From NCBI GenBank assembly GCA_963692915.1, contig OY843584.1:1216001-1280000 (forward strand): a stretch of DNA of 64,000 nt, in the 5' to 3' direction. A model generated the notes under the pieces. It was not told the DNA's origin, made no database searches, and was given only the letters and a program-made list of their open reading frames with translations. The first letter of the stretch is position 1. Every line of letters begins with the position of its first letter. The translations under genes and the position numbers were made by a program. Source of the stretch: Cenarchaeum sp. Its GTDB lineage: Archaea > Thermoproteota > Nitrososphaeria > Nitrososphaerales > Nitrosopumilaceae. Shown piece after piece: positions 1-64,000 of the stretch.

Positions 1-714
1 CGCCTCGGCTACCCGCACTCGTGGCGCGCCGAGATAGAGCCGCTCCCGCAGGGCACAACGTCACAGACCAGGGCAATAAGCGAGGACTGGCCCACGGTGA
101 CCGGCATGATCGAGTCACGCAGGTGCTTTGGCGCAGAGATCGAGTTTTGCGACCTTGTCATAAAAAAGGTCGTCACCGGATACGCGGTCCTAGACAGCGC
201 AGATGCTCCAGAGGGCGAGAGGGTCAGCCTGCCAAAGCCCCTGTCCTACACGTTCCCCACAAAGGGCATCAGGTTCTGCGCGCCGCTCCCCAACACGGCC
301 ATGAAGTCAGGTGCCGACTCGGAGGGCATTGTGGCCGGCTCGTACCATGCGGCCGAGCACGTCATCATAGAGGGAAGCCGCATGGTGACGGGCGCCTCGC
401 CGACTGACCTTGGCGGCATGTCGATGGGCTCATCGGGGATGATCTACGTGTATGACGGCGCAGTCGGCGGGAGCGGCGCGAGCAGGGCGCTCTATGATCG
501 CATGGAGCGCGCAGTCGTGCGCGCGCGCGACATTGTCGCCGGATGCCCGTGTGAGACCGTCTCCGGATGCCCGCGCTGCACGCTCTCGTACAGGTGCGGC
601 AACAACAACCAGTGCCTCCACAAGGCCGGCGCGCTAGAGTCACTCGCCAGTATGGCCGATGGCGAGAAGACAAGCGTGTTTAACACCGACGCGTCTAGCC
701 GACCCATAGTCTAG
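1..714 (+). CDS. DEAD/DEAH-box helicase C-terminus with DUF1998 Zn-binding domain (Hrq1/MrfA-like), 5'-partial
   Basis: Frame is open from base 1; YHAAEHVII, IYVYDGAVGGSG and CPCETVSGCPRC...C motifs. Confidence 0.85.
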   Translation, partial: RLGYPHSWRAEIEPLPQGTTSQTRAISEDWPTVTGMIESRRCFGAEIEFCDLVIKKVVTGYAVLDSADAPEGERVSLPKPLSYTFPTKGIRFCAPLPNTAMKSGADSEGIVAGSYHAAEHVIIEGSRMVTGASPTDLGGMSMGSSGMIYVYDGAVGGSGASRALYDRMERAVVRARDIVAGCPCETVSGCPRCTLSYRCGNNNQCLHKAGALESLASMADGEKTSVFNTDASSRPIV

Positions 715-735
715 TGTGTTACGCCCTAGCGTGCC

Positions 736-2982
736 CTAACGAAGCTCGAGTGGTATCTTTGTCACATAGTTATTCCCGTCAACCGGCGAGCGCGTGATGG
801 CCGAGTCAGAGACCGTGTAGAGGCTCTGCCCTATGTAGAGCGACCTCGCAAAGTCAGTCTCCGTGTCATATGTATAGTCGTGGCCGATGGACTGCATGAG
901 GTCAAAGCCTGACTGCCCTATCCCGTACACGAGAAACGTGAACGTGCCGGCCTCGTTCTCTGTCGCCGAGAGTGTCTGCTCTATGGGCAGTCGAAGGTTA
1001 TTTCCGCTTATCACGGGTATCGACATTATGGCATGCTCGCGCGAGACGAGGAGTGCCTTGTGCTCGTGCTCGGCCTGTGACCATGTCTCCCACGATCCCA
1101 GGACGATCGAGTCGGCCAGGCTCGGCTTCCGGATGTCAGATATGTCAAACATTGCTATCTTTAGGCCCTCCTCGCGGCCGATCCCGATCACCGTGGACTC
1201 GTCATAAAAATGCAGATAGTCCGAATAGCCCGGCATCTTTAGCTCTCCGAGTATCTCGGGATCATCACCGGACAGGTCGATGACAAAGAACGGGTCTATC
1301 TGCCTGAACGTCACGAGATACAGCCTGTCGCCGACAAAGCGCGCAGAATAGATGTCCTCGTCAGGCGCAATCCCCGTGAGCGCGCCGGTGGGCTCGAGTG
1401 CCGAGTCGAGGACAAAGACGTTGTTGAACGTGTTGAGGCGCCCGTTGACCGTAGTCGCCACGCGAAGCTCGCCTTTGTGCTCGTCCATCGAGAACTGGTT
1501 GAGCATGTGGCCGGGCACCGTACCTCGCGCGGCGAGGTCAAAGTCCACGCCATCGATGCCGATGCGGTATATCTCGGTGGCCTCACTCGCAAGTCCCAGG
1601 TCCGTGGCGATCTTTGAGAGCTCCTGCGTTGCGGCCACGTCAATGCCCGCGCGTGCCGCCGCGCCGCCCCTGGCGTACGACTCGAGAATGTCGCCGAGGA
1701 GCAAGACGACTGCCTCCTCGTCTCCCTCGGTCACGGCGTCCAGCCTCAATGCCAGATCGTCCCTGTCTGGCTCGTTGAGCAGGTCGATTATCGAGCCGAG
1801 GAGCTGTGAGACGATATAGAACGCGGCCCACTCGTCGGTCCCGTGCGGCGATGCCGTCAGGTAAAGGCTCGTGTGCGACATGAACGTCGTAGACCTGGGA
1901 TCCATGACAAACGCCACCGAGTTTGCCTCGTCTGAGCCGATGTCAAATGCCATGACGGTGACTAGGTGCGGCGGATAGTCAGCAATCCCGTCCTCGTCAG
2001 CCGGCATGTACACGGGCGTCTTTTGGACGGTCCGGCCGTCAAGAAGGAGCGCCGGCACTGCGGGGTCGTCATAGTTGGGCATCTTTGAGGCCACGACGTA
2101 CGCGTGGTCGCCGATCATGCGGCCAGTCTCTAGCCTGCCGGGGATCGTGAACTCGCGCACGGGCTCGGGGGAGCCCCTGTCAGACACGTCGAGGACGAGC
2201 GCGTGGGTCGTATAGTCGTCAATGCCGCCGGCCTGGTTGAACACGGAGAGAAAGTACAGGATGACGAGGCGATCACCGTTCACGAGCATATCGTACTTTT
2301 GGACCAGTGGGGGCAAGTCGAGCTCCACTGTGGTCACGGCCCTGGCGGGGTTTGTCACCTGCGTGTCAACGATGGCTAGCGTGTTGTGCCTTAGCGCATA
2401 GATGTGCCTCCCGTCACTCTTTACAAAGTCCGGCTCGTCCACGCCGACAACCTGGACGTTTGTTGTCGAGTATTGTGGCGCGGAGGGTGAGCTCACCTTG
2501 GAGGATTGAAGGACGCCATCGCTCCAAGAGTCCTCATCAGAGGTATCAGCCATCATTTCAGCGCTATCTAAACCCCTAAACATGAAATCATCATGTATGT
2601 AATAATGTCCAAACCGCGGTTGCTCATAGGTGGACAGAAACTCCACATACTCGTCAAATGAGAGCCTCACCAGGTCAGCACCGTTGTCCGACGTGCCCAC
2701 GGTGCCTGGACGCGAGGTGGCGGCCGGATCGCGTGTGGGCGGCTCCTTTGCGGGCGTGGCGGGATCTGCGGGCGGCGTGGTCGATCCCATAGGATCCGTC
2801 GGCCGAGCAGGCGGCATGGCAGGCTCGCCGGCCGAAGGCGGCTCGACGGGGCGCGGCTGCGGCATCGCCGGTGTTGGCTGTGCGATGCCGGGCGCATCAG
2901 AGGCTGTAAGATAGATCGCCGAGCCGCCGATAATTGCAATTGCCACGAGTGCGGCCGCTAGCGCCGGGGCAGTTGAGGCCAT
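736..2982 (-). CDS. Membrane-anchored/secreted beta-propeller domain protein
   Basis: N-terminal hydrophobic anchor, Pro-rich linker, YSTTNVQVVGVDEPDFVKSDG, LNQFSMDE, RLYLVTFRQIDPFFVIDL, GELKMPGYSDYLH. Confidence 0.85.
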   Translation of the reverse strand: MASTAPALAAALVAIAIIGGSAIYLTASDAPGIAQPTPAMPQPRPVEPPSAGEPAMPPARPTDPMGSTTPPADPATPAKEPPTRDPAATSRPGTVGTSDNGADLVRLSFDEYVEFLSTYEQPRFGHYYIHDDFMFRGLDSAEMMADTSDEDSWSDGVLQSSKVSSPSAPQYSTTNVQVVGVDEPDFVKSDGRHIYALRHNTLAIVDTQVTNPARAVTTVELDLPPLVQKYDMLVNGDRLVILYFLSVFNQAGGIDDYTTHALVLDVSDRGSPEPVREFTIPGRLETGRMIGDHAYVVASKMPNYDDPAVPALLLDGRTVQKTPVYMPADEDGIADYPPHLVTVMAFDIGSDEANSVAFVMDPRSTTFMSHTSLYLTASPHGTDEWAAFYIVSQLLGSIIDLLNEPDRDDLALRLDAVTEGDEEAVVLLLGDILESYARGGAAARAGIDVAATQELSKIATDLGLASEATEIYRIGIDGVDFDLAARGTVPGHMLNQFSMDEHKGELRVATTVNGRLNTFNNVFVLDSALEPTGALTGIAPDEDIYSARFVGDRLYLVTFRQIDPFFVIDLSGDDPEILGELKMPGYSDYLHFYDESTVIGIGREEGLKIAMFDISDIRKPSLADSIVLGSWETWSQAEHEHKALLVSREHAIMSIPVISGNNLRLPIEQTLSATENEAGTFTFLVYGIGQSGFDLMQSIGHDYTYDTETDFARSLYIGQSLYTVSDSAITRSPVDGNNYVTKIPLELR

Positions 2983-3153
2983 GTCACACTAGACTGCCCG
3001 AAACCTAATATACTTTATGTGACATCTGCGGTATGGCCGGTATCCGGCGCACCCTACATATTGAGGCCCGCAGCATGGCGCGCCGGCGGCGTGTCCGGTC
3101 ATCGTAAACCTCCTGCAAGTTGTTTCGTGGCAGGGCCGCTGCCAATGATAATT

Positions 3154-3228
3154 TGGAGGTGAGAGGGGGAGTCGAACCCCCTTGGATGGGCTTTGCAGGC
3201 CCACGCATAACCGCTCTGCCACCTCACC
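3154..3228 (-). tRNA. tRNA-Cys(GCA), intronless, encoded CCA
   Basis: Reverse complement GGTGAGG...TGGGC-CTGCAAA-GCCCA...GGTTCGACTCC...TCTCACCTCCA folds as a cloverleaf. Confidence 0.95.
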
Positions 3229-3262
3229 GGAGACCGGCGGTCATGTCCGGCAATTAAACGCT

Positions 3263-3478
3263 TTAGGAGGCAGGCCTAACTGAGAGGCGCACGTCCTCGG
3301 CCTTTACCGTTTTGCGCCGCGCGTGGCCGGCGAGCTCGACTGAACGGCGCGCCATGGCCACGGCATACTCTTCGGTCACGCGCCGGAGCTCCTCGGCGGA
3401 CTCGGCGCTCACGCGCTCGGCACCGGCCTTTTTGAGTATGCGGTACATTGGGGAGACCCCAATCTCTCGCGATGCCAT
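3263..3478 (-). CDS. Archaeal histone (HMf-like)
   Basis: RILKKAGAERVS...LAGHARRKTVKAEDVRL histone-fold signature, 71 aa. Confidence 0.93.
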   Translation of the reverse strand: MASREIGVSPMYRILKKAGAERVSAESAEELRRVTEEYAVAMARRSVELAGHARRKTVKAEDVRLSVRPAS

Positions 3479-3573
3479 AATATCATGTGAGCGTGCGGCC
3501 GATAAAAGGCCGCGGATGAAAAAATATGACGGTGTGCACGATTATTGCAGACTATTTAGGGCGGGGGCACGGC

Positions 3574-4365
3574 ATGGCGCGCATGGGCGGCCACGGCGAG
3601 AGCCTCGCGCCGAAGGTGGCCACGGCGGCCATCTATGACACGCATATCCACCTAGCCGATGCCGCATATGGCCCATACGCCCACAGCCTCACAGCAAGCA
3701 TGGATGCGCTCGACATTGCGGCATTCTGCGTCTCGACTACGGCGGCCGACTCGGCACTTAGCGCAGAGCTGGCAGCGCGCAGTAGGCGCATCGTCGCCTT
3801 TGCAGGGATACACCCGGACGGAGCCGACGGGGACATCGAGCCTGTCGCCGGCCTCGTCGAGTCTGGCCGTGTCAAAGGCATTGGCGAGATCGGCCTCGAT
3901 CCGACGGTGACTGACGAGCGCGGGTACAGGCGGCAGCGCGAGGTCTTCGCCTCCATGCTCTCGCTCGCCGAGGCCAACGGGCTGCCGGCCTCAATACACT
4001 CGCGCCGCTCAGTCGATGACGTTCTTGACACGCTCTCGTCATACAGCGTACGCGCCGCGCTCCACTGGTTTGACGGCAACAGGCGGCAGCTCGCGCGCGC
4101 CATGGACATGGGCGTCTATGTCTCCTATGGGCCTGTCTGCGTCTATGCGGCCGACAAGCGATCGCTCATTGCGCGCACAAGACCCGAGATGCTTCTCGCC
4201 GAGACTGACGGGCCGGTTCGCTTTTCGAGGTGCTTTGCGGGGAGGGCCGCACAGCCGTGTCACATCCCAAGTGTCGTTCTCTGCATGGCCCGATCACGCC
4301 GAACGAGCTATGGCGAGATGCGCCGCACGCTCGCGGCCAACTCGCGGCGCTACCTCGGAATATAG
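3574..4365 (+). CDS. tatD: TatD family hydrolase/DNase (start uncertain)
   Basis: DTHIHL, GIHP, IGEIGLD, SIHSR, LHWF, LAETDGP. Confidence 0.9.
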   Translation: MARMGGHGESLAPKVATAAIYDTHIHLADAAYGPYAHSLTASMDALDIAAFCVSTTAADSALSAELAARSRRIVAFAGIHPDGADGDIEPVAGLVESGRVKGIGEIGLDPTVTDERGYRRQREVFASMLSLAEANGLPASIHSRRSVDDVLDTLSSYSVRAALHWFDGNRRQLARAMDMGVYVSYGPVCVYAADKRSLIARTRPEMLLAETDGPVRFSRCFAGRAAQPCHIPSVVLCMARSRRTSYGEMRRTLAANSRRYLGI

Positions 4366-4397
4366 GTATAAAACACCCCGTGCTGCAGTGCGCATTC

Positions 4398-4823
4398 GTG
4401 AACCGGATAAAGCGATACACCGAGCAGGTCTTCGCCGAGCACAAGGCCGAGTTTGGCCTCGACTTTGCCGAGAACCGCAAGGCCCTAAAGGCCATAGCGA
4501 TAGTCAGGTCAAAGGAGCTACAGAACGAGATAGCCGGATACATCACAAGAACGCTAAAGCGCGAAAAGCACGAGATAGAGGAGCGCCGGAGGCGTGCTGC
4601 AGCAGACGCAGCCCAAGAACAGGCCGCCGCAGAGGCCGAGTCAAAGCCCGAGGAGCCCGAGGCGGCAGTCGAGTCAGCAGACGGCAAGGCATTCACCGAC
4701 GGTGCCGCAACAGTAAAGCAGTTAGACGGCGAGGTCGCCGGGACAGCCATGCCAGACGAGGCCGACGCGGAGGCCGCAGAGGCTTCCGCCGTGCTCGGGG
4801 CTGCCGACGCCGAGTCACGCTAG
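4398..4823 (+). CDS. rps17e: 30S ribosomal protein S17e with acidic C-terminal tail
   Basis: GTG at 4398; RIKR...FGLDFAENRKAL...VRSKELQNEIAGYIT. Confidence 0.85.
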   Translation: MNRIKRYTEQVFAEHKAEFGLDFAENRKALKAIAIVRSKELQNEIAGYITRTLKREKHEIEERRRRAAADAAQEQAAAEAESKPEEPEAAVESADGKAFTDGAATVKQLDGEVAGTAMPDEADAEAAEASAVLGAADAESR

Positions 4824-4837
4824 GACGCAGGTTTGCG

Positions 4838-5590
4838 TTGATAGCGATCGAGCTCCTAGGCGGTGCGCGCAAGTCATTTCCAGACGGTCCACCGCAGATT
4901 AGCGGCGATGCGAACAGCCTAGATGAAGCGCTAAGGCGCATCTGCGCCGCGGTTCCAAAAGGTGCGCCGCCACTTGACCTAAAGAATTCCCTTGTCGCGC
5001 TCAACGGGGTCGACTCGTCAGCCCTGCCCGAGGCGAGCGTGCATGACGGGGACACTATAACGATAATACCTGTCGTTCACGGCGGACAGGAAACGCGTGC
5101 GACATCCGAGGTTCTCGTCGCAAGCCTAGGCCGCGGTGTGGTGGCCGACAGTGCGCTCGTCGACTCGCTGCGCGCCGAGTTTCCTCGCATCGCCATACAG
5201 ATCCTCCGGCGCAAGTTCGTCCTTGGTCCATCGCACGCCAGGCGCATAGCCGGTGTCTCGGTTGCGGCCGCACGCAAGGATGCGCTCCTAGCCAAGAGGC
5301 TAGAGACGGATATTCTCATGAGGTTTGCCAACACGCACCAGATATCACAGGCGATCAGCCGCGTTGGTGCCCGGCGAGGCGAGGGCGCGATCCTCGTCGC
5401 AGTCGGCTCGCGCTTTCAGCTCGGCAGGCTAGAGTCGCGCGCCAAACCGCTCCTGAAGAACTCTGCCGGATACGGCTCCGAGCCAGCCCTCCGACGCGAG
5501 CTTGGCATAACGGCCACGCATATCCGCGCAGTCGACTCGCGCCATGCCCTTGAGGACATACTAGTCGAGCGCGCCGCCGTCCTCCTCTGA
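4838..5590 (+). CDS. MoaD/ThiS/SAMP ubiquitin-like domain fused to KEOPS subunit Cgi121
   Basis: TTG at 4838; LVALNG...DGDTITIIPVVHGG followed in frame by LAKRLETDILMRFANTHQISQAISRVG...LEDILVERAAVL. Confidence 0.8.
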   Translation: MIAIELLGGARKSFPDGPPQISGDANSLDEALRRICAAVPKGAPPLDLKNSLVALNGVDSSALPEASVHDGDTITIIPVVHGGQETRATSEVLVASLGRGVVADSALVDSLRAEFPRIAIQILRRKFVLGPSHARRIAGVSVAAARKDALLAKRLETDILMRFANTHQISQAISRVGARRGEGAILVAVGSRFQLGRLESRAKPLLKNSAGYGSEPALRRELGITATHIRAVDSRHALEDILVERAAVLL

Positions 5591-6103
5591 GGCGGCCATC
5601 TTTTCATGCTGCACGCGAAGCACGCCGTCTGGCCTGATGACTGAGACGCCGGCGTTTGGCCCGAGGATCTCGACGAGGACGACCCAGTCAGGGCGGTCCA
5701 AGCACACTCGACGCTCGACTGCGTCGGCGACTGCGGTGATTATGGCGTCTCGCGACTCGCCCGAGTTGCGCTTTTCGAGCGTGATCCGGTATGTCTGCGA
5801 CTCGGGTATGCGCGAGGCGAGTCGACCGGCGGCCTCGGCGATGTCCTCGGCTCGCGCGCTAGTCGTGGCCTGAACCGGCATGACACGCATGACGTACCTG
5901 AATTCCCAAGGCTCCTCGGCGAGGCGCGCGCGCAGCGCCCCAATTGCCGCATCAGGGCCTAGCGATGTCTGCGCCGTCAGGATGCCGCGCATGTCAGTCG
6001 GCGAGGCCGACGCTCCACTGTCACCGCACGCGCCAAGGAGCGTGACGAGCTCGGCGCATGCGTCACGCTCAAAGTGCCTCGCGCATGTCGCTATTAGGTC
6101 CAA
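5561..6103 (-). CDS. Stand-alone THUMP domain protein
   Basis: RYVMRVMPV, TYRITLEKR, VCLDRPDWVVLVEILG. Confidence 0.85.
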   Translation of the reverse strand: MDLIATCARHFERDACAELVTLLGACGDSGASASPTDMRGILTAQTSLGPDAAIGALRARLAEEPWEFRYVMRVMPVQATTSARAEDIAEAAGRLASRIPESQTYRITLEKRNSGESRDAIITAVADAVERRVCLDRPDWVVLVEILGPNAGVSVIRPDGVLRVQHEKMAASEEDGGALD

Positions 6104-6720
6104 TACGCCTCCAGCTCGACAGTGCGCACGACGCCCTCTCTCAGAACCGTCGGGCGTCGCGCGCCGTCCAGGCGTATGACCGTAGAGGGGACCGGTCCAT
6201 CACCCACGACGCCGCCGTCAACGAGAACGTCAACTCCGTCAGTGCCCACAGAGTCCGGACTGGTCGCCGGGGTGTGACCCGCGACGTTTGCGCTAGTGCC
6301 GACTAGCGGGCCGCACGCCTCAAGTAGCGCGAGTGCGCAACGCGAGGATGGCACACGCACGGCGACTGTGCCGTCGCGCAGTCCCATTGTGTCGCGCAGG
6401 CTCGAGTTGGTCAGCGGCAGAACCATCGTGAGTGCGCCAGGCCAAAATGCGTCAGCAAGCCGACGCGCCAGCGCGTCTGGTGACGCAATCTCCCACGCCG
6501 ACGCGGCTGAGGCGCACAGGATCGGCATTGGTTTTGAGGGATCACGCGACTTTGCGGCGTACACGGCAGCTACTGCTGCAGCGTTGTGTGGGTCGCATCC
6601 GATTCCGTACACCGTGTCAGTCGGAAACGCCACGGTTCGCCCGTCACGCACGGCACGCGTGGCGGTATCGATTCCCCCTGCATCGCAGTTCACGCGCATC
6701 ATCGTGTCGGCGGGGCGCAC
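6094..6720 (-). CDS. sua5: Threonylcarbamoyl-AMP synthase, Sua5/YrdC/TsaC family (no C-terminal SUA5 domain)
   Basis: AFPTDTVYGIG, KSRDPSKP, FWPGALT, VAVRVP, GTSANVAG, PSTVI, LREG. Confidence 0.93.
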   Translation of the reverse strand: MRPADTMMRVNCDAGGIDTATRAVRDGRTVAFPTDTVYGIGCDPHNAAAVAAVYAAKSRDPSKPMPILCASAASAWEIASPDALARRLADAFWPGALTMVLPLTNSSLRDTMGLRDGTVAVRVPSSRCALALLEACGPLVGTSANVAGHTPATSPDSVGTDGVDVLVDGGVVGDGPVPSTVIRLDGARRPTVLREGVVRTVELEAYWT

Positions 6721-6803
6721 TATGGGGCAATAATAGGCATGTGCGAAGAGCCTGCAGATCCACGTGTATGCGAGGCCATTCCCTGCCCCATCTAGAGCGT
6801 CGC

Positions 6804-7091
6804 CTAGAGGCTCAGTCCAAAGCCCTCGGCGAACTCGCTGAACGTCCTGTACGCGACGAGGAACTCGCGTCCAGAGTCGCTGATCTTGTACCTGTACGCG
6901 CCAGTCGGCGAGCCGCGCTCGAGGAGGCCATGCGAGACGAGGAGCGAGAGTATGCCTGTGAGGCGCGCGTGGGGGACATTGGCGTGGCGCGAGAGGCGCG
7001 TGACGGCCATGCCATGTGCGTCAATGACGTCATCCCTGGCCACTGTCAGAATGTCATTGACGATTCGGAGTTGTGTCCTGTGCTCACCCAT
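6804..7091 (-). CDS. Winged-HTH transcription regulator (HTH_45-like)
   Basis: HRTQLRIVNDIL...LSRHANVPHARL...YKISDSGREFL; paralog of 61706-61984. Confidence 0.8.
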   Translation of the reverse strand: MGEHRTQLRIVNDILTVARDDVIDAHGMAVTRLSRHANVPHARLTGILSLLVSHGLLERGSPTGAYRYKISDSGREFLVAYRTFSEFAEGFGLSL

Positions 7092-7172
7092 GCCCTAGCG
7101 ACAGCGTCTTCGTATTGGGTAATATCATACGTCATATGCCATCCATTGAACCAACAGCACAAAAGTTATTGA

Positions 7173-7826
7173 CTAGATGCCTTGTGGGTCGTCCTGCCGC
7201 CGCGCGCGCATGCGCGCAAGCGGGATCTTGGATATGGGCACAAAGAGCGACAAGAGGCCGGCGATCTTTATGATGACTGAGGCGCCATAGAGTATTGAGG
7301 TCGGAAAGACAAGCGAGTACCATCCCAGAAACTCGCCGAGTGCGAGGAGCGCAAACCCGCATGCGACAAATATGGCGCCCCTGTTGCGCCGTTCCATATA
7401 GGTTAGCATCGTCTCGATCGCACCATAGACGAGGAGCACAAACGAGACGGACTTGAATATATGCTCGAGGTTGACATATGAGAGAAAGAGCGGGGGAAAG
7501 ATTACTATGGACCGCAGTGCTCTGTCACGCGGAAGAAACGACCGTATTCCATGCGAAAACGCGATAAAAAAGTATCCGGTCATCTGCATGCCGTTGCCGA
7601 GTGTCTGTGCCCACTTTGCTCCAGGCTCGCCCGGCGCGACGCCCATTGCTGCAGTGCCTGACCACACGACAAAAAACCCCGCACCTATCGCAAGGAACGC
7701 AATTGTCATGCGGAACATCGCAGGGCTTCCCGTGCCTCTGTACGCCATGTACGACATTGCGCCCACTGACATACCGACGACAAATCCCACGAGGTTTAAC
7801 GCGCTGTCTAGGAGTGCATCCAACAT
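7173..7826 (-). CDS. Multi-pass membrane hypothetical protein
   Basis: About 7 hydrophobic segments; TATA-like sequence near 7848-7855. Confidence 0.7.
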   Translation of the reverse strand: MLDALLDSALNLVGFVVGMSVGAMSYMAYRGTGSPAMFRMTIAFLAIGAGFFVVWSGTAAMGVAPGEPGAKWAQTLGNGMQMTGYFFIAFSHGIRSFLPRDRALRSIVIFPPLFLSYVNLEHIFKSVSFVLLVYGAIETMLTYMERRNRGAIFVACGFALLALGEFLGWYSLVFPTSILYGASVIIKIAGLLSLFVPISKIPLARMRARRQDDPQGI

Positions 7827-7886
7827 GCGCGGTGCGTGCGCATGCCATATTTAACAAGAGCGGGCAATCGCGGCGCGTGGGGGCCA

Positions 7887-8096
7887 CTAGTCCCAGTCAT
7901 CATCGGTTCCGGCGCGGCGCGCATCAAGGTTGCCAGCATAGTCGGCAAGAATGTCCGAATATGCCGGATTTGCGTGAGCCACCTCGCGGACATAGTCACC
8001 ATAGGGCATATCAAGGCCGCACGACGCGCATGACACGCGCGCGTATCCGGCGCTAAGCTCGGCGCTTGCCTTGCACTTGTGGCACCTGATCTTCAT
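7887..8096 (-). CDS. Small Zn-ribbon protein
   Basis: CHKC...CASCG; similar to 15172-15345. Confidence 0.7.
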   Translation of the reverse strand: MKIRCHKCKASAELSAGYARVSCASCGLDMPYGDYVREVAHANPAYSDILADYAGNLDARRAGTDDDWD

Positions 8097-8320
8097 GCGC
8101 GCGCAGCGCGGTCCGTCTCCTATTATACGTGTGCAGTGCCGTCGACCATTGGAGGGCCGCCCCTAGCGGCGCCCCGTGCCGAACCTGCCGGCAGCACGTA
8201 GTGCAGCCAAAACCCGCCGAGCCACCATGTCCACGAGACTGCCAAAGGTGGCTCATGGTGGCCATTTCCACGCCTGTGCCAATGGACAGGTTTAAACGAT
8301 GGGGCACTTGTGAGCCTGCC

Positions 8321-8575
8321 ATGGGCAAGGTAGTCAGAATCGGCGGACGCGGCACCTCACGAAGGGTTGCCGAGAAGAGCCCCGACAACTGGTCCGGTGA
8401 CAGCTTTCGTGACGTGGCGCGCCAGCGCAAAGAGTCTGCAAAGGACGCATATGTCACGGTAGGCCGAGGCACAAAGAAAGTGAAGTTCGGTGACCTAGCC
8501 GAGTCGCGCAGCGTATCTGCAAAAGGACGATACGTAGTCAGCGGCAGAGGCACCGGGCGTCGAAAGGTAAGCTAG
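8321..8575 (+). CDS. Small basic hypothetical protein with repeated GRGT motifs
   Basis: TTTAAA at 8291, 30 nt before ATG; MGKVVRIGGRGT...VGRGTKKV...SGRGTGRRKVS. Confidence 0.6.
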   Translation: MGKVVRIGGRGTSRRVAEKSPDNWSGDSFRDVARQRKESAKDAYVTVGRGTKKVKFGDLAESRSVSAKGRYVVSGRGTGRRKVS

Positions 8576-8593
8576 GCCAATAGGCGCTTTTCA

Positions 8594-10474
8594 TTATTTT
8601 GATTGTTCGACAGCGGACGCTATGAGTCGTCTTAGCGCAGAGCTTACGCGCTCGCCGGCAACCCTTCCGCGCAGCCGTTCCATCGCGCGACCCATGAGCA
8701 AGCCTGTCGCGCGCTCGCGCTGTTCGGCTATGGCATCGGCATTCTCGGCGATGATCTCGCCGAGTATTTCGTCGAGTTCCGAGTCGCCGATGGTGTGCGC
8801 AGTTGCGCACTCTGCTGCAGTAGACGCCCTTCCCGACATTATCTCCTCGAATATCATCTCGATCGACTCCTTTGCGACCTCGCCTCGCGAGAGCATCGCA
8901 AACGCGGCATCAACCTCACCGTCTGGAAGCGGCGAGTCTAGTCCACGGCGCCGCAGTGCCGTTATGGTCGAGACTAGTGCCGATGCTGCAAAGTTTGCCT
9001 CGATCGACGGGTATGACACTATGCGCTCAAAGATCCCAAGACGTTCAGAGTCCATGAGCTGCTCGGCAAGCTGCGCGTTGAGTGAGTGTCGTTTCTGGAG
9101 CTCGGCGAGCGCGTCATCCCATGGCTGCGGGACTGACGCGTGTGCGGCGTTGAGCTCATCGCGCGATATTCGTAGTGGCGGTACGTCAGTCTCCGGATAC
9201 ATCCTTGCCGCACCAGGCCGCGGCCGGAGGTAGGTAGTCTTGCCATCTGGTGTCGCCATGCGCGTCTCGGCCGGTGCGCCATGTCGTGCGGCGTTTAGGC
9301 GCTCACGCAGCGCGCGCGCCGCATGCTCTGCTACGGCCGGCTCTACGGCAACCATGACAAACGCGTCACCCTCCCCGAGCCCAAGGAACTTGCGTATCTC
9401 GCCGACCTCCTCAGCAGATATGCCATGGGCGGGCAGCTCGTCAGAATGAAAGACGCCGCGCGCGCCCAGTGGCTTTACGGCGCCGGCGAGCTCGCGGCCT
9501 AGGCGAAATCCAGGGCGCGGCTCGAGGGATATCATGCCGGCCAGACCGCGCGCCCTTATGCAGACGACAGACTCTCCGCGCGCGAATGCCTTTTTGAGAA
9601 TCTCCGAGGCGGTGTGAGCCAGGATGCGCGTGACGTCAAACGTGTCGTCTTTTCCAATCTCGGTCATGTCGCGAACCTCCTGCCTTGCGGCAAGCTCGGC
9701 GAGTGCGGCGTGCCTCTGGGCCTCGTATGCCACGACACGTTCGAGCTGGTCAAGCTGCTGCACGCCCTTTACCTCGACTACAGCCCCGCCGTCAAGGGAG
9801 ACGTTGACATCCTGGCGTATGGAGCCCAGGCCGCGCCTGACGCGGCGCGTCGAGCGCAGGAGGCGACCTAGCGCAAGGGCGACTGCACGCGCGCCGGCAC
9901 CATCAGTGGCCACCGGCGCAAGCGCAATCTCGACGAGCGGGACGCCGAGGCGATCAAGGCTGTATGTCCCCTTTTGGCGCTCCCCCTCCAGCTTGCGGGC
10001 CGCATCCTCCTCGAGGCAGATCGACTGGACGCCAACGCTCATTCCCGCAACGTCTATTGTGCCACCGGCTGAGACCATCATCGTTCGCTGGAATCCGGAC
10101 GTGTTTGAGCCATCGATGACCATCTTGCGCATCGGGAGCAGCTCGGCGAAGGGAGTCGAGTCGAGTGCGGCAGCAACGGTAAGCGCGATCGACTTGGCGT
10201 CAGGATCCAAGCCCCGCGGCGGCATCTCGTCGCGCTCGAGCGCACAGCTGCTCGCCGGACTCGCGCGGTACGTGAACTCTTGGGCGCGCGCACCCTCAAA
10301 GACTGCGGCGCGGTCATACGTGCCAGTCTCGCTTGCCGCAGCCCTAAGCCTTCGCGTAAACTCGATGGCACCGTCATCGGACTCGACTGGCGCACATGAG
10401 CAGAAGAGCTTGCGCCCTGTGTCGAGCTGCTGGTGAACCTCGAGGCCGACGAGGAGCCCGCGCGGGGCGCTCAT
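8594..10474 (-). CDS. gatE: Glu-tRNA(Gln) amidotransferase subunit E
   Basis: VGLEVHQQLDTGRKLFC, DGSNTSGFQRT, LRPRPGAARMYPETD. Confidence 0.97.
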   Translation of the reverse strand: MSAPRGLLVGLEVHQQLDTGRKLFCSCAPVESDDGAIEFTRRLRAAASETGTYDRAAVFEGARAQEFTYRASPASSCALERDEMPPRGLDPDAKSIALTVAAALDSTPFAELLPMRKMVIDGSNTSGFQRTMMVSAGGTIDVAGMSVGVQSICLEEDAARKLEGERQKGTYSLDRLGVPLVEIALAPVATDGAGARAVALALGRLLRSTRRVRRGLGSIRQDVNVSLDGGAVVEVKGVQQLDQLERVVAYEAQRHAALAELAARQEVRDMTEIGKDDTFDVTRILAHTASEILKKAFARGESVVCIRARGLAGMISLEPRPGFRLGRELAGAVKPLGARGVFHSDELPAHGISAEEVGEIRKFLGLGEGDAFVMVAVEPAVAEHAARALRERLNAARHGAPAETRMATPDGKTTYLRPRPGAARMYPETDVPPLRISRDELNAAHASVPQPWDDALAELQKRHSLNAQLAEQLMDSERLGIFERIVSYPSIEANFAASALVSTITALRRRGLDSPLPDGEVDAAFAMLSRGEVAKESIEMIFEEIMSGRASTAAECATAHTIGDSELDEILGEIIAENADAIAEQRERATGLLMGRAMERLRGRVAGERVSSALRRLIASAVEQSK

Positions 10475-11772
10475 GGCGAGAACTCCGATGAGATGCGCTC
10501 TAGCATGAGCGCCGTGACGTCCTCACGCGCCTCATGCTGTGAGAGCGCCCACATCGCCTTGACTAGTGCGGTCTCGGAGAGCATGTCGCGCAGTGGGACG
10601 ACTCCGAGCTTTTGAAGCTCGCGGCCCGACTCGTAGACGTTCATGTTCACCTCGCCGTCGCCGCACTGTGAGCACATTGCGACAAGGACGCCGCGCTCGA
10701 CTGCGCGCGATATGGCCTCGTGGAGTGTCCTGCCGACGTGGCCCAGTCCTGTTCCCTCTAGGATGACTGCGCGGCAGCCGCGCTCAACTAGCGTGTCTAG
10801 AGTTGCAGCATCCATGCCCGGATGGCACTTTAGCAGCGCGGCACGTGCGTCAACGCCGATTCGCGGGGTCGCATCATCGCTGGCCGCATATGCGCCCTGT
10901 GCGCCGCGCTCGATGCCCTCGCGCGTGACCGTAAATGCCGGCTTGCCGCCGACGGTCTCAAAGGCGCCGCGCGCGCTCGTGTGGCACTTGCGCACGCGCG
11001 TGGCCACGTGGCACGAGACGCGTCCGTCTGAGACCCCCTCGTGCATGACTACGAGGACTCCGGGTCCGGGCTTTGAGGCGATGAGGCGCGCAGCCGCAAT
11101 GAGGTTCTCGGCAGCATCCGAGGACGGCCTGTCTGATGACCTCTGTGACCCGACGAGGGCGACTGGAGTGCGCATGCCCGCGAGCGCAAATGAGAGGTAT
11201 GAGGCCGTGTGCTGCATCGTGTCCGTGCCGTGCGCGACGATGATGCCGTCATAGTCTCCGGCCGCATCGTGGATCTCGGTTGCGATCTGCACCCACATGT
11301 CCGGCTCGATGTTCTCGGACTGCTCGGACATTACGATGCGCGGCTCGATCTCGGCGAGGGCGCCAAGCTCGGGGACTGATGCGGCCAGGCCGGCCGCATC
11401 GAGGGCTGGCGTGACAGCACCGGTGACATAGTCTATCCTGCTTGCGATCGTGCCACCAGTCGAGAGCAATAGTATGCGCGGGAGTGCAGCCCCCCCACCG
11501 CTGCGTGTGCGGGCCGGTGTGGCGCTCGCATGGGCCACAGTGCCATTCTCGCCCTTTTTTACGAGCGTCGCGTCCCCCAGCCTCGAGGCCTCTACTGCAA
11601 CATTGTAGCCGCTTGGAACCTTTAGAACCACAATTCCGTCATCGCCGCCCTCATAGCGCGGCATTATGCGACCAGTGATGCCGTCGGCGCGTATCGTGTC
11701 GCCCACGCCGACCCCCACGGACTCGAGGAACGCAAGTGCCGTCTTGCCGTATCCGCCGGTGCCGTCCATCAC
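10471..11772 (-). CDS. gatD: Glu-tRNA(Gln) amidotransferase subunit D
   Basis: [31 protein letters not shown]; adjacent to gatE. Confidence 0.97.
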
Positions 11773-12107
11773 GCGCGCGCGTCCCCCAGCGTGTTATGAA
11801 AGCACGTGTCCTCGCCGGTATGGCATGCCGGTCCGGTCGGCTCGACCCTGTACACTAGTGCGTCTGCGTCACAGTCGACGAGTATCTCGGTGACCTTTTG
11901 GACGTTGCCAGACTCTTCGCCCTTCATCCATAGCTTTGAGCGTGACCTGCTGTAAAACCACGACCTCGACGTCTCCTGCGTGCGCCGCAGGGCCTCGGCG
12001 TTGGCATAGGCCAGCGTGAGAACCCTGCCGCTAGAGGCGTCCTGCACGATTACAGGGACGAGTCCGCCGCCCTTCTCAAAGTCGATCTCGGCTGCGCTGC
12101 GCTCCAT
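11769..12107 (-). CDS. hisI: Phosphoribosyl-AMP cyclohydrolase
   Basis: [31 protein letters not shown]. Confidence 0.97.
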
Positions 12108-12132
12108 GCGCCCGCCCCATGGCGCATTCGGC

Positions 12133-12927
12133 TTATAACCTTACAGGGATGCCGTGCGCGCGCAGCTCGCGCTTTACGGCCTCGACTCCCCTACCCTCAT
12201 AGTGGAATATTGATGCTGCCAGGGCTGCATCGGCGTGAGCGAGGACATCGGCCATGTGAGCCGCGCTGCCGCATCCGCCTGACGCTATGACCGGAACGCC
12301 TACTGCGCGCGAGACGCGGCCGGTGAGCTCGAGGTCATAACCCTTGCCGGTTCCGTCGCGATCCACGCTCGTGAGGAGTATCTCGCCGGCCCCGAGCTCA
12401 GCTGCGCGACGTGCCCACTCGATGGCATCGATGCCCGTCTGGCGCTTTCCGCCGTATGTGCGAACCTCAAACCACGATCCCGCATCAGGCTCGGCGCCGT
12501 CTGGCGCGGCGGCCATGTCATCGTTGCGCCTTGCGTCTATGGCCACGACGACACACTGGCGCCCAAAGAGGTCGGCCATGCGAGCCACGAGGTCGGGATC
12601 TTCGACTGCGCGCGTGTTGACGCCGACCTTGTCAGCGCCATGAAGGAGTATGTCGCGCGCGTCCTCGACTGAGGAGACGCCGCCGCCGACGGTGAACGGG
12701 ATGTCTATTCCGGCCGCGACGCGCGAGACGAGATCCACGACGGCGGCTCTGCGCTCCTGAGAGGCCGTGATGTCCAGAAAGACGAGCTCGTCTGCTCCGC
12801 CGGCGCTGTACGAGGAGGCAAGTTTCACAGGGTCGCCGGCGTCACGGATCGACTCGAACTGCGTTCCCTTTACGACGCGGCCGCCCTTGACGTCAAGGCA
12901 CGGTATGACACGCCGCGTCAGCGGCAT
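12133..12927 (-). CDS. hisF: Imidazole glycerol phosphate synthase cyclase subunit
   Basis: [34 protein letters not shown]. Confidence 0.97.
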
Positions 12928-13637
12928 GCGGCCTCCTTGGCCTCGCGAACGCCGAGCTGCTCGTCATATATCGCGCGCCCGAGTATGACGCCGTGCGCGC
13001 CGCGCTCGCGAACCGAGACGACATCAGCTGCGCTTGCGATCCCTCCGCTGGCGATAACATGCGCGTTGCGCGAGCACGCATCGGCCAGGAGGTTTAGCTC
13101 CGGACCGGCCATCATGCCATCACGATCCACGTCAGTCACCATAAACTCAGTCAGCCCGTCGGCCATGAGTGAGTCCATGGCGTCAGTCACCGAGGCACCA
13201 GCACTCGCGGTCCAGCCGCGCATGAGGACGCGTCCTGCCCTGTGGTCAAGTGACACGACGACGCGCGAGGGGCCCAGCGTGTCGCGCAGCCAGAGGAGCG
13301 CGTCGCGGTCGGCAAGGGCCATAGTCCCGAGCACTATGCGGTTGCGCGTGCCGGCCGCTGCTATTGCCGCGTTAATGTCACGCAGGCCGCCGGCGACCTC
13401 TACGGGGACGCGCGACTCGGAGGCCAGGCGCGCTATGGCCTCGGCGTTTGACCCGCGGCCAAGCGTTGCGTCAAGGTCGACTATGTGGATCATGTCAGCG
13501 CCCTCAGAGGCCCACCGTCGCGAGAACTCGGCCGGATCATCCCCGTATATCGTGCTCTGCTCAGGGTCGCCCTTGCGCAGACGCACGACTGCGCCGCCCA
13601 TGATGTCTATTGCCGGTATCACGATCAGCGCCGGCAC
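12918..13637 (-). CDS. hisA: ProFAR isomerase
   Basis: [35 protein letters not shown]. Confidence 0.95.
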
Positions 13638-14224
13638 GCCCCCACAAAGTTTGCGATCATCGTGCGGCCGGCAGCGCCTGACTTTTCGGGGTGAAACTGC
13701 GTGCCCACATAGCTGCCGCTCTGCACGATCGCCGGTATCCGCGCGCCATAGTCAGCCTCGGCTGCTATGACCGAGGCGTCAGTGGGGCGAGCCATGTACG
13801 AGTGGACAAAGTAGGCCCACGTGCCCTCAGGCACGCCGGCGGTGAGCATCGAGTCGGCCCCGAGCTCGAGGCTGTTCCAGCCCATGTGCGGAACCTTTAG
13901 ATCCGTCGGGAGCCTAATGACGTCACCGGCGATGATGCCCAAGCCCGCGAGGCTGCCCTCCTCGCTGCGCTCAAAGAACATCTCCATGCCGAGGCATATG
14001 CCGAGAACCGGCACGCCGGCGGCCCACTCGCCGAGGGTGGCCGAGTCGATCGTGCGCATTGCGGGATCAAAGCTGCCCACGCCGGGCAGGACGATCCCGT
14101 CATGCGTTCCCCGCGACGCCGGTTCTGTGACCGTGTCTACCGTCGCGCCGGCGCGCTCTAGGGCGTTGCGTATGCTAAAGAGGTTGCCAGCCCCATAGTC
14201 AAGAACCGCAATGGCCATGGTCAC
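13625..14224 (-). CDS. hisH: Imidazole glycerol phosphate synthase glutaminase subunit
   Basis: DYGAGNL, GICLGM, VPHMGWN, YFVHSY, QFHPEKS. Confidence 0.97.
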   Translation of the reverse strand: MTMAIAVLDYGAGNLFSIRNALERAGATVDTVTEPASRGTHDGIVLPGVGSFDPAMRTIDSATLGEWAAGVPVLGICLGMEMFFERSEEGSLAGLGIIAGDVIRLPTDLKVPHMGWNSLELGADSMLTAGVPEGTWAYFVHSYMARPTDASVIAAEADYGARIPAIVQSGSYVGTQFHPEKSGAAGRTMIANFVGACRR

Positions 14225-14814
14225 ATCGTGCCCTTTGAGCTTGGCGGCCCGTCGCGCCGCGCGTCTGGCGTGGCAGCCTGGCGGAACGAGAGCGCAAGTG
14301 ACTTTATGGCCGCCTCGGCCATATGGTGCTCGTTTGTGCCGCGCAGAACGTCAACGTGCGCGCAGCACGCCATGGCCTTTAGCAGTGAGCTGAAAAAGTG
14401 CTCAAGGTCCTCGCGCGGCATTCCCTCGACGCGCTCTCCGGTGACTTTGAGCGAGACGTGCGAGTGCTGCCTGCGCACAAGGTCGACAGACGCGCGTGCG
14501 AGCGACTCGTCCATGGGCGCTGTCACCGAACCAAACCTGACTATGGAGTGGCGCTCACCTAGAGCCTCATCGAGGGCCTCGCCGAGGGCGATTGCGGCGT
14601 CCTCGGTCAGGTGGTGCGCAATGCTGTCGCGCGAGGTCGCGCGCATTGTGACGTCCACCATCGAGTGTTTTGCGAACGAGGCGACTAGGTGGTCAAGGAA
14701 TGCGTCCCCCGTCTCGACTTTCGAGTCGCCCCTGCCGTCAATGTTGACGCTGACAGTTATGTCTGTCTCGGAGGTCTTGCGGTTCCTGCTTGCCTCCCTT
14801 GACCCTGTTCCCAT
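14221..14814 (-). CDS. hisB: Imidazoleglycerol-phosphate dehydratase
   Basis: RKTSETDI, HHLTEDAAI, PMDESLA, NEHHMAEA, PSSKG. Confidence 0.96.
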   Translation of the reverse strand: MGTGSREASRNRKTSETDITVSVNIDGRGDSKVETGDAFLDHLVASFAKHSMVDVTMRATSRDSIAHHLTEDAAIALGEALDEALGERHSIVRFGSVTAPMDESLARASVDLVRRQHSHVSLKVTGERVEGMPREDLEHFFSSLLKAMACCAHVDVLRGTNEHHMAEAAIKSLALSFRQAATPDARRDGPPSSKGTM

Positions 14815-15019
14815 GGATGCCGGTCGCAGGTGCCTAGCGATTTAAAATGTTCGAAATGTGCGCGCGTACAGGCACGGCGTGTCCTTACGCATTGAGGGGC
14901 GAGTATGAGGCGCTCGGCGTGCTGGCCATGGCCGCCTCCGCGTCAGGTAAAAATATGGCGCCGCGGGTCAGCGTGCCCGTGCCAGGGGCATTCGGATCGC
15001 AGACCGGCGTGTGGTGCGT

Positions 15020-15148
15020 ATGAGCGCAACAGAGCCCGTCACGTGCCCGCGCTGCTCAGAGACTATGAACAGAATGCAGGCCTGCCACCTAGTCTGCCCC
15101 AACTGTGGCGCACACCTTGACTGTTCGGACAAGGGAAGCTTTTGGTGA
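15020..15148 (+). CDS. 42-aa CPxC/CPxCG zinc-finger microprotein (not in ORF track)
   Basis: Manual translation MSATEPVTCPRCSETMNRMQACHLVCPNCGAHLDCSDKGSFW. Confidence 0.75.
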   Translation: MSATEPVTCPRCSETMNRMQACHLVCPNCGAHLDCSDKGSFW

Positions 15149-15171
15149 CAGTGCGGCGCAGACCGGCCCGC

Positions 15172-15345
15172 TCATATGCCGGGCCTGTCAGGGACATAGT
15201 CTGAGGACATCTCTTGCGCGCGGCCCTTCATCGACTCGATATACTCGTCATATCCGGACTCGTACCCGCATGCGCACTTTATGCGCGTGGCGTTCTCGTC
15301 AAGCTCGGCGTCACGGTCGCACTCGGGACAGCGTGCCCTGATCAT
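15172..15345 (-). CDS. 57-aa Zn-ribbon protein (not in ORF track)
   Basis: Manual translation MIRARCPECDRDAELDENATRIKCACGYESGYDEYIESMKGRAQEMSSDYVPDRPGI; similar to 7887-8096. Confidence 0.75.
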   Translation of the reverse strand: MIRARCPECDRDAELDENATRIKCACGYESGYDEYIESMKGRAQEMSSDYVPDRPGI

Positions 15346-15383
15346 CAGCAGTGCGCGCAGGCTCGGCCCAATATTAGCGTGTG

Positions 15384-16346
15384 CTAGAGCTCTGATATTG
15401 CCTTGCGTATGTCACGCCTGTCCGGCGCCGAGGGCACGAGGCGCAGATACTCTTCGAGATCTGCCCTAGCCCCGTCCTTGTCACCAAGCCCAATGCGCGC
15501 AATTCCGCGGTTCTTGTGTATCGGCCCAAAGCGCGTCGCGTTTATCGTAATCGCCGCAGTATAGCTGCGCTCGGCGGCCGCATTGTCACCGGCCTTTAGG
15601 TAATGGTTTCCGAGGCCGCGGTGCGCAAGGTAGCAGCGCACGTTGATCTCTAGTGCCTTTTCATAGTGCCCTATGCACTCGGCGCTGCCAGCCGCATTGA
15701 GCATGCCGCCCAAGAGCGAGTGGGCCGTAGAGTTTGACGCGTCTATCGAGATGGCGTCGCGAAGCATCGCGATGGCCTCATCGTGGCGAGACTGGAGATC
15801 CAGCCTCTCGGCCTCAAAGCACATGCGGTTGGAGCGCGCCTCCTCCTCACCGCCAAGCGAGAGTGAAGGCCCAATGTCAGGAGGCGCGATCGCGATTAGG
15901 AGCATGCCGTCCTCGCCCCACATCTCGGCAAACTGTGACTGCGGGATTGCCCCCAGCTGGAACTCGCCGCCCCCTCCGGACTCGGGGATATAGTGCAGGA
16001 TCGTCCCCTCCGAGTCGTCATATCCGGAGATGACCGAGGCGTGCTGAACAGTCTCGCGCAGGCCAGGCAGTATCACTATGGGCGGCACGCCGGCGTCTAT
16101 TGAGCGGCGCAGCGCGGCCATCGACGAGTGGTGAATCGAGCTCCAGAGGCCATGGGCCTCGGCTAGGCCGATGCCCTCGATGAGTATGCTCCCGCGCGCG
16201 CCGGCGTACCTTGTGGCGATCTTGCGCGCCTCGTCCATCGGTATCTCGACGCCCCAGTACCTGCAGACGGCGTTGACTGAGAGCGGAAGGCAGATGTTCT
16301 CCTCCTTGACCCTAGGCACCTCGAGGTCGCGCGCACTTGATGACAA
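15384..16346 (-). CDS. C39-like peptidase domain + TPR repeat protein
   Basis: N-terminal ENICLPLSVNAVCRYWG and QHASVISGYD; C-terminal TPR-like repeats (AHSLLG, AHRGLGNHY, HKNRGIA). Confidence 0.75.
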   Translation of the reverse strand: MSSSARDLEVPRVKEENICLPLSVNAVCRYWGVEIPMDEARKIATRYAGARGSILIEGIGLAEAHGLWSSIHHSSMAALRRSIDAGVPPIVILPGLRETVQHASVISGYDDSEGTILHYIPESGGGGEFQLGAIPQSQFAEMWGEDGMLLIAIAPPDIGPSLSLGGEEEARSNRMCFEAERLDLQSRHDEAIAMLRDAISIDASNSTAHSLLGGMLNAAGSAECIGHYEKALEINVRCYLAHRGLGNHYLKAGDNAAAERSYTAAITINATRFGPIHKNRGIARIGLGDKDGARADLEEYLRLVPSAPDRRDIRKAISEL

Positions 16347-16393
16347 TGGCAGGGTGCGCGCCCCGTGCGCTATTAAAACCGATCACGATGCCC

Positions 16394-16948
16394 TCACGCG
16401 CGCGCAATCTCGCGCACAAACGTGGTGAGGAGGCCGGCGCCGTCACCGGACATCTCGGGGTGAAACTGTGTCCCGTACACGGGCGCGCCCTCTACGCGCA
16501 CGACCTCAAAGGCGCACGCATCCGAGGAGGCAAGCGCTGCCATCCCGTCCGGAAGGCGCGCGATCTCGTATGCGTGGCTCTCAAATGCGGCAAGTGTGCC
16601 CGAGCAGAGCGGATTCTCGGCCATGACCCTGACGGTATGGAGGCCACGGCGCGGGGCCGCCATGCGGCGCAGGGATCCCCCGCGGCACTGTGCGAGAATC
16701 TCGGCCCCGTAGCAGATTCCCAGGAGCGGCGTGCCGGTTTGGCACGCAGCACCAATGACGCGCGCGTTGACGGCATTGGAGATGCGGCTCGGAGCCCCAC
16801 GACCCGAGAGTACAAAGGCCGAATAGCGCAAGAGGGATGCCGTGTCTATGCGCGAGGGCACAAGGCGCTCAACCTCGCAGCCAAGAGACGAGAGGTGGGC
16901 ATCTAGCGCATCCGAGTATGCCGAGCCGTTGTCGACAAGGAGGAGCAT
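16394..16948 (-). CDS. Class I glutamine amidotransferase (GMP synthase subunit A-like)
   Basis: LLVDNGS, PLLGICYGAE, ESH, YGTQFHPE. Confidence 0.85.
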   Translation of the reverse strand: MLLLVDNGSAYSDALDAHLSSLGCEVERLVPSRIDTASLLRYSAFVLSGRGAPSRISNAVNARVIGAACQTGTPLLGICYGAEILAQCRGGSLRRMAAPRRGLHTVRVMAENPLCSGTLAAFESHAYEIARLPDGMAALASSDACAFEVVRVEGAPVYGTQFHPEMSGDGAGLLTTFVREIARA

Positions 16949-16961
16949 GGCGCCCCGGAAC

Positions 16962-19811
16962 CTAGTTGCCGACCTCGACTGTGATATAGTGGAGCTCGGT
17001 TATCCCGTCGCGCACCATGATCGTTCCATAGCTTATCGTCTCTGCCTCCTCGTCCTCCCATGAGACGATGCGGTCAGACGGGCCTATGAACGAGTCGATA
17101 AAGCCGAGTATCGTCGAGGCGGCCTCTCCCTCCTCGGCGGCCGTGTAAAAGTACGCACGGGCCTCCTCAAAGGAGAGTGACGCCTGGATCGAGGACGGGC
17201 GCACGATTCCGGCTCCCTGGCCCTCAAAGAGCGCCTCGATGGCTGTCATGCGCGCATCGCGCGAGAGGTCGCGTTCCTCTGCAGCAGCACCTGACGGCGA
17301 GACGCGCGCAAGCTTTGAGAGGTATGCCTCAAAGGCCTCCTCCTGCGTGTCGCCGAGACCGACATAGTACTCGCCGGTGAACTCGGCGCCGACTGCGGCG
17401 ATCGTGCCGAGCTGCGCGACGACGCCGCCGGCGCCGGCCGTGTAGACTGGAATAAAGTACGTGTCATGGTCGCCGACCCTGTAGAGTATGTTGTCGCCGA
17501 TTCGCGGGTTGCGCAGGAGCGTCTTTAGCTGCGCAAAGTCGGGATCGCGATCAAGGGCCTCGCGGACCGCCGTCGGGCCGATGAGCTTTGTGGTCGATTC
17601 AAGCGGAACCTCGTAGAACTGCATCTTGCCTAGGCGCGGCAGGTCGTTCTCGACGACCATGTATCCGGCGAGGTTGCGGCCCTGCGAACCGCGAAGCTCA
17701 AGGGAGAGGAGGCCCACGAACTCGGGCTTCTCAAAGCCCGGAGGCTTTGCCTGGATATAGTACGTGTCAAGTCCCGTGGGCACCTCGTAGAACTGGTTTG
17801 CCTGTATGAACGTCTCGACGTCAGTCACGTGGTACACGTTGTACATGTTTGTCTTCCAGTTAAAGAGCTCGACGGGATAGCGCGTCTGCTCGGTCAGCCA
17901 CTCGGGGATCGGCTCAAAGTCAGCCTCGTACTGGCTCACAAACATGTCGGTGAAAAAGTCATCACCCGTGCGCAGAAGCCTAATGTCGCCGTCGTACGTG
18001 TCGATGAGCGCATAGCCGACGAGACGGAGGTATGGGTTGCCCGCTGACCACGGCACGTCACGCGCGTCAAAGCCGACTATGAGCGGCATGAGCCAGTACG
18101 AGGAATCGCCGTCAGTCACGGGTATCGAGTCTATCTCCTTGCCAAAGAGCGAGTACAAAAAGTACGGATACAGCGTCTCCATGCGCTCGATGATGTCCTT
18201 GTAGCGCATGACATGGACGGACTCGGCCGGAAATGAGAGCAAAAAGTTGGGCTCAAATATCCAGCTCAGCGGCGGCGATACGCTCAGGCCTCCCTCGCCC
18301 GTATAGAACGTCCCGCCGAGCTCGGCGCTCGTGTCCCCGCGAGACACGGGATACGCCGACCACTGCTCCTCAAGGAGGCCACCCTCGCCATAGTATATGG
18401 CGCGCTGCGAGAATATGCTGCTGCTGTCCTCGATGTTGCCGTCCGTGGCGCCAAGCGTGAGGAAGCCGTTTGGCACGTGCGTGTAGACGAGGTGCTCGTT
18501 GTACCAGCGGTTCTCGAGCGTGACTGATGACGGGAGTATTGGCTTCATCGACGCGGTCCAGTAGAGCGTGTTGTTGAAGCGCAGGATATCGTTGTCCTCA
18601 AAGTCGACATATGGTATGAGGCCGATCTCGGGCTTTAGCTTGGCAAAGGCCGCCTCCCAGTCCCACACGCGGATGGCCCCGAGGACGTCCGAGTTGGACT
18701 CGACGTACGAGGCTATATTGTTGGGGGAGACGGCCTCGAGGTCGATGTTGTGCATGTTCTCAGACACGTCGTCGAGCTCGCCGAGGTGGCGGTTCACGCC
18801 GATCTCCTGCGCCGTGTACGGCCCGAGGTACTCGATCTTGCGCGCATCGGCAATGCTGTTGTTGACTGACATTATCGACGCGGCGATGATGACTATGGCG
18901 ACTATGGTCAAAAAGCGCACGTACACGTCACGCTTGAGTATATGCGTCAGGACACGCGCGCGTATGCGGTCGATGGCCGAGAATGCCGCAAAGGATATGC
19001 CGACGGCGAGGATCGCGGCGATCGCATAGCGCGTGTTATAGTCGAGCTCGCTCGTAAAGAACATGTTGAGGCCAGTCCAGAGAATGCCGACGGCGAGGAT
19101 GGCCTCAAAGCTTGAGACATAGCTCAGGTATCGCGGCTTGCCCTCGGCCATGTCGCGCACGTATGACGTCACGACGCGCACGACCGTGTGCAGTCCGACA
19201 TAGAGCGCCAGGCGCAGGCCGACTGCGCCAAGGAGAGCCGGCAGGAGTAGAACGAGTGCGGGTATCATCGGTATGACACGCTCGTTGGCGTACATGCTGT
19301 CAGTTGGCGGCGTGACAAAGGGGAGTGAAAATAGCGCAGGCACACTCTCTATGCCGAGCGTGTTGCCCTCGAGGAACTCGGTGGCCGCAAAGCCAAACAT
19401 GATGTTGACAAAGAACGACCCCAGGATGAGAACCTTGGTGAGCTGCCACATGGCAAACTGGACGCCGCCGAGGCGATAGTCGGCAAAGCTCTCAACGCTC
19501 TGCGTTATCTGCTCGCGCGACCCGCGCGAGGCCATCGAGACTGCCGAGGCGATGATGTACCAGAATATCGACTTGCGCGAGGCGCCGTTCACGCGAACCA
19601 GCGCGATGGCAGCGAGTATGAGGCCAGAGGTGATCGAGTATATGAGCGGCTTTGTGAACTTGTCGCCAAACTCTGTCACGTTCATCGAGAGGTTTACGCC
19701 CTGGTTGCCGATTATGAGAAACCCCGCCACGGCTAGGGCCGCCACGACGATCAGGCGGACATACTTGCCCGCGTTGGGAGGGGGCGCGCTCTGGGCCGAC
19801 TCGCTATACAA
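16962..19811 (-). CDS. UPF0182 family membrane protein
   Basis: Multi-TM N-terminal half; IRVWD, NEHLVYTH, IYYGEG, IDTYDGDI, YHVTD..F, RNLAGYM. Confidence 0.9.
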   Translation of the reverse strand: MYSESAQSAPPPNAGKYVRLIVVAALAVAGFLIIGNQGVNLSMNVTEFGDKFTKPLIYSITSGLILAAIALVRVNGASRKSIFWYIIASAVSMASRGSREQITQSVESFADYRLGGVQFAMWQLTKVLILGSFFVNIMFGFAATEFLEGNTLGIESVPALFSLPFVTPPTDSMYANERVIPMIPALVLLLPALLGAVGLRLALYVGLHTVVRVVTSYVRDMAEGKPRYLSYVSSFEAILAVGILWTGLNMFFTSELDYNTRYAIAAILAVGISFAAFSAIDRIRARVLTHILKRDVYVRFLTIVAIVIIAASIMSVNNSIADARKIEYLGPYTAQEIGVNRHLGELDDVSENMHNIDLEAVSPNNIASYVESNSDVLGAIRVWDWEAAFAKLKPEIGLIPYVDFEDNDILRFNNTLYWTASMKPILPSSVTLENRWYNEHLVYTHVPNGFLTLGATDGNIEDSSSIFSQRAIYYGEGGLLEEQWSAYPVSRGDTSAELGGTFYTGEGGLSVSPPLSWIFEPNFLLSFPAESVHVMRYKDIIERMETLYPYFLYSLFGKEIDSIPVTDGDSSYWLMPLIVGFDARDVPWSAGNPYLRLVGYALIDTYDGDIRLLRTGDDFFTDMFVSQYEADFEPIPEWLTEQTRYPVELFNWKTNMYNVYHVTDVETFIQANQFYEVPTGLDTYYIQAKPPGFEKPEFVGLLSLELRGSQGRNLAGYMVVENDLPRLGKMQFYEVPLESTTKLIGPTAVREALDRDPDFAQLKTLLRNPRIGDNILYRVGDHDTYFIPVYTAGAGGVVAQLGTIAAVGAEFTGEYYVGLGDTQEEAFEAYLSKLARVSPSGAAAEERDLSRDARMTAIEALFEGQGAGIVRPSSIQASLSFEEARAYFYTAAEEGEAASTILGFIDSFIGPSDRIVSWEDEEAETISYGTIMVRDGITELHYITVEVGN

Positions 19812-19925
19812 ACTGGCGTCATGCGCACACGGTGCTTAATTAATGCCGTGGCTCGGCACGCCCACACGGGCGTGGAATGGCCGGTGCGCTAGGCTCCCCC
19901 CTGCGGCAGGGGCAGGAGTGGTGCC

Positions 19926-21041
19926 CTATGGTGCCTCAGGCACACTTGCGATGCCCTTGCAGACCATATAGACGGCCGCATAGAGGGGAACCGTGACGCG
20001 CTCGCGCGAGTATGGCCCGAGGCTCCGCTTTTTGCCCAGCGAGAACCTGTGGGGGCACTCGGCGATGACCTCAACAGGCCGGTCGCCAAGAAGGCACGAC
20101 TCGGTGTACGCGCCGGCCGAGGACTCGCCGGCCGGAACCTTTGAGAGGCCGCTCTTGCCGTTAATCGAGCCGGGCAGCCTGAATATGCGGTGAATGTCTC
20201 CGGTCACCTGCGGGTCTATGCGCACGCCAATGCCGCGAGCCACCGAGTCGATGGCACTCTGAAACGCCGAGTGATTAGAGGAGGCCTTTTTCATCTTTTC
20301 GGCTCCGAGGCTCGAGGCGAGGCGTCCGTGCCAGCCGGGATCGTTCCGTGAGGGAAGGTCGGGCACCTTGCCCGCGCGCCGCTGCACGCCATAGGCCTCC
20401 GGTATCGCCCCGCGAAACATGACATAGTCTGCAAGCTCTCGCCGTTCGCGAGAGCCGAGTGGCGCGTATGCGTCATCACGCACATGTATGTGGTATCCCT
20501 CGTTGCCAGAAAAGTACACGCTCACCGAGTCCGCATCCACTCCAAGGTCGTCTGAGAGCACGACGAGCAGCCTGCCGACCTCGACGTGCGCGGCCTTTAT
20601 GCACTTTGGACACGGTAGCGATCGGACCGACACCTTTTGGGAGCTGCATGCGGCGCACTTTTTTTGTTCGGCTGTCGAGACGCGACTGCACTCCGAGCAC
20701 ACTGCAACGCTGTGGCCATCACGGCACGGGAGTGCGAGGTCCTTTGCGTCAATGTCAAAGATGAGATCCGCCTCGCGCCACTCTTTCTCCTTCATTGGCA
20801 TGGACGGAAAGAGATATCGCGCGTTGGAACAATATACATCAGAGGGCGCCTCACTCACAAGGAGCACACGCAGTGCGCGTTCATCCTCGTACGACTGGTG
20901 GCGAACCATCCCGTCATGAGCGACGCGCTGGAAGCCAAACTCGCGCTCGACCATGTGCTCAGGGTTGATCACGCGGTCATGACGCTCAAGATAGTACTCC
21001 TTTATCGCCGCGCGCACGAGGTTGGCATCGGCGTCGTTCAC
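19926..21041 (-). CDS. priS: DNA primase small subunit
   Basis: REFGF, DLIFDIDAKDL, YFSGNEGYHIHV, IDPQVTGDIHRIFRLPGSINGKSG. Confidence 0.95.
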   Translation of the reverse strand: MNDADANLVRAAIKEYYLERHDRVINPEHMVEREFGFQRVAHDGMVRHQSYEDERALRVLLVSEAPSDVYCSNARYLFPSMPMKEKEWREADLIFDIDAKDLALPCRDGHSVAVCSECSRVSTAEQKKCAACSSQKVSVRSLPCPKCIKAAHVEVGRLLVVLSDDLGVDADSVSVYFSGNEGYHIHVRDDAYAPLGSRERRELADYVMFRGAIPEAYGVQRRAGKVPDLPSRNDPGWHGRLASSLGAEKMKKASSNHSAFQSAIDSVARGIGVRIDPQVTGDIHRIFRLPGSINGKSGLSKVPAGESSAGAYTESCLLGDRPVEVIAECPHRFSLGKKRSLGPYSRERVTVPLYAAVYMVCKGIASVPEAP

Positions 21042-22057
21042 TGCTCGCGCCTCCGGCCAAACTGCATCGGGCTTATTATCCCGTCACACTCGCTAGTCGC
21101 AAAGCAGAGGTTCTGCGTGCGCAGCTTGTCACATAGGGGGCACGAGTATTTTGTGCCGCCGTCAGCGCCCGATATGTTGTTGAGCTGGTATAGCGTAGTA
21201 CGCTCGTTATAGTCAGGTGCGCCCTTGAAGAGCGGCGCAATCTTTTCGACGTCCCATCCTCGCCCGAGGAGGAACGTAGCGAGCATAAAACGGCCAGAGT
21301 GTGGCAGGTTCTCGCCGCGCTCGAGAACCTCGAGCGCGTGCTTTATGCAGGGCGGATGCTCGCCTGTGACTTTGACGTACTTTGGCTCAAGCGCCACTGT
21401 GAGCTCCTTTATGCGCGCAACCGGGGCCTCAAAGTTTGGAAGCATCGGCGCTGTCGGACCCTGGCGTATGCGCTCAACTATATGGTCTGCGAGCTCTTGG
21501 CGGACGAGGCGGACCACCTGGTGTGCCGTAAGTCGAACCATTCCGCCGTCGATCTTGCGGTTGACGAGCTTCCACTCGCGCTCGTTAAAGTTCACCGAAC
21601 GTGTGACATAGCTCGGGACAGGAATCGTGTATCCGAACTCATCACGCCTCACCTCGACTGAAAAGAGCTCGGCGAGCATTCTTGCCGGCATGTCCCTGCT
21701 GCGCGACTCGCGCCCGAGACTTCCCTCTAGGAACTTTTCGGCACGGCGCGATTCGGAGAGCGCAAACCTCCGAACAAGCGATCTCGCACCAGAGATCTTT
21801 AGAATTACCACTGCAAGGAGAAAGGAAAAGACCTCCCTGTCTAGAATGCGCGGATCCGTCGTCGTCGAGTCGAGCTCTGAAGAGTAGACGAGGCCATCGG
21901 CAGCAGCCTCTATTCGGCGCATTGCGCGCTCGACATATGGCATATAGTCAGAATCTCTCCCGAGATCGTCTATCGTAAAGCCCTTTGATGCCATGTACTT
22001 GCCAGCATCCTCTAGGAACGGATACATCGCATACTCTTGCGTGCCAATTCCCTCCAT
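21038..22057 (-). CDS. priL: DNA primase large subunit
   Basis: YPFL, WKLVNR, PPCIKH, NLPHSGRFMLATFL, APDYNE..TLYQ, YSCPLC. Confidence 0.95.
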   Translation of the reverse strand: MEGIGTQEYAMYPFLEDAGKYMASKGFTIDDLGRDSDYMPYVERAMRRIEAAADGLVYSSELDSTTTDPRILDREVFSFLLAVVILKISGARSLVRRFALSESRRAEKFLEGSLGRESRSRDMPARMLAELFSVEVRRDEFGYTIPVPSYVTRSVNFNEREWKLVNRKIDGGMVRLTAHQVVRLVRQELADHIVERIRQGPTAPMLPNFEAPVARIKELTVALEPKYVKVTGEHPPCIKHALEVLERGENLPHSGRFMLATFLLGRGWDVEKIAPLFKGAPDYNERTTLYQLNNISGADGGTKYSCPLCDKLRTQNLCFATSECDGIISPMQFGRRREQ

Positions 22058-22151
22058 GGCATCGCGGCGAGGCGCGGTTTTACTTAAAGGTCTAGCGCGA
22101 AAATCCTCTTGAACAGTGTCAACAGGCAAGGGTAGCAGGACAAGGATTGTC

Positions 22152-22433
22152 CTATGCGTGAATCTCCAGCTGTGTCATGTCGAATCCCCTGACGAGGCGC
22201 CATTCCATTCCCTCGTGGATAGTAGGCTCGACGGGCACCTCAACTGGCTCTATCATGCCAATCCTCTTGGCCTCGGCAATCACGTCCCACGCCTCTTTCT
22301 CGGAGAGCGAACCCACAATCCGCGTTATGATCTCTGCCGACGGTGCAGAGCCGCAGTATTGGAGAATATTGGCAATGAGCCTCAGATCATCACGCCATGC
22401 CGGATTCATTGGAAACCCGTACAATAATGACAT
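22152..22433 (-). CDS. Hypothetical protein, possibly wHTH-like
   Basis: Short ORF in a lower-GC patch between priL and nfo; no recognised motif. Confidence 0.35.
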   Translation of the reverse strand: MSLLYGFPMNPAWRDDLRLIANILQYCGSAPSAEIITRIVGSLSEKEAWDVIAEAKRIGMIEPVEVPVEPTIHEGMEWRLVRGFDMTQLEIHA

Positions 22434-22767
22434 TATTAAGCGTGTGCGACATGGATAAAAACAGGCACATGAACTAGCACTCCACGACGTTGCTTGAAAA
22501 AATGGATCACAGAATACGCCAGAGCCTATGGGCACTGCTTGTTGGACTCTTGTCCGTCGTGTCGGTTCCCATAATCATTGTTGCAGGACACATTAGCTCA
22601 ATTCTCGCCTAGAGAGACAACTCGCGCACGTGCAGAAACATGCCATGCCGATTACGTCTGCGCAGCATGGCGCACACGCGAGCAGGAGTGCCCATTCTGC
22701 GGCACCCGCAGGCGCGCGCCGTGGTGAGCGCACCTTTAAGTGGGCTCCCCTGTGGGGTGCGCGCACA

Positions 22768-23610
22768 ATGGCTCAGATAGGCTGCCATGTCTCGATAGCC
22801 GGAGGAATCGGCAACGCGCCCGGCTATGCGGCCGAGCGCGCGTGTGCGGCGTTCCAGGTGTTTACGCGCAACCCGCGCGGATGGGCCGCAAAGGACCTCG
22901 ACGCCGAGGCGATAGGCTTGTACAAGGCCAACTTAGAGTCATCTGGTATCGTCGCCGAGGACACGTGCGCGCACATGCCATACCTGCCAAACCTCGCCTC
23001 GACAAAGCCTGACGGGCACGCAAAGTCAGTCGCCGCGCTAGTCGAGGAGGTAAAGCGCTGCGGCAAGCTCGGCATACCATACCTCGTCACGCACCTAGGC
23101 AGCCACCTCGGAGCCGGCGAGGAGGCCGGAATAAAGCAGCTCGTCATCGCGTACAAAAAGGCCGCGACCGTAAAGAACGGCGTGACGATACTCCTCGAGA
23201 ACACGGCAGGCCAAAAGAACTCGGTCGGCTCGGACTTTGCGCAGCTCGGCGACATCCTGGGCCAGCTAACCCCGTCTGACAGGTTTGGTGTCTGCATCGA
23301 CACGTGCCACGCGTTTGCGTACGGATATGACCTACGCACAGAAAAGGGCGTGCGCGACACGTTTGCGCTGCTCGATGAGAGCGTCGGGAAGGGCAGCCTA
23401 AAGATACTCCACCTCAATGACGCAAAGGCGGGCCTGGGCTCAAACCTCGACAGGCACCACCACATCGGCCTCGGCGAGATAGGCAAGGCCGGCATGCGGG
23501 CCACGGTCAGGATCGCCGCAAGGCGCCACGTGCCCATAATACTCGAAACGCCAATAGACTCGGTTCGCGATGACTATGAGAACGTCAGGGTGGCCAAGTC
23601 CCTTGTATAG
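22768..23610 (+). CDS. nfo: Endonuclease IV
   Basis: IGCHVSIAGG, HMPYLPNL, LLENTAG, CIDTCHAF, HLNDAK, DRHHHIG, ILETP. Confidence 0.96.
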   Translation: MAQIGCHVSIAGGIGNAPGYAAERACAAFQVFTRNPRGWAAKDLDAEAIGLYKANLESSGIVAEDTCAHMPYLPNLASTKPDGHAKSVAALVEEVKRCGKLGIPYLVTHLGSHLGAGEEAGIKQLVIAYKKAATVKNGVTILLENTAGQKNSVGSDFAQLGDILGQLTPSDRFGVCIDTCHAFAYGYDLRTEKGVRDTFALLDESVGKGSLKILHLNDAKAGLGSNLDRHHHIGLGEIGKAGMRATVRIAARRHVPIILETPIDSVRDDYENVRVAKSLV

Positions 23611-23642
23611 GAATTTAGCACAGTGTGTCTGGAGCGCGCGCA

Positions 23643-25124
23643 ATGGACTATGACAGCGTGATGAACCTGGCCCTCGAGCGCGGGTTTTACTTTCCCAGCG
23701 GGGGCGCGTATGCCGATGCGCAGGCCGGCTTTTGGGAGTATGGGCCCAACGGCGTGGGCCTAAAGTCCAGGTTTATCGAGCTCTGGCGGCGCTCGCTTGT
23801 GAGGCGCGCGCAGATGATCGAGATAGACGGCTCGCAGATCATGCCGCCCTCTGTGTTCGAGTCCTCCGGCCACCTTGCGAGCTTTTCAGACCCTGTCATA
23901 CAGTGCACTGCGTGCTCGGCGACGTACCGCGCCGACAAGCTCCTCGAAGGCGATGACGCGCTGCACGAGGGCTCTGAGCCCTCTGAGATCGACGCCGCGG
24001 TGGCCAGTAGAGGAGTGGCATGTCCAGGATGCGGCGGTGCGCTCGGCCCGTCGCGCAGGTTTAACATGATGTTTGGCCTCGGCATAGGCCCCGGTGCCGA
24101 GCCGGCGTACCTGCGGCCCGAGACGTGCCAGTCGATATTTGTCGACTTTCCGCGCATATACAAGACGATGAGGGGTCGCCTCCCGCTCGGCATCGCGCAG
24201 ATAGGCAAGAGCTTTCGAAACGAGATAGCGCCGCGCCAGAGCCTCCTACGACTGCGCGAGTTCTACCAGGCCGAGATCGAGGTGTTCTGCAACCCAAACA
24301 GGCTAGATGACGTTGCAGCCTTTGACGAGGTAGCCGACACGACCATACGCATACATGACGGCGAGGTGACCGAAAAGATGACGTGCGCACAGGCCGTCGA
24401 GTCTGGCGTGATCGCAAACCGCACGATCGCATACTATGTCGGCCTTCTCTCCGAGTTTTACGCAAGGACGGGAATTGACATGGAGCGCACGCGCTTTCGC
24501 CGGCTCTCCGGCACCGAAAAGGCGTTCTATGCGACTACGGCCCTTGACTTTGAGGCCGAGGTCTCAACGGGATGGCTCGAGCTAGTCGCGTGCAACTATC
24601 GGGCCGACTATGACCTAAAGGGCCACGCAAAGGGATCGGGTGAAAAGTTTGAGGTCATGGACGGCGAGGAGAAGGTTCTCCCGCACGTCTTTGAGATATC
24701 GATGGGAATAGACCGTAGCCTCTACACGATACTCGAGCACTCGTTGCGCAAGGACACCGAGAACGACCGGACAGTCCTCTCGCTGAGGCCGCACATGGCG
24801 CCGATCCAGGTCGGCGTACTCTCGCTCGTGAAAAAGGACGGCCTCGCCGAGAGAACCAACGAGGTGTACAGGTCTATTCGTGAGGACTATGCGGCATTCC
24901 TTGACCACTCTGGCGCCATCGGCCGGCGCTACCGCAGGCTTGATGAGGCCGGTGCGCCGCTAGCCGTCACCGTAGACCACCAGACCCTAGAGGACGGGAC
25001 CGTGACGCTACGAAGGCGCGACTCGATGGCCCAGGAGCGCATCACCGTCGCGGAGCTCGGAGCCGTAATCGGCGCCGAGGTCGCGTTTCCGGCCTCGCGC
25101 GGGGCTCCACGCGTAGAAAACTAA
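23643..25124 (+). CDS. glyS: Glycyl-tRNA synthetase (alpha2 type)
   Basis: YLRPETCQSIF, QIGKSFRNEIAPRQSLLRLREF, IGRRYRRLDEAG. Confidence 0.97.
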   Translation: MDYDSVMNLALERGFYFPSGGAYADAQAGFWEYGPNGVGLKSRFIELWRRSLVRRAQMIEIDGSQIMPPSVFESSGHLASFSDPVIQCTACSATYRADKLLEGDDALHEGSEPSEIDAAVASRGVACPGCGGALGPSRRFNMMFGLGIGPGAEPAYLRPETCQSIFVDFPRIYKTMRGRLPLGIAQIGKSFRNEIAPRQSLLRLREFYQAEIEVFCNPNRLDDVAAFDEVADTTIRIHDGEVTEKMTCAQAVESGVIANRTIAYYVGLLSEFYARTGIDMERTRFRRLSGTEKAFYATTALDFEAEVSTGWLELVACNYRADYDLKGHAKGSGEKFEVMDGEEKVLPHVFEISMGIDRSLYTILEHSLRKDTENDRTVLSLRPHMAPIQVGVLSLVKKDGLAERTNEVYRSIREDYAAFLDHSGAIGRRYRRLDEAGAPLAVTVDHQTLEDGTVTLRRRDSMAQERITVAELGAVIGAEVAFPASRGAPRVEN

Positions 25125-25151
25125 TAAGCAAACGCCTGTGAGGCGCCGCCC

Positions 25152-26306
25152 ATGGGAAGCGCGGGGGCGCCGCAGGGCACGCAGGTCTCGATAATCATAC
25201 CCACATACAACGAGGCCCCAAACATCGTGGGCATGCTGCGCTCGATACGCGAGCACGTCTCGAGGGTCGCGCGCGTCGAGGCCATAGTGGTAGATGACGG
25301 CTCGCCAGACGGCACGGCCGGCATAGTCAGGGACTATATCCGCGGCGAGGCAAAGGCCGAGGGGTATAGCGTCGACATTGTGCAGAGGCAGCAGAAAAAG
25401 GCAGGCCTGAGCTCGGCCATACTCCACGGCGTGAGGCGCGCGGCCGGAAGCGTCATCGTCGTAATGGACAGCGACTTTTCGCACCCCCCGCACGTCATAC
25501 CGAGGATGCTAGAGGCGCTGCGCCAGCAATGCGACATTGTTGTGGCCTCGAGGTACATGGGTGATGGCGGCGTCGTGGGCTGGCCGCTGCGCCGGCGCAT
25601 CGTAAGCAGGATCGCCACGATGATTGCCAGAGTCGGCCTCGGCGTCGAGCAGTCAGACCCAATGTCCGGATTCTTTGCGTTTCGGAGCAGCGTAATGCGT
25701 GGCCTTGACCTAGATGCGATCGGCTACAAGCTTCTCCTCGAGGTTCTCGTAAAGGCCAGGGGAGCTCGCATAAAGGAGATACCATACACGTTCACCGACA
25801 GGGCCGCAGGCTCGAGCAAGCTTGGGGCGCGCACAGTCATTGACTATATGCGATCCGTGTGGAGACTCTATCGCGGCGGCGCGAGGCGCGAGAGGCGCGC
25901 GTCAGTCAGGTTTGCCTCAAAGGCCGCACGCTTTTACACCGTCGGCGCACTGGGTCTTGGCATCAACTGGCTAGTCTCGATGCTCTTTGCCGGCGGCGGC
26001 GGGCTCTGGTACATACACGCCAACATTGCCGGAATTGCCGCATCGGTAATGACAAACTTTGTCCTGAACAAGAGGTGGACGTTTGAGGATGACGACTTTG
26101 GCGTGCGCAGGACGCTCTCGCAGGGGGCTCGCTTTGCGGCAATAAGCTCGCTTGGCGCAGCCGTCCAGCTCGGAGCCGTCTATATGCTAGTCGAGCAGTA
26201 CGGCATGCCCCACGGAGGAGCACTCGTCATCGCCGTCGCGGCAGCCTCGCTTGGCAACTTTGTCCTAAACAAGACGCTCACCTTTAGGGAGCGCCTGTGG
26301 TCCTAG
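25152..26306 (+). CDS. Polyprenol-phosphate mannosyltransferase (GT2, DPM1-like) with GtrA domain
   Basis: IIPTYNE, VDDGSPDGT, MDSDFSHPP, DPMSGFF; C-terminal NFVLNKRWTF. Confidence 0.92.
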   Translation: MGSAGAPQGTQVSIIIPTYNEAPNIVGMLRSIREHVSRVARVEAIVVDDGSPDGTAGIVRDYIRGEAKAEGYSVDIVQRQQKKAGLSSAILHGVRRAAGSVIVVMDSDFSHPPHVIPRMLEALRQQCDIVVASRYMGDGGVVGWPLRRRIVSRIATMIARVGLGVEQSDPMSGFFAFRSSVMRGLDLDAIGYKLLLEVLVKARGARIKEIPYTFTDRAAGSSKLGARTVIDYMRSVWRLYRGGARRERRASVRFASKAARFYTVGALGLGINWLVSMLFAGGGGLWYIHANIAGIAASVMTNFVLNKRWTFEDDDFGVRRTLSQGARFAAISSLGAAVQLGAVYMLVEQYGMPHGGALVIAVAAASLGNFVLNKTLTFRERLWS

Positions 26307-26620
26307 CGCCGGCGAATGCGACGGTACACGCGAATGGCCAGACGAGCGATGTTGTCGTCATAGCCGAGCCTGTCAAACACGCGGCGCAGCACATAGAGGC
26401 GCACAAATGACGCGGCCGTAAAGACGGCCGTGATCGCCGCGTTGGCCACTAGTGGATCCTCCTGCATCCAGCCCGTCGTGGCCGGCAGAACCGCGATGCC
26501 CACGGCATAGCCGACAGGGTATCCCCCAAACGTGTTGACGAGCGCCTCAGAAAGGCTCTTTGAGCGCGTGTCATGCTTTGTGGCGTCTGGCCCCATGTGC
26601 GCATCGGCGCCGGTGCCCAC
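26303..26620 (-). CDS. Small membrane hypothetical protein
   Basis: SKSLSEALVNTFGGY...SFVRLYVLRRVF, two hydrophobic helices. Confidence 0.65.
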   Translation of the reverse strand: MGTGADAHMGPDATKHDTRSKSLSEALVNTFGGYPVGYAVGIAVLPATTGWMQEDPLVANAAITAVFTAASFVRLYVLRRVFDRLGYDDNIARLAIRVYRRIRRR

Positions 26621-26806
26621 GCTATAAGCCTGCGCACGGCAGGGTCGCGCCTCCCGCTAGCCGGCGGCGCTTGCTGGTCAGGCGATACGTCCAGTCCGGC
26701 CCGTGGTCGACACGACCCGAGTCCGCGTCCAAAAATACGCCGACTCTGCCGTGCTTGACATGTATTCCAAACCAGACTTATATTAGATTACCCATCCGTC
26801 TGCGGC

Positions 26807-27622
26807 ATGGCTCAGACCGCCATGCACGGCAACCTGCTCTCGTACAAGCTATACACGAGGCCAAAGGCGCAGGCTGCCTATGGGCATGGCCACACAAAAA
26901 CCGCGCGGCAGCGCAACGCGCAGCACATACTCGGCGTTTTAGCCGAGAACGGCATGTGCTCGACGTGGGAGATGGCCAAGGTGAGGATGTTAAACGACCT
27001 CGAGGGCACCAGAGAGAAGGAGAAGGACTTTCGGCGCATCATCAGCGGAAGGCGCGATCGCGGGAGACACTCACCTGGCATGTCCGAGTCAGGCCTCATC
27101 ACATCCGAGCTCGTCGGCAACTCGCGAAAGTACCGCCTCACGCCCCACGGCATTCTCTACTGCATCGACTCGCTGCGCATGAGCGACGCGCAGATCGACA
27201 TGATGGCCGCTGCGTACGTCGATGTGCTTCCCAGGGTCTTTGGACGGTGGGAACACCTCAAGGAGACGCTCGGCGATGGCGCGTATAGGATACGCACCCT
27301 TGCGTGTGGCCTCCTTTTGGACAATCCGGCGATTCGGCGCGATGCGACTAGCCCGATATACGAGCTAATGTCATACATACAGCTAAAGTACCACCGGAGC
27401 TTTGAGGTGATGCGCGAGGAGAGTCTCGCCGAACAGGTGGCGTACTGGTACTATACGTGCATCCTGTACGACTCGGCACCGAGCGCAAAACGCGCAAGTA
27501 GGCGCCTGCGCATGCTGCGAGAGGCACTCGGTGACATGCATGCGTGGTACTCGGAGTTTGTAAAAGAGGCCGACGCGCACTATCGCCAGAGGGCACACGC
27601 GATAGGCGCTGCCGGAATATAG
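26807..27622 (+). CDS. Hypothetical protein with probable N-terminal wHTH
   Basis: CSTWEMAK...YRLTPHGILY; TTATATT about 30 nt upstream. Confidence 0.7.
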   Translation: MAQTAMHGNLLSYKLYTRPKAQAAYGHGHTKTARQRNAQHILGVLAENGMCSTWEMAKVRMLNDLEGTREKEKDFRRIISGRRDRGRHSPGMSESGLITSELVGNSRKYRLTPHGILYCIDSLRMSDAQIDMMAAAYVDVLPRVFGRWEHLKETLGDGAYRIRTLACGLLLDNPAIRRDATSPIYELMSYIQLKYHRSFEVMREESLAEQVAYWYYTCILYDSAPSAKRASRRLRMLREALGDMHAWYSEFVKEADAHYRQRAHAIGAAGI

Positions 27623-27624
27623 CA

Positions 27625-27987
27625 TCAGCGCGCGTGCTTTGCTATAGCCGACTCTAGATCCTTGAGGAGGAGCGGCTTGTTGAGGAGCGCACAGAGTCCC
27701 TGCGACTGTGCGCCCTTGTAGCGCTCGCCGTCTAGCGCATAGCTTGACGTGAACACGACACGCGCATCAGAATCTTCTTTGCGTATTCGCTCAAATGCCT
27801 CATAGCCGTCAATGCCGGGCATCTTTATGTCAAGGAACGTGATGTCAGGCACCTCCTCGCGGTGCATCTCGACGGCATTGTTCCCGTCTGTGGCCGTGAG
27901 GACATTATACCCGCAGTCCATGAGCATGAGCTGCGAGGACTCCAAAAAGTCAGTATCGTCGTCTACAAAGAGTATCTTTTTGGACAT
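27625..27987 (-). CDS. Stand-alone response regulator receiver (CheY-like)
   Basis: ILFVDDD, PDITFLDIKMPGIDG, LNKP; start taken at ATG 27987, not the ORF-track 28230. Confidence 0.9.
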   Translation of the reverse strand: MSKKILFVDDDTDFLESSQLMLMDCGYNVLTATDGNNAVEMHREEVPDITFLDIKMPGIDGYEAFERIRKEDSDARVVFTSSYALDGERYKGAQSQGLCALLNKPLLLKDLESAIAKHAR

Positions 27988-28159
27988 CCTGACTGCCCAC
28001 GGCTGCAGGCGCGGCGCGTTAAGTGTGTTGCGTGGGCGGGCAGTGCATGATGCCGGGAGGCCGGCGATCCCCGGCGGCAAGGACACGCGTGCGCCACGTT
28101 TGGCGCTGCGCGCGGCTAGGACGTCTCTCCTCTCCATCTCGAGCTTTTCCCGCAGCCTA

Positions 28160-28312
28160 ACGCTATCGCGCCACAACTCGTCCTTTCCCTGCCGCGCTGT
28201 GCCCCCATGTGCGCGCCACCACTTGCCCATACCCCGGCAGGCATCGCTGCGGTAAATGGATAGGCGGGATCACGCCCATTTAACCAAGAGCAGCAAGAGT
28301 GCCGATTCCATT
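28160..28312 (-). mobile_element. Decayed end of an IS66-like element, homologous to 46680-46812
   Basis: gcggtaaatggataggcgggatcacgcccatttaaccaagag (28249) aligns with gcggtaaatggatcggcaggatcgcgcctatttgaccaaaag (46748); similarity continues on both sides. Confidence 0.6.
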
Positions 28313-28319
28313 GTCAATT

Positions 28320-28447
28320 CGCTATTCAGCTTAAATAAACCCACGGGGAAGCGGCGTGCGATGCCCGACACGGTGGTAGTCAGAGGATCTTATGACGAAG
28401 GCAATCTTGTCTTGTACCCGGTCGTGCATGATTTGCCATTACTCATC
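28320..28447 (+). pseudogene. Degenerate duplicate of the purA promoter and first ~32 codons
   Basis: 23-bp identity with 31799-31821; MPDTVVVRGSYDEGNLVLYPVVHDLPLLI vs PurA MPSTVIVGGFYGDEGKGKLVSYLATHDSPSLI. Confidence 0.85.
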
Positions 28448-28482
28448 TCAATATGCGAAATTAGGCTATTGGAGGTGGATAT

Positions 28483-31400
28483 ATGATGAATGAACTTTTT
28501 TCGGCAAAAACAGTCAAGAAATTTTGTGAAAAAATTGAATTAACTGCAGAACAAAAGAAATCAGCAGATGAGTGGTGTAAACTACTTGAAAATAACGAAT
28601 TAGAGGATGAAGTGTCCAATTATCCAAAATTTATGCAGATAATTCTTGCAGATATACTTGGATATTCTATTAAAGGACTTAGTTTTGAAGAGTCTCATAT
28701 TGAATTTGCGCACAAGAAAGATGAAGAAAAGATAATGTGCATTGAAGTAAAAGGAACATCAGTCAAAGACGTATTTGCGTTACAGCACAGAAAAAAAGAA
28801 CACTCGACCCCCATAAAACAACTGTGGGACTATATGGGGAGTGATAATAATTTAAAATATGGAATATGTACTAATTACAGGCATTTTGTGTTAATCACTA
28901 AAAAATTAGGATATACAAAATATCATATGTTCAATTTCGAATCAGTTCGAAATGATGAAAATAAATTAAAAGAATTCATAGGCATTTTTTCAAAAAAACG
29001 TATTGATGGGGGGTTTATAGAACAGATACAGTTAGAAACAGATAATGAAGAGAAAGACCTCACAGAAGAATTTTATGAATTGTACGGTAAAACTAGACTA
29101 ATGTTAATAGAAGAATTCAAATCAAAAGGAATCAACACACCAGATGCAGTTAATGTTGCTCAAACATTTCTGAATAGAATGATTTTTGTATTTTTTGCTG
29201 AAGATTGTAGATTAATTGATGACAAAGACATGTTTTCAGATAACGTTGTAGATATACTTCATGCAAATCTTGGCGACACCACAAAAAGAATTTGGTCATA
29301 TATTGTCAAAGAGCTTTTTGTTTATTTTGATAAAGGATCAGATGATCCTCTAGTTTTTGGGTTCAATGGCGGCCTGTTTCAAGATCCAATTCCAGATAAA
29401 ATATTCATAAGAGATAAACAAAACAAAGATTTTTTCAAAAAAATTGAATCAAAAACCCAATACGCAACACGACAGTCATGGGAATTTAAGACAAAAATAG
29501 AAAAAGCTGTCAAGCGACACAGAAACCTAAATCCAATTATTAAAAATCTTTTAAAGCTATCTTCGTATGATTTTGAAAGCCAGGTACGAGTAAACATACT
29601 TGGACATATTTTTGAAAATTCCATATCAGAATTAGAAGGGTTATTACAATCACCGGATCTAAACATAAAACCGCGACGCAAACGTGAGGGGGTGTTCTAT
29701 ACTCCAGAATACATAACAAAGTACATATGTACAAATACAATAATTCCATATTTGTCAAAATCAAACACAAATGATATACACAATTTGATTATAGAATATG
29801 AAGGTGAGATAGAAAATTTAGAAAAAAAGCTACGCAGTATAAAAATACTGGATCCATCTTGTGGTTCTGGAGCATTTTTAATAGAAGCCGCCAATATATT
29901 GATCGAAGTGCATGACAAGATTCGACAATACAAGTTGGCCCATAATTTAATAGATGATAACGTATTAGAAAAATCAATTAATGATGTGAAAATAAGAACA
30001 GTCGTGCAAGATAACTTGTACGGAATTGATATTAATTTTCAATCAGTTGAAATTACAAAACTTTCGTTATTTTTAATGACGGCATCCCGTCAAGAAAAAC
30101 TTCAAAATTTATCGAAGAACATAATTGTTGGCAATAGTGTCATAAACAATAAAGTTTTCAATTGGAAGATCGCATTTCCTGAAATAGATAGCTTTGACAT
30201 AATTATTGGCAATCCCCCATATGTCAGACAAGAAGATTTAAAAGATCATAAAGCTGATATGCAGATACCAATGTCAAACACATTAAAATTAAGGAATAAA
30301 TTTAGCATACCTAGTACTAGCGACCTAAGCAGTTATTTTTATTATCATTCTTTAAATTATCTTAAAAGTGGAGGCAAGTTAGGATTCATAACTAGTGATA
30401 GCTGGTTACATTGGAATTATGGAAAATCATTACAAAAATGTCTGTTAGACAATAGTGAATTGAATATACTAATGCGCACGAATTTCAATGTTTTTGATGA
30501 TGCAGATGTTAAAACTATCACAACAGTGTTAACAAAATCCACCAAGCATGGGAATACTGTAGATATAATCAATGTTGACAGCAAAGACGAATTATTGCAA
30601 GTGCCAGATGCTTCATCAAAACACATGTTGCAGGAAGAATTCAATAGTGACAATTGGAATTTATATTTTACAGATCCATTACCTAGTCCCAAGGTTCCCA
30701 TGATTAAGATGGAAGAGGTAGGAGAGATCAGGATGGGGAGGAAAACTGGAAATAACGATTTTTTTATTATAGATAAACTAACGATCAAAAAATTTGCCAT
30801 TAATAAAAAATACTATAGGCCAATAATCCCAGACAATATTAAGAATGGTTCTTTGGATAATATTCGTGCAAATAAATATTTGTTATACGTCAACGATTCA
30901 AAAAGAGTATTAAAACAAACAAAAAATGGAAAATGTGTTTTAAAATACATTGAAGATAACAACATAGAGATCATGCCCAAAAAAGGTACAAATGAAAAGC
31001 TCTGCAGGGTGTCAGAATTACGATCAGTGAGAAGCCATAAACCTTACTGGTATTCATTAAAACTGAATAAACCTACACCCATATTGCTTGCTCGATTTGC
31101 AAATGAACGTATGAAAATATATGAAAACAGCGGAGAGTTTTACGCATCAGATAATTATGCAGAATTCACACCGGAAGATTCTGAACACGTTAGTGCGTAT
31201 TTAGCATTTCTCACATCATCTTGGTTTTCATTATTCTTAGAAAAACATGGCCACACAGCAGGCGGCAATGCACTGCAATTTAAAACTGGAGATTATGTAA
31301 ATGCGCCTGTTCCAGATTTCAAAAAAATTAAAGAAACGAATCAGAAAGGCAAAAATAAAACAAAAATAAAACAGCTAAAAGATGCGTGGAATTGTTTTAA

Positions 31401-31530
31401 AGAAGACTATGATCAAGCAGCTCTTGACAATGTTGTGTTAAACGTGCTGGGGTTTAACAAAAATGAGATAAATGCCATATTAGCAGATCTCGACAAGTCT
31501 GTGCGACGTAGAATTCAAGCAACTCCATGA
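28483..31530 (+). CDS. Type IIG/Eco57I-like fused restriction endonuclease-N6 adenine methyltransferase
   Basis: N-terminal IEF...IEVKG...QLWDY...ICTN; FLNRMIFVFFAED; GFNGGLF; LGHIFE; GVFYTP; motif I ILDPSCGSGAFL; motif IV IIGNPPYV; far more AT-rich than its flanks. Confidence 0.9.
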   Translation: MMNELFSAKTVKKFCEKIELTAEQKKSADEWCKLLENNELEDEVSNYPKFMQIILADILGYSIKGLSFEESHIEFAHKKDEEKIMCIEVKGTSVKDVFALQHRKKEHSTPIKQLWDYMGSDNNLKYGICTNYRHFVLITKKLGYTKYHMFNFESVRNDENKLKEFIGIFSKKRIDGGFIEQIQLETDNEEKDLTEEFYELYGKTRLMLIEEFKSKGINTPDAVNVAQTFLNRMIFVFFAEDCRLIDDKDMFSDNVVDILHANLGDTTKRIWSYIVKELFVYFDKGSDDPLVFGFNGGLFQDPIPDKIFIRDKQNKDFFKKIESKTQYATRQSWEFKTKIEKAVKRHRNLNPIIKNLLKLSSYDFESQVRVNILGHIFENSISELEGLLQSPDLNIKPRRKREGVFYTPEYITKYICTNTIIPYLSKSNTNDIHNLIIEYEGEIENLEKKLRSIKILDPSCGSGAFLIEAANILIEVHDKIRQYKLAHNLIDDNVLEKSINDVKIRTVVQDNLYGIDINFQSVEITKLSLFLMTASRQEKLQNLSKNIIVGNSVINNKVFNWKIAFPEIDSFDIIIGNPPYVRQEDLKDHKADMQIPMSNTLKLRNKFSIPSTSDLSSYFYYHSLNYLKSGGKLGFITSDSWLHWNYGKSLQKCLLDNSELNILMRTNFNVFDDADVKTITTVLTKSTKHGNTVDIINVDSKDELLQVPDASSKHMLQEEFNSDNWNLYFTDPLPSPKVPMIKMEEVGEIRMGRKTGNNDFFIIDKLTIKKFAINKKYYRPIIPDNIKNGSLDNIRANKYLLYVNDSKRVLKQTKNGKCVLKYIEDNNIEIMPKKGTNEKLCRVSELRSVRSHKPYWYSLKLNKPTPILLARFANERMKIYENSGEFYASDNYAEFTPEDSEHVSAYLAFLTSSWFSLFLEKHGHTAGGNALQFKTGDYVNAPVPDFKKIKETNQKGKNKTKIKQLKDAWNCFKEDYDQAALDNVVLNVLGFNKNEINAILADLDKSVRRRIQATP

Positions 31531-31798
31531 TGGTCAGCAAATGCTTGCGATGGCATGCGCGCACCAATGTGCGAAAGGCGGCATTGTGCCTCAACGGAAT
31601 AAGCCACGGTACGAATGGGTTCCGAGAGCCATCACGCACGGGGGCGCAATATCCACGTTCCCACAAGAGGTCAGACCCAGCACCATTTCTGCTGAGGGGC
31701 GCTCTTGCGACACTCGCTTGTAATGACACGATTACTAAGAAGACGTAGGCGAGCCCTGCGTGGCTGCAGTGGAGCCTGGGAGGGAACCGCCCACGGCG

Positions 31799-31821
31799 CG
31801 CTATTCAGCTTAAATAAACCC
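31799..31821 (+). repeat. Right copy of the 23-bp direct repeat, containing the purA TATA box (TTAAATAA)
   Basis: cgctattcagcttaaataaaccc, identical at 28320-28342. Confidence 0.9.
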
Positions 31822-31840
31822 GTGACCGCAGCGGCGCGCG

Positions 31841-32848
31841 ATGCCCTCTACGGTGATAGTCGGTGGATTTTACGGTGATGAGGGCAAGGGCAAGCTCGTC
31901 TCGTACCTGGCCACACATGACTCGCCGTCGCTCATCGTGAGGGGCGGAGCCGGCCCCAACGCGGGCCACACGATAATCGACGAAGGCAAGACGTGCAAGG
32001 TTCGCATGATCCCGTGCGGCTTTGTCAACAGGGAGACGCGCCTCGGGATAGGTCCCGGCGTGGTAGTCGACCCCGACGTCCTCCTGCGCGAGGTTCGCGA
32101 GTTTGGCGCCGAGGGCAGGGTCGTCGTGGACTCGCGATGCGGTGTGATCGACGCGTCGCACCGCGAGGCCGACGCCGGAGGCCACCTGGCCGGCAAGATA
32201 GGCAGCACGGGGTCAGGAACCGGACCGGCCAACGCCGAGCGCGCAATGCGCACGCTTCGACTGGCGCGCGACGAGCCCCGCCTAGAGGGCATCACCGGCG
32301 ATGTTCCCCTGGAGCTCAACTCGGCGCTAGATGAGGGCAGAGACGTCCTCGTCGAGGGCACGCAGGGGACGTTTCTCTCGCTCTGGCACGGGACATACCC
32401 CTTTGTCACCTCAAAGGACGTCACGGCTGCCGGCATATGCGCCGACGTCGGACTCGGGCCAAAACGCGTGGATGAGGTCATCGTCGCCTTCAAGGCGTAC
32501 GTCACGCGTGTCGGATCCGGACCCCTCGAGGGCGAGCTTGGGGCCGAGGAGGCAAAGTCGCGCGGTTGGGCCGAGTTTGGCGCAGTCACGGGCAGGCCAC
32601 GCAGGGCCGCCGAGTTTGACCATGCGCTAGCCAGGCGTGCAGTCATGCTCAACGGCGCCACGCAGCTTGCCATCACAAAGCTCGACGTCGTCTTTCCCGA
32701 GTGCGCAGGCGTGAGCTCGTGGGATGGCCTCGCGCCCGAGGCGCGCGCATTCGTCGAGGGAATCGAGTCCTCCCTAGGCGTGCGCGTCACGCTCATGGGC
32801 ACGGGTCCGGGCGCAGGCGATATCGTGGATCGTAGGGCTCACGCCTGA
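31841..32848 (+). CDS. purA: Adenylosuccinate synthetase
   Basis: GDEGKGK, GPNAGHT, EGTQG, YPFVTSKD, YVTRVG.GP, GAVTGRPRR, ITKLD. Confidence 0.97.
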   Translation: MPSTVIVGGFYGDEGKGKLVSYLATHDSPSLIVRGGAGPNAGHTIIDEGKTCKVRMIPCGFVNRETRLGIGPGVVVDPDVLLREVREFGAEGRVVVDSRCGVIDASHREADAGGHLAGKIGSTGSGTGPANAERAMRTLRLARDEPRLEGITGDVPLELNSALDEGRDVLVEGTQGTFLSLWHGTYPFVTSKDVTAAGICADVGLGPKRVDEVIVAFKAYVTRVGSGPLEGELGAEEAKSRGWAEFGAVTGRPRRAAEFDHALARRAVMLNGATQLAITKLDVVFPECAGVSSWDGLAPEARAFVEGIESSLGVRVTLMGTGPGAGDIVDRRAHA

Positions 32849-32888
32849 CAGGGTAGGTTTAATTTGTCGCAATCTGCCATGCGCACGC

Positions 32889-33572
32889 ATGGCCACAACG
32901 GCGAATGAGACGGACACAAAGCCACGCTATATCGAGGTTAGCTCACATCTCGAGTTCTCACGCATGGTCTGCGCGCTAGAGCGCGTGCCGCGAACCGTCT
33001 TTATGCACGAGCATGACGGCGCACAGGTTCTCTCTGTCCAGATGGACATACTCAACGAAAAACCCGTCATATACTATGTGCAGGCCGACAGAGGCGGCCA
33101 GTACATCTCGTACGGCATACGCGGCAACCGTGAAGAGTCGACCATGACGGACTCGGTCAGCGAGACTGGACGCATCTACTCGCCCATAGTCGGCATAAAG
33201 TCGCTCCCAAACAACCTTCGCGCAGGCAATGGGACTGCAGACAAGTACTTTCCGCTCGAGCTAGACGACCTGTCTAGCCTCGCAAAGCTGAGCTATGGCT
33301 TTGAGGACACGCCGTTTCCGCTCTTTGCGTTTCCGGCCAACGGCAAATGGCTAGTCGGCGTGTTCATGAACTTTAACGAGGACGGCCCATCGTACTTTTG
33401 CCATGTGGCCATGGACTCCGAGCCGGCAAAGCCATTCCTAAAGTACGCGACGTCCAACGGTTCAAAGCCCGAGCTCGTCGATGCGCCAAGTGACCACGGC
33501 TACTCGTACATCAAGATAATACGCCTAAAGGACACACACCCGCTAGTTGACTATGCGCAGCTTCAAAACTAG
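32889..33572 (+). CDS. Hypothetical protein
   Basis: 227-aa ORF with host-like codon usage and TTTAAT upstream. Confidence 0.75.
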   Translation: MATTANETDTKPRYIEVSSHLEFSRMVCALERVPRTVFMHEHDGAQVLSVQMDILNEKPVIYYVQADRGGQYISYGIRGNREESTMTDSVSETGRIYSPIVGIKSLPNNLRAGNGTADKYFPLELDDLSSLAKLSYGFEDTPFPLFAFPANGKWLVGVFMNFNEDGPSYFCHVAMDSEPAKPFLKYATSNGSKPELVDAPSDHGYSYIKIIRLKDTHPLVDYAQLQN

Positions 33573-34284
33573 GATGCGCGAGGCCGCGCGCGCAGCCGGT
33601 CCCCTTGTCCTTGCAGCAGATATCGTCGGTTCGCCCTCGCGAACCGTTGCGCGCATACAGGCCGCAACAAGACGCGTCGAGGGCAGCGCGTGTGCGATAA
33701 AGCTAAACATGCACGCGCTCCTCCCGCTAGGTGCAGCCGATGTTCGCGACATTGCGCGAACGGCTCACTCGCTAGGCATGCAGGCAATAGCAGACATAAA
33801 GCTCAACGACATTCCGGCTACAAACGAGGCTGCAGCATCGGCCCTCTGGTCAATGGGCATCGACGCGCTGATCGCAAATCCGGTCATGGGTCCGGCGAGC
33901 CTCGCGGCCCTTGCACGCGCGGCGCGGCGAGGGGGGCATGGCGTCATTGCGCTGGGTCACATGAGCGCGCCGGAGGCGCGCGCGACGTACGAGGCACGCA
34001 TCTCGCCTTCGCGACGCCTGTATCACGACTTTGTGCGTAGCGCCGCGCGCGCAGGCGTCGACGGGATCGTCGTTGGCGCGACATATCCGCGGATAATATC
34101 CGAGTGTGCGCGAATTGCGCGCGGCGTGCCGATATACTCTCCGGGCATCGGAGCCCAGGGCGGCAGCGCGCAGCGTGCGGCATCGGCCGGTACAGACTAT
34201 TTCATCGTGGGTCGCTCAATCCTGCAAGCGCGTGACGCGCGAGCCGAGGCCGCGCGCGTCTGCGCCCTCGTCAGCGCAGAGTAG
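33553..34284 (+). CDS. pyrF: Orotidine-5'-phosphate decarboxylase
   Basis: LVLAAD, IADIKLNDIPATN, VVGAT, SPGIGAQGG, IVGRSI. Confidence 0.93.
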   Translation: MRSFKTRMREAARAAGPLVLAADIVGSPSRTVARIQAATRRVEGSACAIKLNMHALLPLGAADVRDIARTAHSLGMQAIADIKLNDIPATNEAAASALWSMGIDALIANPVMGPASLAALARAARRGGHGVIALGHMSAPEARATYEARISPSRRLYHDFVRSAARAGVDGIVVGATYPRIISECARIARGVPIYSPGIGAQGGSAQRAASAGTDYFIVGRSILQARDARAEAARVCALVSAE

Positions 34285-34686
34285 GCGGTTTGCAGCCTCA
34301 AGGACACCGCGCGCATTCTCGTACGTGAGCGTATCCATCGCCTGCCCGTACTCTTCCCACGCGTGCGCCCTGTGCTCGTGTGAGAGGCGCACGCTCGAGG
34401 TGTTCGTGCGCGCAAGAAAGAACGAGACCCTCTTGCGTATAAAAACACCTTCGTGCATAAAGTTGTAGCGTATATCTTTTTGAAACCCCTCGACGAACTC
34501 GATATCTGATATTCCCGTCTCCTCGAGCGTCTCGCGCACGACGGTCTGACGATCGTCCTCACCGGCCTCAATCTTGCCCTTGACAAAGTCCCAGTGGTTT
34601 GTGGGATACAGGAGGAGCAAAAAGCGGCGCGCATCGCCATCCCCCGTGAATATGACTGCGCCTGCGGATCTCTGCGTTACTGCCAT
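34216..34686 (-). CDS. Nudix hydrolase (Ap4A hydrolase-like)
   Basis: HWDFVKGKIEAGEDDRQTVVRETLEETGI; LSHEH. Confidence 0.9.
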   Translation of the reverse strand: MAVTQRSAGAVIFTGDGDARRFLLLLYPTNHWDFVKGKIEAGEDDRQTVVRETLEETGISDIEFVEGFQKDIRYNFMHEGVFIRKRVSFFLARTNTSSVRLSHEHRAHAWEEYGQAMDTLTYENARGVLEAANRLLCADEGADARGLGSRVTRLQD

Positions 34687-34689
34687 TGC

Positions 34690-35478
34690 CTATCTCCCCC
34701 CTCGACGCTCACGGCTCTGGAATGTCCGTATCGCTCGCATCAGGTCTATCTTGCGAAACTCGGGCCAGAGTATGTCCATAAAGACTAGCTCGCTGTATGC
34801 GCTCTGCCATAGGAGAAAGCCGCTAAGCCTGCGCTCACCGGACGTGCGAAGGACGAGATCAGGTGCTGACTGCGGGAGGTGCGACGTGTAAAGGTTGGAC
34901 TCGATAACAGACTTGTCGATCGACGACGCATCAACGCTTCCGTCATCCACCCCGCGCGCTATCTTTTTGACCGCATCGACGAGCTCGTCCTGGCCGCCGT
35001 ATGCCAGCGCAATGTTGAGAAAGCGCCGATCGTATCCACGTGTGGCCTTTTCGAGCTTGTCGAGTGTGCGCGTGATCGACTCGGGCAGGAGGTCAAGCCT
35101 GCCCATTCCCGTGACGCGCATGCGGCGTCGGTGAAGGCGCGAGTCGCCAAGGAGCTTTTCTAGACGAGCGCCGATCAGCGTAAAGAGCTCGTCGACCTCC
35201 GAGTCGCCGCGGTCGAGGTTCTCGACTGAGAGCGCATAGAGCGTGATTATGCGGATGCCGAGCTCCTCGCACCAGTCAAGGAGGCGCTCGACGGCGTCTG
35301 CACCCATGCCGTGCGCATCGCCAGTGTGCGCATTTTTTTCCTTGGCCCACCGCCTGTTGCCGTCAAGTATGAGCGCAATGTGGCCGGGCATCGGCCTTTG
35401 GCTAATCTCGCGCTCGAGCCGCCGCGCGTAGAGGCCGTACAGGCCTCCTGCCCGCAGGAGCACATCCCTTAATGTCAA
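34690..35478 (-). CDS. uppS: cis-prenyltransferase (polyprenyl diphosphate synthase)
   Basis: HIALILDGNRRWA, YALSVEN, AYGGQDE, RTSGERRLSGFLLWQSAYSE. Confidence 0.96.
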   Translation of the reverse strand: MTLRDVLLRAGGLYGLYARRLEREISQRPMPGHIALILDGNRRWAKEKNAHTGDAHGMGADAVERLLDWCEELGIRIITLYALSVENLDRGDSEVDELFTLIGARLEKLLGDSRLHRRRMRVTGMGRLDLLPESITRTLDKLEKATRGYDRRFLNIALAYGGQDELVDAVKKIARGVDDGSVDASSIDKSVIESNLYTSHLPQSAPDLVLRTSGERRLSGFLLWQSAYSELVFMDILWPEFRKIDLMRAIRTFQSRERRGGR

Positions 35479-35717
35479 CGCGTGCGCGTATGGACGGCAG
35501 TATTATGTGCCTTTGCGGTGACTGGTGGACGCTCATAAAGCCGATAGTGCGCCCTAGAAGGGCATGGGCGCCTCTGGCATGCCCAGGGCATGGATTCCAG
35601 GAATGGTGGACTGCCGATGTGTTTGTCCGGATGACAAAGCCCCATGTTCAGGACGCCGGAGCCACACATGCGCCTAGGCAGCTATTGTAATATTAGAGGC
35701 AATGCGCGGGCTGTCCA

Positions 35718-36545
35718 ATGACAGCAGCAAGCATGCAAGAGGCACGTCAGCAAGAGTTGTCAGACATGAAAAGGCCGATTGAGACGAATAGCATTTATCA
35801 CGGCGACTGCATGGATGTAATGAAGGCCATTCCCGATGAGACAATAGGCACAATAGTCACATCACCCCCATACAACATCAAAAATTCCACAGGGAACGGG
35901 CTAAAAAATTCGAACGGCGGCAAGTGGCCCAATGCCGCACTTCAGAACGGGTATGTGGAGCACAATGACTCGATGTCACACCAGGAATACGTGGGATGGC
36001 AGCGTGAATGCATTTCCGAGATGATGCGCGTTTTAAAGCAGGACGGGGTGATCTTTTACAACCACAAGTGGCGCGTGCAAAATGGAATAATGCAGGGTCG
36101 AGAGGAGATCATAAGGGATTTTCCAGTCAGGCAGATAATAATTTGGCAGAGAGATGGAGGAATAAACTTCAATCCCGGGTATTTTTTGCCCACGTATGAG
36201 GTGATCTATATGATCACAAAACCAAAATTCAAGCTAGTACCCAAGGCAAACAAGATTGGAGACGTGTGGAGAATATCCCAAGAGAGGAACAATCCCCACC
36301 CGGCTCCATTTCCCGTACAGCTGGCGAAAAATTGCATACTTGCCACGGACAATGGGATCGTGATGGATCCATTTTTGGGATCAGGGACGACAGCTATTGC
36401 GGCAAAGACATGTGATCGCGAGTGGATCGGAATTGAGCAATCAAGAGAGTATTGCACGCTAGCAAAACGGAGAATTGGAGAAACATCAACCATAAAACAA
36501 GCATCGTCCAAAGAAATCAACATAATCACGTTGGGAGAAGGTTAA
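35718..36545 (+). CDS. Orphan beta-class N4-C/N6-A DNA methyltransferase
   Basis: VTSPPY precedes HPAPFP and DPFLGSGTT; lower GC than flanks. Confidence 0.92.
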   Translation: MTAASMQEARQQELSDMKRPIETNSIYHGDCMDVMKAIPDETIGTIVTSPPYNIKNSTGNGLKNSNGGKWPNAALQNGYVEHNDSMSHQEYVGWQRECISEMMRVLKQDGVIFYNHKWRVQNGIMQGREEIIRDFPVRQIIIWQRDGGINFNPGYFLPTYEVIYMITKPKFKLVPKANKIGDVWRISQERNNPHPAPFPVQLAKNCILATDNGIVMDPFLGSGTTAIAAKTCDREWIGIEQSREYCTLAKRRIGETSTIKQASSKEINIITLGEG

Positions 36546-36694
36546 GGCGCGGAGCGAATGGGATGCATATTGGTCAGTGCAAGAGCCCGTATCACATAAC
36601 CCGGTAGGCCATGTTCATAGATCTCTCGATCCCGTCGAACAGCCGTGATGCCCCGGTCAGAAGCAGGATGCGCCCGCGTACGCTAGGCGCCGCA

Positions 36695-37840
36695 CTATGT
36701 GCTCTCAACGGTGGTCTCGGCGCCGTCGTCGTGCTGCCTTTTGTAGCGCCTAAAGAGCACAAAGGCCGCAGCTAGCGTGACGCCTAGGCCGGCTAGGAGC
36801 GGGGGGACGAGCGTAAACTCGCTCTCGCCGTTGGCAAGTATGCTCGTAAACTGGGCTAGCGTCGGATAGATCGCGGCGAGGGCGATGATCCGCAAGATGT
36901 CGCCGATCTCGCGGCGCGCGCCAGCAAAGAGGTGGCTGAGCATCATGCCTCCCAGCATGACGCCGATCCCTATCCAGAGTATCGGCAGAGCGCCGGCCAT
37001 GAACTGCCCTGCTGAGACGCGATCCACGATAATGCTGCCAAGCTCGGCACCCTCGACAGGGTCCACAGTCGATATGCCCGCCGGAATCGAGGCGATCATC
37101 AGGACTATGCCGGTGACCATCGTGAAGAGGCGCACGAGTGCTGCGGGTTCGGGTTTTGTCCAGTTGATCCACGCCTTGTCTATGTCAAACGCGCGCGTTA
37201 TTAGCGCGCCGGCGAGTATGATGACGAGAACCGAGACTATCTCCGTGGCGTATCCGAGAACAGTCGCGATGCCCCCTATGAGGAGGAGCACGCCGGGCAC
37301 GCCAAGAAAGAACTTTGAGTAGCGCGCATCATACATTACCATCTTTAGGTACTTGCCAAACACTGCATACGAGTGCTCGATCGTGTGGCTCACCTTCATC
37401 ACGACGCGCTGCACGGACACCACGGGCACGAGGTTCTGTATTACGGGAATGACGGCCTCGTCGTCTTCCCCGTCAGAGACGATTACGGCTCCCGTTGCCG
37501 AGAACTTTTCTAGAACGGCGCGAGTCTCGGCGACTATCTTTTCATCAGCACGCAGACCGCGCCGGCTCTCGCCGGCAATGACTGTGACCTCGGCACTGTA
37601 CCCGCGGCTCACGAGATCCTCGTATGACTTTATCGCTGAAAAGATCGCATTAGAGTCAGCATCCTCGGGATCCTCAAGCGCAAGGCGCTGTGCGGCCTCT
37701 AGGCACGCGTCACGGCCTACGACGGGCGTTTCGATTCCGGCCTTGTCGCCAATGTCATTGTCACGATCAACGCATATGACTAGTATCCTGCTCGACTCCG
37801 AGGCGCCCATCTTGCGCATCTTGTCCATCTCCTGTGTCAT
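36695..37840 (-). CDS. DUF373 family membrane protein
   Basis: LVICVDRDNDIG, DPEDADSNAIF, VSDGEDDE, C-terminal TM helices. Confidence 0.9.
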   Translation of the reverse strand: MTQEMDKMRKMGASESSRILVICVDRDNDIGDKAGIETPVVGRDACLEAAQRLALEDPEDADSNAIFSAIKSYEDLVSRGYSAEVTVIAGESRRGLRADEKIVAETRAVLEKFSATGAVIVSDGEDDEAVIPVIQNLVPVVSVQRVVMKVSHTIEHSYAVFGKYLKMVMYDARYSKFFLGVPGVLLLIGGIATVLGYATEIVSVLVIILAGALITRAFDIDKAWINWTKPEPAALVRLFTMVTGIVLMIASIPAGISTVDPVEGAELGSIIVDRVSAGQFMAGALPILWIGIGVMLGGMMLSHLFAGARREIGDILRIIALAAIYPTLAQFTSILANGESEFTLVPPLLAGLGVTLAAAFVLFRRYKRQHDDGAETTVEST

Positions 37841-37912
37841 GCCAGGCCATTGATCCTATCGCCTTATAATAATTCGCACCCGTTACCGTGTAGGACACGT
37901 GGTTTTTGGGCT

Positions 37913-38404
37913 CTATGGGCGGGCACGAATCGACTCGTCGGCCATTGCCTCCGAGGCTCGCAGCGCGTCCTCGAGGCGCTGCGTGTCAGGGGCCACTTCG
38001 CCAGACTCGACTAGCTTTGCGATTACGATCGACTCGGCAATGTACGAGTCGAGCGCGCGCAGCGACTCGACGGCTGCGCCATAGCTGGTGTGCCACTCTT
38101 CGGGCGGATCGGCACGCAGGAGACCGGCGACTTGCGACTTTGCGATGACGGCAGACTCGCGCGCATGCTCGGCATACTCGTCTGCCCCGATCGTGCCGGC
38201 CATGACATCATCGAGGAGCTCCGAGACTCCGGCGGCGAGGGCCACACGACGATCGTCTATGCCGTCAAGGTTTGCGGTATGGTCGGATATGACGACGGTC
38301 CCGCCGGGAACCCCCTGCGGGACAAGCCATATCGCAAAGGACGCCGCCGTCACAAGTACGAGCATTCCGGCCGTCACGGCGAGTCCCCTTTTTGAGGCCA
38401 TCAT
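37913..38404 (-). CDS. Membrane-anchored hypothetical protein
   Basis: N-terminal TM (SFAIWLVPQ); PPEEW..SY. Confidence 0.7.
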   Translation of the reverse strand: MMASKRGLAVTAGMLVLVTAASFAIWLVPQGVPGGTVVISDHTANLDGIDDRRVALAAGVSELLDDVMAGTIGADEYAEHARESAVIAKSQVAGLLRADPPEEWHTSYGAAVESLRALDSYIAESIVIAKLVESGEVAPDTQRLEDALRASEAMADESIRARP

Positions 38405-38544
38405 GGCCGGTTCTAGAGCAGAAGCTTATAACTGATCGCCGGGATTGGCTTGATTCGAGCCTATGCGCGATCACGCCTCTAGCACGTAGTTAAATAATCT
38501 TAACACATTCTTTCTAAATATCACCATGCGGACGTTTTGCTGCA

Positions 38545-38688
38545 ATGGCACAGGCATACTGCGTAAAGTGCAGAGAGAAGCGGGAGATAAAGAACCCCAA
38601 AGAGACCAAGCTAAAGAACGGAAGGCCAGCAGTCAAGGGCACATGCCCGACTTGCGGAACCAACGTCTTTCGCATAGGCAAGCCCTAG
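38545..38688 (+). CDS. 47-aa basic Zn-ribbon protein (DUF5679-like; not in ORF track)
   Basis: Manual translation MAQAYCVKCREKREIKNPKETKLKNGRPAVKGTCPTCGTNVFRIGKP; AT-rich promoter-like sequence upstream. Confidence 0.85.
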   Translation: MAQAYCVKCREKREIKNPKETKLKNGRPAVKGTCPTCGTNVFRIGKP

Positions 38689-38754
38689 TGAGACGTCCAA
38701 TACGCTCGCGCAAGGCACAATCCAATTATAGGGAGTCCTGCGCGCGCGCCGTCG

Positions 38755-39177
38755 ATGGCAAGGGACGACTATGTTGCGCTGCTCGATCGCATACGCGACG
38801 GCCTCTCCGATGAGGCACGGCAGGAGGCCGCACGCCTCGAGCTGCCCCCCGTGGATGTCATGTGGGAGGGCCAAAAGACGTTCCTGCGCAACTTTGCCGA
38901 TTTCCCCAAGGTCCTGAGGCGCGAGCCCGAAAAGATACTCCAGTACCTCGCAAAGGAATTCGCCGTGCCGGCCGAGAGGATGGGCGAGAAGGCCATGTTT
39001 GTGGGCAAGCGTGACCCTGACGATTTCACGCGCCTCTTCAAGATATACCTGCAAGAGTATGTCGTGTGCCCCACGTGCAGCAGCCCGGACACGCGCGTGA
39101 CAAAGGAGAACAGGATATCGTTTCTCGTCTGCGAGGCATGCGGCGCAAAGTCCACGTTAAAGGGCAAGTACGCATGA
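38755..39177 (+). CDS. eif2b: Translation initiation factor aIF-2 beta
   Basis: TFLRNF...LRREP, YVVCPTCSSPDT, CEACGA. Confidence 0.95.
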   Translation: MARDDYVALLDRIRDGLSDEARQEAARLELPPVDVMWEGQKTFLRNFADFPKVLRREPEKILQYLAKEFAVPAERMGEKAMFVGKRDPDDFTRLFKIYLQEYVVCPTCSSPDTRVTKENRISFLVCEACGAKSTLKGKYA

Positions 39178-39470
39178 GTTCCTTCTCCGTAAAGACCGGC
39201 GGGCACGAGGGAAACGCCATCCTCAACATCTGTGATGATGACCTCCTCGGCAGGAGCATAACTGACGGGGCGCGAACCATAGAGATCGGCGGGTACTATC
39301 GTGACAGGCTCGTCGACCGCGAGGAGGCCGCGAGGCTCCTCGTCGAGTCGCAGATAATCAACATGGTCGGCGAGCGGACCGTCAGGCTCGCCCTCGAGCT
39401 CGAGGTTGGCGCCGAGGACGGGATCAGGAGGATAGACGGCGTGCCGTTTCTGCTCGTCTTCAAAATATGA
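39174..39470 (+). CDS. DUF424 family protein
   Basis: ATG 39174 overlaps the upstream stop; NICDDDLLG, INMVGERTV, IDGVP. Confidence 0.85.
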   Translation: MSSFSVKTGGHEGNAILNICDDDLLGRSITDGARTIEIGGYYRDRLVDREEAARLLVESQIINMVGERTVRLALELEVGAEDGIRRIDGVPFLLVFKI

Positions 39471-39509
39471 GGCACACAGATATATACAAAATCCTATGGG
39501 GCCGATCCC

Positions 39510-39821
39510 ATGGGAAAGCGAAAGGTTCTCAACGAGAGTGCGCTAAAAGAGGTTCGGCTTCCGCAGGAGGGCGAGCTCCTAGGGCGCGTCATAAAGCTCC
39601 TGGGAAGTGACCAGGTTCTCGTAAAGTGCATGGACGGCATAACGAGAAGGGGACGCATACGCGGCAAGCTAAAGCGCCGCATATGGATACGCGACAATGA
39701 CATTGTCATAATTGCGCCGTGGGATTTCAAGGCGGACGAGCGCGGGGACATTGTGTGGAGATTTACGCTGCCGCAGGTTGACGGCCTCAAGAACAGCGGC
39801 CACCTGCCAAGGGACTTTTGA
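39510..39821 (+). CDS. eif1a: Translation initiation factor aIF-1A
   Basis: VRLPQEGELLG, RIRGKLKRRIWIRDND, APWDF. Confidence 0.96.
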   Translation: MGKRKVLNESALKEVRLPQEGELLGRVIKLLGSDQVLVKCMDGITRRGRIRGKLKRRIWIRDNDIVIIAPWDFKADERGDIVWRFTLPQVDGLKNSGHLPRDF

Positions 39822-40600
39822 GTGACGTCGATGACACAACTGATGCGCTAGAGAGGCGCCTTGAGGGCATGCTTACGCCGCGGCAGGCACCGCGCGGCGA
39901 GGGCGGGTTCAAGGGACGAAAGGTCATTGGCGAGGTCTTTGACCGCTCGACGGTTCATGCGATATACGCGATGATCCGCGAGGGCACACTCTTGCGCGTC
40001 AACGGCACGGTCAGCGCCGGAAAGGAGTCAGTCGTGTTCTGGGCGACTGGCGGTGACGGCAGTGACGTTGCGCTAAAGGTCTACCTCGTGGCGACTGCGG
40101 GGTTTCGCCGGCGCGCCGCCTACGTCGATGGAGATCCGCGATTTGGGCGCGTGCGCGGCGGCACGCGCGCGATGGTCTACGCGTGGGCTCAAAAGGAGTT
40201 CAAGAATTTGTGTCGCGCGCGTGCGCGCGGAATTCGCGTTCCCTCTCCCATAGCGGTCAGCAAGAATGTCATGGCCATGGCATTTGTCGGCGAGGGCGGC
40301 GTGCCGGCCCGCACGCTCAACGCGGTTCGCGCGGGTCGTGCCGAGTACGAGGAGACAGTCAGGATCATCGAGTCGATGTGGCGCGATGCGGCCCTCGTCC
40401 ATGGCGACCTCTCCGGATACAACCTCTTTGGCACGAGCGAGGGCGTCATCGTCTTTGACCTCGGCTCGGCAGTCGACACGCGCCATCCGCGCGCGCTCGA
40501 GTTCCTCAAAAGAGATATTAACAATGTCACAAGCCTTTTTGTGAGGCACGGCCTAGAGGTCGAGAACCCCGCAGACGTGCTAGGAAGGATAACGCGATGA
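39818..40600 (+). CDS. rio1: RIO1 family Ser/Thr kinase
   Basis: SAGKESVV, GDPRF, WAQKEFKNL, LVHGDLSGYN, FLKRDI. Confidence 0.93.
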   Translation: MSDVDDTTDALERRLEGMLTPRQAPRGEGGFKGRKVIGEVFDRSTVHAIYAMIREGTLLRVNGTVSAGKESVVFWATGGDGSDVALKVYLVATAGFRRRAAYVDGDPRFGRVRGGTRAMVYAWAQKEFKNLCRARARGIRVPSPIAVSKNVMAMAFVGEGGVPARTLNAVRAGRAEYEETVRIIESMWRDAALVHGDLSGYNLFGTSEGVIVFDLGSAVDTRHPRALEFLKRDINNVTSLFVRHGLEVENPADVLGRITR

Positions 40601-41160
40601 GCTTTGAGAGGAGAGTAAGGATACCAGCAGCGCGGATCGGCTCACTAGTGGGTCGCTCTGGGAGCGCAAAGGCTAGCATCGAGAGCAGGTGCGGCGTGAG
40701 TGTCGAGATCGACGGCGATTCTGGCGAGGTCGTCATCCGTGGCAGCCTGACTGACGAAAAGTCCGATCCGTTTGGCGCATCAGAGATCGTCACGGCCGTC
40801 GGGAGGGGCTTTTCGGCCGAGGCGGCCATGCCCATAGCGAGCGGCCACTCCCTCCACGTCATGGACCTCAGAGACGTTGCGGGCAAGTCGCGCTCGCAGA
40901 TTGAAAGGATTAAAGGCAGAATAATTGGCGAGCGCGGCAGGGCGCGCAGAAATATGGAGGAGCTTAGCGGAACGCGAATATCCGTATACGGCAGGACAGT
41001 CTCGGTCATCGGCCCACCGGAGGGCATCAGGGAGGCAGTCGCTGCGATCGGCGCGCTCTGCTCGGGCAGCATGCACGCCTCAGTCTATCGCCGTCTAGAG
41101 GCCTCGCGCAGGCGCCAGAGGGCCGAGAAGGCGATACTGTGGGAAGATCAGCATGTCTAG
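40597..41160 (+). CDS. KH-domain rRNA-processing protein (Dim2/Pno1-like)
   Basis: RIGSLVG, VGRGFS, RIKGRIIGERG, ISVYGRTV, GSMHASVY. Confidence 0.92.
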   Translation: MSFERRVRIPAARIGSLVGRSGSAKASIESRCGVSVEIDGDSGEVVIRGSLTDEKSDPFGASEIVTAVGRGFSAEAAMPIASGHSLHVMDLRDVAGKSRSQIERIKGRIIGERGRARRNMEELSGTRISVYGRTVSVIGPPEGIREAVAAIGALCSGSMHASVYRRLEASRRRQRAEKAILWEDQHV

Positions 41161-43009
41161 CCCGTCGACCTCGTTCAACCAGATATCGCCAAGCGAGTTC
41201 TTTTACAGGAACCGCGACTTGGCAGGGTTCAGCAATCCGACGCGCTCGCTCTACACGGCAGTCAGGGAGTTCGTCGAGAACTCCCTTGACGCGTGCGACC
41301 GCAGCGGGACGCTGCCAAACGTCCACCTCTCGATAAAGGCAGTCGACCCCGAGGGCACAGACCCACGGCACTATATGCTCACCGTGACTGACAATGGGCC
41401 GGGAATCCCCTCAAAGCACGTGCCCCTCGCGTTTGGAACCGTCCTCTATGGCTCAAAGTTCGTCCTCCAGCAGACTCGCGGGATGTTTGGCCTTGGCGCG
41501 ACGATGGCAATACTCTACGGCCAGATAACTACAAACAGCGCTGTGCACGTAAAGAGCTCGACGGATGGCGAGACGCGCGATGAGTACGAGATGCTTCTTG
41601 ACATACAAAAAAACAAGCCCGTCATACAAAAGCACGTGACAGTTCCGACAAAGTCAAGGGGCCTGAGCGTGAGCATCTGCCTAGAGGGCGATTACACAAA
41701 GGCAGGCGCCAAGATACGCGATTATGTTCACAAGACGGCCATCATCACGCCTTATGCGACGCTGACGTTTGATGACCCAAAGGGCAAGAGGTACACGTAT
41801 CCACGAATAATAAAGTCAATGCCACTACCGCCGACGATCATCATGCCGCACCCCTATGGCGTGGATGTTGAGACGATACGGCGCATGGTCGTCGAGAGCA
41901 TGGTCGGCATCCCCGCGATGGACGAAAAGATGATGGCTCGCCTGCGCCGCGAGCTAAAGGTAAAGACGCTGACACGCGATGCAGTCCTAAAGGCTGCCAA
42001 GCGCAGGTGGAAGGAGATCACGCGCAACACAAAGATTGCAGTTACACTAATGTCGATCCTAGAGATAGAGCCGGCCCGCCTCGACAGAATACGCGTTGAG
42101 GACATCAATATCACGCGCGGCGAGATCACGTACTGGGACTTTGCGACATCAAAGTCAGTGAGTGTAAAGCTGGATCCCGAGGGCGAGTATTACTCGCAGC
42201 TTGCACACATGGTTCAGGGCGAGACGCTAGTCTCGATGCTCACAAAGAGGTTCCAGCGCGTGGGGCGCAAGACGGCCGAAAAATTTGCCACGTTTGCCGG
42301 ATTCAAGCCAGAGGCGCGCCTCGGAAGCATGTCCAACACGGATCTCGTAAAGCTCAGCGACGCGCTCCAAAAGTTCACCGAGTTCAAGCCTCCGGATCCG
42401 CAGTGCCTCGCGCCGCTCGGTGACGATCCCCTCGAGCGCGGCATAAGGCGGTCGCTAAATCCCGATTTTTGCGCCGTCGTCCAGAGGCCTGCCTCGGCGT
42501 ACTCGGGGTTTCCCTTTGTCATCGAGCTTGGGGTCGCGTATGGCGGCGACGTGCCAACTGACGGGCCGAGGGTCTACAGGTACGCAAACCGCATACCGCT
42601 CCTGTACGACGAGGGCAGCGACGTCGTCTTAAAGGTCATCGGGGACATTGACTGGCCACGCTACAAGATAAAGGGGGATCCCCCGCTCGTCATAGTCTCG
42701 CACATATGCTCAACGCGCATACCCTACAAGACTGTAGGAAAGGAGAATGTCGCCGACCGCGCCGAGATAGAGCGCGAGCTGCGACTTGCGCTCCAATACC
42801 TTTTGCGCAAGCTTGCAACATATATGTCAAAGAAGGGACAGGCCGAAAATGCCCGCAAACGGGCAGACCTTTACACAAAGTACATTCCGCTCATCGCGCA
42901 GTTTTGCACCGAGCTGGCCGGGAAAAAGAAAAAGCCCGCATACGAGCAGATGCTAAAGGAGACGCGCGCAGGCATTGATGATCAGGGCGAGTCGACCCCA
43001 AAGTCCTAG
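41153..43009 (+). CDS. top6B: DNA topoisomerase VI subunit B
   Basis: EFVENSLDA, DNGPGI, LYGSKF, RGMFGLG, YANRIPLLYD. Confidence 0.96.
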   Translation: MSSPSTSFNQISPSEFFYRNRDLAGFSNPTRSLYTAVREFVENSLDACDRSGTLPNVHLSIKAVDPEGTDPRHYMLTVTDNGPGIPSKHVPLAFGTVLYGSKFVLQQTRGMFGLGATMAILYGQITTNSAVHVKSSTDGETRDEYEMLLDIQKNKPVIQKHVTVPTKSRGLSVSICLEGDYTKAGAKIRDYVHKTAIITPYATLTFDDPKGKRYTYPRIIKSMPLPPTIIMPHPYGVDVETIRRMVVESMVGIPAMDEKMMARLRRELKVKTLTRDAVLKAAKRRWKEITRNTKIAVTLMSILEIEPARLDRIRVEDINITRGEITYWDFATSKSVSVKLDPEGEYYSQLAHMVQGETLVSMLTKRFQRVGRKTAEKFATFAGFKPEARLGSMSNTDLVKLSDALQKFTEFKPPDPQCLAPLGDDPLERGIRRSLNPDFCAVVQRPASAYSGFPFVIELGVAYGGDVPTDGPRVYRYANRIPLLYDEGSDVVLKVIGDIDWPRYKIKGDPPLVIVSHICSTRIPYKTVGKENVADRAEIERELRLALQYLLRKLATYMSKKGQAENARKRADLYTKYIPLIAQFCTELAGKKKKPAYEQMLKETRAGIDDQGESTPKS

Positions 43010-44085
43010 CCCATGAGATCCCTTATTGCGAGAAGGAGCCTCGAGTTTGCCTCATGCGTGCCTATCGTCGCGCGCATGCATCCCGTGCGCCCGCCGACCT
43101 TGCCGATCATGCGCACCGATATTCCCTGCTCGGCTAGTGCGGTGTGAACCTGCCTGTGCGCCTTTCCCGCATCAAAGAGGACAAAGTTTGCCTGCGAGCC
43201 AAACGCGTCGATCGCATCATGCGAGGAGAGCGCGCGTGTCACGCGATCCCTCTCGGATATGGTCGTCTTTACGGCATTCCTCATCGCCGCCAGGCTCCCG
43301 TCATCAAGTGATGCTATCGCCGCCTCTATTGAGACCGAGGAGATGGGGTACGGGTACTGGAGCGTCGAGCCAAAGGGTTCGGCCATCTCGCGCGGCGCGA
43401 TCGCATAGCCGACGCGCAGGCCCGCGAGGCCAAAGGACTTTGACATTGTCCTCACGACGATCAGGTTCTCCTGCGAGCGGGCCATCGTGGCAAGCGAATA
43501 GCGCGCAAACTCGGCGTATGCCTCATCAACGATAACGAGACCGTCAAATGACTTGATGAGGCGGCGCAGTCGGCGCTCGGGGAACTGGAATCCCGTGGGA
43601 TTGTTTGGCGAGTCGAGATATATCGCATCGGCCTTGCGCGCTGCCTCCTCGACGGCTCCCATGTCCACAGTCATGTCATGCCCAAAGGGGACGCGATCCA
43701 GGCGCATGCCGTGAAGGGCGCAGCGAGCCTCAAAGAAGGAGAACGTCGGCTCTGTCACTAGTATGCGTGAGCGGCGCGCGAGGAGGTGGGAGACGGCAAG
43801 GTCGAGTATCTGATCAGAGCCGTTTCCAACGATAATGTTCCCTGCGGGCACGCCGACATAGTTGGCCAGAGCCGCGGCAAGTCGCGCAGCACCGCCGTCT
43901 GGATACTCTCGCACGTCAGTCGTGCGACGTGCAACGCCAAGTGCGGCCTGCGGGACTGCTTTTGGGATGACGAAGTTCTCGTTTGTGTCAAGCCTTGCAG
44001 TCGTTCTCTGCGGGCGAACTGCCGGCGTGTATGAGCCGGTCTGGTGTATGGCGTCGATGCGCTTGGCGAGTGCGGCGCGGCTCAG
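43006..44085 (-). CDS. hisC: Histidinol-phosphate aminotransferase (probable CTG start at 44085)
   Basis: GNGSDQIL, SPNNPTG, DEAYAEF, RTMSKSFGLAGLRVGY; upstream in-frame RLDTNENF motif. Confidence 0.93.
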   Translation of the reverse strand: MSRAALAKRIDAIHQTGSYTPAVRPQRTTARLDTNENFVIPKAVPQAALGVARRTTDVREYPDGGAARLAAALANYVGVPAGNIIVGNGSDQILDLAVSHLLARRSRILVTEPTFSFFEARCALHGMRLDRVPFGHDMTVDMGAVEEAARKADAIYLDSPNNPTGFQFPERRLRRLIKSFDGLVIVDEAYAEFARYSLATMARSQENLIVVRTMSKSFGLAGLRVGYAIAPREMAEPFGSTLQYPYPISSVSIEAAIASLDDGSLAAMRNAVKTTISERDRVTRALSSHDAIDAFGSQANFVLFDAGKAHRQVHTALAEQGISVRMIGKVGGRTGCMRATIGTHEANSRLLLAIRDLMG

Positions 44086-45365
44086 CGTAAGCGCCCCCTG
44101 ACTGCCGCAGAGTGGGCCGGGAGACCCTCTGCTGCGGCTAGCACGTCAATGTGCGGCATTACGTCGCGCAACGCAGCACGCGAGGCTCGTGCAGACACGC
44201 GCAGCTTTACAAAGTCGATCACCGAGAGCGGGCCGCGCGCACGACCACCGCGGCCGGTGGGGAGTATGTGGTTTGAGCCGAGCGCATAGTCGCTTGCCGC
44301 CGAGGGCGTGTCACCTAGGAGAACCATTCCAGCCGAGCGCACGTCAGCAGCATCACGCGCAGCCGAGCGCGTCATGACCTGCACATGCTCGGGTGCCATG
44401 ATATCGGCTAGGCGCAGGGCATCGGCGCGCGACTTGCAGACTGCGATAAACGCGTTCTTTGAGAGGCTTGTCCTGATGATCGCCGATCGGGCTGATGAGG
44501 CGATGGTGTCACCAAGGAGTGCGGCGACCTTGTGCGCGAGACGCTCAGAGTCAGTTGCCAAAAAGCAGCGCGCATCACCACTGTGCTCGGCCTGCGAGAC
44601 GAGGTCAAGCGCGATGTGGCGCGGGGAGGCCGACGAGTCGGCGACTATGCCAAGCTCTGTAGGACCGGCCGTCATGTCTATTGCAGTTGTGCCCGAGACG
44701 AGCGACTTTGCCGCAGCGACGTACGGGCCGCCGGGACCAACAATCTTGTCGACTGGCCGGATAGTGCGCGTTCCGTGAGCCATCGCAGCTATCGCATGCG
44801 CGCCGCCCATGCGATAGATCTCTGTGGCTCCGCAGATGTCGGCGGCCACGAGCGTGAGCGCGTCGATCTCGCCGTCACGGGCCGGCGGCGAGGCGACTGC
44901 TATACGGGGCACGCCGGCTATGCGCGCAGGGACTATGGACATGATGGCCGAGCTAGGATATCGAGCCGCTCCGCCTGGCACATAGCATCCGACGCTCCGG
45001 AGGGGAACGAACTCGCGCCGTACGTGCACGCCGGCCGTGCGCGTCGTGCCTGCACGGAGGAGCCTCCTTGTTGCCGCCTCGGCGGCTCCCAGGCGCGAGG
45101 CCACGGCACGGATCGCCGCAATCTCGTGGCGCGACACGCGCGCGTGTGCGGCGCGAATCTGCGAGCGCGTGACCCTGAGTGCCGCCGGCCGTGCGGCGCC
45201 AAACTTGCGCTCATAGCGCATGATGGCCGTATCGCCCCCGCGAACCACGCCGGCGATTATGGCAAAGACGTCGTGTTCAAGACGCGCGCTGCGCGAAACC
45301 GGCCATGCGTGTGCCGCAAAGCGCTCAACATCACGAACGACGCGCACGGCCACGGGTGGGCGCAC
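44082..45365 (-). CDS. hisD: Histidinol dehydrogenase
   Basis: VGCYVPGG, GGAHAIAA, KIVGPG, SQAEH, APEH, GSNHILPT. Confidence 0.96.
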   Translation of the reverse strand: MRPPVAVRVVRDVERFAAHAWPVSRSARLEHDVFAIIAGVVRGGDTAIMRYERKFGAARPAALRVTRSQIRAAHARVSRHEIAAIRAVASRLGAAEAATRRLLRAGTTRTAGVHVRREFVPLRSVGCYVPGGAARYPSSAIMSIVPARIAGVPRIAVASPPARDGEIDALTLVAADICGATEIYRMGGAHAIAAMAHGTRTIRPVDKIVGPGGPYVAAAKSLVSGTTAIDMTAGPTELGIVADSSASPRHIALDLVSQAEHSGDARCFLATDSERLAHKVAALLGDTIASSARSAIIRTSLSKNAFIAVCKSRADALRLADIMAPEHVQVMTRSAARDAADVRSAGMVLLGDTPSAASDYALGSNHILPTGRGGRARGPLSVIDFVKLRVSARASRAALRDVMPHIDVLAAAEGLPAHSAAVRGRLR

Positions 45366-45368
45366 GCG

Positions 45369-46403
45369 CTATCGCCTCTTTTTTGCACGCCGGCCGGCCT
45401 GTGGACGCCGACGGGCATGCTCGTGGCCGGTCTCGGCGCGGCTAATCTCCTCGAGCTCCAATATCTGGCGCGGCTCGTGGACGACGAGACCCTGCGCAAG
45501 GCGGCGAACCTTTGGGATTAGCGCGTGGTACTCGGACTTTTTGACGACGGTATTGACGCCGTACCAGCCGTCCTCGCCGAGCGGGCTGATAGTCGGGCGC
45601 TTTAGTGATGGAATTGCCGCAAGGAGCCTAGCCAGGTTGCGCTTTTCGACGTTTAGGTACACGTGAAGGTACTTTTTGCCGTGAACCGCACCGCGCAGCA
45701 TGGTCACAATGTCAAATATCTTTTCGCGTTTTTTTGCATCACGCATAGAGTCACGGTTTGCGATGAGGTGCGCCGTGGACACCAGGACATCATCGCCTAT
45801 CTTTAGCTTGTTCTGCGTCAGCGTCGTGCCCGTCTCGGTGACATCAAGTATCGCATCAACGTCCTCAGGTGGTTTTGCCTCAGTTGCGCCAAACGAGAGG
45901 TGGATCTGGACGGCCTTGTTGGTGCCCGTTCGCAACCACGGTGTGACTATTAGCGGCTCGCGTGAGCCAAAGCGCCTCTTGTATGACGCGCATGACTTTA
46001 CAAACCGTGCCGTGGTCGTGAGGTACTCGGTAGATATGCGCAATGTGCGACCTTTTTTGGCATAGTCGGCGATCATCGAGTCAAGGCCGGCGTATCGCGA
46101 ATTTGGGAATGCGGTGACTAGGCGGACGCGCCCGTACTCTAGGTCAAGGAGCTCCTCCACGTCGGCGCGCGCCTCGCCGACCCAGTCATTGCCCGTGATT
46201 CCGACATCATAGAGACCCTCTGCGACTAGTGTCGGGATCTCTTGAGGGCGCAACATCTTTACTGTTATCTGCGGGTCATCAAGGTATACCCTGTACGTGC
46301 GATCCTTGCGCCTCACGCAAGTCCACGAGCGCTCGAGAAGGCGAAACGTCGAGTCCTCAAGGCTCCCCTTTGGTATGGCAAGTCTTACGGCCATCGGTGC
46401 CAC
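45369..46403 (-). CDS. hisG: ATP phosphoribosyltransferase (long form)
   Basis: LAIPKGSL, LRPQEIP, DVGITG, GATEAKP, DVTETGTTL..N.L, PTISPL. Confidence 0.96.
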   Translation of the reverse strand: MAPMAVRLAIPKGSLEDSTFRLLERSWTCVRRKDRTYRVYLDDPQITVKMLRPQEIPTLVAEGLYDVGITGNDWVGEARADVEELLDLEYGRVRLVTAFPNSRYAGLDSMIADYAKKGRTLRISTEYLTTTARFVKSCASYKRRFGSREPLIVTPWLRTGTNKAVQIHLSFGATEAKPPEDVDAILDVTETGTTLTQNKLKIGDDVLVSTAHLIANRDSMRDAKKREKIFDIVTMLRGAVHGKKYLHVYLNVEKRNLARLLAAIPSLKRPTISPLGEDGWYGVNTVVKKSEYHALIPKVRRLAQGLVVHEPRQILELEEISRAETGHEHARRRPQAGRRAKKRR

Positions 46404-46417
46404 GGCGATGCGGGCAG

Positions 46418-46812
46418 CTATATATCTAGTGCACGGGCGAGCCGCACCTCGCGCTTCCTCCTCTTGTGCTCCAGCGACGCCGACGGCGGCGGCGTGTTGG
46501 AGTTCTGGTAGTACGACAGCGTGCGCCTCATCGTCCCGACCTCCGCCTCCAGCTCGGCGATCCTCTCGTCCCGCACACCGATCTCGCCCTTCAGCTCGGC
46601 AACACTCTCCTGCAGCTCGCTAATCTTCCTGTCCCGCGCCCTGGCCCGCTCCTCGGAGGCACTGAACATGCCCCGGAGCTGTGCCAACTCGTGGCCTGGC
46701 TCCCCACGCTCGCGCCGTTTGCCCTTCACGTCCCGGCGTGCGCCGCCGCGGTAAATGGATCGGCAGGATCGCGCCTATTTGACCAAAAGGGGAGGAGGTG
46801 CTGACCTCATAC
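46418..46812 (-). mobile_element. Truncated IS66-like element: candidate left end plus transposase N-terminal fragment (46418-46729)
   Basis: Coiled coil then YYQNSNTPPPS..KRRKR, resembling the NSxxPPS of IS66 transposases; candidate terminal repeat GTATGAGGTCAGCACC at 46797-46812 (minus strand); no DDE domain. Confidence 0.7.
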
Positions 46813-46831
46813 GCTCAACGTTGTGCGTGCG

Positions 46832-48100
46832 CTAGGCTTCGGCACTGCGCGCAGTGCCGAGTATCTCCCTGGCGCGACCCTCTGATATGTCACCCTCCTT
46901 GACCATCTGTTTGGCAATGGCCGCGGCACGATCGGGGCGTGCGCCGGCCGCAATGGCAAGATTTCTCGCATGGAGGCGCATATGGCCTGCCTGTATTCCC
47001 GTCGTCACTAGCGCACGCATTGCCGAATAGTTCTGCGCGAGTCCCGCGGCGGCCATGATGCACGCAAGGTCGCCTGAGGAGGAGACACGCATGATCTTTG
47101 CGCACACACGAGCAGTCGCGTGAATCCCCGATATGCCACCGATGATCCCGACTGCGAGCGGAATTTCGAGGCGTCCGACGAGGTTCCCGTTCTCATCAAC
47201 TGACCACTCGCTAAGTGACGAATACACGCCGCTGCGCGCGGCGTGCGCGTGGGCCGCAGCCTCGATCGCGCGCACGTCCTGGCCCACTGCCGAGGCGACT
47301 GCGACAATCCCGTTCATGATCCCCTTGTTGTGCGTTACTGCGCGATACATGTCATGCTTTGCGAGCTGGTGGGCGAGTATCATGTCATTTACCGTGCCGC
47401 TACCCCCAACCTCGGACTTTTCAAACACGGCAGTCACGCTAACCGTGCGTCGTGTCGAATAGTTTGAGAGGATTCGCATTAGCGCGCGGCCCTTCGTTGC
47501 GGTCTCGATCACTGGTGCAGCAGCCTCACACATTGAGTTTGTCGCGTTGGCTCCCATTGCGTCGCCGACGTCGACGTCGATCTCGACGACTAGCTGTTCA
47601 GGGCCGTCGGTCTTTACTCGCCGGCACGAGACGGACTTTGCTCCGTGGCCAAGTCGCGGAAGCGTGCGACTCGCCGAGTTTGCCGCATCGAGGATTGCGT
47701 CGGCAGCATCGGCAACCCTCGCCTCGGCATCACTCGCATAGTCGCCAGTCACCTGAACCTGCCCGATCATGTGGGCGTCGCCGGCGCGCGCACTAAACCC
47801 GCCTGTCGCGCGCGCAGCCTTTGCGCCACGCGAGGCCGCCGCGATAACGGAGGATTCCTCAGTGGCCATTGGGACGATCACGTCGCGCGAGTTGACCACA
47901 AAGTTCGTCGCCATGCCAAGCGGAACCCCAAACGTGCCTACGGCATTCTCGACCATCGAGTCGGCCTCTCCAAACGCAATCCCGCCGGCGCCGGACAGGA
48001 CTGCAATGTCCCCATCATCAAGCGAGGCGGCCTCACGGAGCGCCGTGAGGCGCTCGTCGCGATCCCTCCTAAAGAATCCCGGCAGTGACGAGCCGGCCAT
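46832..48100 (-). CDS. mvaA: HMG-CoA reductase, class II
   Basis: MVENAVG, PMATEESSVIAAAS, DAMGAN, RILSN, THNKGIMNG, GIQAGHMRLH. Confidence 0.95.
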   Translation of the reverse strand: MAGSSLPGFFRRDRDERLTALREAASLDDGDIAVLSGAGGIAFGEADSMVENAVGTFGVPLGMATNFVVNSRDVIVPMATEESSVIAAASRGAKAARATGGFSARAGDAHMIGQVQVTGDYASDAEARVADAADAILDAANSASRTLPRLGHGAKSVSCRRVKTDGPEQLVVEIDVDVGDAMGANATNSMCEAAAPVIETATKGRALMRILSNYSTRRTVSVTAVFEKSEVGGSGTVNDMILAHQLAKHDMYRAVTHNKGIMNGIVAVASAVGQDVRAIEAAAHAHAARSGVYSSLSEWSVDENGNLVGRLEIPLAVGIIGGISGIHATARVCAKIMRVSSSGDLACIMAAAGLAQNYSAMRALVTTGIQAGHMRLHARNLAIAAGARPDRAAAIAKQMVKEGDISEGRAREILGTARSAEA

Positions 48101-48101
48101 G

Positions 48102-49190
48102 CTAGCGAACTACCTCTATGAGGCGGTCATCCTCGTCGTCGGCAAACCCGCCCGAGTCAGTGTTTGACGTTATCGCATAGAGCGTGCCGTCTGGCCCGCC
48201 GGCCACGTCGCGCATGCGGCCCAGGCCGCTGAAAACCGTGCCCTGCTCGCCGGTTCCAAGGTCGATTGCGTGTATAGTTCCGGCGCGCAGCGCGGCCACC
48301 ATCACGTGGCCCTCGTCACCCAGCGCTCCGCCACCATACACTGCAATGCCGCCGATTCCAAGTGCGGGATCAAAGCACGCAGCGGCGCCCGTGTGTGACG
48401 CGCCAGCGCACTCTTCATCGGGCCATCCGTGGTTGGCGCCGGCCTCGACAATGTTGAGCTCGTCATTCTTTGTTGGTCCGGCATCAGCGGCTATCATGCG
48501 CCCGTCGACATCCCACGAGATCCCGCGCACGTCGCGAAATCCCGACGCGTAGACTGGCGAGTCGGCCACAGGGTTGCCGTCTGGCACTGACCCGTCGGGG
48601 CGCACGCGAAGTATCTTGCCGGCCAGCGAGCCTGCATCCTGCGCGAGGCCTGATGAGTCAGACGTCGAGCCCGTCCCGATATACAGCATGCCGTCTGGTC
48701 CGATGGCGAGTGCGCCGCCGTTGGAAAAGTTGGAGCCCGGTATTTGCTCAATTACGGTGCCCACATCAGACGCCCTGCTCCCGTCCTCGCGGATCCACAT
48801 CACCCTGTTCCAGAGCTCGCCGGCCTCCTCGTACGTGACATACGCATAGAGTGTCATGCCGCCGTCGGGTTCGGTGTGCGTGGCAAGACCAACGAGTCCG
48901 GCGTCATGCGAGCCGGCCGCGCGGAGTGTGATTAGCGGGCGCTCAAGCAGCGCGCCGTCCTCAACAACCCTGATCGAACCGCCCCTCTCGGCGACAAAGA
49001 TGCGCTCGGCGTGCGTGGCAATTGCGCGTGGCTCATCGAGTCCGGATGCGAGAACCGCAGCATAGTCGCTGCCTTTCTCCAACGTCGTCGTGGGGGGCGG
49101 CAGCGGCACGCCTTGTGAGGGCGAGAGGAGTATTATCGCCGAGACTGCCACAGCGCCGGCGATTCCGGCAATCCTAAGTCGCCTGTCCAT
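48102..49190 (-). CDS. PQQ-dependent glucose/sorbosone dehydrogenase family protein
   Basis: GPDGMLYIGTG, LAGKILR, DELN, GRMRDV..GPDG.LY.ITSNTD. Confidence 0.88.
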   Translation of the reverse strand: MDRRLRIAGIAGAVAVSAIILLSPSQGVPLPPPTTTLEKGSDYAAVLASGLDEPRAIATHAERIFVAERGGSIRVVEDGALLERPLITLRAAGSHDAGLVGLATHTEPDGGMTLYAYVTYEEAGELWNRVMWIREDGSRASDVGTVIEQIPGSNFSNGGALAIGPDGMLYIGTGSTSDSSGLAQDAGSLAGKILRVRPDGSVPDGNPVADSPVYASGFRDVRGISWDVDGRMIAADAGPTKNDELNIVEAGANHGWPDEECAGASHTGAAACFDPALGIGGIAVYGGGALGDEGHVMVAALRAGTIHAIDLGTGEQGTVFSGLGRMRDVAGGPDGTLYAITSNTDSGGFADDEDDRLIEVVR

Positions 49191-49338
49191 CGTCGAGCCG
49201 CCGGCGCACGTGCGCTCCTATTAATCCCACGCCGCGAGCCGCCGCGTGTTTGCGCGTTAATATATGGGAATTTGGTCACGCACGCGCCATGAGCAGGGCG
49301 TGCCCACACGTGTGGCTTTTGTGCAGGTGTCGTGCGCG

Positions 49339-50415
49339 ATGAGCGCAAAGCGTGACTATTACGAGGTTTTGGGCATCTCGCGCGACGCGCAGCCTGAGGA
49401 GATAAAAAGGCAGTACAGAAAGCTCGCGCTAAAGTTCCATCCAGACAGGAACAAGTCAGCTGACGCACAGGAGCACTTTAAGGAGATTTCTGAGGCATAT
49501 GCCGTCATATCCGACAAGAAAAAGCGCCAGATATACGACACGCACGGCCATGCAGGCATAGACGGCCAGTACAGCACCGAGGACATGTTTAGCGGAGCTA
49601 GCTTTTCTGACATATTCGCCAACACCAACTTTTCTGACATGTTCGGCGGTGGCAGGGGCAGCACGATGTTCGAGTCACTCTTTGGCGGCGGCGAGCCGGG
49701 ACGCGGCAGGGATCTCCTCTGCGAGGTGAGCATGACGCTAGAGGACGTCCTGCACGGCAAGACAGTCGAGCTTGACATCAAAAAAGATGTAGAGTGCGAC
49801 TCGTGCCACGGTTCAGGCTCCAGTGACGGGAGGCGCGAGACGTGCTCGGCGTGCGGCGGGCGCGGAAGGGTTCAGTATGGAAGGCAGTCCGGCTATGCGT
49901 CATTTGTCACGGTGGGCCCGTGCAGGGCATGCGGCGCGTCTGGAACGATCGTAAAGGATCCGTGCAAAAAGTGTTCGGGGGCAGGCAAGAGGCACGGCAC
50001 ACGTCACGTGAGTCGTCTCATCCCGCCCGGAACAACAGATGGCGATTATTACCTAAAGGGCGAGGGCGAGTATGTCCCGGGAGACCAGAGCGGCGACCTT
50101 GTCTTTCGCGTCAGTGTCAGGAGGCATGAGCACTTTGTGCGTGACGGAGCCGACCTTGTCCATGCGCTTGACATATCGATGGTCGATGCGGCACTCGGCA
50201 GCAAGGTTGACGTGCCGACGCTAGAGGGAACCAAGTCGATCAGCGTGCAGGCTGCAAGCCAGCACGGCCAGACCGTGACTGTCAGGGGAGAGGGCCTGCC
50301 CACTGGCCACGGTGGCCGACGCGGTGACCTACTCGTAAAGCTGAGGGTCACCGTGCCAAAAAAGCTCACAAAGGACCAAAAGCGCCTACTCGAGGAGTTT
50401 CGCGCACAGAGCTAG
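49339..50415 (+). CDS. dnaJ: Chaperone DnaJ
   Basis: RDYYEVLG, HPD, G/F-rich region, four CxxCxGxG-like repeats. Confidence 0.96.
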   Translation: MSAKRDYYEVLGISRDAQPEEIKRQYRKLALKFHPDRNKSADAQEHFKEISEAYAVISDKKKRQIYDTHGHAGIDGQYSTEDMFSGASFSDIFANTNFSDMFGGGRGSTMFESLFGGGEPGRGRDLLCEVSMTLEDVLHGKTVELDIKKDVECDSCHGSGSSDGRRETCSACGGRGRVQYGRQSGYASFVTVGPCRACGASGTIVKDPCKKCSGAGKRHGTRHVSRLIPPGTTDGDYYLKGEGEYVPGDQSGDLVFRVSVRRHEHFVRDGADLVHALDISMVDAALGSKVDVPTLEGTKSISVQAASQHGQTVTVRGEGLPTGHGGRRGDLLVKLRVTVPKKLTKDQKRLLEEFRAQS

Positions 50416-50585
50416 TCGCCGCACGAGATGCGCAGCTCTATATCGTGACCCTCGCGGACGTGTGAGTTGTGTTGAGACCGTATGACCTCGCCTATGCGCT
50501 CGTCCGTATAGTATTTCCGGTTATAGCGGCCAATGACGCGCTCGCATTCCCTGCAGTATATGATCCTGTACTCGGTTGCGGCCAT
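50412..50585 (-). CDS. 57-aa hypothetical protein with CxxC...HxxxGH (not in ORF track)
   Basis: Manual translation MAATEYRIIYCRECERVIGRYNRKYYTDERIGEVIRSQHNSHVREGHDIELRISCGD; TTTTTAA about 30 nt upstream. Confidence 0.75.
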   Translation of the reverse strand: MAATEYRIIYCRECERVIGRYNRKYYTDERIGEVIRSQHNSHVREGHDIELRISCGD

Positions 50586-50650
50586 CGTCGTGGGCGAATA
50601 TGGCGTGCGGGTTAAAAACGCACTTATTCGGGCCGCCTTGCGGTGCGCGC

Positions 50651-50738
50651 GCGGGGGTCGCCCAGCCCGGTCAAAGGCGTAAGGTTCAGGTCCTTATCTC
50701 TTAGGAGTTCGTGGGTTCGAATCCCACCCTCCGCACCA
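50651..50738 (+). tRNA. tRNA-Leu(CAG), encoded CCA
   Basis: GCGGGGG...TAAGG-TTCAGGT-CCTTA, long variable arm, GGTTCGAATCC, ...CCGCACCA. Confidence 0.95.
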
Positions 50739-50836
50739 TTCTTGCAAGTTATGAGGGGTCAGTGCGCACCCTGTCGCAGGGCACGCGCGCTTGTTTTATT
50801 ACCCCACGCGCCTCGATGCGGGGCATGGGAGGCGGC

Positions 50837-51049
50837 ATGGGCACGCGCGAGCTGCTCTACAAGGGGTCGGCCATCGGGGCGATGATAACTGCGCCGTCGC
50901 TTGCCGCGTTTGCGCTCGTGTGGTGGTACACCGGCGACATGGCAGTAGCTGCCGGCGTGGCAGCCGCAGCCCATGTAGGTGCTCTCGTCATGGCCTTTAA
51001 GATTGCCAGGAAGTTCCTTGTGAAACGCACGACGCCGGAGGGTCGATAG
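50837..51049 (+). CDS. Small two-TM membrane protein
   Basis: Two hydrophobic helices with a basic tail; TTTTATT upstream. Confidence 0.6.
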   Translation: MGTRELLYKGSAIGAMITAPSLAAFALVWWYTGDMAVAAGVAAAAHVGALVMAFKIARKFLVKRTTPEGR

Positions 51050-51054
51050 GCGCT

Positions 51055-51438
51055 ATGCGCGCACATGAGAACGTCGAGCGCATCCTCGCCAAGGAGATCG
51101 GCCTAGAGGAGATCTGCTCTCGCATGTACGTCCTGATCGCGACGCGCGGCGCAATGGATGCAGCCGGCATGGCCGGCGAGCTTGGCATCGCTGAGGCCGA
51201 CGCGCTCGAGGCGGCGAACGCGCTAGTCTCGCTAGGCGGCTTTATTGACTATGATAACGGCAGGTTTGAGTCGATGCACCCGCGCTTCTCGATCGTAAAC
51301 ATGTACAGAAAGTCATGCATCGCGCGCGGGCAGGAGCCAACGCAAAACAAGACCATCGACAATGCCGGCGCTGCCCTAGAGAGGGACTATGACCATGCAA
51401 GGGCTAAATATGGCGCACGTGGGGGCGAGGCACAGTGA
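51055..51438 (+). CDS. Hypothetical protein (HTH-like)
   Basis: LGGFIDY...MHPRFSIVNMY; coupled to the downstream gene. Confidence 0.7.
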   Translation: MRAHENVERILAKEIGLEEICSRMYVLIATRGAMDAAGMAGELGIAEADALEAANALVSLGGFIDYDNGRFESMHPRFSIVNMYRKSCIARGQEPTQNKTIDNAGAALERDYDHARAKYGARGGEAQ

Positions 51439-51851
51439 GCGGCGAGGCAAGATGCAAGCACCAGCCCGTCTACTATGGCGTGATAAACATCAATGTTGAT
51501 GAGCGCACGATAGGCTCCGTTGACGTGTGGCACTGCCCTGCGTGCAAGGAGCGCTTTTGCGAGGAAAAGCAGCTTGGAATCGAGTCGATATCAGACGAGA
51601 TCGGCATGCCCGAGCTTGGCAGTGGAGAGCGCTGGGCAGTCATAGTCTGCAAGCTCCAAAAGGGGCGTGACAAGTGGCGCCTCGCACGCCTCGCCGAGTC
51701 CGGCCACGTCGGCCACGAGTGCCTCGGCGAAAAGTCCGTGAACCTTGGCGTGCGCGGCCACGTAATCGATGACGATCACCACTGGAGCTTTTTGGTCGAT
51801 GATCACGTCAACAAGGCCGTCGAGATATCAGGCGGGGGTCTTGGATCTTAG
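51435..51851 (+). CDS. Hypothetical Cys-rich protein
   Basis: CKH...WHCPACKERFCEE; GTGA overlap. Confidence 0.7.
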   Translation: MSGEARCKHQPVYYGVININVDERTIGSVDVWHCPACKERFCEEKQLGIESISDEIGMPELGSGERWAVIVCKLQKGRDKWRLARLAESGHVGHECLGEKSVNLGVRGHVIDDDHHWSFLVDDHVNKAVEISGGGLGS

Positions 51852-52122
51852 TGCCCACGTCGACTCTGTCGACGGCACGCAGATGGCCGCAAAGATAACG
51901 GGCACGTTTGAGCTCGGCGGTGTGACGTACGCGTTTGGCGCAATCGCGTTTGGCAGGATCGGTGGACAGAACATCGGTGCGCAACTTGATGAGGCGACGC
52001 AGGACTCGCTTCGCGCCGCAGGCCACGACCCCGAAGAGGTCGCCATGGAGCTCCAGCGCGCCCTCCTGCAGGGTGACATGAGCATACCGGACAATCTCAA
52101 AAAAGAGTCGTTTCTAGACTAG
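51841..52122 (+). CDS. Hypothetical protein
   Basis: TTG start; [13 protein letters not shown]. Confidence 0.65.
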
Positions 52123-52907
52123 AGCGAGGCCGCATCGAGGGCTGCGGCGCACGCGCATGAGGGCTTGGCCGGAACGGCGCGCACGATCTCGGCGAGCATC
52201 GCGCGCATTGCTGATGCATTAGAGGAGACGACGCGGCCCACCTCGTCGGCGCTCACGGGTCGGTCGGCCCAGACGTCATAGTCTGTGACCATCGAGACGG
52301 ACACGTAGCACATGCGAGCCTCGCGCGCGAGCTGGCACTCGGGAACGAGTGTCATGCCGATAACGTGCGCGCCGCATGAGCGAAAGAGCGATGACTCGGC
52401 GCGCGTCGAAAAGCGCGGACCCTCTATGCAGACATATGTCGCATCCTTGTGCAGTGTCGGGCCGCCTGCCGATGCGGCAGCAGTCGCGCACTCTTGGAGC
52501 TCGGGGCAGAAGGGGTCGGCGACGGATATGTGAATGACGCGTCCAATGTCAGAAAAGGAGCCTGCGCGCGTGCGCGTAAAGTCGATAAACTGCGTCGGCA
52601 GCGCAAAGTCGCCCGGCTTTAGCTCCTCGCGCAGGCTACCGACTGCCGAGGGCGCAATGACCCGGCTCACGCCGAGCTGGCGTAGCGCGTCAATGTTTGC
52701 GCGATAGTTTATCATGTGCGGAGGAATGCTGTGGGACTTGCCGTGGCGCGGGAGGAATGCCGTGCGTCTGCCTGAGAACGTGCCGATGGTTATGGGGCTC
52801 GACGTCTTCCCATAGGGCGTAGTGGGTTCAACCTCAATGGTGTCCTCGATCATCGAGGCATCATACATTCCAGTGCCTCCAATGATCGCAATCTCGGCGG
52901 ACTCCAC
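52119..52907 (-). CDS. mtnP: S-methyl-5'-thioadenosine phosphorylase
   Basis: [36 protein letters not shown]. Confidence 0.95.
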
Positions 52908-53419
52908 TAGTAGCGCACCAGCACGTTGACGTCGTACTTTGATATCTTTTTCATTCCTTCAAGGTCGGCAAGCTCAATGATGATCGCAAATCCAGCAACA
53001 CGTCCACCCAGCTTTTCAACGAGGCTTGCAGCCGCTGCTGCCGTGCCGCCTGTTGCGAGAAGGTCATCGCATATAAGGACACGGTCGCCTTTTTTGAGCG
53101 CATTGGTCTGCATCTCCATCTTGTCACGGCCGTACTCGATCTCGTATGAGGCGCTCTTTGTCTTGCCCGGCAGCTTGCCGGCCTTGCGGACCATGACGAT
53201 GCCCTTGCCCATGCGTGATGCTACTGCCGTCGCGACAGGGAACCCGCGAGCCTCGATTCCGGCAACGACGTCGATGTTTCGCGCATTAAAGTGTGCGGCA
53301 AACCCATCGACGGCAAGCGAGAGGGCGTGCGGGTCGCGGAGTAGCGGACCATAGTCGCGAAAGAGTATGCCCTTCTTTGGAAAGTTGGGGTACGAGTCTA
53401 TGCGGTCCTGCAGGTGCAA
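52907..53419 (-). CDS. apt: Adenine phosphoribosyltransferase
   Basis: [33 protein letters not shown]. Confidence 0.96.
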
Positions 53420-53670
53420 CGCGCACGGCTCGAGCCCACCCCGTAAAAACAGTTTGCCGCCCGTGCCCGTCCTGGACGTGCGTGACCCGAGGGGTCATGC
53501 GACAGGCGATCTCGTGCGGAAGACGGCAGCAGGCCAAAATGCCCCCTGGGCGACACGCGGATTGGCTTGGGCTCTAGTCATGGGCACACCCCCCGCTGAC
53601 GTGGCAGGCAGTCAGCGCAGGCGCAGGCACACCAAAAAAACTATAAGGCCTCATATTGGCCACGGCGCGC

Positions 53671-53979
53671 ATGGGCAGAGTTGTCGTAGGCAAAGCATCC
53701 GAGATTCCTCCCGGCGCCCTCAAAAAGGTGCCTGCCGAGGGCGGCGACATTGTCGTGGCCAATGTTGATGGCACGCTCTGTGCGATGGCCGACAAGTGCA
53801 CGCACGCCGGCGCGAGCCTCTCAGAAGGCAAGATAGATGGGGCCAACGTCGTGTGCGGCTGGCATGGCGCGCAGTTCGAGTGCGCCAGCGGCCGCCTCGC
53901 AAAGTTTCCCGCAAAGGTCGCCGACCTAAAGTCGTATCGCGTTTCAGTCGACGGCGATGACGTCGTCGTGGAGGTGTGA
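53671..53979 (+). CDS. Rieske [2Fe-2S] ferredoxin
   Basis: CTH...CGWHG. Confidence 0.92.
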   Translation: MGRVVVGKASEIPPGALKKVPAEGGDIVVANVDGTLCAMADKCTHAGASLSEGKIDGANVVCGWHGAQFECASGRLAKFPAKVADLKSYRVSVDGDDVVVEV

Positions 53980-53982
53980 CCC

Positions 53983-54252
53983 ATGGCGACAAAGGAGCAG
54001 AACGAGGAATCGCTAAAGAGCGCACTCACGACACTAAGCTCCGTAATGTCTGACCAGTCGGCGCCAAAGACCGTAAAGAAGGGAATATCAGAGCTCGTCA
54101 CCGGTCTAAAGGGCAGTGAGGGCTCGCTTGCGGTTCGTGCGGCAAACGCAATAAGCGCACTTGATGATATTACGCAGGATCCAAACATGCCCTCACATGT
54201 CCGGACAAGGCTCTGGCAGGCAGTCTCGGTCCTAGAGGCCATAAGGGAGTAG
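53983..54252 (+). CDS. UPF0147 family protein
   Basis: RAANAISALDDITQDPNMPSHVRT.LW. Confidence 0.9.
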   Translation: MATKEQNEESLKSALTTLSSVMSDQSAPKTVKKGISELVTGLKGSEGSLAVRAANAISALDDITQDPNMPSHVRTRLWQAVSVLEAIRE

Positions 54253-54272
54253 GCCCTGCCGGCAGTGCCGCC

Positions 54273-55055
54273 TTGAAGATCGAGGAGTACATCTCAACGC
54301 TTCCGTCCGGAATAGTCTCAGGCGATGACGTGCAGGCTCCGCCTCATGCGCTTCGCAGGATGCTAACGCTAGCCGGCGCGCGGCGCGGAGACACTGTGAT
54401 GCACCTCGGGTGCGGCGACGGGGCTGGCCTCAGGATTGCGCTCGAGGAGTTTGACGTGGACGCAGCTATCGGCGTCGAGATTGACGCCAAAAAGGCCGAT
54501 GCGGCACGCGCGTCCCTAGAATCGGTTCGCGGCAGGTCTGAGGTCCTATGCGGTGACGCAGTGGGCACAGACGTCTCGCGCGCCGACATTGTCCTCTTTT
54601 GGTTTGCCGACGAGCGCATAGTCGAGGGCCTGCGCGACACGCTCTCCTCGCTGCGCAAGGGCGCGCGCGTCGTGAGCGTGTGGGGCCCGCCGGCCGGATG
54701 CATGCCCGAGCGCGTCGACTTTCCCTTTGTCCTCAGCGTAACGCCGTTCTGCGAGGCGCGAAGCGTGCGCGAGCAGCTCCTAGCGGTTCTAGGCGTGCGG
54801 TGCGTCGACTTTGTCACGGCATGGGAGTACTCGGAGCGCTATACGCGCGCAATAGGGCCTGACGGCAACGAGGGCAACAGGTTTCTCACGATGATGCAGG
54901 CAGTCACGATGTGGATAAGCGCGAAGAACCTCGGTGTGTCATGCACTGCAGAGATGCCCGAGTCGATACGCACGTACATCGGCATACTGCGGACGTACTT
55001 TGGCATAGAAGTCGAGCACCTCCTCGACGCCGACGCGGGCACTAGGAGCCAATGA
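54273..55055 (+). CDS. Class I SAM-dependent methyltransferase
   Basis: HLGCGDG, GVEID. Confidence 0.85.
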   Translation: MKIEEYISTLPSGIVSGDDVQAPPHALRRMLTLAGARRGDTVMHLGCGDGAGLRIALEEFDVDAAIGVEIDAKKADAARASLESVRGRSEVLCGDAVGTDVSRADIVLFWFADERIVEGLRDTLSSLRKGARVVSVWGPPAGCMPERVDFPFVLSVTPFCEARSVREQLLAVLGVRCVDFVTAWEYSERYTRAIGPDGNEGNRFLTMMQAVTMWISAKNLGVSCTAEMPESIRTYIGILRTYFGIEVEHLLDADAGTRSQ

Positions 55056-55563
55056 CGTGCTTGGAGTCCGCAGAGGGCACTATGCGCCGCTGCGCGCCGG
55101 CAAACTCGGCGTTGAGCTCCTCGCCGCGTTGCACGCGATCAAGAAATACTGCGAGTGCTGCAATCTCAGAGTGCGGCTGCGCGCCGACTGCGACGTTATA
55201 GTCGGCCGCATCATAGACCTCGCGCGGAACCTTGCCGGCTCCGATGACTATGAGTATTGCCGTCTCGGAGGCTATCTCGGCTACTGCGTCATCGACGCGC
55301 CTACCGTACATTGTCAGGTGTACTATGCGCTCGCCGCGCGATGGCGCATCGGACAGAACCTTGCGCCACGACGGGGTCGGCACTACCTCAAACTCTCCGC
55401 CCCACGAGCGCACAACATCCTCGAGCGTGCGCGGTATCGAGTCGTCAATGTCGCTCATGTATATGCGCCCCGCGCCAAACGCGCGCGCGACTAGGGCCGC
55501 ATGCGTCGTGACGCGGTCATCACGCACGAGCCGCTCGCCGATTCGCAGTACGCTTATCTTCAC
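55042..55563 (-). CDS. trm56: tRNA (cytidine(56)-2'-O)-methyltransferase
   Basis: RDDRVTTHAALVARAFGA, HLTMYG, KVP, QPHSEIAALAVFLD. Confidence 0.95.
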   Translation of the reverse strand: MKISVLRIGERLVRDDRVTTHAALVARAFGAGRIYMSDIDDSIPRTLEDVVRSWGGEFEVVPTPSWRKVLSDAPSRGERIVHLTMYGRRVDDAVAEIASETAILIVIGAGKVPREVYDAADYNVAVGAQPHSEIAALAVFLDRVQRGEELNAEFAGAQRRIVPSADSKHVIGS

Positions 55564-56633
55564 GACGCGCCACGTCCCATGACGTCACCGAGGGCCACGC
55601 CGAGCTCGCCGAGCCCGTCATGCGAGAGCGCCGAGACGCGAACCGCCCTTGCGTCCTCGAGTCCGAGGGCCACCTCGAGATCGCCGAGCGTGTCATCATC
55701 GACAAGGTCGGTCTTGTTTAGCGCGACGACCACTCGCGCCGGCTGCACGTCGAGCTCGCCGAGCGTGCGCCGGCATGTTGAGAGCTTGGAGACTGCCAGG
55801 TCTACGGGATCGCTAGCATCAACGACGAGTATGATCGCGTCTGCATGCGTCATCTCCTCGAGGGTAGACCTGAACGCCTCGATCATGTACGTGGGCAGCT
55901 CGCTGATAAAGCCAACCGTGTCCGAGACGAGGTGGGCCGCCCCGTTGATCTCGGCGCGACGAACCGTCGTGGAGAGCGTCGTGAACGGCTCATCGCTACG
56001 CAGGCGATCCTCACCGGTCAGCGCGTTAAAGAGCGTCGTCTTGCCGGCTGACGTGTATCCGGCAAGTGATATGGTGCGCAGGCCGAGGCGCTCGCGCGAC
56101 CTTCGGTGGAGCTCGCGTCGGCGTGCTGCACCGCGCAGGCGGGCACGAACCGACTCCATCCTGTGTCGTATGTCATCATAGTACACGTCAACCCCAAACT
56201 TGCCGATTCCCATGAATCCGGGCTGCTCGCCCATCCTCGCTAGGCGCACGCTCTCCCTTGCGCGCGACATCTCGTAGCGCATCTGCGCAAGTTTCACCTG
56301 CAGGCGAGACTCGTCACTTGACGCACGGAGGCCAAATATCTCCAGTATGAGCGCCTCACGGTCAAGTATGCTCGAGTGAAGGCGCGAGGCGAGGTTGTAG
56401 TTCTGGCTCGGTTTTAGGAGCTCGTCGAGCACGATGACATCAGGGCTCAGGCGGGCGGCGGCCTCCTCGAGGCGCTCGACTGTGCCCTCGCCTATCCCGT
56501 ACTTGGCGCGGCGCGTCGGGCCGCGCTGTATCGTCGTGGCCACGCGGTATCCGGCCGCCTCGCACAGGGAGACGGCCTCCTCGGCCCCGTCACCGTGCGG
56601 GCGCGTGACTAGTATCGCAGACCTCTCGTCCAT
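55560..56633 (-). CDS. hflX: GTPase HflX
   Basis: LILEIF, LQVKLAQ, GYTSAGKTTLFN, DTVGFI, NKTD. Confidence 0.95.
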   Translation of the reverse strand: MDERSAILVTRPHGDGAEEAVSLCEAAGYRVATTIQRGPTRRAKYGIGEGTVERLEEAAARLSPDVIVLDELLKPSQNYNLASRLHSSILDREALILEIFGLRASSDESRLQVKLAQMRYEMSRARESVRLARMGEQPGFMGIGKFGVDVYYDDIRHRMESVRARLRGAARRRELHRRSRERLGLRTISLAGYTSAGKTTLFNALTGEDRLRSDEPFTTLSTTVRRAEINGAAHLVSDTVGFISELPTYMIEAFRSTLEEMTHADAIILVVDASDPVDLAVSKLSTCRRTLGELDVQPARVVVALNKTDLVDDDTLGDLEVALGLEDARAVRVSALSHDGLGELGVALGDVMGRGAS

Positions 56634-56654
56634 CGTGCCGGCCCGCAGCCCCAC

Positions 56655-57701
56655 CTAGGCGCCCCCAAGCGAGGTGGCCTTTTCGATGTTCATGTTGAGA
56701 ACCGTCTCGGCGATGTCACCGGCGTACTCGGAGACGCGCCGAATGTCCTCGGCAACCCTCCTTGCGCGATAGCCCTCCTCGGTGCGCCCGCGCCGCGTCA
56801 GCTCGAGAACCTCCTTTTCGAGCTGCACGAGTCCGGTCGTGTCGACTGTCTGCTCGGCGAGCGCATAGTTGCCAGTAAAGAGTGCCGTGCACGCGTCATC
56901 TAGTGCCGAGGAGGCATGCTCGGCCATCGCGCCAAGCTTGGCTGAGAGTGTCGCGCCGATCGCCGACTTGAACTCTAGTGGGTCGCGCGCAATGGCGACT
57001 GCGTGGTCGCCGGATCGCTCGACGCACTTTACGACAAGGCGGTAGTCGAGGCAGTTGGGCGCGTTGCCTATCCCGAGGTCTCCTAGAACGCCCTCGTCAT
57101 CGACTGCGATCTTTAGCTGCCGTATTATGTAGAATCCAAACCGGTCGACCTCATCATCGGCGCTGATGACCTCGCGCGCAAGTGTTGCGTCATGGGACGC
57201 AACGGCGCTCACGGCGTCAGCTAGCATCGACTTTGAGAGGTGGAGCATGCGCTTGAACGCGCCATTGACCGAGAGAGCAACTGTGTTTACCAGGATCTGT
57301 ATCGTGATCCCGTTGCGCGAGTCCGAGATGATCTCGGCACCGACTAGCCTGCGCCGAACTGTGTCCTTTACGGCCGTGCGCTGCGATGGCCCAAAGGCCG
57401 CCGTCCCGCGCACGACGTGTATTATCGCATATCCGCGCAGGTACAGCGAGATGACCTTGCGCACGATCGACGGCGGTGAGGAGCCCTTTTCAACGCTGAC
57501 GGTGACCTCTGATGCGCCGGCGCCGGCCGAGCCGACGGCCCGCTCGTGGGGGAGTGACACGCGCATTGATGATGCCCCCTGCTTTGTGATGACGACCTGA
57601 TCGCCGCTCTTTATGCCCATCTCCTCGGCCCACTGCTTTGGAAGCGAGACGATGTACGACGAGTTTCCCGTAAATTGGATCTTGCGCGTCTCGCCCTTCA
57701 T
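56655..57701 (-). CDS. AbrB-PhoU phosphate uptake regulator
   Basis: RKIQFTGNSSYIVSLPKQW; DDEVDRF; ERSGDHA; RVSEYAGDIAE. Confidence 0.92.
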   Translation of the reverse strand: MKGETRKIQFTGNSSYIVSLPKQWAEEMGIKSGDQVVITKQGASSMRVSLPHERAVGSAGAGASEVTVSVEKGSSPPSIVRKVISLYLRGYAIIHVVRGTAAFGPSQRTAVKDTVRRRLVGAEIISDSRNGITIQILVNTVALSVNGAFKRMLHLSKSMLADAVSAVASHDATLAREVISADDEVDRFGFYIIRQLKIAVDDEGVLGDLGIGNAPNCLDYRLVVKCVERSGDHAVAIARDPLEFKSAIGATLSAKLGAMAEHASSALDDACTALFTGNYALAEQTVDTTGLVQLEKEVLELTRRGRTEEGYRARRVAEDIRRVSEYAGDIAETVLNMNIEKATSLGGA

Positions 57702-57852
57702 CAGGTATATAGGCAGACAGCACTCTATATAGAGTTTCGAGGAATGGTCAGGGCTCGGCGCGGCTGCGCGCAGGAGATGCTTAATAGCCGGACCGGCTCG
57801 TCTTGTGGTCATTGGCGGTGTGCTTTGTGGCAGTGTCACGTGGTGAGGGCGC

Positions 57853-58743
57853 GTGCGCTACCTAGGCATCTCGCACAAAAAGGGCGTGCGCGCAAGGACG
57901 GTCAGGATTCGCGCCGCGGGGGAGACTGCCGAGAGCGTGGCGTACACGGGCGATGCGAAAAACCTGCTTGCAATGATCCCTGACAGGTCCATCAAGCTCA
58001 TAGTCACATCACCACCGTACAATCTCGGAAAGGCCTATGAGAAGAGGAGGAGCATCGGGGACTATGTCGCAGGCCAGGAGGCGATGATAGCTGCGTGCGC
58101 CAAAAAGCTTCGACCAAGCGGATCCATCTGCTGGCAGACGGGAAATTATGTAAAGGACGGGCAGATAGAGCCGCTTGACATACTCCTCTATCCGATCTTT
58201 AGGCGGCTTGGGCTGAGGCTTCGGAACCGCATAGTCTGGCACTTTGGCCATGGCCTCCACTGCTCAAAGCGCCTCTCTGGCCGATACGAGACGATACTCT
58301 GGTTCACAAAGACTGACAAGTACACGTTCAGCCTAAACCCCATTCGCGTGCCGGCCAAATACCCCGGCAAAAAGTACATTCACGGAAGCCGCAGAGGCGA
58401 GCTCTCATGCAACCCGCTGGGGAAAAACCCCACTGATGTCTGGGAGATTCCAAACGTAAAGCACAACCACTGCGAAAAGACTGCCCATCCGGCACAGTTT
58501 CCCGTCGAGCTCGTCGAGCGCCTCGTCCTGTCAATGACGAGGAGGGGCGACTATGTCCTCGATCCCTATATGGGTTCAGGCTCGACGGCAGTGGCCGCGC
58601 TAAAGCACGGGAGGAGCTGCGTGGGTGCCGAGATGGACGCAGAATATTCTGCCATATGGCAGGAGAGGATCAGGCTCTTGGAGCGCGGCGAGCTTGCAAC
58701 GAGGCCAATGGGTCGCCCCATATACGGAACCGTCGCGCAATGA
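57853..58743 (+). CDS. Orphan beta-class DNA methyltransferase (resembles the M.BglII/M.BstYI m4C group)
   Basis: VTSPPYN, WHFGHGLH...SGRYETILWFTK, GKNP.DVW, HPAQFP, DPYMGSGST. Confidence 0.9.
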   Translation: MRYLGISHKKGVRARTVRIRAAGETAESVAYTGDAKNLLAMIPDRSIKLIVTSPPYNLGKAYEKRRSIGDYVAGQEAMIAACAKKLRPSGSICWQTGNYVKDGQIEPLDILLYPIFRRLGLRLRNRIVWHFGHGLHCSKRLSGRYETILWFTKTDKYTFSLNPIRVPAKYPGKKYIHGSRRGELSCNPLGKNPTDVWEIPNVKHNHCEKTAHPAQFPVELVERLVLSMTRRGDYVLDPYMGSGSTAVAALKHGRSCVGAEMDAEYSAIWQERIRLLERGELATRPMGRPIYGTVAQ

Positions 58744-58752
58744 GCCAGCTCG

Positions 58753-59715
58753 TCATGCCGAGAGATGGCGCCATCCCGAGTTGCGGATCGCAATGTTGCC
58801 CGAGTGGCCTGTTGCGCGCACCCCACGGCCGCGCGTGACGCGGCCTATCTCCAGCAAGTCGATACCAAGACCCGCGGCGCGCCGGCGCAGAGCCGCGCGC
58901 GATGACTGCCGGCACGTAAAGACCGTCTCGTACTCTTCGCCGCCATAGAGCACGAGATCCATTGCATCAAGGCCGTTTCGTGCCGCAAACTCGTCCACTC
59001 CGGCGCCGATGGGCAGCGCGTCGATCTCGAGTCCAACGCGACTCTGCGAGGCGATCTCCCAGAGCGTCGCCGCGAGGCCGTCACTAGAGTCCATCGAGGA
59101 CGTGAACGCCGGCGCGCTGCGCACGCAGAACTCTAGCGGCGGTGTTGGGCGCGCAAGTGCCCTGCGCGCCCTGGCCATAAAGCGCGCAGGGCCGACGAGG
59201 CACCGGCGCGACATCGCCACGACGAGACCCGCTGCAGCGTATCCAAAGGGACCGGTGACCATGACTGCATCACCTGCGCGCGCGCCGCCCCTGCGCGGGG
59301 GGCGTGCTGACGCATCACCTAGCATGCATACCGTGATCGACTCGTCAGCTCCCTCGTTCGTGTCACCGCCGATGACCGAGACGCCAAACTCGGCGGCCGC
59401 CGTGGCCAGGCCCGAGGCGAGCTGCCTCACGCGGGCGCGCGGCGTGGCCGGCCGCAGCGTGACTGAGGCCAGGGCCAGGCGTGGCCTCACCCCCTTTGCG
59501 GCAAAGTCGCTCACGCACGAGACGACTGACTTTCTTGCCGCCTCGCGCGCCGTCATGCCCTGTGGCACGTCCGTGCTGGCAACTAGCGTGTCGACCTTTG
59601 CTGCCAGGCGCGCACCGCCCAGGCGCAAGAGCTCGATGTCATCGCCGCTGCCGCCCAGCGCGAGCGCTCGCCGAAACTCGGCTATGACGCCGGCCTCATC
59701 AGGAGCCCTGCGCAT
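58753..59715 (-). CDS. thiL: Thiamine-monophosphate kinase
   Basis: GDD, KVDTLV, SDFAAKG, GGDTNE, MDSSDGL, GGEEYE; start taken at ATG 59715. Confidence 0.93.
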   Translation of the reverse strand: MRRAPDEAGVIAEFRRALALGGSGDDIELLRLGGARLAAKVDTLVASTDVPQGMTAREAARKSVVSCVSDFAAKGVRPRLALASVTLRPATPRARVRQLASGLATAAAEFGVSVIGGDTNEGADESITVCMLGDASARPPRRGGARAGDAVMVTGPFGYAAAGLVVAMSRRCLVGPARFMARARRALARPTPPLEFCVRSAPAFTSSMDSSDGLAATLWEIASQSRVGLEIDALPIGAGVDEFAARNGLDAMDLVLYGGEEYETVFTCRQSSRAALRRRAAGLGIDLLEIGRVTRGRGVRATGHSGNIAIRNSGWRHLSA

Positions 59716-60976
59716 GCCTCTCCACAGCCTCGCTTGCGGCGTGCGCGATCCTGCGCGCACGCTCGGCATTATCAGACTCGACAGAGACGCGCACGGCATC
59801 CTCGGTGTTTGACCCGCGAACCAGGAGCCATGTCGACTCGTCGTCAGTTCCCCTAAAGCCGCCCAGGCCGCCAGTCTCAGAGAACTCGCCGCGCATCTCC
59901 TCTCTGACAGCCTCGACGATGCGCGCGTGCTCTGGGGCGCGTGCACTAACCTTTTGCCGGATGCGATGGAGGCCCGAGACGCCGGCGATCGCCGCATCGA
60001 GCGTGCCGTCAGCTGACATTGATGCGACTATTGCGCCGGCGATCATCCCGTCCCGGCAAGTGTTGAACTCGGGAATGATCAGTCCGGCGCTGCTGCCCTC
60101 GCCTCCGGCGTCGCACGGAGTCGACTCGATCACGTCAACTACGTTGGCCTCACCGACCATTGTCGGATATACGCTCCCTCCAGCATCGCGCACCATTGCG
60201 CCAACTGCGCCACTAGTGTCCTCGCTTATCGCAAAGTTGCGCATTCCGCGTGCAAGCGACCAGGCGACTCCGGCGGCGAGTGTTGCGTCTGGTGGGCATA
60301 TTGTGCCATTGCGCGCAATGACTGCACGATCCCCGTCAAGGTCAAGTGCAACTCCCACGTCGCACTTTTGGCTCGCCTCGGCTAGCGCATCCAGGCGCGC
60401 CGATGTGGGATCCGGCCCGCCGCCAGAGACGACGTCTATGACCGTGCAGCCTACGCCCTCGAGGATGCTGCGCGCCGGTGCGGCCGCCGCGCCGCCACCG
60501 GCATCTAGTGCGACACTAGTGCCGGCAGCCACCCTGCCAAGGAGGCCGATCGCCGCAGTTGCGTATGACGCCTCGAGGTCATCCTCGGTGCCCACGCGGC
60601 CGTGGCTTTTGCCGGCGCGCCCTGTTCGTCCCAGGCTCGAGGCGTCGATGCCCCTCCCGCGCAGCGCAAACTTTAGGCCGTTCCACTCCGGCCCGTTGTG
60701 CGATGCCGTGACGGCAACTCCGGCACCGGCGCTGCGCGACTCGTAGAATATGAGCGGCGTTGGCGCAACGCCCAGGTGGAGCACGTCGAGGCCAGAGGCC
60801 ATCAGGGCCGCAGACGCGGCACGAGTCAGCATTGGGCCGGACTCGCGCGTGTCCATGCCGAGTGCGCATGACGCGCCGGCGGCCACTGCGCCAAATGACT
60901 CGCACAGGGCGGCGACCTCGCCGGGACCCATTCCGTCACCAACAATGCCCCTTGCGCCGGACACGCCCACTCTCAT
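59699..60976 (-). CDS. Phosphohexomutase (PMM/PGM/GlmM family)
   Basis: VSGARG, TASHN, DLDGDR, GGEGS, RGSNTE. Confidence 0.93.
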   Translation of the reverse strand: MRVGVSGARGIVGDGMGPGEVAALCESFGAVAAGASCALGMDTRESGPMLTRAASAALMASGLDVLHLGVAPTPLIFYESRSAGAGVAVTASHNGPEWNGLKFALRGRGIDASSLGRTGRAGKSHGRVGTEDDLEASYATAAIGLLGRVAAGTSVALDAGGGAAAAPARSILEGVGCTVIDVVSGGGPDPTSARLDALAEASQKCDVGVALDLDGDRAVIARNGTICPPDATLAAGVAWSLARGMRNFAISEDTSGAVGAMVRDAGGSVYPTMVGEANVVDVIESTPCDAGGEGSSAGLIIPEFNTCRDGMIAGAIVASMSADGTLDAAIAGVSGLHRIRQKVSARAPEHARIVEAVREEMRGEFSETGGLGGFRGTDDESTWLLVRGSNTEDAVRVSVESDNAERARRIAHAASEAVERHAQGS

Positions 60977-60996
60977 GCGTGGGCAGCCTCAAAGGC

Positions 60997-61006
60997 TTTT
61001 TATTAA
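60997..61006. promoter_or_regulatory. AT-rich TATA-like element between the divergent phosphohexomutase and tRNA-Thr genes
   Basis: TTTTTATTAA about 20-30 nt from both starts in a 52-bp intergenic gap. Confidence 0.55.
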
Positions 61007-61028
61007 CTCTGGTCAGGCACGCGTGTGC

Positions 61029-61102
61029 GCCTCGGTAGCTCAGTCTGGTAGAGCGAGCGCTTCGTAAGCGCTAGGTCGTGGGTTCAGATCCCATTCGGGG
61101 CT
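61029..61102 (+). tRNA. tRNA-Thr(CGT)
   Basis: GCCTCGG...AGCGC-TTCGTAA-GCGCT...GTGGG-TTCAGAT-CCCAT-TCGGGGC-T. Confidence 0.92.
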
Positions 61103-61108
61103 TTAAAA

Positions 61109-61195
61109 TCAATTCCGGGCGAGGTTATAGTCCTCGATGTCGACCTCGAGCTCTGCGCCGAGATCCTTCCACCATTGTGCTGCCGTATCGCCCAT
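61109..61195 (-). CDS. 28-aa acidic microprotein (not in ORF track)
   Basis: MGDTAAQWWKDLGAELEVDIEDYNLARN; TATAAA 27-32 nt upstream. Confidence 0.55.
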   Translation of the reverse strand: MGDTAAQWWKDLGAELEVDIEDYNLARN

Positions 61196-61525
61196 CCTGA
61201 CGCAGGCGCTCAGGCGGGGCCTTTATAGATCTATCGGTGGGTCGCGGATCCGTCCCGTTTTGGCCATGTTTGGCTTTTTTGGCCCTGCGATCACTCGGTT
61301 TTGGGAGTTCGCCGGCTCCACTTGCGGTACATGATGATCCCCAGTGCCCCCAGAGCGCATGACCAAAAGACCGGCCAGCCGGCCGGATCCCGCTGCGCGA
61401 TCAGGCCCAAGTACGCGTATACTGTCCCTGCGATCAGCCCAAAGCCGAGGAGCTCGAGTGCCTTGCCCATGGGGCGCGGGCCAAATCAAAAAGATATATT
61501 GTTTTGGTGCGGCCGCGCGTGCTGT

Positions 61526-61711
61526 ATGGATCGCTACCACATGATAGTCCTCATATTCATGGCCGGCGGGATGGGCATAGCGACGTACAACGCAAACTGG
61601 GTCATGTTCTGGGTCATGGTCGCCGGTGCGGTGGGCATTATCCTCTATAGCTCGTACTCGGAGGGTCGCGAGAGGCGGGCCGAGCGCAGGCGCAAGCGGC
61701 GTGGCCTATAG
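61526..61711 (+). CDS. Small two-TM membrane protein with Arg-rich tail
   Basis: MDRYHMIVLIF...ERRAERRRKRRGL; ATATATT about 28 nt upstream. Confidence 0.65.
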   Translation: MDRYHMIVLIFMAGGMGIATYNANWVMFWVMVAGAVGIILYSSYSEGRERRAERRRKRRGL

Positions 61712-61984
61712 CTCGAGGCCGAATGACTCGGCCATCGAGTGGAACTCGCGGTAGAGCTCGAGGTACTGTATGCCCTTTGGCGTGATCGCAAACGCATGTC
61801 GCCCGTCGCTCTCTATCCTGGCCATGAGGCCGGCGCCGGTGAGGTTGGTCGTCAGCCTTTGGAGTCGCGAGTGCGTAATGTTGGTCTTTATGAGGAGAAG
61901 CGTTGGGGCGATTCCGTCCGAGCCGGACTCCTTGGTCGCGTTGAGCATCGCGGCGATGATCTGCGAGCTGTTGCGATAAGTCAT
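61706..61984 (-). CDS. Winged-HTH transcription regulator (HTH_45-like)
   Basis: YRNSSQII..ML...KTNITHSRL...ITPKG.QYL...ESFGLEL. Confidence 0.85.
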   Translation of the reverse strand: MTYRNSSQIIAAMLNATKESGSDGIAPTLLLIKTNITHSRLQRLTTNLTGAGLMARIESDGRHAFAITPKGIQYLELYREFHSMAESFGLEL

Positions 61985-62349
61985 TGCCCAGCAGTCGGTA
62001 TAGTACAATATAACGTTATGCGGGGTTTTGCGGCATGGTCTGCGATCATTTTGGCCTTGTGGGGAAGATCCATGACCGTCAGCACGGGGAGGGCAGGTCC
62101 GAGAGTCCCTGCGATCACCGGATATCTCGCAGAGGTCCCTGCGATCATTTTGGCTGCGCTCATGGTCGAACCCCCGGGATCTAGTGCTGGAACGGGCGGG
62201 GTGTGAGTGCGCCCCTGACGGCGCGGGCACGCACCCCACCACAGTCTAGGCACGCAGGCCATCACCACCATTCGGCCTTGCAAAAGTCGACGAACCCACT
62301 CGCGCACGCATTTGCGTGTTAATATATGGAATGTCTGCGCGAGGCGGCC

Positions 62350-62922
62350 ATGGTCGCAGAGCGAATCCCATGGACGAGCGACTTTGTCGGCGTCGCGTAC
62401 CGCTATTATGACCTGCGCATGAACGTCGCGCCGCTCTTTGCGAACCGCAAGGAGGCCGTCGCCGCATGGCATGACACGATACGCTGGTGGATTGATCCGA
62501 CCATACGCGTCAGGTTCATCGAGGCCGGCGACGTCTATTGGTTTGCCATGGGAGCAGACTCGAAAAAGCCAGAGCAGAACGCCTCGTTCTTTAGGACTAT
62601 GCCAATGTCAGAGAACTATGAGAGGTTCAAGCGCGGCTGCGGTGGCGAGGCGTATGTGCGTCTCGGAATGTACGAAAAGAAGTCGCTCTCTGAGTCAAAG
62701 GACGACGACGTCTGCGAGTGCGGCCACGAGGGCGAGGATCACGAGGGCGACTCTTGTCTCATGGACGACTGCAAGTGCGAGTCCTTTGAGACCGTGCGAG
62801 TCACGCTATTGCACAAGAAAAAGACCGTCGGTGATATCGCGTTCCTTGACGTGGAGGCTGCGCGCGAGGACTCGCTTGCGTGGAACTGTATGTGCGCGCA
62901 CCGCCTCGGCGGCGCGTCATGA
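62350..62922 (+). CDS. Hypothetical protein with CECGH...H...C....C..F metal-binding motif
   Basis: Long ORF; TTAATATA upstream. Confidence 0.7.
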   Translation: MVAERIPWTSDFVGVAYRYYDLRMNVAPLFANRKEAVAAWHDTIRWWIDPTIRVRFIEAGDVYWFAMGADSKKPEQNASFFRTMPMSENYERFKRGCGGEAYVRLGMYEKKSLSESKDDDVCECGHEGEDHEGDSCLMDDCKCESFETVRVTLLHKKKTVGDIAFLDVEAAREDSLAWNCMCAHRLGGAS

Positions 62923-63072
62923 GATGCGCGTGTGCTCGCCCTCATAGTGCTCGCCGATAAGGTACGAATAGCACGCGCCGCACAGCGGGCTGCTGAGGTT
63001 CCATGACTCCATTGGGGCATAGCGCGGGCTCGCCGGCTTTGAGCACCGCGTGCACTTCTCCTTTCTGGCCAA
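62917..63072 (-). CDS. 51-aa CxxC...CxxC zinc-finger protein (not in ORF track)
   Basis: TTG start; MARKEKCTRCSKPASPRYAPMESWNLSSPLCGACYSYLIGEHYEGEHTRIS; TTTTTATA upstream. Confidence 0.75.
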   Translation of the reverse strand: MARKEKCTRCSKPASPRYAPMESWNLSSPLCGACYSYLIGEHYEGEHTRIS

Positions 63073-63165
63073 GCGTCAGGGATGCGCGTGTGTTGGTATA
63101 AAAACGGTGACAGATATCCGCACGGTAGCAGAGGGATAAATATGCGGGCGAGGCGGGGCGACCCC

Positions 63166-63987
63166 ATGAAGCGCGTAGCCCTTGTCACCGGATGCTCATC
63201 GGGCATCGGCCTAGAGTCGGCCCTCGCGCTCGCAAGGGAGGGATACGCCGTGCGGGCAGGCGTTCGCGACGAGTCTCGGGCCGGCCCGCTCTCCGAGGCG
63301 GCGGCTGCCGAGTCCCTCGACGTGCGAACCGTTCGCCTTGACGTCGCCGACGGCGAGTCAGTGCGCGAGGCCACCGAGTCGGTTCTCAAGGACGCCGGTG
63401 CCGTCGACGTCCTAGTCAACAACGCCGGCTATGGCCTCTTTGGGTGCGTCGAGGACATCTCGCTTGATGACATGCGCGCACAGTTTGAGACCAACTTTTT
63501 TGGGGCTGTTGCCCTCATACAGCGCCTCGCGCCGTCGATGCGCGCTCGCGGGGCGGGCCGCATAATCAACATCAGTTCCGTGGCCGGCAGGATAGGCTTT
63601 CCATGCTCGCCGGCGTACGTGAGCTCAAAGTTTGCCCTAGAGGGCCTGAGCGAGTGCATGAGGTACGAGCTCGGCCCGCACGGCATTGAGACAGTCATCA
63701 TCGAGCCCGGAGTCATAAAGACGCCGTTCATGGACAACATAGTTGTGCCCGAGTCAGCCGACTCGCCGTACGCCGAGATTACGCAAAAGGTCATCAGTGG
63801 GATCAAGATGATGGCAAGCCTCGGCACGCCGCCATCCGAGGTCGCGCGCACCGTCGTAAAGGCCGCCACCGAAGAGAATCCCCCACCGCGCTATGTCGTC
63901 GGCAATGACGCGAGCATGTTCCTCGAGACACGCGCGTCGATGACTGACGCCGAGTTTGAAGAGTATATCAAAAAAGAGCTCTATTGA
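63166..63987 (+). CDS. Short-chain dehydrogenase/reductase
   Basis: TGCSSGIG, NNAG, YVSSK, IEPG. Confidence 0.95.
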   Translation: MKRVALVTGCSSGIGLESALALAREGYAVRAGVRDESRAGPLSEAAAAESLDVRTVRLDVADGESVREATESVLKDAGAVDVLVNNAGYGLFGCVEDISLDDMRAQFETNFFGAVALIQRLAPSMRARGAGRIINISSVAGRIGFPCSPAYVSSKFALEGLSECMRYELGPHGIETVIIEPGVIKTPFMDNIVVPESADSPYAEITQKVISGIKMMASLGTPPSEVARTVVKAATEENPPPRYVVGNDASMFLETRASMTDAEFEEYIKKELY

Positions 63988-64000
63988 GGCTGCTCGTCGG

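Follow-up and report, generated by a model that had tools for sequence, protein, structure and literature searches.

A single-gene Type IIG restriction-modification (RM) system lies directly 5' of purA in the window, that is, the whole 64,000-nucleotide stretch of Cenarchaeum sp. DNA analysed here, and on balance we favor the hypothesis that it entered by insertion with long target duplication, the upstream copy of the duplicated purA start most likely serving as the RM promoter. Under this hypothesis, the host, a Cenarchaeum-type archaeon of high GC content, would have acquired an MmeI/Eco57I-like RM gene just 5' of purA, and about 139 bp of target (the BRE/TATA core, the spacer and 32 purA codons) would have become duplicated around a 3.35-kb insert. 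The downstream copy would preserve purA and its promoter, and the upstream copy, its 23-bp core unchanged, would most likely drive the RM gene. The layout is already known from bacteria; here it is found in a GC-rich, sponge-type archaeon.

Reading 5' to 3', the locus begins with the native spacer (27997..28171), which runs from a minus-strand response-regulator gene (27625-27996) to the insertion and terminates in ...GCTATCGCGC. It is followed by 148 bp of GC-rich extra DNA (segment b, 28172..28319), with CGC at either edge, and then by the left copy of the purA start region (28320..28448, plus strand), which comprises a core, a spacer and relic purA codons. The BRE/TATA core of this copy occupies 28320-28342 (plus strand), with TTAAATAAA at 28331-28339, and a relic ORF of 41 codons (28361..28486, plus strand) begins with ATG at 28361 (MPDTVVVRGSYDEGN...). 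A foreign, AT-rich leader of 34 bp (28449..28482, plus strand; GC 0.38) then leads into the RM gene (28483..31530, plus strand), which encodes a single-chain Type IIG/IIL enzyme of 1015 aa (1014 aa from a start at 28486). Segment e (31531..31798; 268 bp, GC 0.59) separates the RM stop from the right promoter copy, and the right copy of the purA start (31799..31937, plus strand) consists of the functional core promoter (31799-31821, plus strand, with TTAAATAAA at 31810-31818) together with purA codons 1-32. The purA gene itself (31841..32848, plus strand) is intact, encoding an adenylosuccinate synthetase of 335 aa (Pfam Adenylsucc_synt, 1e-78) with 97% amino acid identity to that of the related genome L001 (below), and its ATG at 31841 lies 31 nt past the first base of the TATA box, as in leaderless genes. 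The first-pass annotation had already described an AT-rich RM gene with a copy of the purA start on either side, and this arrangement, with copies beginning at 28320 and 31799, is confirmed. Segments b and e are two features that it had missed. No tRNA gene occurs within about 22 kb of the locus.

An exact repeat search recovered the identity previously claimed around the TATA box: the 23-mer CGCTATTCAGCTTAAATAAACCC is the same at 28320-28342 and 31799-31821, and a 14-mer of it, with at most one mismatch, occurs at these two sites alone in the 64 kb (expected, 0 in 100 shuffles). Aligning both copies, as had been proposed, extends the homology to 28448 on the left and 31937 on the right, giving repeats of 129 and 139 bp. 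After the 23 identical positions, 76 of 106 columns agree (72%), with no trend along the alignment (14-16 identities in each block of 21 columns), and the left copy carries one gap of 9 bp (in-frame) and one of 1 bp. The P-loop GDEGKGK is lost from the left copy through the 9-bp deletion and substitutions, so that this copy can no longer count as purA.

The inserted gene is an MmeI/Eco57I-like Type IIG/IIL enzyme with intact motifs, and the Type IIG identity originally proposed for it is borne out by several lines of analysis. Pfam assigns Eco57I (6.6e-34) and N6_Mtase (5.3e-16), as well as MmeI_Mtase and MmeI_hel, and PADLOC assigns REase_MTase_IIG (3.3e-55), with MTase_II over residues 455-1000. 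A single polypeptide combines nuclease and methyltransferase, and its N-terminal part has a motif of the PD-(D/E)XK type; E69 and E88-x-K90, which we take by analogy to be the catalytic residues of this type, are conserved in 90% or more of the 17 relatives in the alignment. Motif I of a gamma-class N6-adenine methyltransferase (xDPxCGSGxF; D457, P458 and C460-L466 in D457-P-x-C-G-S-G-A-F-L466) and motif IV (NPPY; N577-P-P-Y580) are invariant in all 17 sequences, and both Foldseek and PADLOC support a target-recognition domain at the C terminus. Over its full length, the fold matches MmeI (5hr4; E 3.5e-20, 901 columns) and BpuSI (3s1s), with a further Foldseek match to DrdV (7lo5); as in these enzymes, a PD-(D/E)XK-like region at the N terminus is followed by a helical spacer, then by a gamma-class N6-adenine methyltransferase and, at the C-terminal end, by a recognition part. 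The methyltransferase-plus-recognition proteins CamA and M.BseCI match over about 640-670 columns (target TM-score 0.68-0.76). At the sequence level, however, the protein is just 11-16% identical to the solved enzymes, and a sequence search of the PDB returned weak methyltransferase matches alone.

The foreign, AT-rich composition attributed to this gene was likewise confirmed. The RM ORF has a GC content of 0.32 (GC3 0.27) vs. about 0.61 for the host, the remaining 64 listed ORFs range from 0.47 to 0.67, and the only 1-kb bins with GC below 0.5 (4/64) all fall inside 28001-32000. The nearest named relatives of the RM protein are from Thaumarchaeota (e.g., P0007, 61% identity), another relative, P0002, is 82% identical, and the composition of the gene matches that of free-living, AT-rich Nitrosopumilaceae. 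Restriction enzyme and methylase domains are described as enriched in sponge-associated Thaumarchaeota over free-living relatives, and the host type concerned is GC-rich and sponge-associated like that of the window; however, the relevant passages give domain counts rather than insertion sites or promoter duplications (PMC7848895, PMC6697440).

The nearest relatives in the genome collection, the Cenarchaeum MAGs L001 and L002, have a short spacer alone between the response-regulator gene and purA, with a single promoter copy. Positions 22152-28127 of the window correspond to 3940-9918 of L001 and positions 31796-35601 to 9956-13762, with flanks 92-94% identical to the window, and L002 is arranged likewise. 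Since the site is empty in both relatives, the RM gene is an insertion, and the comparison, a check that the first-pass annotation had suggested, upholds its claim of insertion at the purA 5' end and supports the view that the insertion is lineage-specific. An assembly artefact, with an AT-rich fragment of a co-occurring, free-living-type thaumarchaeon misjoined into the contig, might come to mind because the composition shifts sharply right where the RM gene stops and the contig probably comes from a metagenome-assembled genome; we find this scarcely credible since a misjoin would not yield a diverged, in-frame second purA start or the ATGA overlap, and both sides are colinear with L001 for >5 kb. 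It had also been proposed that the insertion restored purA. The gene is indeed intact, but restoration need not be invoked: the layout is that of insertion with long target duplication, and because the duplication covers the promoter and the gene start, purA remains intact.

Insertion of RM genes with long target duplication was reportedly described by Nobusato and colleagues in 2000 (Gene 259:99), and we know of no established biochemical mechanism for it, even in bacteria. In the passages of Furuta et al. 2010 that define the class, R and M lie inside the insert, the insert is <20 kb, the duplication is >30 bp and mobility genes are absent; the repeats are further said often to cover the translation start, leaving the target gene intact, and Type IIG cases as well as fusions of the 5' part of the target to RM genes are reported (PMC2853133). 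At purA, the insert (28449-31798; 3350 bp) holds R and M in one fused gene with no mobility gene, and the direct repeats are of a length well beyond that of transposon target duplications. The single copy at the empty site of L001 (9959-10038) aligns with each of the repeats, the left at 83.75% over 80 bp and the right at 96% over its first 100 bp, and, as in the bacterial cases, the repeats cover the translation start of a target gene that survives. There are also differences: the host is an archaeon (our search found no published archaeal case); beyond the 23-bp core the repeats are 72% identical vs. >90% in the rows of the PMC2853133 table used for comparison; 148 bp separate the left repeat from the flank; and the duplicate includes a core promoter that is apparently reused, whereas the word "promoter" occurs 0 times in the main text of that paper.

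At the left junction, the locus departs from a simple duplication. The right repeat is continuous with the chromosome (colinear with L001 from 31796 on, at 94.5% identity), but continuity on the left is broken by segment b, which is missing from L001 and L002 and parts the left copy from native upstream DNA. The native spacer is 94-96% identical to L001 up to 28127 and about 50% identical over 28128-28161, and 9 of its final 10 nt equal those of L001, at equal spacing from GGCTAGG. CGCGC is found at both junctions (28167-28171 and 31797-31801), with one copy at this place in L001. Segment b falls outside the simple model, and a second small insertion or filler DNA is needed to account for it. 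It contains a 68-bp repeat (28223-28290) that recurs at 46719-46789 (score 64 vs. a shuffle maximum of 27), the pattern being present at 2 sites in the window and in 0/80 loci; the segment has no Rfam match at the gathering score (one chance-level match, E 0.33) and a fold z-score of +0.74. Segment e, also GC-rich, is unexplained by our favored hypothesis and counts against it: its 268 bp have no similarity in the window or the 80 loci, no codon periodicity and no Rfam match, and their fold z-score is -0.26. The segment has no T-run of 5 or more, and, with no such terminator in the tail, RM transcripts probably read through into purA.

Integrase and transposase domains are absent from the 20 ORFs scanned (21038-37840), in agreement with the earlier statement that no integrase is present. 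Transposon- or IS-borne cargo was considered and rejected: there is no transposase, the inverted end match scores 14 vs. a shuffle mean of 15, and the junction repeats are limited to 3-5 bp (CGC/CGCGC). A more specific alternative is that the locus is the remnant of a site-specific integrative element that brought a replacement promoter and 5' end to purA and then lost its integrase. SXT/R391 elements integrate into the prfC 5' end in this manner, providing a replacement promoter and 5' coding end, by means of a tyrosine integrase and a defined att site, and are roughly 100 kb long. The resemblance lies in cargo at the 5' end of a housekeeping gene that stays functional, with a displaced copy of the gene start left behind, and direct repeats with an exact 23-bp core do surround the cargo. 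Yet neither an integrase nor another recombinase is encoded in 21038-37840, the insert has one cargo gene only, the homology extends on one side of the core alone (106 bp, 72%), segment b keeps the left 23-bp core away from the chromosome junction, the ends have no inverted repeats, and 0/79 other purA loci show an att-like duplication, all of which make this alternative very improbable.

The history of the left copy appears to be more complex than the first-pass annotation had it, namely that about 100 bp following the core have decayed. The homology stands, at 76/106 columns, but 25 changes in these 106 columns are private to the left copy and, given that the window and L001 differ at 274 of 1648 four-fold sites in 10 genes (about 0.09 per branch), this copy is not a simple product of recent decay, being ~2-3x more diverged than expected for an insertion younger than the L001 split. 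It groups with the purA clade of the window and L001, having the clade state at 23 of the 31 sites that separate this clade from L002, and of the 7 sites that distinguish the right copy from L001, it matches L001 at 5 and the right copy at 2. Based on this divergence and these site agreements, the duplication appears to be no younger than the split from L001, whose site is empty, a point against our favored hypothesis.

Alternatively, 28172-31796 might have arrived whole from a sister Cenarchaeum lineage, or homologous recombination in the flanks might have introduced the island as an allele, with the RM gene already fused behind a purA promoter in the donor, so that the left copy would be foreign rather than a local duplicate; entry would have been by illegitimate or homology-guided recombination at the CGCGC microhomology just 5' of the resident promoter. 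Such a history, which we consider unlikely, is consistent with the CGCGC at both junctions and its single L001 copy, with a left copy that branches at or before the window/L001 split on a long private branch and retains the ancestral state at 5 of 6 positions at which, judged against L002, either the right copy or L001 is derived, and with the fall in L001 identity from about 95% to about 50% at 28127/28128, as at a recombination boundary; one event would also account for segment b. However, it merely shifts the origin of the purA-RM junction to an unseen donor that needs the same duplication, the donor locus was not found (0/80 loci have an RM relative), and a local duplicate fits equally well in that removing segment b and one CGC gives the L001 arrangement at the left copy.

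Returning to insertion with long target duplication, it is plausible from sequence comparison that the host promoter and the leader ORF were co-opted for the RM gene, as first suggested; that this ties the RM gene to purine regulation is speculation. The left promoter core is identical at 23/23 positions vs. 72% beyond it (pointwise chance 4.8e-4; about 0.015 for an identical run of 23 bp anywhere in the alignment), TTAAATA is common to 14/15 aligned purA starts across the family, and host genes have a TATA box about 28-31 nt 5' of the ATG. A leaderless transcript would therefore be predicted to begin near 28360; there are no T-runs of 5 or more from the promoter copy to the RM start, although 13 such runs, potential archaeal terminators, lie inside the RM gene and count against our favored hypothesis. 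The open left frame, the overlap of its TGA (28484-28486) with the RM ATG (28483-28485) in ATGA, and the GGAGGTG just upstream (28471-28477; 5 nt ahead of the ATG) are all present as originally described, and this Shine-Dalgarno sequence is the sole anti-SD match of at least 6 nt among the 63 ORF starts examined. The relic ORF would thus be translated up to the RM start codon, allowing translational coupling, and the strong Shine-Dalgarno site would also serve the RM start. According to PMC6028130, 11/11 Thaumarchaeota genomes belong to the leaderless-type class, for which the RBS model is derived from non-leaderless genes.

It is possible, but rather doubtful, that the left copy is instead a functionless by-product, with the RM gene's own promoter within the last 35-60 bp ahead of its start (for example, a weak AATAT at about 28450-28454, 31 nt 5' of the ATG) and the 23-bp identity due to a short gene-conversion tract or chance. 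The relic ORF differs from purA at 4, 9 and 11 of 29 first, second and third codon positions, respectively, and thus shows no purA-like constraint; it has no relatives of 41-133 aa in the protein collection besides the window's own entry. Its open frame of 41 codons and in-frame 9-bp gap are each within chance expectation, a point against our favored hypothesis. Further, the Shine-Dalgarno sequence and ATG are part of the foreign 34 bp, and L001 and L002 disagree at 7 of the 23 promoter positions, all of which are identical in the left copy, a pattern that conversion would predict better than would selection confined to the TATA box. On the other hand, a strong Shine-Dalgarno sequence before the start argues for a longer transcript rather than a leaderless 5' end, 28380-28482 contains no convincing TATA match, and chance is an unlikely cause of the drop from 23/23 to a uniform 71%.

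Finally, the idea that purA is a hotspot for defence cassettes in this lineage is weak. None of the 80 purA loci has a relative of the RM gene, none of the 79 other loci has a duplicated purA start, and other cargo is wedged in at only 3/79; the same 153-aa gene lies directly 5' of purA in 70 of these 79 loci.

The AT-rich restriction-modification (RM) gene stands apart from its surroundings in composition. That is, the per-kb GC content of the window is 0.53-0.69 outside positions 28001-32000 and falls below 0.5 in four of the 64 one-kb bins, all of them within that interval, and the single-chain Type IIG RM ORF itself (28483-31530, + strand, 1015 aa) has a GC of 0.32 and a GC3 of 0.27 (other 64 ORFs listed: GC 0.47-0.67). 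The first-pass annotation had placed this gene between two copies of the start region of purA (adenylosuccinate synthetase, 31841-32848, + strand), and this arrangement was borne out. The 23-mer CGCTATTCAGCTTAAATAAACCC is present at both 28320 and 31799, and a 14-mer taken from it, searched with up to one mismatch, matches these two copies only, with 0 matches expected by chance. Homology between the copies reaches 28448 on the left and 31937 on the right; beyond the 23-mer, 76 of the 106 aligned columns are identical, with gaps of 9 bp (in-frame) and 1 bp, and the identity is uniform over the length of the repeat (14-16 of 21 columns per block). The left copy holds a relic ORF of 41 codons, starting at the ATG at 28361, whose stop codon TGA shares bases with the start codon of the RM gene (ATGA, 28483-28486), and the Shine-Dalgarno (SD)-like GGAGGTG lies 5 nt upstream of the RM ATG. 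Since the repeat, the relic ORF with its ATGA overlap and GGAGGTG were all found, the earlier observation is confirmed.

Read from left to right, the native spacer ends with ...GCTATCGCGC at 28171 and is followed by segment b (28172-28319, 148 bp), the left copy (28320-28448), an AT-rich foreign leader of 34 bp that contains the SD, the RM gene, segment e (31531-31798, 268 bp, GC 0.59) and the right copy (31799-31937), which runs straight into purA. The reported lack of an integrase also held: a Pfam scan of 20 ORFs from 21038 to 37840 revealed neither an integrase nor a transposase domain. The insert has no terminal inverted repeats (its ends score 14 vs. a shuffle mean of 15), and there is no tRNA gene near the locus.

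Scanning for the purA protein with one genome per species yielded 80 loci, all from Nitrosopumilaceae, and the nearest were those of two Cenarchaeum MAGs, L001 and L002 (97% and 81% purA identity, respectively). Window positions 22152-28127 and 31796-35601 are colinear with positions 3940-9918 and 9956-13762 of L001 at 92-94% identity, and L002 shows the same colinearity around the empty site. Both relatives have a short spacer with a single promoter copy between the response-regulator gene and purA (in L001, the native spacer leads directly into the purA start, ...GCTAGCGCGC|TATTCAGC...), and therefore ~3.63 kb (28172-31798) are extra in the window. Hence, the comparison with related genomes proposed earlier did reveal empty sites, in both L001 and L002, and the locus is not invariant; the RM gene may occur elsewhere in the L001 genome, as the L001 comparison covers 21 kb around purA. 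Removing segment b and one CGC gives back the L001 arrangement at the left copy, and therefore two parses of the locus are possible: it can be read either as a 3.35-kb insert flanked by 139 bp of duplicated target, in which case the 148 bp are an insertion of their own, or as a single 3.63-kb insertion at a CGCGC microhomology.

A few additional features of the flanks were observed in these comparisons. About 35 bp of the native spacer (window 28128-28161 vs. L001 9919-9950) are only ~50% identical, with the sides of this patch being 94-96% identical to L001 and the patch length conserved; the patch is either a small replaced segment or a recombination boundary. About 740 bp of L001 (3203-3940) are missing from the window (22120-22152). 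The 201-aa ORF at 27625-28230 (- strand) is the response regulator, with the receiver domain at residues 86-196, and reaches 78 codons upstream into segment b; its true start is probably the ATG at 27996, the same as in L001 and L002. An N6_N4 DNA methyltransferase gene at 35718-36545 (+ strand) has a GC of 0.47, below that of the host, with no nuclease gene seen adjacent to it, and is older than the RM island because L001 has it too.

Nobusato et al. 2000 is reportedly the work cited for RM insertions involving long target duplication. As characterized in the available text of PMC2853133, this class comprises RM genes with long direct repeats and no mobility gene, both repeats align to one copy at the empty site, the target gene is often spared, and the repeats commonly span the translation start (Furuta et al. 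2010). By the criteria given in that text, the window locus has both R and M within the insert, an insert of <20 kb and a repeat of >30 bp; however, it differs from the class in segment b, in the low repeat identity and in the archaeal host. The same portion of the survey reports 0 archaeal RM systems through its screen (PMC2853133), and our full-text literature search returned no archaeal RM case of long target duplication, its sole archaeal match being a duplication of 55 bp at an ISH2 element. If the assignment is true, the locus would be the first archaeal member of this class and would carry the poorly understood, transposase-free movement of RM genes from bacteria over to an archaeon.

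Judging from its sequence, the left copy clearly descends from the purA lineage of the window and L001. Of 31 sites that set this clade apart from L002, it shows the clade state at 23; it is identical to L001 in 109 and to the right copy in 106 of 161 columns (12 other loci: 69-88 of 159-161), and its peptide retains the clade-specific LV.Y...HD.P.LI pattern. This affinity and the peptide pattern rule out an origin from the purA of an AT-rich relative. Private changes of the left copy number 25 over 106 columns (17 from GC to AT, 8 from AT to GC), yet just 274 of 1648 positions separate the window from L001 at the four-fold sites of 10 genes; of the seven sites that distinguish the right copy from L001, the left copy sides with L001 at five. 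Therefore, the duplication seems to be at least as old as the split from the empty-site genome L001. An old island may have been cleanly lost from L001 through recombination between the repeats, or the island may have been built in a sister lineage and then imported. Alternatively, with respect to the private changes, GC-rich DNA free of constraint may decay here at roughly twice the rate of four-fold sites.

The typical host gene in the window carries a TATA-like box 28-31 nt ahead of its ATG and lacks an SD, and a leaderless-type class is described for 11 of 11 Thaumarchaeota genomes in the text available from PMC6028130. TTAAATAAA sits 31 nt before the purA ATG and, in the left copy, 30 nt before the relic ATG, and, across the family, TTAAATA recurs in 14 of the 15 purA starts aligned. 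The promoter core of the left copy is conserved at 23/23 positions vs. 72% for the remainder of the copy (chance of such a run: 4.8e-4 pointwise and ~0.015 anywhere in the alignment). Among 63 ORF starts, the RM start is the only one with an SD match of at least 6 nt, and no T-run of at least 5 is present from the left promoter to the RM start or in segment e. The most economical reading would be that a leaderless transcript begins at ~28360, that the relic ORF is translated from it, and that the overlapping RM start is then used, via re-initiation or SD-driven initiation; RM transcripts could possibly read through into purA. Differences between the relic ORF and purA number 4, 9 and 11 of 29 at the three codon positions, respectively, and the relic ORF is not under constraint; neither it nor the 76-aa left ORF has relatives in the protein collection beyond the window's own entry. 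Transcription may instead start from the RM gene's own promoter, in the last 35-60 bp before its start.

That the duplicated purA core promoter was kept unchanged by selection beyond the window/L001 split, as the expression module of an otherwise promoter-less foreign defence gene, is a tentative and on balance unlikely proposition. If true, incoming genes in archaea would generally be able to acquire a native leaderless promoter and a coupling ORF through long target duplication, and the restriction activity of the symbiont would track the activity of a purine-biosynthesis promoter. The locus also offers a clear natural case in which a host promoter can be supplied upon insertion to a gene of foreign composition (GC 0.32 vs. 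0.61 for the genome). RM genes are enriched in sponge-associated Thaumarchaeota according to the available portions of PMC7848895 and PMC6697440, and the locus represents one concrete route for their entry, and may be for their expression, in these organisms.

The RM gene looks intact from its predicted product, an unremarkable enzyme of the very large Type IIG/IIL family. The protein has the Pfam domains Eco57I, MmeI_Mtase, N6_Mtase and MmeI_hel, and its top PADLOC match is REase_MTase_IIG (E 3.3e-55). Alignment with 16 relatives shows E69 and E88-x-K90 conserved in at least 90% of the sequences, and D457-P-x-C-G-S-G-A-F-L466 and N577-P-P-Y580 invariant. The AlphaFold model (pLDDT 81, pTM 0.73) resembles the methyltransferase-plus-recognition enzymes CamA and M.BseCI, and at full length matches MmeI (5hr4), BpuSI (3s1s) and DrdV (7lo5). 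Relatives make up 7824 of the 8000 candidates scored; the closest non-self protein (P0002) is 82% identical, and the close named matches are from Thaumarchaeota. A search for a phage or plasmid vector gave no lead: relatives occur in 42 phage and 324 plasmid records, none of which reaches 60% identity, and for the 20 listed the identity to the RM protein is 23-31%.

The suggestion that purA is a hotspot for defence cassettes did not survive comparison across the 80 loci, among which close relatives number two only. An RM relative was found in 0 of 80 loci, and a second copy of the purA start in 0 of 79 loci, the single match being 23 bp at 91% identity ~10 kb away in L009. The same 153-aa gene lies divergently within 400 bp upstream of purA in 70 of the 79 loci that extend 700 bp or more in this direction. 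Downstream, 72 of the 80 loci have the complete order purA, orf227, pyrF, uppS, and the remaining eight are short, so that synteny is conserved in every locus extending far enough. Other DNA is inserted in front of purA in three loci: an IS630-like DDE_3 transposase gene (L013, 8638-9621) and a gene whose product combines DUF2196 and Schlafen AlbA_2 (L075, 9106-9894), both directly upstream of purA in higher-GC genomes, and a low-GC stretch of ~3.2 kb that separates the conserved 153-aa gene from purA (L034, 6768-9999). In L034, 800-bp windows upstream of purA go down to GC 0.25 (locus GC 0.42), and a 680-aa ORF (7394-9433, - strand) belongs to no Pfam or PADLOC family. None of the five extra upstream ORFs (L075, L034, L071, L003 and L043) had a PADLOC match. 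That is, the region upstream of purA is mildly variable among higher-GC genomes, which may be symbionts, and is no defence-cassette hotspot.

Several candidate identities for segments b and e were rejected. Codon GC periodicity is absent from both, which argues against coding DNA, and a structured RNA is disfavored by 0 Rfam matches at the gathering score and by fold z-scores of -0.26 (e) and +0.74 (b); a lenient Rfam scan gave one chance-level match (fiv_FSE, 28266-28294, 17.2 bits where the gathering score is 53, E 0.33). Segment e was also rejected as a divergent copy of either segment b or the upstream spacer (scores of 18 vs. shuffle means of 18-19, on either strand) and has no similarity in the window or the 80 purA loci. 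Segment b shares a 68-bp core (28223-28290) with window positions 46719-46789 (score 64 vs. a shuffle maximum of 27); the two copies are ~81% identical, with the core GCGGTAAATGGAT...ATTT.ACCAA, and carry TATA-like boxes on both strands. This pattern was found in 0 of the 80 purA loci, and a full-length MITE-like repeat was rejected for segment b, as scores outside the 68-bp core are at shuffle level, with no match. The second copy of the 68-bp repeat (46719-46789) lies upstream of an 81-aa coiled-coil ORF (46427-46669, - strand) flanked by the HMG-CoA reductase gene and hisG; no Pfam family exceeds the cutoff for this ORF, and the C-terminal part of its product reads YYQNSNTPPPS...KRRK.
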